From contig NC_047029.1 of NCBI RefSeq assembly GCF_902652985.1, positions 9,548,001 to 9,612,000 on the forward strand: a stretch of 64,000 nucleotides of DNA. The letters are read 5' to 3'. The notes below the pieces were generated by a model. That model was not told the origin of the DNA. It worked only from the letters and a program-made list of their open reading frames with translations, and searched no databases. A program made the translations under genes and the position numbers. Numbering within the stretch: position 1 is the first letter of the stretch; every line of letters begins with the position of its first letter. This DNA comes from Pecten maximus. Taxonomy: Eukaryota. This document shows, piece by piece, positions 1 to 64,000 of this stretch.

Positions 1-575
1 GATTCGGCTGCTAAGTATGAATAATAACTAGACCAACCAAACCTTAGCCATACATGTATCATGGGTAGTAGAGCCTACTGCCCTTAAACATTTTATGGAT
101 GTCTGCAGTTTTCAACAAGTTTTATGATATTGACAAAGTGTGACAGGCGACACAAACATGTATAATTATGTTTAAATCTTGTTATTGTAATAATTTTCCA
201 AATATTTTTGCAAAAACGGTGAGTCCAACACAGAGATTTCAGTCAATGGTCCAATCTATTGGAGAGTGCTGTTTACATATTTTGGATGTAGGGTAGATGT
301 CATCAGAACCAATGTAAACAAAGCTCTCCAAGTAAATGGGACCATTGAATGAATCTCCGTATTGGACTCACCGTTTTTATGCACATATTTCCTGGATTTT
401 TTGGTGAGACCTCTTGTATACACCTGTATCCGAGGTAGATTCATCTGGATTGCTACAATTCTCTACCTTCCTGGACGTTGTATCCTTCTCCCTCCCATGT
501 TGATTTATAAATATTTATTCATTTGAATGGTATTATGTTTCCCCGCCATAGTCTCCAGTGCTATCTCTTCTATAG

Positions 576-2044
576 GTGCTGTATTTGCTGGTCCAATGCC
601 GACAATGGCCACCATTAAACTGTGTACAGGTCGACCAATTATCAACCACCCTCACTACGAGGACGCTGGATTACGGTGAGTGGGTTATATTCCAATGTTA
701 AAATCGTTATTACTTTTCTGTTAAAGTTCTAGACTTCATTTAACAGTGAATGAAATTGCTCATGTAAGTGCCATACGGAAGGAATAATTTTAAGTTTATT
801 TGCAAAAATGTCAAGAGATTAGGGTTAAAGGCCGTGATAGGTCAGTGAGTTAGAGTGCCAGCCATGTAACCATCAGATCCGAGGTGTATTGTTAGACGCT
901 CCCTACCAGTGTAGGTTTGTGATTCTTGCGAAACTAAGAAATGGGCTGGTCTGTGTTATGGTTGTGTCATTGGGCAAGATACTTTAACCTAATTGCTCTT
1001 GATGGCATGCGACATGCCTCCCGTATGTTGTTCATGTGAGGTAGTCACCAACTACTACAAGGAGACCCCACATCAAAATGATCATAGCTGTTCATGGGAC
1101 AATAAACCTAACAAACAAAAAAACACACATTATTTTACAGCTGATGTAATTGCTGATGTTAGTGCCAAACAGAAGGAATAATTTTAAGGGGAGATAATTG
1201 CTATGTACATTTTATTATTATAGTTGATATCATATATCTGTTATTACTATGACTGAACGAGAATGATTGTGTATGATTCAGGGAGCGGACGAAAGATGTT
1301 TATACCATGTATAGTAGAAAACCTGCTGAAGAAGTGAAAAAAATCCTCAAGAAACGTAAAGTCCAATACGCTATTTTGGAGGAATCTTGGTGTAACCGGC
1401 GATCAAGGTAAGTGACATTTTGATTATAGTAGAGTCCCACTTCTCTTATGACTAAATTGAGTTCTGATTAGTTAGGCTCAGACTTTGGAGTTTGAGAGCG
1501 ACACAATTTTAGTACAATGATTTCATCCTAGGACATTTTTTATTCCCCCACCATGAAATGAGGGGCATATAGCTATAGTGTTACCCATGTTGCGTCCCGT
1601 CCCATCCCGTCCCATCCCGTCCCAATGCAGTGTAACTAGCTAATCTCAGAAACTGCTGATGCGATCCTCACCAAACTGTGTTTCGGGGGTGTCAAGTGGC
1701 AGTGGGGGCATTTATGTCTTGCAGACATTTTCTAATTTATTTTAAAGCAGAATCCATGATGTTACCTGTCATGAGGCATGCCATACCTTTCAGCAACATT
1801 CCTTAAAACATTTTTTTTTTCTAAATCTCTTACATTTACCACAATTTACGATTGTGTCTCAAGCTTGAATCCATTGTCTGTCCTCTTTTGCAGCGTCGGA
1901 TGTTCCATGCCCGAGATCTGGGATATTGAGGACAAAGCAAATCGAGGAAAGCAGCCATTGTGTCAGAAACTTCTTCATAATGCTGAGCCGCATTTTAAAC
2001 GGGTGTTTAGGAACAATGTCTATCAAGTACTGAAAGTGACATAA
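576..2044 (+). CDS. DPY19L1: C-mannosyltransferase DPY19L1-like, last three coding exons (576-675, 1282-1407, 1894-2044); gene starts upstream of the window
   Basis: Manual splicing at AG/GT sites gives one frame: [88 protein letters not shown]...[12 protein letters not shown]. This is the recognisable DPY19 C-terminus ([16 protein letters not shown]). Confidence 0.93.
830..1122 (+). mobile_element. tRNA-derived SINE with CORE-like central motif, in a DPY19 intron
   Basis: A-box-like head (GGCCGTGATAGGTCAGTGAGTTAGAG), CORE-like GTGTCATTGGGCAAGATACTTTAACC and an A-rich tail. A related copy lies at about 6984-7192. Confidence 0.65.
1536..1740 (+). mobile_element. Non-autonomous Helentron-associated (HINE/DINE-like) element
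   Basis: T-run followed by CCCC...GGGGCATAT, a (GTCCC/ATCCC)n microsatellite, a 3' GGGGGCAT subterminal repeat and a short TGTC..GACA hairpin before a T-run. Confidence 0.55.
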
Positions 2045-2269
2045 CATCGATTCATACTGACTAGAAAATATGTAATCATGACACGTAAAGACCAGTGATC
2101 TGGAAAGTTGATGATAGGGAGAGCAGAGGAGATGGATATCAATAGAGAGAATGTCCTACAGGATGAATCCAGGAAAATAGAAGTTCTATGCAGGATGGGG
2201 AAAAATGAACATATTGTACTGTTTAAATTTAATCATTTCTATGGGTTGTCCCTGTTTGACAAATCCCCT

Positions 2270-2600
2270 CCCGATAGTTTTTGGGATAGCCCTTAAAAGA
2301 CTTCTTTTCTTGTTGTATAGTCATAATATCATAAAACTATCGTCCCGAGATGTTAAGAGTTTATTTGATATAACTGTATGGGGAGTTTTCTCATAGTTTA
2401 GCTCATGAGAGCTCCTCAAGATGTCAATAGTTGCTTTATTATAATTGATGGAAGTTTCCTAACGGTACATCTGAGGAGAGCGTCCTGAGATGTTAACAGT
2501 TACTTAAATTCAAATGTGGGGAGTTTTCTAACAGTACAGCTTATGAGAGCTCACCGAGATGTCAATAGTTGCTTTAACATATATAACTATTGGAAATAGC
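2270..2600. repeat. Degenerate tandem repeat of about 65-70 bp downstream of the DPY19 stop
   Basis: GAGAGC..CC.GAGATGT.AA.AGTT and GGGAGTTTTC motifs recur about 4-5 times. Confidence 0.55.
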
Positions 2601-4134
2601 CTTTAACATTGCCAAGCCAAGCTACTGTTATACAGTAACTTTTATACAGTTGTTGGGTGTTAGTTGTTCAAATGTATGCAGATTTCCTAGAAATTTGCTG
2701 ATAAGATGTTTAGAAATGAATGGTTTCTATGCAATTATATCTTGTTTGAAGAACCCCCCCCCCCCCCCAATCAAGCCTCAGATTTATATTAGGTGTACAT
2801 TTTGATTTCAAATGTAGATAAGCCATATCTATGCAGTTATTTTGAAAATAATCCTAAGAGATCTGACTCATTTTTGGCTGAGGCCTCATAAGTTAAACTT
2901 AATTTATAATATTTAAAATGTTTGTAAATGCATAATGATTTGTGTATTACTGAATTTTAAGTATGATTTAATTCTGTTGTTTCCAAAGTTAAATGTTAAG
3001 AGTACTTTCTCTCCTTGGTGTCGCATTTGAAGCAGCATCAATCTTGTGTCACAAAAAGTCTAATGTCAAAAAGCAAAATTGTCATGATAAACAGGATCAA
3101 TGACTTTAGATCCTGCAAATACAGAAATGTAGGTAAGCTGACATCTACTTCATCAGGATAAGATTTTTTGAAATATTCTGTCTATGTTGCTGAATAATCA
3201 TATATATATGGCACTATCCATGTGAGTGGTTCAGGCCATATGGGCCTCTTGTTAAATACAGGTGTATGTGTGACGTTTCAGTTTGTAGTATCACAGGGGC
3301 TTGACACATCTCTAAAACCCGGAATAAAATTTTTAACCCAAGGGTCTGACACCCACATCACTTTAACGGTGTATTGACTGGAAAGGTTGGAATATTTTCT
3401 TTACACATTTCTAAAGACGATGTTCCTGCCATTTTCAATTAAAAGTGGTCTGGAGGACGACCCGGTATTTCATTCTGGGAAGGTGTCAGGCCCCAGTGTT
3501 CAGTATGGCAAGTTCTTTATTACACTACTTTTTATTTACACCATTTATACTTAAGTTGGTTGTTGATGAAAAATTTGAAGAATGTTGATAAATCTCTGCA
3601 AAGATCTGCTGTTATATACATGATTGAACATGACAGTGCTTGTAGTTGTAGTACTAATTTATAGAATGTGGTTGTATTTTAAGGGATGTACTAAAAGATA
3701 TTAACATAATTCTGCTGTGAAGTGATGTAGATATTAACAAAAGTGTAGTTCAAGAAGTTGTTTTAGTTGAATGTCTTTTTAATAATTTTGCAATGCAATA
3801 AAACCAGTATTAAAGAAATAATTGAGGACTATTCCAGAATTATCTGTATCTGTATGGAAGGGGTGGGAGGTAGTCTACTTGTATTCAACTTAGATGGGTG
3901 TTGGGGGTATATCACCATTTTACTTAAAGTATTCTTTATTATACAGAATATGTTTCCATATTTGATGGGTGGTGGGGTCTCTGAAAAAATGCCTTCCACC
4001 CCTCCCAAATAGATAATATTGGAAGAGTCCTAATAAATCATGATTTTAATAATGCCATTGTTATGGTTGGTACATTTTGTATTTGGATCAGCAAAAATGT
4101 AATGGATTGCACTAATTATGTAGGTAGTCGTCCA

Positions 4135-4445
4135 GTTCTGCACTGGTGAGTTTGTCAAGGTATGCACTGGTCAGTTTGTCAAATTCTGCACTGGTCAGTT
4201 TGTCAAGTTTGGCACTGGTCAGTTTGTCAAATTCTGCACTGGACAGTTTGTCAAGTTTGGCACTGGTCAGTTTGTCAAATTCTGCACTGGTCAATTTGTC
4301 AAATTCTGCACTGGTCAGTTTGTCAAATTCTGCACTGGACAGTTTGTCAAGTTTGGCACTGGTCAGTTTGTCAAATTCTGCACTGGTCAATTTGTCAAAT
4401 TCTGCACTGGTTAGTTTGTCAAGTTCTGCACTAGTCAGTTTTGCG
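4135..4445. repeat. 24-bp minisatellite, about 13 copies
   Basis: Unit TCTGCACTGGTCAGTTTGTCAAAT. It accounts for the repetitive ORFs on both strands here. Confidence 0.95.
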
Positions 4446-5334
4446 TTCAGTATTAATTTCCCCATATCGGTTAACTTTGTTGGATGTATTGATAATTTTT
4501 TTAATTGCATAGTAATTACTTCCTGTCACCCTCTGATATACATCCTCACTCATACAAAATGTATCACTTATGTATCATGTTGGGGTGAGGATGTATAGCT
4601 AATACTGGATCTCCAACCACAAGACGCCTCACAAAAATAAACTCAGTTTTAAAAGCTGTGTATTAATTCCTGTTTAAGAGTATATATAATAATCTTTCTG
4701 TCAGAATGTAAGACATTTCTGTTTGAGTTGAGAATATATTTTAGTATGACTAAGAGTTTATTAGGATCATTTCATGTGTTGTAAATTTACAAACCAACAA
4801 AGTACAGAAATCCATGATAGTGGTGTAAATCTTATCAGAACGATTGTTTCATTACACATCTGTTTTTCTCACCTGTATGTGTAGATTTATATCTATTTAT
4901 AGCCATGATATCAGGTACATGTATCATTTTGATCATAAAATATCACACCTGTGTGATTGTGTATAAATGTCTGTCAGTAACATCAGATATCCAACGCTCA
5001 TAACTTGTCAGATCATTTTAGTGCGAGTGACATCATTAAAAGTATAGCTGATCATTATGCAATCATAGATGTGAATGATTTTAAGTAAAACTGTATGTTT
5101 GACATTTTTGACCAAATCTGAAAAACCATTAGTAAATTGTATATAATGTGTTAAGTTATATACAGTATTTGTTGTAAACGTCTTTGAAACCAAGGGTTCC
5201 ACTCTCAGAATATGTCAAAGAGCTGATAGTCAATTGGTTGTTCCAGGCATAAAATAACATAGACAAAAGAGGAGCTACATCTGTAAATGTAATGCTACTT
5301 ATCAAGTAAATTTGGCTCCTTTATTTAACATAGC

Positions 5335-5515
5335 AAATATCCGAGATTCATGTTGAAGTTTTGATGTTACAACAAATATCACAGATTCATGATGAAGTTC
5401 TGATGTTACAACAAATATCACAGATTCATTATAAAGTTTTGAAGTTACAACAAATGTCACAGATTTATGATAAAGCTCTGATGTTACAACAAATATCACA
5501 GATTCATGATGAGCT
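5335..5515. repeat. 39-bp minisatellite, about 4-5 copies
   Basis: Unit GATGTTACAACAAATATCACAGATTCATGATGAAGTTCT. Confidence 0.9.
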
Positions 5516-5871
5516 TTTATTACCCACAAGGTGGCATGTACATAGCATGATCATTTAGTCGTGATCTGTCACAGTATAATGAGGGTGGAATCCCTGGATA
5601 TCAAAGATAGTGGGGAATGTGTCAGTGTAAATCTTTAAAAATCTTGTTAATGTTTTATGTTATCACAATTGTGATAATTTTTTTTATGGTGATTGTAAAA
5701 ATTACAAGATCAATATTTTGATTTTGTTTATTTCATTGTTTGAAACTGTAGAAACATGAAGGCATTATATTTCACTACTAAAACACCAGACCATCAAAAA
5801 CCAATACAAACATTAAAATTCCATTAAAACTCCCAAACCCCTTAAAACATCATTGATTCTTGTTTGAAGTC

Positions 5872-6495
5872 GCTACCTGTATCAATACTGGATGTAAGTC
5901 TCTACCTGTATCCATAAAGGAAGTGAGTCTCTATCTGTATCCAAACAGGAAGTAAGTCTCTACCTGTATCCAAACAGGAAGTGAGTCTCCATCCGTATCC
6001 ATAAAGGAAGTGAGTCTCTACCTGTATCCATACATGAAGCAAGTCTCTACCTGTATCAATACAGGAAGTAAATCTCTACCTGTATCCATACAGGAAGTAA
6101 GTCTCTACCTGTATCCATACCGGAAGTGAGTCTCTACCTGTATCCATATAGGAAGTAAGTCTCTACCTGTATCCATACAGGAAGTAAGTATCTACCTGTA
6201 TCCATACAGGAAGTAAGTCTCTACCTGTATCAATACAGGAAGTGAGTATCTACCTGTATCCATACAGGAAGTGAGTCTCTACCTGTATCAATACAGGAAG
6301 TAAGTCTTTACCTGTATCCATACAGGAAGTGAGTCTCTACCTGTATCCATACAGGAAGCAAGTATCTACCTGTATCCATACAGGAAGTGAGTATCTACCT
6401 GTATCCATACAGGAAGTAAGTCTCTACCTGTATCCATACAGGAAGTAAGTCTCTACCTGTATCCAAACAGGAAGTGAGTCTCCATCTGTATCAAG
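5872..6495. repeat. 29-bp minisatellite with internal hairpin, about 21 copies
   Basis: Unit CTACCTGTATCCATACAGGAAGT(A/G)AGTCT, containing the inverted repeat CCTGTAT-CC-ATACAGG. Confidence 0.95.
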
Positions 6496-6983
6496 ACAGC
6501 ATGTAGCACTAGTTATAACACATAGAGATAACTGCTTATTGGCTCTCTGATAAAAATAGTTGTGCAGCGATGATACTTGGACTTCATCCAAATTGTCTTG
6601 CATTCAACTATATAAAGTTCCTAGTGTTGATGGTCTATACTATGGCTGAATGATAAAAGATTTGAGGCCGATAGGTGAAGGTATCTAAAGCTTCTAGATG
6701 TTGTCTATTTGGGGGAAGTTACAGGATGTTGATAACACTAAGCAATATTTTATCTAAGTCACTGAATCTCCATGTACTTGTCATTGTTCCGTTTGCTTTA
6801 TATTTGATTTGCATGATGCTTGTTTATTTTGTTGTTTTATCTGTTTTGTTTATGTTGAATTGTTTGAGTCTGTAAATTAAATGATTTTAAAGAATTTGAA
6901 TCATTTTCATTTGCTTTATGATAAAAGGAACGTGATACCTAAGGCAAAAAATCCATGGTATGTGATTCGACCCATGGCCACAC

Positions 6984-7192
6984 GACCAGTGTCGGTTTGT
7001 GTTTTTTGGGAAGTTGAGAAACGGGCCGGTCTGTGTTGTGGTTGTGTCCTTGGACAAAACCCAATTGCTCTGAGTGGTATTCAACGGGCCTCCCGCATGT
7101 TGTTCAGGGAGGTAGTCACCAACTACTACAAGGAGACCCCCACCTCAAAATGACCGTGGTTGTCTATGGAGCGATTAACCCCGCAAACAAAT
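6984..7192 (+). mobile_element. 5'-truncated copy of the SINE at 830-1122
   Basis: Shares GGTCTGTGTT.TGGTTGTGTC.TTGG...GAGGTAGTCACCAACTACTACAAGGAGACCCC...CAAAATGA with the first copy. Confidence 0.7.
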
Positions 7193-8796
7193 AATTGTAC
7201 TGGGGTTACAAATGAAAGATATGAAGTCCATGACATTGTAATGAAGGGAAGCATTTTGTTTTCTTTTGTTATATATATTTTATTGTTTCGCCTTCAATTC
7301 CGAAAGCAGAGGGAGGGGCTGGATGCACAAGTCAAGCTTTCTATTACTTCTATCATACAGTAACCCCATTCAATGAGCTGAAGATTGATTGTGTTACATG
7401 GAGGTGAACCATTCCAGAAAGGAGTGTAATACAAACAAGTTTGCCAGGGGGCCAATCTCGTTCACCTGTATTAACAATATGACAGAACAAGCAGAGCACA
7501 TTGATGACGTCGAAAAGTTAACATTTGAATTCGGTACTTTTTTTTAATAAATAATCTTTATTTATTAAAAAACAAAACAAAAAACAACAACAAACAAACA
7601 AACAAAACCAAAAAAAAACAAAACAAAAAGCTTCCGTTGCTTTTAAATTTTCGTTAAACTACCGAAGGTGAAATCATGACAATGATGGAATTTCTGGTCA
7701 GCGACATCCTTGCTGTGTTTGGTGAACAGATATAACGGATTATTGACATATCATGAAAACAAATTGACCCTTTAATGACCGACCTGGTTTGCAGAAATGG
7801 TAACAGAAATCTTTCAATTTCATCTGTAGGTGTATTGATGTTGCGATGTCTTAAAAACAAAGAAGACATTTTTTGACCATATCAATCGGATATACCATAT
7901 AGAACCTGGAATCAAATACAAGAACATATTCAACGTCCAACATTACCAGCAGTTGTTTTTCTTGTTTCTACACAACAAAAACACTGCATACCATTTAGTT
8001 TAACAATATTTTATTCAATATTCAATTGTCCCTGTCCCTGTTATTACGACTTCCATAACATATGTCTATTTATGGAAAAAAATCGTGTTTTAATGGTCGA
8101 CATCATGATATTATTAGGAAATATTTCCTTGTGCGATAATAGGTCGGGAATATAAAACGCCAATTCTTCTGGAACGTCTGGTCCTGCCCCCTAGTATTTC
8201 TATGTAAATCTATATTCTGTTCATGTTTTGCCCTCGTTTTGTGTTTTAATTCCATTTGCATGTCGTTATTCTTTGTTGTTTTAATACCCAATCTTTATTT
8301 TACCTCCCATTATACAGAATATTGTTCCCCTCATTCAAATATTATTCTGATCAAGTTACATCAAAGTCCATTTACGCATTCTGGACAAGTAGCAGTAGAG
8401 AGACGGATGGACAGAAAGAGTATGCTGCACCATGGTACACCGGTCCTCTGACCATTTTTTTAACGGAATTAAAATATTCTTATGGCCTATTATGACGGAC
8501 TACAGACTGTATGACAGGGACCAGAGAATTTTTTACAATCTATATCTAATTAGATAGTAATTTTCATTAATTTTGACGGGTTGGATTAAAATTTGTTAAA
8601 CATGACATCCATGACAGGTCCCTGTGATAATATATGTACGTAAATCAGAATATCTAACCCACGGTCCATATGTCTTATGTGTATCAGGATCTAAGATTCA
8701 GATCTAGCATATGGATTGTACTAAAGATAACCAGATATAAGAACAATTCAATAAAATAGCTAGAGTAAGATACAGTAAAGTCAAAATTAAAATGCG

Positions 8797-9355
8797 TTAT
8801 ACAGCTGTACCGTCCTTCCAGGACTTGTCGGTGATGTTAGGGACATCATACAGCTGTTCCGTCTCTCAAGACTTGTCAGTGATGTTAGGGACATCATACA
8901 GCTGTTCCGTCCCCTAAAGACTTATCAGTGATGTTAGGGACATCAAACAACTGTTCCGTCCCTCTAGGACTCGTCAGTGGTACTAGGGATATCATACAGT
9001 TGTTTCGTCCTTCAAGCACTCGTCAGTGATGTGAGAGGCATCATACAGCTGTTTCGTCCTTCTAGGACCCATCAGTGATGTTAGGGACATCGTACAGTTG
9101 TTCCGTCCTTCTCGGACTCGTCAGTGGTGTTAGGGACATCATACAGCTGTTCCGTCCTTCTAGGACTCGTCAGTGATGTAAGGGACATTGTACAGTTGTT
9201 CCGTCCCTCTAGGACTCGTCAGTGATGTAAGGGACATCATACAGTGGTTCCATCCCTCTATGACTCATCGTGATGTTAGGTACATCATACGGTACTAGTT
9301 CGTCCTTCTAGGACTCGTCAGTGATGTTAGGGACATCATACAGTTGTTACGTCCC
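8797..9355 (-). ncRNA. Tandem array of about 11 minimal hammerhead ribozyme units (48-51 bp period)
   Basis: Minus-strand consensus ACAUCA-CUGACGA-GUCC(UAGAA)GGAC-G(G/A)AA-CAGCUG-UA-UGAUGU-CCCUA contains the hammerhead core boxes, helix I, helix II and a palindromic helix III. Units start on the + strand at 8843, 8891, 8940, 8989, 9038, 9087, 9136, 9185, 9234, 9282 and 9333 (partial), with a degenerate unit near 8797. Confidence 0.85.
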
Positions 9356-10740
9356 TTACGTCCTTGATGCCAAGGGCCTACAGTATTGATATGATAAGAG
9401 ATGTATCAAGCCTCTGTGGACCATAAGACAGAGGTCAATAAACTTGTGAGTGCGATTGATAATGTCTATGAATGTAAATAAGGAATTACTTATCTGGGTC
9501 AACATGACTGAGTTGTCGACATGTCTAATGTTATACACTATTATTCATATACACACTCTTGACCTGGTGGGCCGCACTGAGTAGTAAGGTAAGTCATTTC
9601 TATGTCAAGAAAAACACCCTGTTATCCTGGAAAGTGTATCATATATTACATGAGAAAATTGTCTGTGATGTATGGCTAACACAAAATAATTCGGTGACAA
9701 ATTCTGTTAAAAAAATGTTAAACTGTTTTATTTACCGTGTTTATGACATTTTCGTTGACGATGCATTTTAATCAGGGTAACATACATACTTACCGAGAGA
9801 TATATCTACTGTATGATATGGCGTTAGAGAACTCGGTCTTAAGGTATATCCGAAATCTGTAACACAGTGTAAACCGCCACAATTGGGAGCACGGCTCCGA
9901 AGCATCACGAATGAGACAGAGATGAGAAATCATGTTGATATTGTTCCTATAAGGTATCATTTGTAGCAAATACTTATACCAAGGAACCCAAGATGTATAA
10001 GGTATCTCTACACGTTATCAGATTGAAAGTATGTTTTGGGGGTCTTGCACATTTGCTAGATCTTGGAAATTACCAAACGGGTATGGTAGAAATGGTAATA
10101 GCTGCATTGCTTTTAAACAGGCAAAATGCTTGAAATGTGAGAATGATCAAAAATTCATTTTAAAACACGCTACTCCTATCAACGTTGATATAGTAGGAGT
10201 AGGGGCCAATATTTTTTCTATCAGTACTAACCAGAAACAGACGTCACGGTACTGCACTTAGCATAGTGTTAAAACCATAGAGTGATCATATCTTCTAAAT
10301 GGACTTTGAGGACATTAATACGAAAATTGGATATGGAAATATAAAATTTTGCAACGAAATTATAACCACGACATGACTTCTTACCCATACCATTAACCAA
10401 CATAAATCTCTCGAAACCTCATTTAACATCGTAACTTCAGACATTTAACAAAAATTCAACGTCGAGCAATTTCCAAGCTTTAATAAAGGAATGTCTTTGA
10501 GACAATTCAACTATCCGATGTCACCTTTAACGGGTAATTGATCGTGAACCTGTTTAGCTGCAGCGAGTGAATTATTTTGTTCTCTATAGAAAACGATTCT
10601 ATTGGCAAATACGGGCATTTATGCAATGCTGTTTCACTTATGAGTTTGATCGACTACTGTATAATCCAGTTTGAACGTTACACATAACAGTAATGTTATG
10701 ACGTTTTTTCGTTGTTTTTTGTTTTGTTTTTTGTTTTTTT

Positions 10741-24178: not shown

Positions 24179-26477
24179 TCATTTAACAGTTGGAAAGAAA
24201 CGACCGTGAAAGGTTTCGGGAACTCGCGTTGGTAAGTCCGCTGTGTGAGAGGTTGTCATGGAAACGGCATCAATGATGGCAAGATAGCTCACATTCTTCT
24301 CACCATCCAGAACGGGCACCAACAAATAACCGTCATCTTCGTTAAGTTTAGAATGGTTATTGGCTGGGAATGGAATAAACCACATTTCCGCCGGGTAATG
24401 ATTGGGATAAAACCACATCCGATCTTTCCCATTGTCACAAAGATCTTTTTTAACCAGAGCAAAATGGCTATAATTGATATCGTCACACTTACTGACCAAA
24501 CCATACACGTAGCAGTAGTTCCGAGATCGGTAGTTCTCGTTGATTATCGGCATGTCAAACTTTGTTGCACAAGGATATTTAACAGATTCCGGAAATGGTT
24601 TCACACTTACCTGCGTTATGTTCAAATTAATCCCGTATCGTGTTAAAACCGGATGTGGATTTAGTTTGTTCCTTTCGCTACGATTTAACAATGTTTCCAG
24701 TTTTAAATCAAAGATGATTGAAGCGTCGAAGTATGTTGGTACGTCAATTACAATCTCCTTAGTCCACGTCTCGAAGGCGTTTATGTGATGCAAATAGAAT
24801 ACCGGTGGAACGTGAAACGTTCGGATGATTCCAGACTTGATCTCTATGACATATATTGTCATATTCCTTCGAGCGCCATTCCATTTGAAACTTTTTGAAA
24901 TAGATCCTGATGTCAGAAAAGATTTAATATCGAGAAATAGTGGCGGACTAAAAAATATCACGTAGTTTGGAGTAACTGAAAATGAATGCATGAACGAAAC
25001 TTCGTCTGGATCCACAGACCATTGCGCGACAACCTCCCGTTCAGTCGTCGATTTAATCCGGATAAGCGAAATCCTATGTTTAACTCCAGGAATAATAGCA
25101 AGACTGTATAAGTACGTAAAATGATGAGGCGTGCCGTATTCCGGAAGTGGATGAGCCGTCGACATAACATTCTTGAAGATGAAACTGTTTATACCGCCGG
25201 TAGAAGGGACTTCAGGATGCAGATTTCCAATCGTCCTAAGGGATACGGGGTCGATTTCATAGTTATCCCAAACATCATTCAATGTCACGAAGCTGCCTTG
25301 TTTATTTCCTTCGGAAGGAAAGCGGTAAATGTTCACATTCATGTTGTCCATTCCCCGCCATAACGCTAATAACATTAGGAGATGGTTAAATCGTGGCTCT
25401 GTAGATCCGAACAGCAAATATGGAGAAATGTCATTCTGTGAGATAGACTTCTTATAAAAGCTAGATTTGATGAATTTAGTAGAGAAAAGTACCGTACCGT
25501 TTCCTTTAAACTGCCAACTGTAGAGTTTTCCATACCCGTCAAACATGTGGCAAACACTCCGATTACCGACCTCGAACTGCGCAGGTCCATTTCTGATCTG
25601 TTTGAAAGAAAAAGCGGTTGTAAAATACTACAATCAATCTAATTAAAATCTAGATGGTCATTCTCAGTACGTTACATGAACATCTAACAACATCCCATAA
25701 GGGGTCACGTTGGGGTGACCTTTTGGATTAGCCAATCAGATGCCTACTTCCAGAATCTTTAAAGTGAATTTTATATGCACGAATATTAGCATGACTAGAG
25801 TGCATAGCTTGCATGATCTGTCGATTTGTTTCAAGTCATTTCGTCCCAGAAAGCATATAGTACATGTATATACATGCTGTACCGAAATGCTTTGCTTCAG
25901 ATGCATAATGTGACGAAATGGTTTGCTTCGATGCCATCGAAAAATTGACGATTCGCCCTGAAAGTGAAATGCACATAGCTCAAAGGTCATCAGAACGTGA
26001 CCCCTAATGGGATGTCGTTAGATGTTCATGTAACGTAGTGAGAAATACCATCGAGATCTTAATTAGATTGTACTGCAATATACAAACATTTAAAAAAAAA
26101 ATTGTCGGAAAGTAAGATGAAATGGCCATCATTAATACTTACTTTCGCTATTTATGAAACAATCTAGACTACTTATTCTAGAGAGTCATTAGGCATTGCT
26201 ATCAGTTTGTATTGTTTTACAGCCATACACTAAGAATTACCCTATGCTGTTGGATATATATAATTTTACTTACCAATATCCCGTTGATCCATCGAGGTAT
26301 CGGTTTGTCAAAGTGGATGGGGACATTCTCCAGTTCTTTTGTGTTAGTACGAAACATGTTCTCGAATCCCTTATCCTGTATCCCGTTCTCGTCAGTCCGA
26401 GTTCTGCGGAGGCATAAGTCTACACCAGTCCAGCATATTGTGGTGATTAGGAGAATGTAGAAAATAGATGGCGACAT
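24179..26477 (-). CDS. Carotenoid cleavage oxygenase (BCO-like, RPE65 family), copy B, intact; exons 26477-26274 and 25597-24179 (540 aa)
   Basis: In-frame splice WINGIL|IRNGPAQF...HMFDGYG, the DNMNVN motif, four His contexts (STAHP, FMHSF, YLHHINAFE, TFHG), EDDG.LL and a hydrophobic N-terminus. Confidence 0.93.
25635..26070. mobile_element. MITE in the intron of oxygenase copy B
   Basis: About 75-bp imperfect terminal inverted repeats: CAATCTAATTAA...ACGTTACATGAACATCTAAC.ACATCCCAT.AGGGGTCACGTT and its reverse complement at about 25995-26070. Confidence 0.85.
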
Positions 26478-27644
26478 TTTAAATTATTTTGGTAAATGAT
26501 GAATCATGTTTTCCCGCAACAGCATCAAAGGGTAATAGTTTGTGATGTGGGTTTTCACAATTATTTCAATTAAAAACATTTAAAGATTAATCAACCTTCA
26601 CGGAGGAATCCATCAAATTACACAGTATTAAAACACTTTGTATCCATATAGCAGTAAATGTCACAAAATGTTTTCTGGCATTTACTGCAACTACATTGTT
26701 GTTGTTGTTGTTGTTGTTGTTGTAAACATATCTACCGAGATATGTCTAATTGTCCCGACCTACAATAGTTCGCGAAATATCTTTTCGAAATATCTATATT
26801 ATATCTATGCTAATATCCTATAATTTTCGTTAGATCCATCGTGAAATGCTGTCGCTTGTGATGCCTGCGACTCGTGTACATTGAATATCTCGATGACTGA
26901 GTGAATGAACAGATCTTGATATATTGACAAGAGTACATGCAGTTATTATCAGAGACAGCTGGAGACACCTGCTTCAGATACACATAACGACTCGTTTATA
27001 ATAGCCCCGAGCTTCTACATGTAGCGATCGTTACGAATTACGTCACTTTCCCACACACAGCTTTAAAAATGTAAATGCATGGAGTTAAGGTTATTGTCGC
27101 CGCGTATGCAGCATCTTCCTTTGAGAGGTCTCGACAGACCTTCATACTGTCAACTTGATTTGTAGTAATTCATTACAGGTATATAACACTAACTCGAAAT
27201 TCCCTTTACAACTTTAAACGCATGACGAAATGTCAGAAAAAATACCTGTACCAAGGTCCCTGGTATTTCCCGCCGTAAATGTCATCAAAAACCTTCTCAT
27301 CTATCTGTCTGGCGGCAGTGAAAAAAACCCAGTAAAACACTGAATGTCGAGGATGAACCAGACGCGCCGCTTGACAAAGGGTTTCAAGTGATGCAGGTTG
27401 ATGAAAACCATGGGAAAGTTTTCTAGTTGACATCGTGGTCCCAATGGAAAATATACTCCTTATGCGATATGAAGTTAGACATACTATAATTCGATGCTCG
27501 TTGCTATAACTGTAATTTTCATTACATTCAAATACTTTGAAGACGTTTTTTTGTTTTTATTTTGTATGTTATTAAGCACATTGCGATAATCTGTTGCTGC
27601 TGCTGAAGATGATAAAATTGTGAGTTTTATTGAGGGTGAATCAG

Positions 27645-28372
27645 GATGATGATGATGATGCATGTTGATTGATGATGATGATGGTGAGGATNNNNNNNNN
27701 NNNNNNNNNNNNNNNNNNNNNNNNNNNNNNNNNNNNNNNNNNNNNNNNNNNNNNNNNNNNNNNNNNNNNNNNNNNNNNNNNNNNNNNNNNNNNNNNNNNN
27801 NNNNNNNNNNNNNNNNNNNNNNNNNNNNNNNNNNNNNNNNNNNNNNNNNNNNNNNNNNNNNNNNNNNNNNNNNNNNNNNNNNNNNNNNNNNNNNNNNNNN
27901 NNNNNNNNNNNNNNNNNNNNNNNNNNNNNNNNNNNNNNNNNNNNNNNNNNNNNNNNNNNNNNNNNNNNNNNNNNNNNNNNNNNNNNNNNNNNNNNNNNNN
28001 NNNNNNNNNNNNNNNNNNNNNNNNNNNNNNNNNNNNNNNNNNNNNNNNNNNNNNNNNNNNNNNNNNNNNNNNNNNNNNNNNNNNNNNNNNNNNNNNNNNN
28101 NNNNNNNNNNNNNNNNNNNNNNNNNNNNNNNNNNNNNNNNNNNNNNNNNNNNNNNNNNNNNNNNNNNNNNNNNNNNNNNTTTGATGATGATTGGTGATGA
28201 TGGTGGTGGTGAGAACGAGGATGATTATTGCAGATGAGGATGATGACTATTGATGATGATTTGATGATGTGATGCTGATGATGATTTGATGATGATGATG
28301 ATTGGATGGTGATGCTGATGATAAGGATGAGGAAGAGGATGATATGATGAGGATGATGAGGATGAAGATGAG
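27645..28372. repeat. Degenerate (GAT)n microsatellite spanning an assembly gap (N 27692-28179)
   Basis: GAT/GAG/GGT triplet runs on both sides of the N run. Confidence 0.9.
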
Positions 28373-30900
28373 TGTGAGTAGTGAGGATAATTGTTAAAAG
28401 ATTATGGCAGTAGTGTGCAGGTGATATATTAAAATTATTGACTGTTAATGATATATGTGTTTTGGAAAATAAGAAAATTATAAAAAAAAAAAAAAAAAAA
28501 AATACTTTGAAGACGTTATCAATCCTGGATTTGATCTATATTTACTTTGTAGTGTAGTTGATAAAACGAGAGACGCTTAGCCTTCCGGAACGTATCATCC
28601 TTGTATGCTTTCAAGAGTTTTCCTGTAAATTGATATTTTGTGTACATATTGCACACTTTTTATGTTGACGATTAAGAATTCGTTTCCATGTAGATATTTT
28701 TCTGTGTTTTTTTTTATCGTAAGAAATTATGTTAACGTCAAATTAACTATTGTTTACTTATTTAAACTTCTTTTTTTGTTAAAGCGACTATAACAGTAGA
28801 TTCCATACAATTCAAACGGCGATTTATTCTTATAAATTGTGATATATGTTAAGTTATAGTGATACAGGCGTCTATACCAGTAAACATGTTCTGTTAAAAT
28901 ATATATTTGGGTTTTTAAAATCACTTTTACCTTTGATTGATATTTGTAAACAATGCTTCACGAAGAGAGCTAATCACGTGGGTGCGCGTGAGGACTCAAG
29001 GCCGCGGTCTGATTACGAGAGTTAACATACACATTCTTGTAGGACCTATCACACTGTAATGTTAACGTTTTGCACTGGTATAGATATTTGAAAACATGGT
29101 TGCGGACATTTTCCATTTTCGTAATTCTGGGAAAGTCTGAGTTTTATGAGTATTATATTCCGCCAGATAACATTTACCAACAGTGATTTTAACAGTTTAA
29201 TTCGCTTTAAATGTGTATAACGTAGTAGTAAGAAAACATAATCTAATCGGTTGAATCCTCTTCGCTTACTAAGGAATACTCTTTAAAAAATTAAATAAAA
29301 AACATAAAAACAAAAACTAAAATTAATCGTATTGAACCTTGGCTAGCGAACATGCACTTGTACATGATACAACTGTGTACGTTTTTGCCCGTCTGCAAGG
29401 AAAACCCATGTTTTTCAGATGGCGTGACGTCACCAATATTCTCTTTTTAATGTTATACTTTTAAAGATACAACGATTGCTCTAAAAGGTGAACTTAATTT
29501 ATATTAAAGTTTATCCAGTAGCGGTTGAAAGAAAATGCATAAATGTATTTCACATTGGAATTAACGGAACTGGCGAGACAACATATATTCCATGTGGTAT
29601 CCATACTAAACTCAATACACAATTATTTCGATTCACCCAGACGACCTGTTTGCTGTTAACAACTAATCACAGCAGGTTTACAAGGCCTTAGATTAATAGA
29701 ATCTTACATGGGCCTGTTCGATCGACATGGATACCTCAACCCGAGTGTAGACGTTTGGCTGGCTAGCCTACGGTCAGTATCAGGTAACTAGATTGATAGC
29801 CAGCAATAATGATCGATTCTAGTACAAATACCACATGTACCACTATCAATCATGAATGTAAATAAAAAAAAAACAAAAAAAACACACAACTTTTCAGGTA
29901 CAAATGACAAATAACTTTACTTGTTTTACTATCATTTACATTCAATCCATCGGAATATAACAATATATGGTTCTTGTAATGTGTATTACATGCATTTATA
30001 AGGTTCGAGATATTGTTTTAAATGTTGTTGCATCACTGTTTTATAGAAGAATGTAGCTGTATATGATATCTTATTTTTGGTAGCAAAATTAGCGCAGAAT
30101 TTACTTATTTGTTAATGTGTATTCATCCCTGCTCAGCTGCTGTATCAAACAAAGTGTACATTGTCCAGCCTTCCTATATGATATTTTAAAAACACAAATC
30201 AAAGATTGCTTTTATCATTGATAACCCCTCCGTATGATTCAAAGTACAGTATCGCAAATCTCCCAATAAGTTTGACTATTTAGGAATCTCCTTTCCTATA
30301 TCTTAGCATTTATCCTCACGCTGCCATCTTTATTATTTCATTTATTTGGACTCCGCTATATTGATAAATAAATGTTTTACTTGTTTAATATTTGTGAAAA
30401 AAACATACACTGACACACCCTCGTTTTGCTACGAGCAGTAGAATTCGAGTGATTTGTGGACGGTCCAGGAGTGTTTTAACTTATTAATATTCATAATGTC
30501 GGCAATGCTTGCTATGTGGTCTTCGTCGGCTAGTCGGACAAGTAGGCATGTTTTGGTAAAATGCTGACAGATAATATACAAGAAGATTGTATCAGTTTTA
30601 TCCTAAATTGTCTGATCTGTAATTGATTCAGAATGTCATATCAAAGCTGCAGCCCTTGCATTGCGTAAGGAACGACAACTCTGAGTAGACTGACCATTGA
30701 TGCACCGGAAGTCAGCAATATTAAGATTGAGTAGAGAGAGAATAAAAACCACAATATTTTTTCTTCACATGTTAGTTTTATGATACCTGTTCAACGAGTA
30801 TTGCTACTGTTAGATCTAAATCGAATGTTCGTCTGCTATCCCAATGGGATAGATTTTCGGGACACATCGGAATTCGACCATCATATAAGTGTGAACGTAC

Positions 30901-31467
30901 CTGTAATGTTTGCCTGTCTCCTGTGAACGGACAGCTCCGACTTCCTTTTCATAAGAAGGTTGTGCCATTACGTTTCGACTTCCTCGACCGAGTGGCTGAC
31001 AGTTAAGAGCATTGATAGCAGTTGCGATCTTCCTCTCCTCTCGAATTTCTTTTGTGATGGGTTGTGATTCCAGATACAAACTTTGACCTCATCACGTCTT
31101 TGTTTTCCTCCACGAGCTTCGTGAATACGACATCCGCCGGCTGACCAGTTTGGTTTCTGTTTTTACACGGCGTCTCTCCTGTTTCTTACGCCATTTTCGC
31201 CTAGTTTATGACGGAAGCAGACGACCGAGCACGTGCTTTCATCCACGTGCAATTGTTTGTAAACAGAAAGAACGGGAATTGGTATGTCACGTCATCAGCA
31301 ACAAGCATTTTTAGAAGGTTGCGATATGCTTTACAAAGAACAACTTATTATGGCGCTTTAGATAATTATGCAAAAAACATAAAACAACTTGCTTTCTAAA
31401 GCAGATTTAAGTGTACTTAAGTATGAACTTAAGAAAATCCTTAGGTTAGTTTACGAATACGAGTCCA
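30901..31467 (-). mobile_element. Decayed PIF/Harbinger-like element with a Myb/SANT-like DNA-binding gene remnant (about 31194-30901)
   Basis: Frameshifted pieces KQKPNWSA / VFTKLVEENKDVMRSKFVSGIT / KIATAINA / SVEEVET*WHNLLMKRKSEL..RRQANITG followed by a GT donor. A TIR-like end GGACTCGTATTCGTAAA lies at about 31451-31467 (minus strand), next to CTTAAG repeats. Confidence 0.7.
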
Positions 31468-34400
31468 GGATTTCCTTATTTGCCTAAAGCAGTTGTTTCG
31501 TTACATATATCATTGACTCCTCACCAAGAGAGCGGAGAAATTCAAAATACACTTTCATTTTTTTCACATTAAATATCATGGTACAGAATGTCTAAATGTA
31601 CTTCAGTCTTTTTTGATTAAAATTCAATGATTGGTAAGAAGTTGATGCAGGTAGATATCGAATAAAGAGTTGTTAAATTCAAAGTTAATTAAAAAAAGGG
31701 GTATGATGTACGCATAGCACCATGCACGGAGAGGGGAAGTAACTCGTACAATATGTGTTGTTTATCAGAAAAATAAAGTCCGGAAACAGAATTACTATTC
31801 GAAAATTACAAATTACAAACCGGAAGTTTACATGCACACATGAAAGCACATGTGTAACAGGAAAGGTAAACATTCCATTTTAGTTATAATATGATTCGCT
31901 TTATAGACGAATTACAGTGTGTAATATGAATTCACGTAATCTTGGAGAAAAAGTTCTCAATTGACAGTCAGTAGAGGACATGTACTCGATTGTTAATTCC
32001 GTGTACACCTACATGAGCAGTAGTGACCTATACGTACCTCGCTGACACTGTCAGTCAGGAACTGGAGCAGGGGCAAAACTGGCTATGTAGTACGTACATG
32101 TACACCAGCTCTCTGTCTATAGCCATTGTTTTCCATTTATTTGTCATATCTTCTATATCCCACAGCAAAATAGAGTATTATTTTATTCTGTTGATTATTT
32201 GGTCGCCTGGGTTCCAATCCTATTTACTGTATTAGACATTTTATTTGTCTAGTTTGGGACCAATGGAAACTTGCTTGTTTGGTGCGTACAATATATATTT
32301 GTTATTACTTAACCAGTAGTTAAATATACAATTTGTATATCAAATTTTATTTACCTACCTATACCATACCCATCTACGAACCTACTTACTACCTACCTAC
32401 CTAGCTGGTAGCTATCTAAGGGAACAAACATTTTAATGCAACGTGTAGCCTTATTGGATGAGAAGGTTAGATGTATAATTTAGCTGCCTAAACGTTATAC
32501 ACCTAACTACATACCTACCCAACGAATATGATATATTCGTTGGGTAGGGGTGTAGGTAGGTGTGTTATGTTTAATGCTAGCCCTATTGGATGAAGAATGA
32601 ATTTATTAAACTTTTAACGTGTCCTGTATATGTTCTAAACTAAATGAAAATAAGCCTGCACACTTAAATTGCGTCAAGAAAGTTTCAACTTAATTATTTT
32701 TTTAAATGCAACATTTGTTGTCACTGTACTTTAAAGATAACACGGATGATTTTTTTTCTTTCTAACCTAAACATTTGCATTCGTCAGTTTCTTGTCATTA
32801 GTAGTTTATGACGACCCGACCCCAGTTCATCAACATACATAATTTAAGGCTCCTTAACTACATTGTAAGATATTTTTCTTAAATCCAATAATCTGTCCTA
32901 TGAAAAAATCAAGTTACTTATTTCCTCAAGCTCAGGGCTATGGTTTTGTTCGACGTAGTGTTATATATTGTGATACAGGTTTTTGTTTTGGTGGTATGCA
33001 AATATAATCTAAAATTCCATCAAGGTATTCGAGCATGCTGAATGGGGAAACTACATAAATACATACAATGCTGATTTATACGCGATGGTTGAACTGAAAA
33101 AACGTAAATAAACGAATAAATGTAGACACCAGTAATTGGGTATTTCTGATTGGGTAATAAATTCGATTTTTTTTATTTACAGAAAATTGGAGCATATGTG
33201 ATCCATGGAGAAAGTCACTTTTTAGACGTGCTCGCGTTCAGTAGAACTCTACATACCGACTACAACATAAGTATTAGTTACTGCTAAACGGGACATGCAG
33301 CTTCCGTAACGTCTCCTGTGAGGAGAGGGAACTCTACCAGCCAAATCGACCAACTCTGTAGAGAGCTAATTGAGTAAGAAGAAAACGAGATAGAGGAGGA
33401 ATGTGTATGTGCCGAGTGTGCCTGTGGTTCCTCTGTAATGGCCGGTGTGGGTGTAAAATTCACCGGCCAGATCTGATACCGGACGACACCCCAGAACCGT
33501 CCATTGATCAGGCTGTAGACATCCAATCTACCTCTCCAGACCACAAACTGGAATCGACTGGACCGTCCGCTTAGTTACAGCGTCGACTGTTTTATAAACA
33601 TGTTAACAGGTAAACACGACTTATCTCCCTTGTTTCGTTTTGATGGCAAATATTTGAAGCTGGCAACGCAAGCTAAAAAGCTTTCGTTTTGTACCGAGGA
33701 TGGCAAATACTTAAGCATATATTTTACAGAAACATCTTAATTCATGCAGTGTATTTGTTTGTTCTTTTATAAGTGGGTGTAAAGATTGAATTGCAACTAT
33801 GAATGCCAACTTCTGCCTACAAATGGAGTTCTTTTAACCTTGTAACTTCACATTTTATAATTCATATTTACTTGATGTGTAATGTTTTCATCAATTATTT
33901 TTCATGGTAAATAAAGCCATAAAAAGGTTGCCTAAGGGGCAATCCGATACAAAACTTTGTCCTTATTTTGTCAGATTCACATAGGCAAGATCTCTATTCC
34001 TACGAACACATCATTTGCATCTAATTTAGTATTACAAGGAATTATGCAACAGATGGGAAACGGACTTGATACAGTGGTCTTAAATTAAAGTTTATATCAT
34101 ACATTGAAAAATGACAAAGCTTATTTAAAGAACATATATGTGTACATCATACAATGATAACGAGTTATTTCCCTTTGACGACTGAGATATGTGATTTCAT
34201 TTTTTTTTATTTTGAGAAAGGAAGGATACTTTGATACATTTAAATTGGATTATATTCTTTGTTAAAAACTCCACCATTAATCAAGAGGCGTCCGTATTAA
34301 CAAAACTCTTAAGTTTTAACGGGACTATAGATTGATCAACTATTGTCATACAAGTTCGATCGCCTGCTGGATATCAATTGTATTGCTTTATGGCAGTTTA

Positions 34401-35825
34401 GCTTGGTTTTGTTTTGTTTAACTTCCTCAACACAATGAGATCATTTCAGTACGGCACCTACAATACACCAACTGAAGAGTCTCTTAAGCGCCCATTTACT
34501 AAATGTATTTTGCGAATCGTCGTGACATACCTCCGGCCCTGAAGGTAAGATGTAAGATTTGATCTGCTGCCTTCGTTACCGTGAGGTCTGTCCTGAGGTC
34601 CACTGTGCGATTTACTTAGTCTGTACGGCAGTTTTATCCCGTTGTTACTGAAATGTGGCTGAATTGGGTTTCATGATACCAAGGTGTTATTTCAGTGTGA
34701 CTGCACTATAAATGCGAAAATCAAATTGGTCACAGCCGTTGCTGTTGTGAGGACGTAAACTCCACCACGCGAAACCTTCCTTAAGCAGAAAACATCTGCA
34801 GTGACCCAAACCGTACTCGCATTTGACACGTATACGGTTTGGAGGATGCATTCATGTGATTGCTGCGGACAGGTGACATTATTAAAAACAAAGTACACTC
34901 TAAAATAAGCACATGACAACACCTACTCGACGATAATATCGGGCAGCCATCTTTCTGATTTAGGTCCTCACCAGTTCCCATACTATATCACCATATCTAT
35001 TAAACACACCACTTTGATATCAAATGTATTGAACTTGTGTCCATGTCCTTTTGTTATGTAAACAAATTATTCGTCAAATGAGCTGATACCATCGTCACTG
35101 GGCGTCCTGCCCTCATACCCGACACCAAAACTGCACGTTTACTGCCGCGATATCTGACGGATTACATAATAGGTTACCCGGATGTACAGCGGCCAGCGTG
35201 TTTGTACGTGTTCAGTAAATGCTGTTGATGTATGCACGTTCCAGTTGGAACTAAGTAAGGCTGACAAATGTATTGTAAATGCACCTCAAGGACAACATAT
35301 CAACACATCTGTAACCTGGCGATGTCTCGATATTATGTCGTCCATTATGAAAAGGACATGTTTAAGATGTAGCAAACATTTCGATACACACTACTGCAAC
35401 TATTTCAGATATGTCAGTGTTTTGTAGCACTAATTTGAATCTTTCCATAAAGAATTTCATGTCCTTTGTGGAATCACCTTGTTGTAGTTGCCTACACGAT
35501 TGGGAAGATTGTATTTTGTAACTAGGGTACAACTAATATGTATAAATCTTAACGTATTAATTAAGGAACGTTGAGTGATGAAACCAACCGCTGTATCTTT
35601 TTCTTTATCCCGATATAACTACACCCTCTCCCTTCCTCCGTAACGATTTGGCTTTGTCTTGCAAAATGAATGCATCCATTCCAAGTTATTGATCTTCATA
35701 AGCAGGCACTGGTGCATTTCCTGCACGTGGAAATGTCAGAAGTTCACCTTTGTATTGAGAAATTCTACATATAGTTTGCCAGTTTTGCGTACGAGGAAAT
35801 GCAAACTAATGTTGCTGACCAATTC

Positions 35826-36620
35826 TTAGCTCACCGGTTACGAGTAACGGTGAGCTAATCCCTGGGTCGGCGTTGGCGTCCAACCTCAAAACTTTCAAGT
35901 TTTTGGGGTAAGTTTTTGGAAAGCTTTTAAGTCCAAAAGTATACACCTCACGCCCTTTTAATATAGTTTATACATTAATTATAGGTCTAGGAATGATAAT
36001 ATCAAAAATGTCTGCAAAATCATGCAGAAAAATACGTGAGTTTTTTCACATTTTACCATTTTGTCGACTTAACATTTTTGGCACTAAAACCCACTTCTAG
36101 GTTTTTCTAATGTACATAAAAAATGAATGCATAGTGCGTTTGCTGCTGCCGGTAAACTTCCCAATCATTCATTGCACTTGTTTAGAGTGCTGATGAGTAA
36201 TGTTGAGAAGGACATTGCTTATATTTTAATTATGAAATTCACCTGAATCTATCTGAGCGTGTTATATACCTGTACCTGATCTCGCTAGTTGCTCATTCTT
36301 AGCCTTTCCCTGTTAGAACTCTATACCAACCGGTGAAACAGTGATTTTCTCTGTTGATGGTATTCGAGTGTAAATAATCTGTTTGGTCTCTAAACTTTCT
36401 CACTGCTAAGATCGACCACTCCAACCCAATAATCTTATAACTAACAAATCTAAAACTAGTAAAACCACGTGGTGGAGGATATTTCCAAAATGTTTTCTAT
36501 AAAACGATTTTTTTCACTTTAAAAGTACTTTAGAAATAGACCTTCCATTTTGTAGTTAAATTAATGTTTCCCTACTGAAATATCTATTGAAACCAGTGAG
36601 TTATAGCGCAACATGGGTAA
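35826..36620 (+). mobile_element. Helentron-associated (HINE-like) non-autonomous element
   Basis: Opens with the hairpin TTAGCTCACCG-GTTACGAGTAAC-GGTGAGCTAA and GGCGT(T/C) repeats, and ends near CCAGTGAG. The right boundary is approximate. Confidence 0.5.
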
Positions 36621-38591
36621 ATTTAAATATTAAGATTTCAAATCAATTCCTTTACTCAAATGCTTTGAAATATGTTTGGGCTTATCGTAAATATTCGCGC
36701 ACTACGCGAAAACAACATGTTATGTACAAAGCTTCCGGGTGATGTTCTTATTCCAATGCGTCATCCGTCCTAGATATTCGTCTTACTATCAGATAAGTCC
36801 TATTCAGAGTGACTACATGCAAAATAAAAAAAAATAAAAAGGGGTTAAAACAAAACGAAAACAAGATAATACCCCTTTTCATGTCTTGAACAAACAACAA
36901 AATCCTCGTGTACCTAACCTTGAACATCTTGTGGAAGATTTAAAAATATCATTGATAACATAAATCGGTCGTCTGAGTTATTACATAATTCATTATCAGA
37001 ACGGGTGATGTGTTGCAGGCAACCCCTGTCTACCACAGGTATGTCTACTGGTTTTCCCACAGGAAATGTTTAGACAATGACTAATACGACCCGGTTTGGT
37101 GCTATTTGAATGACGCTCTGGTGCCCGAAAGTTACAAACTGATGCACTTACAGTGATATTCAAGCACGGATAGCGAACATTGATAACTAAAATGCTATCT
37201 ATTATATAACCTGGCCATGTGCACTCTAAAAGATTAAACGGACACAAGAAAACGTGTTGTATCAAATTGTTTTCTTTGAGGGTGTATCTTGCTAAATTGT
37301 ATTTCGCCAAGTTTAAGGTGTTTAATTCGAATCGCTGTTTACACAAGACCGGTACAACTAGCCCTAGCATGGTGATTTTAAAAACAGAAATCGTTTTTTT
37401 TCAATGAAGAGTAAAACAACGTGGTAGCCTTAGTATGGAAACTACAAATATTCACTAAACAGAAAATTGTACGAAAAATAAAAAATGATTTTGAATTCTG
37501 ACGCGTAATGCCTTTTCACCAATACAAAAATATAATTGTTAATTTTTTACTTAAATCCTCTGTAACAAACTCGTTAGCCAATATGCAGCATCATCCGACT
37601 AAACATCATGATACTTTTTAATTTCCCAGTTGTTATTGTTTACATTTCTGTTTCCCAGCTTGCGGTGTTTACATGTCCGAGTTAATTCGATAATCACAGA
37701 CGTTTTTCCTTTATTATCACGCTTTCCGTAAGTGATGACGACTATTGACGAAAACATCACTCGGATTCAAATGATGTTTGAAGAAGGTCATGTTAAAGTG
37801 TCATGGTTAATACAATCCCATTGTGAAATATTCCTTCCGCAATATGAAGTCGGAGGTATCCATCCTCGTTGATTTACCCGGAGGTTCGGTTGCCATAGCA
37901 ATAGTATTCATTTTGATGACGTGACCTAGCCTTGAATTTGACGCTTACCCTTTCAGAACGCATGGTCTTAGTTTCGTGGTTTATTTTCCAGGGGTTGCCA
38001 TATAAATCTGTATTATGGGACAACTCTCTTTGTGTTTTACAATTCAACATAGCTTTTCGTTAAATTGAAAGCTTCACTACCTCCTGTGATATTCGAGTTC
38101 CGTTTGGTAATTTTCTCGGATGGATAGAATTTATAGATGTCAGCAGCTCTCATGCGAAACTTTATTCAACGATGGTTGATATTGAGTACAACCAAAGCAT
38201 GTTCTTTGTAATCGTGAAAAAAACAACAAAAAACAATGGCGTGTATAAGCTTTAATCCGTTATATGACTTATAATTCAAATCCTCAATTGAAAATGGAAT
38301 TAATCTCTTTCTAGATGCCCCGATAGTAAAAATAACCATCAGAATCAATTCGTCGTTTTAATGCATTGTTTCCATTTCACAACATACGATTTAATCGAAT
38401 ATTAAATCGATATCAATCTGTTTATCTATAATTACAACTCTGGGTGTATGTCAAAATGAACTAAATGCAATACAAATCATGCGTAGCTGATAAAAACTCC
38501 ACCACAAAAGTCTGGAAGGAAAAGCGTAATGGCATAACATCTCAGCACCCAATGAAAAGCGAAATCAAGTTTTTTTTTCTCCAGTTTTGCC

Positions 38592-41500
38592 TTATGCTTT
38601 GACGCAGGTAAAGTTGCAAGCCAAGGGACTTCCGATATGGTGTTTGTCCTTTACCAACCAGCCGGATTTGGTTAAAAATGCATCTTTGTTTTCGGTCCCC
38701 CAGCCAACACCGTAACCAGGGGAGCCATCTTTCGACAGACTTCGAGGAAGACAAGAAACTGAACTGATGGCGTAACCTACTGCTGCCACACTCGCATCAC
38801 CGACGTTTCCCTTATGGCTGCTATGGACATCGGGATCAGTGATGGATACAACACCGCCATCCTTCAAGACGCGCTTCACTTCTTTCATGACATTAGCTTG
38901 GTCCGGCAGATCGTGAAGAAGATCAAACATAATCACCCAATCAAATTTACCGTTCCAGTCGGCGGGCATGGAAGTCGCGTCTTCCTTTAAAAACTTCACG
39001 TTTTTGACGCCTTCAGATTTCGCGATGGCATTGGCTTTGGTTATTGCGATTTCGCTGTAGTCAACGCCGTATATGTCTGCGTCTGGGAAACGCTTACTTA
39101 ATGCTCTAGTCACACAACCTTCACCTGATCCTAAATCCAAGATGGTGGTCACTGTCTCTGAAATAATCAAATTATCTATGTGTAAAAATGATTGATGTTT
39201 TGTGTCCAAAGTGATTATTTACAAAATGTTTTATTGTTTACATAATTATTCAATAAGTATAGACCTAGCGTGCGATCGATTGAAGCATTAAACGTTTTAA
39301 ATCATCTCCTTAGACTATTTTGATTTTTCAGGGTTAGGGAATAGGCTGTCCATCCTTAACCAACCTTAAATTACAGCGGAAAACTGAAAAAGAATAATGC
39401 ATACAATGCGTGTATGAATCATTGTTTTTGAAAAATCATATTATACAATTTGATTTTAAATTTTTTATTTTAAATGTTGATTCACATATACCAAGATTAT
39501 GTTAGAAACAAAATTTGTGCATGAAAATAAGTCTGTCATATATATATGTTATAAGTTATATATGATACAGTGAGCAAATAATAATGAAAAAAAAACAGTA
39601 AACAAAAATATGACTACAGACACTGAGTCAGTTTCATTATTGTTAGCACGAGTAAGAATACATTTATTACTAAGGAGACAGTTTCATTAGTGTTAGCACG
39701 AGTAAGAATACATTATTACTAAGGAGACAGTTTCATTAGTGTTAGCACGAGTAAGAATACATTATTACTAACGAGACAGTTTCATTAGTGTTAGCACGAG
39801 TAAGAATACATTATTACTAACGAGGAAAAACTATACATTTGGCTATTAAGACAAGTGTACTTTATCTGTAGTGAACTCATACATACAGGGGCAATGTTTT
39901 TACGTGAAGTCAGAAATAAGTCAAGAATCGGTCATCCATTTCTTTGTCCAAGATTAGGTACCAAATGTGGTTGCAGGAAGTTGGACCATGACAAATAACT
40001 TTATGCTTTGGTGATATAACAGTTGAGGATTGCATGACAACCACAGGGCCATCCCTAGAAAACATTAGTCTTACTGATGATAAAACCTTACTTGTCAACT
40101 TTGCGGCGGGTGTAAAGAGCTGGTCTACCACCGCGCCTGTATCCGACATTCGTTGTTCGAAGACATCAAATGTTTCCGGAAGTTCATCAGCAAGGGTGTA
40201 CCCTAAAACACCCAATGGTTATAACATAACTAATAAACGCAGAAGTCATTACACAGCGCATTGGTTATTATCGGAATCTGACATAAAGTCTGAGATCAGA
40301 GGCAAAGAAAGTAGAATATAATGTAATAGAAAGAAGGGCATAATGTTATAGAAAGTAGAGTATAATGTAATAGAAAGTAAAGCATAATGTTATAGAAAGT
40401 AAAGTATAATGTAATAGAAAGTAAAGTATAATGTAATAGAAGTAGAGTATAATGTAATAGAAAGTAAAGTATAATGTAATAGAAAGTAAAGTATAATGTA
40501 ATAGAAGTAGAGCATAATGTTATAGAAAGTAGAGTATAATGTAATAGAAAGTAAAGTATAATGTAATAGAAAGTAAAGTATAATGTAATAGAAAGTAAAG
40601 TATAATGTAATAGAAAGTAAAGTATAATGTAATAGAAGTAGAGTATAATGTAATAGAAAGTAGAACATAATGTAATAGAAAGTAGAACATAATGTAATAG
40701 AAAGTAAAGTATAATGTAATAGAAGTAGAGTATAATGTAATAGAAAGTAAAGCATAATGTAATAGAAAGTAAAGTATAATGTAATAGAAGTAGAGTATAA
40801 TGTAATAGAAAGTAAAGTATAATGTAATAGAAAGTAAAGCATAATGTAATAGAAAGTAAAGTATAATGTAATAGAAGTAGAGTATAATGTAATAGAAAGT
40901 AAAGCATAATGTAATAGAAAGTAAAGTATAATGTAATAGAAGTAGAGTATAATGTAATAGAAAGTAAAGTATAATGTAATAGAAGTAGAGTATAATGTAA
41001 TAGAAAGTAAAGCATAATGTAATAGAAGTAGAGTATAATGTAATAGAAAGTAAAGTATAATGTAATAGAAAGTAAACTATAATGTAATAGAAGTAGAGTA
41101 TAATGTAATAGAAGTAGAGTATAATGTAATAGAAAGTAGAATATAATGTAATAGAAAGTAGAGCATAATGTAATAGAAAGTAAACTATAATGTAATAGAA
41201 GTAGAGTATAATGTAATAGAAAGTAAAGTATAATGTAATAGAAAGTAAAGTATAATGTAATAGAAAGTAGAGTATAATGTAATAGAAAGTAAAGTATAAT
41301 GTAATAGAAAGTAAAGCATAATGTAATAGAAGTAGAGCATAATGTAATAGAAAGTAAAGCATAATGTAATAGAAGTAGAGTATAATGTAATAGAAAGTAG
41401 AGCATAATGTAATAGAAAGTAAAGTATAATGTAATAGAAGTAGAGTATAATGTAATAGAAAGTAAAGTATAATGTAATAGAAAGTAAAGTATAATGTAAT

Positions 41501-44500
41501 AGAAAGTAGAGGATAATGTAATAGAAAGAAGGGTATAATGTAATAGAAAGTAAAGTATAATGTAATAGAAGTAGAGTATAATGTAATAGAAAGTAGAGTA
41601 TAATGTAATAGAAGTAAAGTATAATGTAATAGAAAGTCACATATAATGTAATAGAAAGTAAAGTATAATGTTATAGAAAGTAAAGTATAATGTAATAGAA
41701 GTAAAGTATAATGTAATAGAAAGTCACATATAATGTAATAGAAAGTAAAGTATAATGTAATAGAAAGTAAAGTATAATGTAATAGAAGTAGAGTATAATG
41801 TAATAGAAGTAGAGTATAATGTAATAGAAAGTAAAGTATAATGTAATAGAAAGTAAAGTATAATGTAATAGAAAGTAAAGTATAATGTAATAGAAAGTAA
41901 AGTATAATGTAATAGAAAGTAAAGTATAATGTAATAGAAAGTAGAACATAATGTTATAGAAAGTAGAACATAATGTTATAGAAAGTAGAACATAATGTAA
42001 TAGAAGTAAAGTATAATGTAATAGAAAGTAACATATAATGTAATAGAAAGTAACATATAATGTAATAGAAAGTAAAGTATAATGTAATAGAAAGTAAAGT
42101 ATAATGTAATAGAAGTAAAGTATAATGTAATAGAAAGTCACATATAATGTAATAGAAAGTAAAGTATAATGTAATAGAAAGTAAAGTATAATGTAATAGA
42201 AGTAGAGTATAATGTAATAGAAGTAGAGTATAATGTAATAGAAAGTAAAGTATAATGTAATAGAAGTAGATTATAATGTAATAGAAAGTAAAGTATAATG
42301 TAATAGAAAGTAAAGCATAATGTAATAGAAGTAGAGCATAATGTAATAGAAAGTAAAGTATAATGTGATAGAAAGTAAAGTATAATGTAATAGAAGTAGT
42401 AATGTAGTAAGTAATATTAAAGAAGTAAGTATAATGTAATGAGTAAGATTTTAGAGTATTAATGTATAGAAGAGTAAATGTATAGAGTGTAATAGAATGT
42501 AGAGTAGTATATGTAATAGAAGTAGAGTATAATGTAATAGAAAGTAAAGTATAATGTAATAGAAAGTAAAGTATAATGTAATAGAAAGTAAAGTATAATG
42601 TAATAGAAAGTAGAGTATAATGTAATAGAAAGTAAAGTATAATGTAATAGAAGTAAAGTATAATGTAATAGAAGTAGAGTATAATGTAATAGAAGTAGAG
42701 TATCATGTAATAGAAGTAGAGTATCATGTAATAGAAAGTAAAGTATAATGTAATAGAAAGTAAAGTATAATGTAATAGAAAGTAAAGTATAATGTAATAG
42801 AAGTAGAGTATAATGTAATAGAAAGTAGAACATAATGTTATAGAAAGTAGAACATAATGTAATAGAAAGTAGAACATAATGTAATAGAAAGTAGAATATA
42901 ATGTAATAGAAAGTAGAATATAATGTAATAGAAAGTAAAGTATAATGTGATAGAAAGTAAAGTATAATGTAATAGAAAGTAAAGCATAATGTAATAGAAA
43001 GTAAAGCATAATGTAATAGAAAGTAGAACATAATGTAATAGAAAGTAGAATATAATGTGATAGAAAGTAAAGTATAATGTAATAGAAAGTAAAGCATAAT
43101 GTAATAGAAAGTAGAATATAATGTAATAGAAAGTAGAATATAATGTAATAGAAAGTAGAACATAATGTAATAGAAAGTAGAATATAATGTAATAGAAAGT
43201 AAAGCATAATGTAATAGAAAGTAAAGCATAATGTAATAGAAAGTAGAATATAATGTAATAGAAAGTAGAATATAATGTAATAGAAAGTAGAATATAATGT
43301 AATAGAAAGTAAAGTATAATGTGATAGAAAGTAAAGTATAATGTAATCGAAGTAGAGCATAATGTAATAGAAAGTAGAGTATAATGTTATAGAAAGTAAA
43401 GCATAATGTAATAGAAAGTTAATTTGAAATACAATCCTAAGATTTTCTTTGTTGCATTTGTGCATTATAATTTAAAAGTATGACTTTTTGGAAATTTTGC
43501 TTGTGGACTACTTTTTGTGAAAGCTTTCTTGACGTCGTTATTCGGATGTCCATTTCATATGTAGGTAATTTCAGTTGTTTTCATTGTATAGAACTTCTCT
43601 TTAGTTAAACTCCGTGTCTCGAGTAATTTTTTACATAAACATGCAATGCTTATCTTCACGTTTTACAGATTTGGAATACCGAATCATGACTTGGAGGATC
43701 AATTTCGTTGCTGTAAACGTCTCGATGATTGGTTTGGTTTGGTTTATTTTGTTTAACGTCCTATTAACAGCTAAGGTCATTTAAGGACGGCCTCCCGTGC
43801 GTGCGACATGCATGCGTGTGGTGAGTGCGTATGTGTGTTTTAGGAGGCTGCGGTATGTTCGTGTTAAGTCTCCTTGTGATAGACCGGAACTTTTGCCGAT
43901 TTATAGTGCTACCTCACTGAAGCATACCGCCGAAGACACCCAGCAGTACACCCCACCCGGTCACATTATACTGACAACGGGCGAACCAGTCGTCCCACTC
44001 CAAATATGCTGAGCGCTAAGCAGGAGTAGCAACTACCATTCTTAAAGACTCTGGTATGTCACGGCCAGGGGACAGAACCCAAAGCCTTCCTCACAGGGGC
44101 GAACGCTCAACTAAAGGCCAAAAGTGAGGCATTGTCAAGGGAGACATTAGGAAGAAGAAAGTTGTTGAGAAAGAAGAGAAAAGATAAGATCCCAAATTTA
44201 GTCGCCTCTTACGATCATGCAATGGGGGCAGCAGGTACAATTCTTACGCCCTACCTGCAGGACAGACGTCTCGATGACAAGCGCAGCGACACCCTTCTTT
44301 GAATAATCAGGAAAATTTCCCATTTTTGATTCTTTTATTTTGTTTTTCGAAATAAAAACGTCCGATTCAGTGATATTTTCAACAATCGGCTTCACGTTTT
44401 TTCAAATTCTTTTCTACTGCTACGCAATTATAAATTGCAAGGTAATTTTTTTGCATGGAACAACCACTTTCGACATACAAATTTTTCAAAATATCACACC

Positions 44501-47500
44501 AGAAGAATTTTTTTTAGAATATTTGGTCATCTGAATTTCCTACATCTTTAATATTACGGCATACAAAGTTCAGAAAACTAACCTCGTGGCCCGTCCTTCT
44601 TGAAACAGTTCTTCGCTTTCGCAGTCAGAGTACCCAGGACAGGGAATAAAAAGGCAAACTCAGTTCCACTAAGTCCCGGTTTAAGTTTCTCAGGAACGAA
44701 ATATTTGTCGGAGTCATCCAGCGACACGATCCTGGTCGACACCATACAGCCGAGCCACTCCCTAACATACCTGAAAAGGGAGGTAATTATAAGTCGTTAT
44801 CTTTTATCAGACCATACAGCCCAGCCACTCCCCGACATACATACAAAGGGAAATAATCATTCAACCCAGCCACTCCCGGACATACCTACAAAGGAAGATA
44901 CTCATTCAACCCAGCCACTCCCGGACATACCTACAAAGGAAGATACTCATTCAACCCAGCCACTCCCGGACATACCTACAAAGGGAGATAATCATTCAAC
45001 CCAGCCACTCCCGGACATACCTACAAAGGGAGATAATCATTCAACTCAGCAACCAATCGGGAACCGTCGGCACTTTCCGTAAACGTGCCGACGGTTCCCG
45101 ATTGCTCAGCAACTCCCGGACATACATACAAAGAGAGATAATCATTCAACCCAGTCACCCTCAGACTAACCTAAAAAGGGAGGTAATAATAAGTCATAAT
45201 TTTTTTCCAGACCATACAGCCAAGCCACCCACGGACATACCTACAGAGGGAGATAATTAGTCAGTTGTTTGACCATATAACTCCGCCACTAAATGATATG
45301 CCTACAAAGGGAGGTAACTGCACGTTATACATCGGTGGTCAGGCCATATAGACAAGTCATACACGTATATACCAATAAAGGGAGATAACTACATGTAATA
45401 CATCATAAATCAGAACTTACGGTCTAGTCATTCCCGTGGACAGTGCACACAAGTAAGTATATAATGGATGATTTTAATAGACATGGTACAAAGGTATCTA
45501 ACTATGTTCTGATGGAAATCCTACGCCCCAATCTATCATATAAACAAATAAACAATATATGTTTTGTGGAAATTATATTCAGATACAGCACATGCGTGTG
45601 CTTCTGGTTAGTACTACTACTACTACTACTAATAAAAAGCCCCTACTCCTTTGATATAGTAAGAGTAGGACTAATATACGTATATGTTTCTATTAATACT
45701 TACCAGAAGCAGACGCCTGTGGATATAGCTTGATTGATTTCCAAACGTCCGCGCGACCATGATTGCATCATAACACGTTTGTATACATTATAAAATAGAA
45801 AGGGTTTGTTTGTTTGTTTAGATTTACGGTCCATCGACAACTATGGTTAGACAGGGAGTAAATCTAACGAAGCAATATAATGACGAGCGTATCAAAAATT
45901 ACAAGTGAACAGCGTGCATACTTGCATATTTACCCAATATTTGCATAATACATTTCCTAATTTTCCAATGTGGTTTATCTAGACGGTCATAATATTTTGG
46001 ATCATTCATTTCCTAATTTTTCAATGTGGTTTATCTAGACGGTCATAATATTTTGGATCATTCATTTCCTAATTTTCGTGGTTTATCTAGACGGTCATAA
46101 TATTTTGGATCATTCATTTCCTAATTTTCGTGGTTTATCTAGACGGTCATTATATTTTGGATCATTCATTTCCTAATTTTCCAATGTGGTTTATCTAGAC
46201 GGTCATAATATTTTGGATCATTCATTTCCTAATTTTCGTGGTTTATCTGACGGTCATAATATTTTGGATCATTCATTTCCTAATTTTCGTGGTTTATCTA
46301 GACGGTCATGATATTTTGGATCATTCATTTCCTAATTTTCCAATGTTGTTTATCTAGACGGTCATAATATTTTAGATCATTCATTTTCTAATTTTCGTGG
46401 TTTATCTAGACGGTCATAATATTTTGGATCATTCATTTCCTAATTTTCGTGGTTTATCTAGACGGTCATAATATTTTGGATCATTCATTTCCTAATTTTC
46501 GTGGTTTATCTAGACGGTCATAATATTTTGGATCATTCATTTTCTAATTTTCGTGGTTTATCTAGACGGTCATAATATTTTGGATCATTCATTTCCTAAT
46601 TTTCGTGGTTTATCTAGACGGTCATAATATTTTGGATCATTCATTTCCTAATTTTCGTGATTTATCTAGACGGTCATGATATTTTGGATCATTCATTTCC
46701 TAATTTTCCAATGTTGTTTATCTAGACGGTCATGATATTTTGGATCATTCATTTCCTAATTTTCGTGGTTTATCTAGACGGTCATAATATTTTGGATAAT
46801 TCGTTTCCTAATTTTCGTGGTTTATCTAGACGGTCATAATATTTTGGATCATTCATTTCCTAATTTTCCAATGTGGTTTATCTAGACGGTCATAATATTT
46901 TGGATAATTCATTTCCTAATTTCGTGGTTTATCTAGACGGTCATGATATTTTGGATCATTCATTTCCTAATTTTCCAATGTTGTTTATCTAGACGGTCAT
47001 GATATTTTAGATCATTCATTTCCTAATTTCGTGGTTTATCTAGACGGTCATAATATTTTGGATCATTCATTTCCTAATTTTCCAATGTTGTTTATCTAGA
47101 CGGTCATGATATTTTGGATCATTCATTTCCTAATTTTCGTGGTTTATCTAGACGGTCATAATATTTTGGATAATTCGTTTCCTAATTTTCGTGGTTTATC
47201 TAGACGGTCATAATATTTTGGATCATTCATTTCCTAATTTTCCAATGTGGTTTATCTAGACGGTCATAATATTTTGGATAATTCATTTCCTAATTTTTCA
47301 ATGTGATTTATCTAGACGGTCATAATATTTTGGATCATTCATTTCCTAATTTTCGTGGTTTATCTAGACGGTCATAATATTTTGGATCATTCATTTCCTA
47401 ATTTTCGTGGATTATCTAGACGGTCATAATATTTTGGATAATTCATTTCCTAATTTTCCAATGTTGTTTATCTAGACGGTCTAATTCTATGTCAGCCGGG

Positions 47501-49195
47501 GATATTCCTAACGATTTCGCTTGCCTATACTGTCCACAGGAAAGATATTTTATGTTTAAGGTTGGTTTTAAAATTTATTAGAAGGAGTTGATTTAATTAC
47601 AAATTTTAATTACATGTTAGATGGTGAAACTCAAACAGACTTCATTAAAATTACTTACGCAAAGTTGCAGGACATATCCCGTTTCTGGTTTTTTTTCGAG
47701 GACTGGTTATTTTTACTTTTGTATATTTGACGTCAGCCTACGTTTAGCACTAGTGTGTGATTTCGATAAACTGAACATACACCAAAAAAAAAATAAAAAA
47801 ACTACTCTTGTCACTCTTTAGATCTCGCGGCACTGTAAACATTGAATGATTCTATACGACCTTATTATGTTCGTTGGGCGCAAAACGCCCTGATGTATCA
47901 GGTAAAATGACAAGATGGGCTGCAATTAATGTTCTATACAATTAATTTTGGTATGTAATGTTCAATTTATGATTTTTTATCGTTAAGGATATGTGACGCA
48001 TGAGAAGTTTTTTTTTTTGTTATTGTAGTTTTACGAGTATTATTCAGATGATTAATGATGTGACAAGCACGAAGAAATTTTATATGTAGTTAAATTTTTC
48101 TGTAGAATTAATTACATGATTAACAATTATGATAATAATTTTGAGGTTATATACCGCTATATCACAGCAAAACATCAATCTCAAAGCTGTTCACAAATTA
48201 CAAATATGTAATTATCCCGTGTTATTAAGCAACCAGCCAATGTCTTTCTTCGTCTCCCATGGGAGGATACAGCCCGAGCTGCCATTTTGGCGCTAGCAGT
48301 TTACACATGACATTTCTTGCACTGACCAACCACATGTTTACAGCTGAGTCGGCTGGAACACAGCGGAGTAAAGTATCTTGTTCAAGGATACATCACAGCA
48401 TGCTTGGACTCAAACTAGCGACCCTTCGATCACGTAGTTCTGCATCTTACCACTAGGCCACTGTGTCGGGACTCAAACTAGCGGTTACATAGCCCTGCAT
48501 CCTACCACTAAACCAGCGTACCAGGACTCAAACAAGTGACCCTTTGGTCATGTAATCCTTTACCCTACCACTAAACCACAGACTCAAACAAGGGACCCTT
48601 TGGTCACGTCATCCTATACCCTACCACTAAACCACAGACTCAAACAAGCGACCCTTTGGTCACGTCATCCTATACCCTACCACTAAACCACAAACTCGAA
48701 CAAGCGACCCTTTAGTCACGTAATCCTATACCTAACACTAAACCACAGACTCAAACAAGCGACCCTTTGGTCACGTCATCCTATACCCTACCACTAAACC
48801 ACAAACTCGAACAAGCGACCCTTTGGTCACGTAATCCTATACCTAACACTAAACCACAGACTCAAACAAGCGACCCTTTGGTCACGTCATCCTATACCCT
48901 ACCACTAAACCACAAACTCGAACAAGCGACCCTTTGGTCACGTAATCCTATACCTAACACTAGACCAACGTGCCTCTAGAAACTGTACAAGTCAACACAT
49001 AAAACAGAAATAAAGACCAAGCATTTACCTCTCTTTGAGATTACAGGCGTCTGCCAGCTGCTGTGAAGATACTGGTTTGTCCAGTCTTTTCAGCTCGTTA
49101 AACAGCCCAAGATCTCTTCCTATTGTTATGGCAGAGGTGATGTAACTTCCAGCAATGAAGTTCGATATGTTTTTGGAATACGTTTCTAAATCCAT
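38592..49195 (-). CDS. Rv2258c-like class I SAM-dependent methyltransferase with N-terminal winged helix, copy 1; exons 49195-49029, 44770-44583, 40202-40092, 39157-38592 (343 aa)
   Basis: Four exons splice in frame: MDLETYSKNISNFIAG...IGRDLGLF..L....SSQQLADACNLKERYVREWLGCMV...CFKKDGPRGY...ILDLGSGEG...YGVDYSE...FDWVIMFDLLHDL...LKDGG...SCLP.S...G.GWG. Confidence 0.9.
39629..39824. repeat. Tandem repeat of about 50 bp, 4 copies
   Basis: Unit CAGTTTCATTAGTGTTAGCACGAGTAAGAATACATTATTACTAAGGAGA. Confidence 0.9.
40305..43420. repeat. 21/22-bp satellite of about 3.1 kb (about 140 copies) in methyltransferase copy 1 intron 2
   Basis: Unit AG(A)AAGTA(A/G)AGTATAATGTAAT. It generates the spurious LYFLLHY-type ORFs. 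Confidence 0.97.
43729..44265 (-). mobile_element. Full-length SINE-like retroposon with 12-bp target-site duplication
   Basis: Target-site duplication ACGTCTCGATGA at 43717-43728 and 44266-44277, an (AAACC)n tail, a degenerate tRNA-like region and a central GCGCTCAGCA...GTCAGTATAATGTGACCGGGTGGGG block (Meta-domain-like from memory). A partial copy lies at 50565-50742. Confidence 0.85.
44740..45440. repeat. Tandem copies (45-70 bp) of the intron 1/exon 2 junction of methyltransferase copy 1
   Basis: Minus-strand unit TTGAATGAGTATCTTCCTTTGTAG|GTATGTCCGGGAGTGGCTGGG matches the true junction CCCTTTTCAG|GTATGTTAGGGAGTGGCTCGG. Confidence 0.85.
45054..45104. mobile_element. 51-bp micro-MITE with 9-bp target-site duplication
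   Basis: Perfect 20-bp inverted repeats CAATCGGGAACCGTCGGCAC / GTGCCGACGGTTCCCGATTG with an 11-bp spacer, and CTCAGCAAC on both sides (45045-45053, 45105-45113). Confidence 0.85.
45950..47481. repeat. 52/56-bp minisatellite, about 29 copies, in methyltransferase copy 1 intron 1
   Basis: Unit CATTTCCTAATTTTC(CAAT)GTGGTTTATCTAGACGGTCATAATATTTTGGATCATT. Confidence 0.97.
48200..48965 (-). mobile_element. tRNA-derived SINE (about 48465-48200) preceded by about 9 tandem copies of its tRNA-like head (about 56-bp unit)
   Basis: Minus-strand unit TGTGGTTTAGTGGTAGGGTATAGGATGACGTGACCAAAGGGTCGCTTGTTTGAGTC grades into GTGGCCTAGTGGTAAGATG...GTTTGAGTCC...GTATCCTTGAACAAGATACTTTAC (CORE-like). Confidence 0.75.
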
Positions 49196-50564
49196 TTTCA
49201 GATTTGTAATTTGTCAACGCGCTTTCGGACCTAAGTGTGTATTTTCAGAGCTGCCGGGGAGTGCTTCTTGATGGGTAGACCTGACTGTTATGACTCGTAA
49301 GGGACTGGTGAGATAAAATAGTTAGCTAGATTTTTATACCTGTAGTAGGTACCTACGGACGACGTGCAGTGCCATATCTGTTTGATTCCCGGGATATCTG
49401 ACTTGCTCTCGCTTTTTTCTCCGCTTGCTGTATATTTTTGATACAAATAACTACATTGGTATGTCCACAAACTATGGAGACCGCGCCTTTCGAAGTCTAT
49501 TAAACAGTAGTCCTGCTGTAGTTTTCCATTTATTGGATGGGAGAAAGAATTTGAAGAAAGATTAGGACAGCCATCACTTTTAATGTCGTTACCAACTGTG
49601 TGTACGGAACAGCACAAGTATAGTAGATCAAAGGAATTCGCCTTCGTGGCTTTTGACTGCATCATCAAAAGAAATCAAATATATATATATATATCGCCCC
49701 ATTACGACATTTAGTATTGTGTGTAAATTTCATTATTAATTAATTTAGGTTTTCAATCATATTCGATTGTTTAGAGGAACAAGGACGTATCTCCAACATT
49801 GTTGCTCCGGTTCCTCTTTATAATGTAAACTCAGATAATTTCATGATCAGTTCTCGAAGGTTTACGTTTTGATTCGTTTGAATAGCTTCATAGTTTAGAA
49901 TATACACTCGGGGTTCTTTTGCAACTCAATATTGCACCGTCGTTGTGATTTTACCCAATACTTTTTCTTTGTCTTCGCGGCATCAGCCAATACTCTTAAT
50001 CCACTTTGGGTTCTGATGCGTGGCTTTGATTACCAGTCATCCGTTTGCGCATGTGTGCATGCCATATTGTCCGTGACTCGTTCACATTATGGAGAATAGA
50101 GCACCGCATTAGCGATTCAAGCAGTGGGTTTCTTGGTTTTAGTTGCAGTTATGAAGAGCTACGGTATTGATTCTCACATTATATGAGTATATATTTTCTA
50201 TCACTCAACACATTTTTGTAATTTCGTCATAATTTATATGTTAAGAAAACAAAGAGATGTTTTAAGACCTTGCCAAAGTCATTCATCCTTCAGTTTTTCC
50301 TATAGCTGTATCAACGATTTGTTATTTTAAATCACAAAAACGTTATTCAATATGTCGATCGGGTATACCATATAAACCTTAAAAAGCTCTTGCCACCAAT
50401 CTCCCTACAAATTTGATCGAACAGAAACCCCTTTGGCCCTAGTCGTATGCTTAACGATACAGATCCTGGTATACATGTAGTTCACAAGTTTTGAATTCTT
50501 CAAAATCAACTTTTTCATCAATTTATCTTCTGGAGAAACATAATTCTGCAGTTGGAGAAAGGTT

Positions 50565-50742
50565 TGGTTTGGTTTGGTTTTATTTATTTAACGTCCTATC
50601 AACAGCTAAGGTGATTTAAGGACGGCCTCCCGTGCGTGCGATATGCATGCGTGTGGTAAGTGCGTATGTTCGTGTTAAGTCTCCTTGTGATAGACCGGAA
50701 CTTTTGCCGATTTATAGTGCTACCTCACTGAAGCATCCTGAC
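50565..50742 (-). mobile_element. 5'-truncated copy of the 43729-44265 SINE
   Basis: Near-identical 3' part, with direct repeat GGAGAAAGGTT at 50554-50564 and 50743-50753. Confidence 0.85.
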
Positions 50743-51422
50743 GGAGAAAGGTTGTAAGAATATTGGAGAGTGAGCACAAAGAAAGTTTCTATGCCTTTAT
50801 TTCGGTAGGCAAGTTGTTCAGAAACTATACATGGAAGGGTAAACAGAAAATAACCAATGCTACATTTTAGAGATACGAAGTGCCTCAAAATGTGAAAAAG
50901 GCATACACTTTTCTCGTGTCATTGCTTCCTATCACAAGCAAATATTGTACTCGATTTTAAATGGAGAAGTCCAGAAGTGCTTAAGATGCTGCAATATTTC
51001 TATTACAGCATCTCGCCATTTAAAAAAATAAATAAACGGTACGCGTATTGCGATATACAAAACGTTATTGCAATATTTTTGTGCCACTGGAATATTTTGA
51101 GGCATCTTTAGGGAAAAAGTAACATAATAATATATCATACATTTTATGTATGAAGAAAATGACAGATCTGATTGAATGTTCACACACACAGATTAATAAA
51201 TTCGTTACCAAACTTCTGCCCACTCGTGCTCTGTGCATGGTTTCACAATTCGTGTTCTTTGGAAATTCCATGGACAATATGTTATGGTGCATCAACTTCA
51301 AAAAATGCTTCGGACAAAACTATCTACAGTATACACATTTCAAACTGATTAACGACGTGTTACTTTTGTTGCAACCAAGAGTATTCTGATTAGACTTTTG
51401 AATTCAAGTTCAATTTGCTATG

Positions 51423-54400
51423 TTAAGCTTTAACGCAAGTAAAGTTACAAGCCAAAGGACTTCCGATATGACGTTTGTCCTTCACCAGCCAACCAGAACT
51501 CTTCAAAAAAGCATCCTTATTTTCCGTTCCCCAGCCAATGCCGTAACCAGGGGCGCCGTCTATCGACAAACTACAGGGGAGGCAAATTACGGTACTGAGG
51601 GCGTATCCTACTCCTGCCACGTTCGGATCCCCTATGTTATCTCTATGGTTACTATGGACATCCGGATCAGTGATGGAAACAACCCCGTTGTCCTTCAGCA
51701 CACGATTCACCTCTTTCATGGCATTTACAGGATCTGATAGGTCGTGAAGTACATCATACATAACCACCCAGTCAAACTTGTGTGTCCAGTCAGCGGGCAA
51801 GGACGTGGCATTTTCTTTCAGAAACTTCACGTTTTTGATGCCTTGGGTATGAGCTATTTCAATGGCCTTGGTAATTGCCATATCGGTGTAGTCAACGCCG
51901 TATATGTCTGCACATGGAAAACGCCTGCTCAACGCTCTGGAAATGTTTCCTGCACCGGACCCTAGGTCAAGAATTGACGTCCTTGCCCCTAAAAATGAAT
52001 GACATTAATATTTCACACCGTTTCGAGCTTAAAGATTCCTTTATTTCAGTATCCTATCAAACAAATTATCCATACATCAGTTATTTTGACAGCCATGTTA
52101 TCTAACGGATGAGTGCCTTCAGCGTACTACAAGACCGTCTAGTGGCAACATTCATTTCTGAATTTAATGTCGTGTAATCAGGATTGCGTGCATAGGTCGG
52201 GAAGAGATTAATATTTCACATATTCTGACATCATATAAACCTACGATAGAAGTTGATTTGGGAAGGGAGAGGGGGAGGGGGTGATATTTACTAAATGTAA
52301 TATGTTTAGGAGGAAAATCGTGCCCTTTAGATTAAAAAGAAAGATTTCATATTATGGTAACCAAATACTCGTTTGGAGTAGCAGTGTGATCAAACTTTAC
52401 CCGTGAATTTTGTCGCTGGCACCAGGAGCTGTTCCACTACCATGTCAGGATCGGCAACTCTTTCTTCAGTGACATCAACTACTTCTGGGAGCATATCACC
52501 AAATTCATAACCTAGAGAATGTGATCCATAAATACCAGTATAATATTGACTTAACAGTTATACTTTTCATCTGTCATCGAAGTCGTAGGAGTGTTTGAAA
52601 GCTGCATGGTGTATTGTATATTGATATTTCTATTTTTACTCAATTTGGGCTCCATTAACCTACCAAATTTAATGTTTCTTTTGACTATGATTTTGACAAG
52701 ATTAACATCAATCTACGCGTATGAAAAAAGCCGCCCAATTACCCGATCCCGGAAGAATATAAGTTTGTAAGAGAAATGGTCTTTCTTATATCACTATCAT
52801 AATATATATTCAGATTCTTAGTATTTCAATGAGAATTTCAGCAAAATAAGAATCCCTTAATCCCCCAAGGAGTTGATTGGGAACTCGTGTCAAGAGAGCT
52901 TCCGTTAGAAACTACACAAGGAACTGTTAAATCGATCCAAAAGAACTGTCAGTTAACAACTTAACAGTCAATGAATTGAGCTTCGTCTCTAATCAGTTGT
53001 AGAACTCGTATCAAGGTAACAACCAATTCTGTAACAATTTCGTAAAGATGTCCAATTTGAATTGAAGCGGAAGACATTTTTTAAATCCCTAGAAAAAAAT
53101 AACATTCCATTTAAATCATAACAAATGTGTTGCATAATCGAGTTTTGAGCCTGATTGTTCATTCTCTAATAATGGACTATTTTTAAACACAAACTTTAGA
53201 CTTGCAAAAGTTCTAGTAAATGTAGATTTGTATTCCTGCCAATCATAAGGTAAACCAACGTGCTCCATCATATTGAAAAATATCAGGATTTTTTTTGTCG
53301 AGTTCATAGGATGACGAATTGAGTTGCTCTTTGACAAATTCAACATGAACTTCCCAGTTCATTAAATGTGTCTCAAGATCAACTGAAGTCATCACCCCAT
53401 AATATCAACCAAAGCCAGATTCATCATCAAATGCTCTTTTAAAGATTTACAAATATCCTAGGTAATATCAACATATTTGAATTGAGCAGAGGTTCCCATC
53501 TTCCAAAATTAAAGGCGAAACCTGATAATATTACGAAATAAGTTAATATGTTTGTATTCACAAATGATCAATAGAATTAAGTTTCTTAGGGCTAGTACAT
53601 TCTTAACATGAAATGTCATCGGTATTAAATAAACTGTTCCCGACCACTCTTAATATATCTAAATAACTTCATATATAATAACTAACTCGAGGCCCGTCTT
53701 TCCTGAAACAGTTCTTGACTTTCCTAGTCATAGTACCCAACACAGGGAAGAAGAAAGCGGAATCAATACCACGAAGTCCTGGTTTAAGTTTCCCAGGGAT
53801 GAAGTAGCGGTCTGAGTCATCTAGTGAAACGATCCTTGTTGAGACCATACATCCCAGCCACTTCCGGACATACCTTCAACGGGAGACAATACTCATGATG
53901 TAATACTAGTAAGACCGAGAAATTTTCAGATATATCTATAAAGGGAGGTAATTAAACATGAAACACCACGATCTAGATACGAACCAAGCAACCATACAAA
54001 GGGAGATAATTACACGTAATACATCTGTTGTCAGATCATACAGCCCAATAATCATCGTATATACCTACAAAGGGAGATAGATACTTGCAATACATCGGAA
54101 GTCAGAAAATACATCCCAGTCAACCTGTGTAATTATCTCCCTTCGTATATACATACAAAGGGAGATAATTACACATAATACATCAGTAGTTAGATCATAC
54201 AGCCCAGTCTCTCTTGTATATTGCAAAGGAAGAGAGTTACACGAAATATATATCACTAGTAAGACCATGCAGCTAAGTCACTCTCGGTCATACCCTTGAA
54301 AACCCTATTGAGGTAGGGTTGTCGACATCTGAAGGTCACAAGGCAGCGATAACAAATACTAAAACCGTTTCAGTGCTAACTGCTTTATATTCACAATAAG

Positions 54401-55212
54401 TAAATACAACGAAACAATCGAGGTTATGTAACACTCAAGTATATTTCAAACTGAGACATGATATAAACATATGTATATCAAGTCCATTCTAGGGCACCTT
54501 GCATTAGCTCCGCCTCAAAACCTGGCACGCCCTTAAATGACCCCGGCTTTTAATGGGACGCTAAAAAAATAAACAAAGCATTAGCTACCTCCTGCTCTCT
54601 AATAGAGCATCCAGCAACTAGTATAAATGAAAAAAAAAATCCCATGATCTCACGACATCCCTTATTCACACCCAAATAATAATTATCCACATAATTAGGT
54701 TAATCACATCCAAATATTTAAAACAGATGTGACACAATCTTTGCCACATGACCTACCACCATAATTCTCTTATACTCTAAAGAGGACAATTATACAATGG
54801 CTACCTTGTGTGATCAACATAACAGTTCGTTTCCTAAAATATTTTAAAAGCTTCAACAGTTTTTGCTACATTTGCAGATATATTTTGGCATTTCAAATTT
54901 ACATACAGTCAAAACTCCTCTTTATTCACTTTTGGCGCCCGCCCAATAATAATTTCTCCCCTGTCAACCTCGATAAGACGACATGTACTCTCCGCATTTG
55001 TGCGTACAATATTTAATACAGTTAGCAGTAAATGAAGACATTTACCTTTCCTTCAGGCTACAGGCGTCTGCTAGCTGCTGTGATGATACTGGTTTGTCCA
55101 GTCTTTTTAGCTCATCAAATAGTCCCAGATCTTTACCTAGTGTGATGGCGGAGGTGATGTAACTTCCAGCGATGAAGTTAGATATGTTCTTTGAATATGT
55201 ATTTAAATCCAT
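51423..55212 (-). CDS. Rv2258c-like SAM-dependent methyltransferase, copy 2; exons 55212-55046, 53873-about 53687, 52511-52401, 51988-51423; exon 2 is 1 nt short relative to copy 1
   Basis: Exon sizes 167/187/111/566 nt versus 167/188/111/566 nt in copy 1, with the same motifs (YVRKWLGCMV, ILDLGSGAG, FDWVVMYDVLHDL). Confidence 0.82.
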
Positions 55213-56047
55213 TTTGTAGTTTTGTTGTTATGTTAAAATACTTTATCATGTAATGTAAATGTAATGTGAAATCATTTACGAAAAAAATCGTTGATAGTGT
55301 CAGCTTTTAAGCCCCTCTTCTAAGCCACGCCTCCAAGTAGGCAATATCGTCACGTGACCACAAACTCGACAACAAGTGTAAACAAACGTCAAATTTCGAC
55401 GATGGCGGTGACAAAAACTCGAGTAAATAATTTGTGTACGGGTTACTTTGATAAAACAAAATGTCCTTGGAAATGTGTATCTAAGGCATAATGTACTTTT
55501 GAGAAGGACATATCCATAAATGTTAACATTATAATTTGAAGAATTTAAAAAGAAGTGCAGAAAGGAGCATACTTGTACAGCTGGATGTTGACAAATCCGT
55601 AATAAATTAACGTTGGACTGAACCACCAAACAATAGCTTAAAAAGAATCGGAATTGGGCATCGGCATAGGTGATTTATACTAGCAATGGTGATGAATCTT
55701 AGGCTATTTACTTTTTACTTCAGCGGATTCGGGATACACGAAAGTGCACCTAACATTTCTGGTATTAAACTGTTTGTATGATTATGGTTGTCATCAGATG
55801 TCTTATTTTCTAATAGAGATAACTCTCAGAAATAGATATTTACATATCTCTCAGTTATAGAGAAATATATCTCAGGAAATAGAGAAAAATATCTCAAGAA
55901 ATAAAGATATTTACATATTTCTATCAGAAACTGTAGCTACTTTCTGGATATCAAATGTAAAGTTTGCTTGCTATAAATGTCATATATGCAGGTATAGTTC
56001 CTTTTGTCACAGAAGGTGCCGAGGCATGCAAGGAAAATGAATCTTAC

Positions 56048-57552
56048 CTGAATAATTTCCGTAAAGCAAAACTGTATCAAACACTTGTCCAGGAAATCTC
56101 CACAAAACATTGCGTTTTCATCATCGGTTAAAGATCTGAACAATGTCATCCAAAATTGACATGTTTGTTTCCTCAACATCCCCCATAACCACTCAATTCT
56201 TTTCCGTATAGAAAACTTTTATTTCCAGCAAGTTCGTCGTCATGGTTTTGTCTAAGAAATATTTGCATTTGTTCAACATGTCCGTTTTCGGTCCCCATAT
56301 CTGCACGTACTCTCTGTGGACACCCTTGTATTTGTTTTACTGCTTTTATGAAGTAGCTGGCTATAACTTTTGGATCGTTATTTGTCTTGTAGGCCTCCAT
56401 CCAAATAATTTTGCGTGAGAAACCATCTATGCAACCATGAATTGAAATGCCGTAAGGTTTAAGTTTGTCATAACCGTCTATATGCCAGACGTAGTTAGGA
56501 CCTTTGCTGAAGTATGTCCGTCGTCGTAGCCTCCGTCTTTTCCTAGCAACTATCCCAGTACTATCCAATACGTGTAAAAGTGCCAATACCGTATCTCTTG
56601 GTATATTGAACCCATGTTGTAAACATTTCTGATTCATCCATCTGTATCCATGGTGAAAATTCGATGCCATAACAAATAGTGCAACGTCCAATATGTCCGA
56701 GTGGTTTTTCCTTCTCGACAAATGTTGCTGTCGTAAGATCCTTTTCAATGTCGATCTACTAATAACACAGCCAGACGAAATCGCCAATGACGACAATATT
56801 TCATCGTTACTGAATCCCAGGTAAAAGCAACATTTCACAATGTCGGTAACAACTGCCATTCCGTAGTGTTGTATTACATAAGCTCCGGTTTCATGATGGA
56901 GCACACTGTTACATGTAATGCAAGACACTTTAATATATGTATAAACGAGAAATAATCTCGTATATACGAGAAATAAACTCGTATATACGAGAAAGAAACT
57001 CGTATATACGAGAAATAATCTCGTTATTACGAGAAATAAACTCGTATATACGAGAAATAAACTCGTTATTACGAGAAATAAACTCGTATATACGAGAAAT
57101 AATCTCGTTATTACGAGAAAGAAACTCGTATATACGAGAAATAATCTCGTTATTACGAGAAATAATCTCGTATATACGAGAAATAAACTCGTATAAACGA
57201 GAAAGAAACTCGTATATACGAGAAATAATCTCGTTATTACGAGAAATAAACTCGTATATACGAGAAATAATCTCGTATATACGAGAAATAAACTCGTATA
57301 TACGAGAAAGAAACTCGTATATACGAGAAATAATCTCGTATATATGAGAAAGAATCTCGTATATACGAGAAACAATCTCGTATATACGAGAAATAATCTC
57401 GTAATTACGAGAAATAATCTCGTATATACGAGAAATAAACTCGTATATACGAGAAATAATCCCGTATATACGAGATTTTTTATTTATTTTTTAATGATAC
57501 CAACTAAGTTATTTTTTATATTGGTCCTATTCGGCTTCCGTAGGCTTCCGTA
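56048..57552 (-). mobile_element. Decayed integrase-type (IS3EU-like) DNA transposon; transposase pseudogene 56859-56048
   Basis: N-terminal HTH-like region followed by RRLRRRTYFSKGPNYVWHIDGYDKLKPYGISIHGCIDGFSRKI...RVRADMGTEN. A deletion/frameshift falls between SFLYGK and RIEWLWGMLRKQ. Putative terminus TACGGAAGCC (minus strand, ending at 57542 and duplicated to 57552); the other terminus was not found. Confidence 0.8.
56937..57476. repeat. 21-bp palindromic subterminal repeat array, about 26 copies
   Basis: Unit CTCGTATATACGAGAAATAA(A/T) with palindromic core CTCGTATATACGAG, lying between the putative terminus and the transposase start. Confidence 0.95.
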
Positions 57553-57889
57553 CATGTGAAACCATTATAAGAACACTCTGTTTAATCTAAAACACAATAA
57601 AAAAAAATAAAAAAATGTTCCAATTATAGTATTTCTGTATGTACGGTTGATCGACGTGTTCAATATTCACCATATTCTTCCTATTGATATGTGGATATTG
57701 GGCCTGAATAGTACATGTAAGATAATGAAGATTATTCTGGGAAATATTTAAATATCTTAATAATATTATTTAGTACAGGTATACAAAAGCCCTTCAATAT
57801 CTCTCTCTTGTTTAAGAATACTAGTAAAGATCAATGGTATTGTTTTGTCATCAAATCCTGTGGCATTTCTAGATATAGTATTTTGTTGT

Positions 57890-60800
57890 TCACAGAATGT
57901 ACGGTGCAAATTCAGTAGTTAAAAAGTGATATATCTGTTGCTGTAGACTCTTCATTTTAGCTGCTGTTGACAGAAGTTCCAGCGANNNNNNNNNNNNNNN
58001 NNNNNNNNNNNNNNNNNNNNNNNNNNNNNNNNNNNNNNNNNNNNNNNNNNNNNNNNNNNNNNNNNNNNNNNNNNNNNNNNNNNNNNNNNNNNNNNNNNNN
58101 NNNNNNNNNNNNNNNNNNNNNNNNNNNNNNNNNNNNNNNNNNNNNNNNNNNNNNNNNNNNNNNNNNNNNNNNNNNNNNNNNNNNNNNNNNNNNNNNNNNN
58201 NNNNNNNNNNNNNNNNNNNNNNNNNNNNNNNNNNNNNNNNNNNNNNNNNNNNNNNNNNNNNNNNNNNNNNNNNNNNNNNNNNNNNNNNNNNNNNNNNNNN
58301 NNNNNNNNNNNNNNNNNNNNNNNNNNNNNNNNNNNNNNNNNNNNNNNNNNNNNNNNNNNNNNNNNNNNNNNNNNNNNNNNNNNNNNNNNNNNNNNNNNNN
58401 NNNNNNNNNNNNNNNNNNNNNNNNNNNNNNNNNNNNNNNNNNNNNNNNNNNNNNNNNNNNNNNNNNNNNNNNNNNNNNNNNNNNNTTTTTATGGCAGCTC
58501 TGTGTACCAAACTTAAATGTTTGGACTTTGTCTTACAGACATCCGAAAACTTTAGGTTGTCCCCTTTTAATATTTCTGATAATACGTAGGAAGTTGCATT
58601 ATCAAAATTCTTTGTCGAACTATAAAAATGATCTTCAAAGTAGAATTTTGTCAAAAGAGACTGACCATTGTCGATATGAGACTTTCTGTATTGCATCCAG
58701 GGTCTCGATTCGATGTGATCAATTACATAGATATCTGCATGTGACACACCTAGGTAAATCAAGTCTATAGGTTTAGATGAACGAGGCCCGTTTAACGCCA
58801 TGCCGCTTTCTATCAGGAACCGTACAGCCACAAAGTTTCCTCCCATGATTGCGTGATGGAGTATATTGTAACCATCTCTGTCGTAACATGTATCCCAAAA
58901 CGAAATAGGTTTTCGATTTAAAACGTTTACAAATTCGCCGCCATAAGCCCAATAAATCCAGAATTGGTTGTTTTCATTTCTTATTGTTCGATGCAAAAGA
59001 CTTTCTTCAAAGGGTTTGTTACAATAGTCCGAGGTGAATTGTGATAATAAATTCATCATTCCTATTGAAGGTTGTTTAGCGGAAAAGAACGCGGCAAGTA
59101 AATGTTTATCAACAGGTACAATCAAAGGTCTCGGCTGGAACATAATAATAGAATAAAGGATGAACGTATTACCTTTCATGACCGCCAGTCTGTGGTACTT
59201 AGGGTAGTCTACTGTTTGTTGCAGTTCCGGATGTTGGCCTATTAATTGAAATATCCTGAATACGACAATTTCTTCCTTGGATACTATTTCATCATACTCA
59301 ATATTTTGTTGTTTGTTAAATAGATCTACAAGTGAACAGTTTAAACACAACCTGTATTCATTCTGGTGTACTAAATTGTCAAATGCAACATCTACAACAG
59401 TTTTATTGATTTGATTTGGTTCTAACAAAAGTGATGTATTGGACCTGAAAACAAAATACCATATGCTCTGATGATTGCCAATTTCAACAGCATAATGTAA
59501 ATAATTGCTTGAGTTGGTATCTTTTGTTGAAGTTTTTAGTTCAGATTCCGACGTTAGCATATGTATCATGGAGTTTACATCCTTTGTGTACTTTGAACCT
59601 AGAGCTAAGTAATGAAACAATCCTCGACCTTCATTGTCTACCAGTTCTCTACTCGTTTTAGCGTAGTGAGGCTCTAGAGCTACATATGACATAATGGCAT
59701 TACACAGAACAGCAGAGTGGATCGGTAAAGACCCATTCGTCGCAGCTATGTATATATTTACTTTCCCGAAGATGATCATATAATGCATCATTTTCCATTC
59801 GTTGTTACAAGCAGCATAGTGTAATGGCGTATTACCAGACATGTCTTTCAACGTCCAGTTAAAAGACTTGCCACGATAATGAAGATGTTTGAATATTTCT
59901 TTCCTGCCACTCATAGCGAGGATGTGTTCAAAACCAGCTCCCAGTGGGCACATGTCATTGATTAAACTTGTTTGCTCGTTGTAATTGAAAATTTGAAATG
60001 ACATTCTAACCGTTGAATTATGTACATGTTCACATTTCTCATTAAAATTTCCACCATTTTCTACAATAATGTCAAGGATTTCAGATTGGTTATATTTAAT
60101 TGCCGTAAGAAGTGGAGTCCTTCCTCCATACTCCCGACAACTGATGGCGTTAGTGGTCTGCGATAGAAGATGGAAAACGATGTCTTTGTAACCTCTTTGG
60201 ATGGCAATTTCTAATGCGGTTGTACATTTGATTAACCTTTCATCATCATTTAGAACAAATGTTACATTTTCTAACTCGGCATATTGCAATAACAATAATC
60301 GGTTACATTCAACATTTTCACCTATGTTGTAACAAGGGTGCCATTGCATTCTTTTTGTGTTATTAGTGACCCAGTAAATTTTGTCTCCACATGGAATACA
60401 AGTGTCCTTAACGCCATGCTGTAACAACGACAAAACAGATCTCAAGTGGCCATTCTTTGATGCTAAATATAGGGAATTCTGGTCGGCTAACGTACTATTT
60501 ATTTCTAGGAATTGATTCAAAATGTCTGTGTGACCATGTTCTGAAGCTAGGTGTACAGCGTTAAGGTTTAAGCCGTTTTTCAAATAGAGCAATGTTTGAT
60601 TTTTAGACAACAGAAGATCAACTACGTTTAAATGTCCGTTTTGAGAAGCAATATCTAGTAAACCATAACCCCACAAAGTTGTGTATTTGCAGTGCCTGAC
60701 CGCATCCTCCAACCCTCCTTTGTTTGGAGGACTCTGTACTCTAAAGAAATAGTCTCCCCCTTCTTCTATCAGCGCTCTAAGTGTTTCAGAATGTCCAAAA

Positions 60801-63800
60801 GCCGCCGCCAGAAATGTAGCTGTAACATTTGCGGATGTAACATTATTGATGTGTTCTTTTCCGAGAACTTTGATAAGTAACTTGGTACCCAAAAATGAAT
60901 TTTTGGTTCGTGCCATTTGATAAAGATGATTGCCAGAGGAAAAGTTCGTTTCCAAAATATGTCTGGTATGTTGGAATGAATGTAGAAGTACCAGATCGTT
61001 TGACTCTGCTACATGGATAAACATATCTAGTATATCAGTACTACTGATGTTATATTTACGGAGAAGGTAACTCGCAAACAGTTTGTGACCGTTGGCCTTT
61101 GAGATATAATATTTATAATAGCTGGAGGCGTTATTACTAAGGTGATCGCAGATTCCTTTGTGATATATACTAATGTACGTGTTTTTGCTTTCCACAAAAT
61201 GAGAAATTTGGTTTCCGAGAAGACTTCGAAGATCATATGGATCCTTTGTAACATTTAGAATAGCTTCCAATTCCTCAAGTGGCAATCGTTTATACGATGT
61301 GCATAGCACCTCAAAAACCTTCCTCGCGAGATTGTACAATGGCGGGTTATCACCAAATACGCGGTCCAAATTTGTATGGTATAATTCATTAAGAGACTGT
61401 GGGATATCAGTAAATTTGCTATGCGGAGAACCTATCCAAAATTTAACTGCGAGGTCTACATATAAAAAATTGGATCCACTTACCCTCAAAATGCGTTTAG
61501 TTACTTCCTTGATATCAGTGTGTGTGCCAAACAAACGTGAAAATGTAGAAGTGTGTGTAAATAGATGGTGAGCGAGGAAAGTAGAGATGTCGTTTTGGTT
61601 CTGGACATTTTCCAGCGTTTCATGAAATCTTTTCATTCCAGAAAACCTGTCAGTCACCATGTTAACGTCTCTAGCTGTTATGAAGAACTTAAGCCACCAC
61701 GGCATGCTGCTGATCCGTTTAGACAAGACATCAAGAAGAGATATAGCAATGGCGGCGGAATCTCCACACTCATCTATAGCGTCAATAATAACATACCGTT
61801 CCTCATCGAATGTAAGACCGCTTAAAGGATGAATGATTGAGGCGTCAATACAACCAACAGGGTCCTCCGAACACTTACTGGTTTGTAAAAAGCTCATCGC
61901 GAGTTTATCAGTCAAAATAGCATTTCCTGCTTCTGGCAAATTACTTATTAACATGCCGGCGAGGTTTTTAATGAAATATTCAGGTCTTTGAGTACTGATC
62001 ACGTCAAATTTGCAAATATGGTATGACAATATAAACTTCCGTAATCCGTTACTTTCCGAACGTTCAGCGCTACAAAGCAGGTGTGATACTAATGTAGATT
62101 TACCATAACCCATTTCTGCTGTCAACATGACGCCTCTGGATTGTGTACCCATTAAAGACGTTTGGATCTTTTGGATAAGCCACTTCCGGCCCAAAAGGAG
62201 AGGACTGTTCTTCAGATAGCCGTCGAAGATATAGTCCGGTTCCCATGGACAGGGTTCAGAATATGTCAGTGATAGACAATCTGAAATACCAAATAAAATT
62301 ATCATTAAATCTGAAAATATATGAATTTATACAATGGCAGGTTATATTATACTAAAATAATTAATAATATATATATATATATATGTTAATATATTTTGCT
62401 CACGTTTTTGGATTTTGATCCTAGATTATTTGGATTAAACAACAGGTCCATAGGCCTTAACGGTCATTTGAGTTCTGCAGTTAGATTTCTCCACACCATG
62501 TCAAATAAATGATTGATTCTAAAAAGTTATTAATTACCATTTATAATATCTAGTAGAGAGATTTATGACTTAATGCTATACTAGGGCCTAAGCAAGGACA
62601 CGTCAAAAATTTAGCAATTCTGACACATTAGGGCCACACTCTTTAGCCCATGATGATTGGCTTTGGTCAACTGTTCATAACATTTGACTATTTCCACAAA
62701 GGACGAATGTAATGTAATGTAATAAATAAATAAATAAATAAAAAATCTATTCCATTCGTCAGACTCCGAGGATGGGACTATAATAAATAATATATAGTGG
62801 GACCATATTGGAGTACCTTTTTTTGCCAAATATCATCAAAATTGGTGTTCAGGGATTTTTTGTCAAGTGAGACTTTGCTTTATCGGTTCAATCCTTTGGC
62901 TTTTGGTTTTTGGATTTCGAGGAAATGTCATGAAAATAAGAGTGAACTGTATGCTGCAGGTTTTCATTTTCCATATCTTCAACAAATGGCATGGATAAGA
63001 GGACAATGTCACACTGACTTAACAACGAGACACTAGAAATAGGCTTTATCCTTTAAGATTCATCAACATAATTTCGGAAATTATTAGAACATTAGCACAA
63101 ATTTGATATTTGACCTTGAGGTCAAGGTCACTGTGGCCTAACGGCAATGCACTGCACAGTGACTTTAGCTGATGCAAGTCTTCTCTAAATTACACTATTA
63201 TATCTTCAACAGATTAGCACTAATGGCCCGGACAAAGCATTATTATTATCATTATTAGAAGTACTGATACAATATGTTTCCCTTCATTCGAAGGGGAGAA
63301 ATCATAATTACGTTGACACAAAAAAGTTTTCAATATCGATGCGATCTTCTCTTTTACCTTTTTCTTTTAATAATCTTTTGTCAGTTGTGTCATTCCAGAG
63401 ACCGACAGTTGCAAGAATTATTACAAGTATGAATGTCAAAGACATGCCTATCCATCGTCTTGCTAGACAACTCTTCTTGTCTTCTGTATCAACGTTGTCT
63501 TCATACAAACATATTCTTATCTCACTAACGCTGTCATGTTGGTCCAGAAATGTCCTCTCTGCGACATTTACTGGATTGAGAACATTGACTAGGTGATGTC
63601 TGAAAGTTTTCTCCTCCTCTGTAGCAAGCCTTATGACACAATTTGATTTTAAACGTTTAAGTTGTAAAATAGCTGTTTTGCCAGATTCAGTTTTAGAGAT
63701 CTCCGGTAATTTGAGAAATGCAATGAGATCCTTGAAGGCTCTTTTCCTTTCAAACGCGTTCACTTGAAGCTGTCCATGAGCAAACAGGGCATTTCGAATA

Positions 63801-64000
63801 TTTCTTACGCGGTTAATGGTTAGACTTTGAATTGAATTGAATGTCTTACAGTTATGAATAACATGCAATGCAACAACAATGTCGTCAGTGTATGACGTTC
63901 TAGCCTCCCACCAATCTGGGGCGAACACCTTCACCATTTCATTGACATTTTGAGGCCATTCCGAAGAATTGATATCTTTCCATTTGATCTGCCTAGCTCG
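57890..64000 (-). CDS. Large STAND-type protein: CXorf38/DZIP3-like HEPN domain, TM helix, NACHT NTPase and ankyrin repeats; exons >64000-63358 and 62280-(gap at 58485-57986); 3' end uncertain
   Basis: Open frame from the window edge: QIKWKDINSSEWPQNVNEMVKVF...IHNCKTF...VRNIRNALFAH; TM segment WIGMSLTFILVIILATVGLW; in-frame splice G|AT; LLGRKWL, Walker A AEMGYGKST, Walker B YVIIDAIDEC; ankyrin motifs (AAAFGH, ASQNGH, GRTPLLTA, GNTPLHYAA, GYNILHHA). Confidence 0.85.
62438..63308 (-). mobile_element. HINE-like non-autonomous element(s) in the intron of the NACHT gene
   Basis: AACAACAGGTCCATAGGCC end, a TGACCTTGAGGTCAAGGTCA palindrome and a CCCTTC..GAAGGGG hairpin at the opposite end. Confidence 0.45.

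What the first reader, a model, noticed from the sequence alone, without database searches (positions are those of the whole stretch)
8989..9184. The tandem arrangement lets neighbouring units refold as type III hammerheads with complementary loops
Seen: across a junction the minus-strand consensus reads ACAGCUGU-A-UGAUGU-CCCUA-ACAUCA-CUGACGA-GUCC-UAGAA-GGAC-G(G/A)A-ACAGCUGU. The 5-nt spacer closes helix I as a loop, and the palindrome gives an 8-bp helix III between adjacent units. Loop 1 (CCCUA) and loop 2 (UAGAA) share CUA/UAG complementarity. Inference: the period may be set by folding, with activity needing at least two units, similar to dimeric cleavage of minimal hammerheads. The junction at about 8995-9052 has a fully canonical core (CUGACGA, GAAA, GUA), although its helix II has a mismatch and its loops deviate from consensus.
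Basis: inference. Interest (0 to 1): 0.7.

Follow-up and report, generated by a model that had tools for sequence, protein, structure and literature searches.

The report
Decayed hammerhead minisatellite inside a retrozyme
This is a real run of eleven copies of a self-cutting RNA motif whose neighbouring copies are predicted to fold together, but it likely grew as ordinary repeat DNA out of an old jumping element, and most copies, including these, carry changes that would likely stop them from cutting.

Summary
The 49-bp array (8799-9356, minus strand) is real, and an unmutated junction is predicted to fold as a three-way hammerhead. That fold is one half of the classic double hammerhead with a 5-nt linker. 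The array sits inside a ~397-bp retrozyme-like element. Single-hammerhead copies of it read as type I, and hundreds of copies (estimate) have the hammerhead part expanded (1735 exact junctions). Function is not supported: 1 of 11 junctions here and 66 of 320 units in an unbiased sample keep the canonical core. No helix or loop-loop pair covaries in 94 arrays. Arrays turn over as DNA. The same element has spawned 49-65-bp arrays from four ribozyme-free segments, so catalysis is not needed to explain the period. Unexplained: the general base G12 is the most mutated position (333 of 997, against 125 at G8), which may reflect selection for uncut RNA. The scan noted a similar decayed array in another animal (e1-9039096).

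The parts
8799..9356 (-). Minisatellite of 11.4 x 49-bp units, each the hammerhead part of the element plus a 5-nt linker
   Evidence: TRF; unit-by-unit parse; Rfam sub-threshold hammerhead hits
8996..9052 (-). Only junction with a canonical core (core 9026-9020, G12-A14 9006-9004, predicted cut between 9044 and 9043); mismatches in helices I, II and III; predicted fold is not a hammerhead
9045..9101 (-). Only one of five window junctions folded with strand folding whose predicted fold is the three-way junction; it carries A9G in the core
8713..8794 (-). 3' flank of the parent element, ending at the family's common 3' end about 88 nt after the last hammerhead
   Evidence: 60.8 bits to the family flank, reversed controls at most 24.7; aligned to 8713; end distribution
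9365..9370 (-). GCAUCA, the outer 5' strand of helix I as in single-hammerhead copies; the first core behind it is broken
   Evidence: first-unit letter G in 18 of 36 arrays
9371..9390 (-). Short remnant of the element's 5' flank (copy is 5'-truncated)
   Evidence: aligned 9390-9334 at 78%; 26.5 bits, just under my 28-bit threshold

Best explanation
The array is a 49-bp minisatellite made of the hammerhead part of an old, ~397-bp, non-coding retrozyme-like element that was likely spread by a Penelope-type reverse transcriptase, and this copy is likely no longer able to cut. Shown: the array lies between the same flanks as single-hammerhead copies. It starts and ends in type I register, and it shares one junction sequence with arrays across the genome. 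Inferred: the junction arose once or a few times and array-bearing copies were dispersed with their flanks. Each array then grew and shrank by DNA slippage or unequal exchange while its letters decayed without selection for the fold. Predicted: an unmutated junction folds as one half of the classic double hammerhead, with the linker closing helix I, and would cleave after GUA into 49-nt pieces. About one junction in ten still has every feature for that.
For: Shared flanks: 62 of 88 arrays have a family flank on at least one side and 34 on both; reversed controls gave 0 and 1 hits; single-hammerhead copies carry the 3' flank in 27 of 37 and the 5' flank in 26 of 37. The reconstructed monomer is 397 bp and 38% GC; 48 of 92 3' ends fall 85-92 nt after the hammerhead, 5' ends scatter, and 12 loci run on into the next monomer, one for about 1.9 units. 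This fits the fixed internal start of Penelope reverse transcription, where hammerhead mutants still insert (PMC11167929, passages). The outer helix I pair is G-C (first unit G 18 of 36, last unit C 23 of 30), the inner pair A-U (1339 and 1532 of 1578). DNA turnover: 59 of 63 arrays share haplotypes between units and 29 of 63 have more similar neighbours. No covariation: 3 pairs with two-sided change against 5.1 in shuffles. Helix II varies as much as free positions (0.154 against 0.140). Canonical core in 66 of 320 units; fully intact junctions 184 of 1766. Ribozyme-free arrays of 49-65 bp come from the same element at 6 loci.
Against: No autonomous partner was found in 50 GIY-YIG loci. No long array of the full monomer was seen, and the reconstructed circle is not unusually stable (z -1.0). 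Array units are closer to the family consensus than their own flanks (0.89 against 0.81 in 7 flank-picked arrays; single copies 0.81 against 0.80 in 9). G12 mutates far more than the other CpG guanine. Plain neutral decay predicts neither of these last two. 37 of 94 arrays keep at least one intact junction, and three keep more than half. No flank position clearly marks array-bearing copies as one subfamily (best p 3e-4 among about 200 columns, loose thresholds). Cleavage was not measured.
Confidence: 0.7

Rival explanations
1. One reading: the array is a working chain of type III hammerheads stabilised by a CUA/UAG loop-loop contact, and selection on this fold fixes the 49-nt period.
For: The unmutated junction folds as predicted, and intact junctions elsewhere reach 46.6 bits on the type III model (cut-off 48.5). 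Helix I is 6 bp and helix II 4 bp; a 2-bp difference often goes with a loop pseudoknot in type III hammerheads (PMC3088659, supplementary legend passage). The inner helix I pair is compensated relative to the parent. The parent's leader ends UUA where the array has CUA, which would turn a U-G into a C-G.
Against: Only 3 bp, with a 12-14% chance rate. Loop-loop changes: 226 one-sided breaks against 13 two-sided pairs; 1 two-sided change in 94 sequences. No enrichment in core-intact junctions. U and A of loop 2 are predicted to pair with each other. CUA/UAG also extends a decoy helix taken by 99 of 300 real junctions, while 68 of 300 fold as a hammerhead. Ribozyme-free arrays have the same period.
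Confidence: 0.1
2. RNA-level origin: intact arrays cut themselves into 49-nt pieces that circularise and are copied round by a Penelope-type reverse transcriptase, seeding or refreshing arrays in element copies. G12-dead variants are favoured because only uncut RNA carries an array together with its flanks.
For: One junction sequence is shared genome-wide. Units look younger than their flanks. G12 is the most variable position, to A, C and T. All element-derived units are 49-65 bp, whereas 148 of 181 unrelated tandem families in the same loci are under 40 bp. Family sequence occurs in RNA-library contigs (230 contigs in run X5, not shown to be transcribed).
Against: Arrays are not star-like; they share haplotypes and neighbours. 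Other core positions, including G8, are not enriched for inactivating changes. Ribozyme-free units of the same size cannot self-cleave. The released 49-mer is not predicted to fold as a hammerhead, linear or circular.
Confidence: 0.12
3. The parent is not an RNA-mobilised retrozyme but the stub of a Penelope pseudo-LTR, or a DNA-mobilised element with internal tandem repeats; the hammerhead is a passenger.
For: Copies are old (about 80% identical to consensus), and no full-monomer arrays longer than about 1.9 units were seen. A young Penelope-like element in this genome has a similar-looking hammerhead motif in its repeat. Minisatellites born inside transposons are common (PMC6947457, passages).
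Against: No homology to the 50 GIY-YIG loci beyond weak or chance hits. No Penelope-type reading frame lies beside the element among the 13 of 38 nearby frames scanned with Pfam; only two LINE-type fragments hit. The monomer closes head to tail without an intervening coding region.
Confidence: 0.08

Closest known systems
Metazoan non-LTR retrozymes (PMC7229834, passages and section 14 read; bioRxiv 10.64898/2026.07.22.740005, parts 1-3 of 5 read)
   Same: Non-coding monomer in the 150-450 bp range, GC under 45%, one type I hammerhead with 6-bp helix I, 4-bp helix II and weak palindromic helix III, head-to-tail junctions. Close to the 350-390-bp mussel retrozyme, which also lacks the usual tertiary nucleotides.
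   Different: Here the hammerhead alone is tandemly expanded inside the monomer (49 bp; the preprint's shortest consensus is 51 bp). Copies are old and mostly truncated. No long full-monomer arrays and no circular RNA were shown.
Double-hammerhead (dimeric) cleavage of weak-helix-III type I hammerheads (described in PMC4209133, parts 1-2 of 4 read; PMC6765202, passages; the 1988 and 2017 primary papers not seen)
   Same: Two palindromes form one long helix III, and the downstream core cleaves the upstream site.
   Different: The linker between partners is only 5 nt, so half of the dimer becomes a self-contained 57-nt fold with type III topology.
Minimal hammerheads of Penelope-like elements (PMC4209133; PMC11167929, passages)
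   Same: Palindromic helix III, predicted need for a partner, fixed 3' end and variable 5' truncation of copies, and a genome rich in GIY-YIG frames (150 matches among 150 scored of 300 candidates).
   Different: Helix II is the canonical 4 bp with no extra nucleotide after A9, and no reverse-transcriptase frame is attached.
Minisatellite families born inside dispersed retroelements, such as those from SINE B1 and Alu (PMC6947457, passages and table)
   Same: An internal segment of a dispersed element expands in tandem at many loci and turns over as DNA.
   Different: The unit is a complete ribozyme motif, and at least four other ~50-bp segments of the same element also expand.

Membership tests
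Type III hammerhead (Rfam RF00008) | Helices I and II closed by loops, helix III open | tested here: met
   Predicted minimum-energy fold of unmutated junctions; true of the junction only, not of the parent element
Type III hammerhead (Rfam RF00008) | Score at or above the gathering cut-off of 48.5 bits | tested here: not met
   30.6 at best in the window; 46.6 at best in five other loci
Type III hammerhead (Rfam RF00008) | Conserved core C3-A9, G12-A15.1, U16.1-H17 | tested here: inconclusive
   Met by the family majority; 1 of 11 junctions here; 66 of 320 units in the unbiased sample
Type III hammerhead (Rfam RF00008) | Loop 1/loop 2 tertiary contact | tested here: inconclusive
   A 3-bp match is present, but there is no covariation and no enrichment in intact junctions; non-canonical contacts cannot be tested
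Type III hammerhead (Rfam RF00008) | Self-cleavage | not testable with these tools
   Only assembled contigs were available
Type I hammerhead (Rfam RF00163) | Score at or above 34 bits in type I register | tested here: met
   Up to 36.5 in intact units of L182 and L070; not reached in the window array, 31.4
Type I hammerhead (Rfam RF00163) | Weak palindromic helix III that needs a partner | tested here: met
   8-nt palindrome; the monomer's hammerhead fold is 5.8 kcal/mol above the rival fold
Non-LTR retrozyme | Non-coding monomer of 150-450 bp, GC below 45-50%, one type I hammerhead | tested here: met
   397 bp, 38% GC, one hammerhead in single copies
Non-LTR retrozyme | Head-to-tail repeats of the monomer | tested here: inconclusive
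   12 loci run through the monomer joint; the longest is about 1.9 units; no long arrays seen
Non-LTR retrozyme | Abundant, highly self-paired circular RNA | tested here: inconclusive
   Reconstructed circle z -1.0; contigs cannot show circles or ends
Non-LTR retrozyme | Target-site duplications | not tested
   Copies are too diverged and were not examined systematically
Penelope-like element minimal hammerhead | Located in the pseudo-LTR of an RT/GIY-YIG element | tested here: not met
   No real match in 50 loci around GIY-YIG hits, a partial sample of the genome
Penelope-like element minimal hammerhead | [quoted passage not shown] | tested here: not met
   4-bp helix II directly after A9

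The most novel reading that the evidence does not exclude
The 49-nt unit is the smallest natural self-processing repeat: intact arrays cut themselves into 49-nt RNAs that circularise and are rolled by a Penelope-type reverse transcriptase into hundreds of loci. Knock-out of the general base G12 is selected because only uncut RNA can carry an array with its flanks, or because cutting harms host transcripts. The element's ~50-nt hairpin modules are each units of such amplification.
Probability: 0.12. Interest if true: 0.75.

Novelty: new variant of a known kind. Interest (0 to 1): 0.4.

Why it matters
It shows how a retrozyme's ribozyme can become a genome-wide minisatellite family whose junction turns a partner-dependent type I hammerhead into a self-contained type III-like fold, a natural circular permutation by tandem duplication. 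Intact arrays (L182, L070, L050) give ready constructs to test dimer-type cleavage with a 5-nt linker. The excess of G12 changes is a testable hint that genomes or elements select against cleavage.

Tried and rejected
(1) Rolling-circle birth as the only source of arrays: the flat pooled lag profile suggested it, but per-array tests rejected it. (2) An apparent excess of G8A over N7 changes came from a query that itself had G8A and G12A. It vanished in unbiased samples; only the G12 excess held. (3) GGA as a conserved variant core: it is array-specific and was inflated by my first query. A literature search for A13G in hammerheads found nothing relevant, so its damaging effect is recalled; A13 is listed in the required core in PMC3088659 (passage). 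(5) Partner search. (6) Expression: no contig of X5 or X1 covers the unique flank 8500-8795, and only 5 and 3 partial contigs of X5 and X7 lie on a monomer-like copy. Holes in contigs prove nothing, and the small word shares are no evidence. (7) Flank-diagnostic subfamily test was inconclusive, with thresholds too loose; recounted with blastn. (8) Rfam at gathering thresholds finds no hammerhead in the window. (9) The 2017 paper on dimeric Penelope hammerheads (PMC5785218) is not held. Supplements of the 2026 preprint could not be seen and may list 51-bp families like this one.

Full report
Observation. The window holds 11.4 copies of a 49-bp unit at 8799-9356. On the minus strand each unit has an 8-nt palindrome, GUA, two 6-nt arms separated by a 5-nt linker, CUGACGA, a 4-bp helix II with a 5-nt loop, and GAA or GGA. 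Rfam sees hammerheads only below its cut-offs: 31.4 bits for type I (cut-off 34) and 30.6 for type III (cut-off 48.5).

The fold. For an unmutated junction from another array (L196) the three-way junction is the minimum-energy structure (-19.6 kcal/mol, z -3.75). A single unit in type I register prefers another fold by 5.8 kcal/mol, and a 49-nt version with a 4-bp helix III by 2.6. So two palindromes are needed. This is the classic double-hammerhead arrangement (PMC4209133, parts 1-2 of 4 read; PMC6765202, passages): the downstream core cleaves the upstream site. The only difference is that the linker has shrunk to 5 nt and closes helix I. In a consensus tetramer the adjacent 8-bp helix III reaches a probability of only 0.33, because palindromes pair in several ways.

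This array. One of 11 junctions has a canonical core; seven have GGA, and several have G8A, A9G, U4C or indels. None of the 9 junctions scored without gaps is fully intact. Four of five window junctions folded with strand folding take a non-hammerhead fold, including 9052-8996. [quoted passage not shown] The effect of A13G itself is recalled; one search found nothing on it.

The family. The genome (G000, 918 Mb) has 1735 exact copies of the 25-nt junction against 0 for the control. The first 100 lie in 28 loci, which extrapolates to roughly 300-500 arrays (my estimate). Arrays share flanks with each other and with copies that hold a single hammerhead. By blastn, 62 of 88 arrays have a family flank and 34 have both; reversed controls gave 0 and 1 hits. 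Single copies read as type I with the helix I pair G-C. Arrays keep that pair at their outer ends (first unit G in 18 of 36, last unit C in 23 of 30) and have A-U inside (1339 and 1532 of 1578). Intact units pass the type I cut-off (36.5 bits) and reach 46.6 on the type III model. Following the flanks gives a head-to-tail monomer of 397 bp and 38% GC. 48 of 92 copy ends fall 85-92 nt after the hammerhead, 5' ends scatter, and 12 loci run into the next monomer, the longest for about 1.9 units. This matches non-LTR retrozymes (PMC7229834, passages and section 14). It also matches the fixed internal start of Penelope reverse transcription, for which uncleaved RNA is the main substrate and hammerhead mutants still insert (PMC11167929, passages). 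No partner was found in 50 loci around GIY-YIG hits, and the reconstructed circle is not unusually stable (z -1.0).

Selection on the fold. In 26 arrays picked by the junction alone (26 of 28 fetched had at least two usable units), 66 of 320 units have a canonical core and 32 also an intact helix II. Over 94 arrays, 184 of 1766 junctions are fully intact, in 37 arrays. One junction per array gives no covariation: 3 pairs with two-sided change against 5.1 in shuffles, score 0.077 against 0.076. Helix II varies as much as free positions, and the catalytic positions other than G12 are not significantly more conserved (0.089 against 0.140, p 0.14).

The loop-loop contact. Three base pairs between two 5-nt loops arise by chance 12-14% of the time; the match is intact in 4 of 11 junctions here and in 297 of 420 core-intact against 989 of 1346 dead junctions. 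Changes break it 226 times against 13 two-sided rescues. The same letters extend a decoy helix that 99 of 300 sampled junctions prefer. In its favour are the 6/4-bp geometry, which often goes with loop pseudoknots in type III hammerheads (PMC3088659, passages), and the change of the parent's UUA to CUA. It remains an untested possibility without comparative support.

What sets the period. Arrays turn over as DNA: 59 of 63 arrays with at least 10 junctions share haplotypes between units and 29 have more similar neighbours. A 48-bp back-joint in read contigs over a ribozyme-free part of the monomer led to 30 loci picked by that part (30 of 38 matches). Five of them hold 49-65-bp arrays from ribozyme-free segments and one a hammerhead array. 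Across all own-genome loci there are 6 such loci from 4 segments. Unrelated tandem families in the same loci are mostly shorter (148 of 181 under 40 bp), and three ribozyme-free units fold as hairpins with modest z-scores of -1.4 to -1.9. The element is thus a nursery of ~50-bp minisatellites. Hairpin-bounded duplication is a reasonable inference; catalysis is not required.

Unexplained. G12 is non-G in 333 of 997 otherwise perfect units, G8 in 125, though both lie in CpG. Per array, G12 exceeds G8, C11.1 and N7 (p 0.013, 0.019, 0.0015), with changes to A, C and T. Array units are also closer to consensus than their flanks (7 arrays). Both would fit selection for uncut RNA or RNA-level refreshment, but a local mutation hotspot and biased expansion of perfect tracts are not excluded.

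Expression. RNA-library contigs carry family sequence (230 in X5) but cannot show strand, ends or cleavage. A run labelled as a second organism (X20, kind not on record) also holds the family.

Comparison and novelty. Retrozymes, dimeric hammerheads and minisatellites born in retroelements (PMC6947457, passages) are known. A 2026 preprint reports retrozyme consensus lengths from 51 bp and found cleavage in 1 of 9 tested dimers (supplements not seen). Searches listed no description of a hammerhead-only minisatellite nested in a retrozyme monomer; most subscription journals are not searched. The scan noted a similar single decayed array in another animal (unchecked). Interest 0.4.

Noticed in passing
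L406/L380 (G000:C16), L407/L387 (C3), L405 (C12), L384 (C2), L385/L145 (C2), L049 (C1): Tandem arrays of 49-65 bp from four ribozyme-free segments of the same element (30, 19, 2.5, 9.6, 9.8 and 5.1 copies). Three loci on different contigs share one junction. Read contigs show a further 48-bp back-joint over the common 3' end.
   Followed up: partly
L363:720 and L375 (G000:C1:53401800-53409800; C3:3199500-3209000): A young Penelope-like element (360-aa and 792-aa frames, repeats 99.8-100% identical) with a hammerhead-like motif in its terminal repeat; helix II resembles this family's, no wider homology seen.
   Followed up: partly
L151:1521-3035: A LINE-type endonuclease frame (PF14529) abuts a hammerhead unit head to head; L170 has an RT fragment just upstream of an array. 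Earlier scan notes describe LINEs that target such repeats.
   Followed up: no
L061, L048, L114: Two element copies or arrays in opposite orientation within one locus, like inverted Penelope-type insertions.
   Followed up: no
L039: An array that changes from the 49-bp unit to a diverged 50-bp unit with a broken palindrome and helix I.
   Followed up: no
window 49864-49934: A second fragment of the element (spacer part, 73% identity, + strand).
   Followed up: no
window 10702-13589, 15213-16635, 24179-25627, 38592-39218, 51423-52004, 56173-56859, 57890-62326: MFS transporter exons on + starting about 1.4 kb from the array; two RPE65-family oxygenase copies, one split over two frames; two methyltransferase-like frames (one scanned); an integrase-core fragment; a long frame of 1478 aa that was not scanned.
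   Followed up: partly
window 39625-39824, 44813-45050, 45936-47485, 48525-48967, 40306-43419; 21292-21364: Other minisatellites of 49, 45, 52, 56 and 22 bp, with no match to this element; one weak tRNA-like match.
   Followed up: no

Follow-up and report, generated by a model that had tools for sequence, protein, structure and literature searches.

The spliced product of a scallop (Pecten maximus) gene, located in the 64,000-nucleotide stretch of DNA that was analysed here (hereafter the window), carries in a single frame a CXorf38-type HEPN domain, one transmembrane (TM) helix, a NACHT module and ankyrin repeats, in that order. We consider it probable that this protein is a type II receptor in which a luminal STAND-ankyrin sensor would cluster a predicted cytosolic HEPN RNase, following a logic similar to that of IRE1. 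From the sequence signals we strongly infer that the helix serves as a signal-anchor, through which the NACHT-ankyrin part of about 1,600 residues would enter the ER, to become glycosylated and oxidised. The family, which is found in bivalves and anthozoans, is unstudied: no description of HEPN-TM-NACHT-ankyrin proteins turned up in the literature searched, and the preliminary description had proposed a candidate undescribed invertebrate immune system.

The exons had been proposed to join at 63358/62280, with the N-terminus beyond the window and the C-terminus in a gap, all of which stands. The joint is present in RNA contigs of four of four runs, all from one study, in which its shorter side measures 72-235 letters, and the contigs that contain it also span the equivalent joint of a paralog. 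The intron phases agree, and the spliced frame is open for 1568 codons until it ends in a run of 500 N, whose flanks are separated by 3.4 kb in the paralog next to it; complete paralogs (1879-1918 aa) have about 315 C-terminal residues that are unseen in the window copy. The start codon lies 267 nt past the window end (contig position 9612267), residues 1-89, with Zn-ribbon-like cysteines, being encoded up to that point. A splice acceptor 10 nt 5' of the ATG indicates a further upstream exon, which may encode a signal peptide; gene models from many genera begin at the HEPN domain, and, bearing on the same question, 14 of 44 have a first helix of mild hydrophobicity, which belongs to the HEPN domain.

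Table 1. Positions of the gene's features in the window
Feature	Residues	Position	Strand	Remarks
HEPN domain, CXorf38/DUF4559 type	90-215	63623..64000	(-)	Pfam PF15112, E 4e-9; predicted cytosolic
D129 of HEPN	129	63881-63883	(-)	Kept in at least 90% of aligned N-termini
HEPN catalytic-type motif	R158-N159-x4-H164	63776..63796	(-)	Residues invariant in 14/14 aligned N-termini
Single TM helix	272-290	63398..63454	(-)	KD19 2.33; basic residues N-terminal to helix
Intron between HEPN+TM and NACHT-ankyrin		62281..63357	(-)	Phase 1, GT-AG, 1077 nt
NACHT/STAND module (NBD, helical domain, winged helix)	305-745	60956..62280	(-)	Predicted luminal/extracellular
Walker A	358-365	62096..62119	(-)	Lys364 in 117/117 aligned family members
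Walker B	468-475	61766..61789	(-)	D470 119/121, D473 120/121, E474 120/121
Ankyrin array with Cys-bounded loop insertions	~750-1488	58727..60943	(-)	Pfam Ank_2, 1e-35
Run of 500 N		57986..58485	(.)	Reading frame enters run

The topology was called from hydropathy together with sequence statistics. The one strongly hydrophobic segment noted earlier is recovered at residues 272-290, with a KD19 of 2.33 against 1.40 for the next-best window of the whole protein. It is a plain segment of 19-20 residues, whose sequence drifts across the family with its hydrophobicity kept, and conservation within exon 1 is lowest in the linker/TM region. Of the 45 family members that include an N-terminus, 43 have a hydrophobic helix just ahead of NACHT, compared with 0 of 30 outgroup proteins; conservation in mollusc homologues had been named earlier as a check. 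A second TM that would return NACHT to the cytosol, as had been considered, is absent from the sequenced part of the window protein and from 115 of 121 family members; a downstream segment of KD at least 1.8 occurs in the other six, and in five of these it closes the record. In the Nematostella protein there are two segments of moderate hydrophobicity (KD 1.65 and 1.53), from which a hairpin could be built. In 34 of 43 members the N side of the helix carries the higher net charge, and in 6 the lower. Among the features of a type II single-pass protein, one TM, positive charge on its N side and the lack of a second TM were found. Because of this charge bias, the excess of sequons after the TM and the paired gain and loss of cysteines, the NACHT-ankyrin part likely lies on the luminal or extracellular side, and the type II topology suggested for the single protein is supported family-wide. 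Of the four outcomes named beforehand as refuting, three lent themselves to sequence analysis, and none of the three was observed.

Where about 20 N-x-S/T sequons had been counted after the TM, the exact number in the window protein is 20, compared with 12.0 expected (P=0.013 from 5000 shuffles), with 12 NxT against 4.8 expected (P=0.003); the ankyrin array carries 16 of the 20. The first, NDT at 292, does follow directly on the helix as reported, but, since sequon usage needs a minimum of 12-14 residues from the membrane, it is probably too close for use at a distance of two residues. Across the family, sequons after the TM number 1481 against 1009 expected (1.47x; NxT 1.72) and those before it 76 against 85 (0.90x), with outgroup ratios of 0.58-0.71 and offset controls of 0.90-1.03. 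The post-TM excess is seen in 88 of 93 long family members versus 5 of 30 outgroup proteins. Within alignment columns, S/T is favoured at Asn+2 with an odds ratio of 1.57-1.61 across three redundancy cut-offs (including 54 sequences at <45% identity), with 0.87-0.96 at other Asn offsets and 0.84-1.11 for Asp/Gln+2. Sequons favour loops and edges (~0.20 of Asn) over helix cores (0.06-0.11), and their ratio in ankyrin units is 1.69 in the family versus 0.66 in the genome's other ankyrin ORFs. Counting against a luminal location, these control ORFs, taken whole, show a mild excess of 1.22 (96/79; own offsets 0.83-1.14), and the NACHT core (residues 293-645) has no sequon in the window copy, nor in the other scallop copies. 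Ten alignment columns contain 24% of the family's sequons, and pooled P-values are overstated, as related sequences are non-independent. In human membrane proteins, according to section 5 of PMC5562741, sequons are high on the luminal side and neutral on the cytosolic side. Judging from these patterns, the NACHT-ankyrin part is likely to be glycosylated.

The claim that the protein contains many cysteines does not hold, its content being 1.96% versus 2.48% in 24 other ankyrin ORFs of the genome; the unusual feature is rather their conservation and their paired gain and loss. Covarying pairs are 883/906 (phi 0.96, at least 2 shared tree changes), 934/989 (0.95, at least 3), 1128/1163 (0.71, at least 3) and 1285/1295 (0.61, at least 8), and 931/1018, 1053/1081 and 1390/1435 covary in the ankyrin array as well; of six mismatched pairs, five share 0 changes and 630/883 shares 2. 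C373, C447 and C475 are kept in 107/118, 120/121 and 121/121 family members and in 1, 0 and 0 of 36 outgroup proteins, and are thus family-specific. The NLR-type sensor is likely disulfide-bonded.

The Pfam matches of the NACHT/STAND module (NPHP3_N 1e-15, HTH_TANC1 1e-4, NACHT 0.011) all lie in exon 2. With the Walker motifs (Table 1), sensor-1 R507 (kept in 117/119) and WH H677 (110/113) complete the motifs of a STAND NTPase, and the AF2 model (pLDDT 86) shows the NBD-HD1-WH fold, aligning with 2fna (Z 20.1, rmsd 4.2, 318 aligned), the wheat resistosome 9h2l (Z 18.5, rmsd 4.8, 347 aligned), 8bob (Z 15.7) and 8dgc (Z 14.4). The ankyrin array has a mean AF2 pLDDT of 86 and returns ankyrin folds in structure searches; Pfam scans of the window protein and of the family proteins scanned gave neither an LRR, ankyrins being present instead, nor a kinase domain.

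The gene falls into a clade of 121 sequences (support 1.0), whose named members come from many bivalves, Nematostella and Paramuricea, so that the family extends to anthozoans, further than had been proposed earlier. In databases the proteins go under the labels TANC2-like, ANKRD50-like or uncharacterised, which hide their architecture. One subclade has a DZIP3-type HEPN in place of the CXorf38-type with the TM retained, and the scallop genome holds 7 copies, in two tandem clusters and on one contig, two of them broken, with mosaic identity among the paralogs. Expansion in tandem, mosaicism among paralogs, the presence of broken copies and exchange of the effector are typical of immune families. 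They speak against an alternative of the same topology and RNase, in which the protein would be a homeostatic ER or secretory stress sensor degrading RNA at the ER in an IRE1-RIDD-like manner, triggered by luminal ATP/ADP or misfolded protein rather than acting as a pathogen receptor. We consider this unlikely, despite purifying selection on the gene, with dN/dS below 1 in all regions and above 1 in none, the ATPases that the ER lumen hosts (torsinA, for example, in the sources available to us) and the ER-stress RNase roles predicted for the TM-bearing HEPN family C6orf70 in the available part of PMC3710099. Soluble ER proteins, as far as the accessible text of PMC5562741 goes, have no sequon excess, against 1.47x in this family, which is a further point against such a sensor and a weak hint of a post-ER location.

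The N-terminal domain had been described as a CXorf38/DZIP3-type HEPN with an R-x5-H motif. Profile evidence upholds this: DUF4559/CXorf38 matches the window part of the gene at E 4e-9 and the family protein P0002 at 2e-18, the R158-N159-x4-H164 motif is present, and the available part of PMC3710099 assigns CXorf38/DUF4559 to the HEPN superfamily. The structure check gave weak results, as the AF2 model (pLDDT 87, pTM 0.87) had no Foldseek match at E<=0.001 and HEPN proteins, at Z 4.2-5.1, tied with unrelated bundles, the best being Swt1 CTD 4pqz (Z 5.1, rmsd 4.0, 122/136 aligned), with 2hsb, 8vz6 and 4rgp at Z 4.3-4.5. The spacing of D129 resembles that of CXorf38 D134, and C60, C71 and C74 of the Zn-ribbon-like insert do not vary among the 14 N-termini that were aligned. 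A predicted homodimer scores 0.41 versus 0.01 for the best control, a value that may reflect memorised solved dimers because, of the 7 eukaryotic pairs that lacked an older relative, just 1 passed the mark; among solved pairs 21 of 30 attained it, and among single chains 0 of 23 (17 of 29 and 0 of 30 in eukaryotes). The dimer models agree in at least 97% of contacts (pLDDT at least 86), with an interface that includes 128-130 and 162-167, and hence D129 and H164. The HEPN domain is predicted to be an RNase. That the same topology operates with no clustering, the ectodomain controlling HEPN cleavage or release, or HEPN being a non-nuclease RNA-binding or adaptor module, seems doubtful to us: all 14 aligned N-termini retain R-N-x-H, as do 35 of 41 in a regex search, the symmetric dimer is predicted around the motif residues and the NACHT oligomerisation motifs are near-invariant, although the literature searched gave no CXorf38-type domain with demonstrated activity, a 2026 TAMALE preprint suggests that downstream helices autoinhibit CXorf38, and the linker/TM is the least conserved stretch of exon 1.

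Quite improbable is an ordinary cytosolic HEPN-NACHT-ankyrin NLR-like protein with a hairpin or re-entrant membrane tether and both ends in the cytosol. The membrane-bound NLR-like proteins that the literature search turned up keep NACHT cytosolic or are multi-TM, which together with the sequon-free NACHT core of the scallop copies and the two Nematostella segments is in its favour, but it leaves unexplained why sequons are in excess specifically at Asn+2 and only beyond the TM, as well as the paired Cys gain and loss and the charge asymmetry, and the helix is a plain one of 19-20 residues that stays hydrophobic despite sequence drift. That two separate genes were wrongly merged is largely refuted already and can be practically discounted, for although the junction comes from one RNA study and the family model P0007 shows that odd N-termini occur, it is found in every run, named models of many genera share the join, and the DZIP3-type subclade has HEPN, TM and NACHT within single database ORFs.

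For the type II receptor, we infer from STAND and HEPN biology that the STAND module would be loaded with nucleotide in the ER and held closed. Ligand bound at variable ankyrin or C-terminal regions would then lead to ADP/ATP exchange and oligomerisation, by which the helices, and the HEPN domains on the cytosolic side, would be drawn into a dimer whose composite R-N-x-H site could cut host or viral RNA and bring about cell arrest or death; the likeliest trigger would be a signal of pathogens or damage, arising on the cell surface or within the secretory pathway. Chances are about even that the family represents a new class of animal immune receptors of bivalves and anthozoans, in which a STAND NTPase would operate on the non-cytosolic side, build a resistosome-like ring at the outer membrane face and switch on interchangeable cytosolic HEPN RNases via a single helix. 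Nucleotide would in that case be charged in the ER, extracellular ATP possibly being a co-signal, and the receptor would respond to pathogens or damage on the surface of the cell or along the secretory pathway.

STAND/NLR receptors are regarded as cytosolic sensors. If the topology is true, the NLR switch could be shifted to the secretory pathway and transmit its signal through a membrane, and NLR logic would be joined to an IRE1-like RNase output in a reversal of the usual NLR arrangement. The family may offer a candidate for direct tests of whether farmed bivalves and anthozoans sense pathogens outside the cell or in the lumen, as well as a natural regulated system for asking whether CXorf38-type HEPN is an RNase, human CXorf38 being, to our knowledge, uncharacterised.

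In IRE1 and RNase L, a sensor-driven dimer activates a HEPN-family RNase, in IRE1 across the ER membrane, whereas RNase L is soluble and senses via ankyrins. The KEN domain of both is a HEPN domain according to the available part of PMC3710099, and a sensor-driven HEPN-family RNase dimer is, by analogy, proposed for the scallop family. Unlike IRE1, however, the scallop protein would be type II rather than type I, with no kinase and with a STAND NTPase switch on the luminal side, and unlike soluble RNase L it has a membrane helix. CXorf38-/DZIP3-type HEPN-NACHT proteins with ankyrins or LRRs, known in cnidarians, bivalves and amphioxus, share with the family their effector types, the effector-NACHT-repeat order and lineage-specific expansion, but the available portions of the reports (PMC3710099, PMC8260672, PMC9646362) describe them as intracellular and do not mention a TM, whereas the scallop family has a TM between HEPN and NACHT and secretory-pathway signatures on the NACHT side. 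Other marine invertebrates also have a NACHT/STAND in a membrane protein, namely the anthozoan connexin-like NLRs, with 3-5 N-terminal TMs and LRRs instead of one TM and ankyrins (PMC3879445, PMC5094078, bioRxiv 10.64898/2026.06.13.731801), and sea cucumber AjNLRC4 (PMC8699970) and the Crassostrea virginica TM-DED-TRADD-N receptors (PMC8195603), both with NACHT/STAND stated to be inside the cell; none has a single TM between effector and NACHT. TANC1/2 and ANKRD50 share the NPHP3_N-type NACHT, the TANC1-like winged helix and the ankyrin array. Locus L028 of the scallop genome, which we take to be ANKRD50/TANC-like, is only 22% identical, and the family is set apart by a separate clade and by its TM, HEPN and cysteines. 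Torsins, in the sources available to us, are P-loop NTPases that act inside the ER lumen, carry N-glycans and fold in a redox-sensitive manner, but belong to the AAA+ clade rather than to STAND and have neither a repeat sensor nor a cytosolic effector. Finally, bona fide NLRs carry C-terminal LRRs and a cytosolic NACHT, whereas the scallop family has ankyrins and, in the proteins scanned, no LRRs, and its sequence signals point to the lumen or the outside of the cell.

The HEPN-TM-NACHT-ankyrin architecture encoded on the minus strand of the window is real, expressed and family-wide. The preliminary description had assigned both coding exons to one transcript, and this was borne out by RNA contigs in which the 63358/62280 junction was seen and the GT-AG intron (62281-63357) was skipped in 4/4 runs examined, all from one study, the stretch having been found in 4/24 listed runs; the same junction excludes two separate genes wrongly joined. 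The spliced reading frame comprises 1568 codons without a stop, and a search of the RNA contigs for a 5' upstream exon recovered none. The scallop genome holds 7 copies of the gene: C15 and C13 carry three each, and the seventh is cut off by a contig end; among the other copies, three are complete (1882, 1879 and 1918 aa) and two are broken. In the neighbouring copy, 3.4 kb separates the sequences that flank the N run here, so that either the run is a gap of nominal size or the window copy is truncated.

Features of the window, with the gene under study listed first
Feature	Position	Strand	Remarks
HEPN-TM-NACHT-ankyrin gene	within the window, which spans G000:C15:9548001-9612000	-	two coding exons
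Exon 1	begins 267 nt past window end, finishes at 63358	-	
Exon 2	from 62280, open to N run at 58485	-	
Integrase-core transposase-like frame	56173-56930	-	Pfam rva_4, E 1e-20; just downstream of the gene
21-bp tandem repeat, 25.6 copies	56939-57475		adjoins the transposase-like frame
Two related long frames	15213-16635 and 24179-25627	-	first split across two reading frames; presumably resembling carotenoid-oxygenase-family genes
Multi-pass transporter-like exons with Ser/Thr/Asn-rich loop	11890-13589	+	presumably resembling MFS transporters
Two paralogous exons	38592-39218 and 51423-52004	-	presumably methyltransferase-like

Among the C15 copies (L008, L013 and the complete paralog L011), the window copy has a mosaic make-up, being identical to C15b across 215 HEPN codons and near C15c in residues 1181-1330 (pS 0.04 vs 0.29), which suggests gene conversion or recombination. 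Eight single-exon database ORFs (P0012, P0013, P0018, P0036, P0069, P0077, P0099 and P0102) open in pyrimidine-rich, intron-like sequence directly before the first conserved Cys, and thus suggest that the post-TM intron is common to the bivalve and anthozoan-containing clades.

A search with the NACHT region over 1.84 billion representatives gave 122 matches at E<=1e-30, in a listing of the best 150 matches. In a tree of 157 of the 167 collected proteins, namely those whose NACHT region measured 250 aa or more, 121 formed one clade (support 1.0) and 36 fell outside, the six outgroup proteins scanned having TIR or WD40 domains. A cluster look-up left 18/30 proteins without a name; the nearest named proteins to the window protein are scallop ones, the named bivalve members come from Argopecten, Ylistrum, Pecten, Pinctada, Mytilus, Ostrea, Saccostrea, Mya, Mercenaria, Ruditapes and Sinanodonta, and those beyond bivalves from Nematostella and Paramuricea.

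The window protein belongs to the STAND proteins and carries a HEPN domain of the CXorf38 type. Pfam reports DUF4559 (CXorf38), NPHP3_N/NACHT, HTH_TANC1 and ankyrins, and PMC3710099 assigns CXorf38 to the HEPN superfamily and lists NACHT and ankyrin fusions. Together these uphold the HEPN resemblance first noticed at the N-terminus; fold searches were weak, the confident AF2 model of residues 1-260 (pLDDT 87) matching HEPN proteins at Z 4.2-5.1, mixed with unrelated bundles and with nothing clear. R158, N159 and H164 are invariant in 14/14 aligned N-termini and D129 nearly so, and the equivalent residues of human CXorf38 are highlighted in the TAMALE preprint. A predicted HEPN homodimer (residues 1-215) scored 0.41 against 0.01 for the best control and so passed a mark that was attained by 21/30 solved pairs and 0/23 single chains, although the predictor may simply have memorised HEPN dimers whose structures are solved. 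The predicted dimer has contact agreement of at least 97% and pLDDT of at least 86, with an interface including 128-130 and 162-167. In one subclade, including Paramuricea, a DZIP3-type HEPN replaces the CXorf38 type and the helix is retained. A search for longer proteins with the same N-terminus returned only 5 scallop proteins, and hence no soluble DUF4559-NACHT-ankyrin control. The Mytilus member P0007 carries, where HEPN is expected, 3-4 hydrophobic helices that we take to resemble STRA6, as could arise from a wrongly joined gene model or from an exchange of the effector; PDB, Atlas and Pfam yielded nothing for this N-terminus, its closest relative P0030 starts HEPN-type, and P0007 was dropped as evidence on both grounds.

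The NACHT-ankyrin side is very probably luminal or extracellular, as judged from sequence features. Conservation of the TM segment held up in homologues: where the N-terminus extends over 100 aa or more, a helix with KD19>=1.6 precedes the NACHT region by no more than 75 aa in 43/45 family members vs 0/30 outgroup proteins, 76 family records without an N-terminus being left unscored. Net charge is higher on the N-side in 34/43 and lower in 6, and a strong downstream hydrophobic segment occurs in 6/121 members, in five of them at the record end. Among the N-termini inspected, no secreted member with a signal peptide alone was seen. The Nematostella member, with two moderate hydrophobic segments, counts against a luminal or extracellular topology, as does the upstream exon that the RNA contigs did not yield.

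In line with the first count, the window protein has 20 post-TM sequons, vs 12.0 expected. Family-wide, observed over expected sequons are 1481/1009 after the helix and 76/85 before it, in related and hence non-independent sequences, with 20/34 and 48/67 in the outgroup and offset controls near 1. The within-column odds ratio at Asn+2 is about 1.6, persists down to 54 sequences of <45% identity and is absent at other offsets and for Asp or Gln. Sequons favour loops, and PMC5562741 describes the same asymmetry in human membrane proteins. Counting against a luminal topology are the zero sequons of the scallop NACHT core and the overall ratio of 1.22 in control ankyrin ORFs, the latter driven by two of the frames L032, L044 and L057. 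These long single-exon ankyrin frames on C2 of the scallop genome, which we take to be TRP-channel-like, have a terminal hydrophobic segment, and the two in question exceed expected sequons (13/6.7 and 12/7.3). The ankyrin consensus was rejected as the sequon source, as ankyrin units of other ORFs of the same genome give 12/18 (0.66) and the family's non-ankyrin parts still give 423/297 (1.42). Nor do a few conserved sites make up the whole signal: with the top 10 columns taken out, the fraction drops to 0.148, and that at other offsets, handled likewise, to 0.097-0.107.

The abundance of Cys in the preliminary description did not hold, content in the window protein being ordinary, and it was discarded as evidence. 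About 20 post-TM Cys columns are enriched, three NACHT ones being family-specific, and the two members of a Cys pair are gained or lost jointly, 2 to 8 times across the tree, as would be expected of disulfides. The predicted disulfides are 931-1018, 934-989, 1053-1081, 1128-1163 and 1390-1435. The AF2 model of residues 305-1504 (55 family sequences as input; pLDDT 86) has STAND and ankyrin fold matches; a PDB sequence search with the NACHT region gave 0 matches at E<=1. Walker A Lys (117/117), sensor-1 Arg (117/119), winged-helix His (110/113) and Walker B are conserved in the family.

We propose that the TM helix would act as a signal-anchor for membrane insertion, and that the post-TM part would be glycosylated and disulfide-bonded. 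In STAND receptors oligomerisation is triggered by ligand, and in IRE1 and RNase L HEPN dimerisation leads to RNA cleavage. Here, the NACHT module might take up nucleotide inside the ER, where ATPases can function, as torsins show, a ligand would set off oligomerisation in STAND-receptor fashion, and the HEPN domains would then dimerise and cut RNA in the manner of IRE1 and RNase L (PMC3710099). Because the gene has expanded in tandem, some copies are broken and the effector has been exchanged, we infer an immune trigger; the main rival is ER-stress sensing. Selection is purifying (dN/dS mostly 0.15-0.5): when 4 intact copies were compared in 6 pairs, dN/dS stayed at or below 1 in every region. 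The paralogs are mosaic, and two regions, 1181-1330 and the C-terminus, are variable.

In the non-subscription full-text literature searched, which took in PMC3710099, PMC8260672, PMC9646362, PMC10236652, PMC8195603, PMC8699970, PMC5094078, PMC3879445, the TAMALE preprint and a connexin preprint, neither a TM between HEPN and NACHT nor a luminal NACHT is described; the PMC3710099 supplement gave no match. The architecture may still be listed in the PMC9646362 supplement or among the domains tabulated in PMC8260672 and PMC10236652. The protein fits neither the class of bona fide NLRs nor that of IRE1, and is best placed among the STAND immune receptors as a novel form with a probably inverted topology, which, if confirmed, would constitute a new receptor class.
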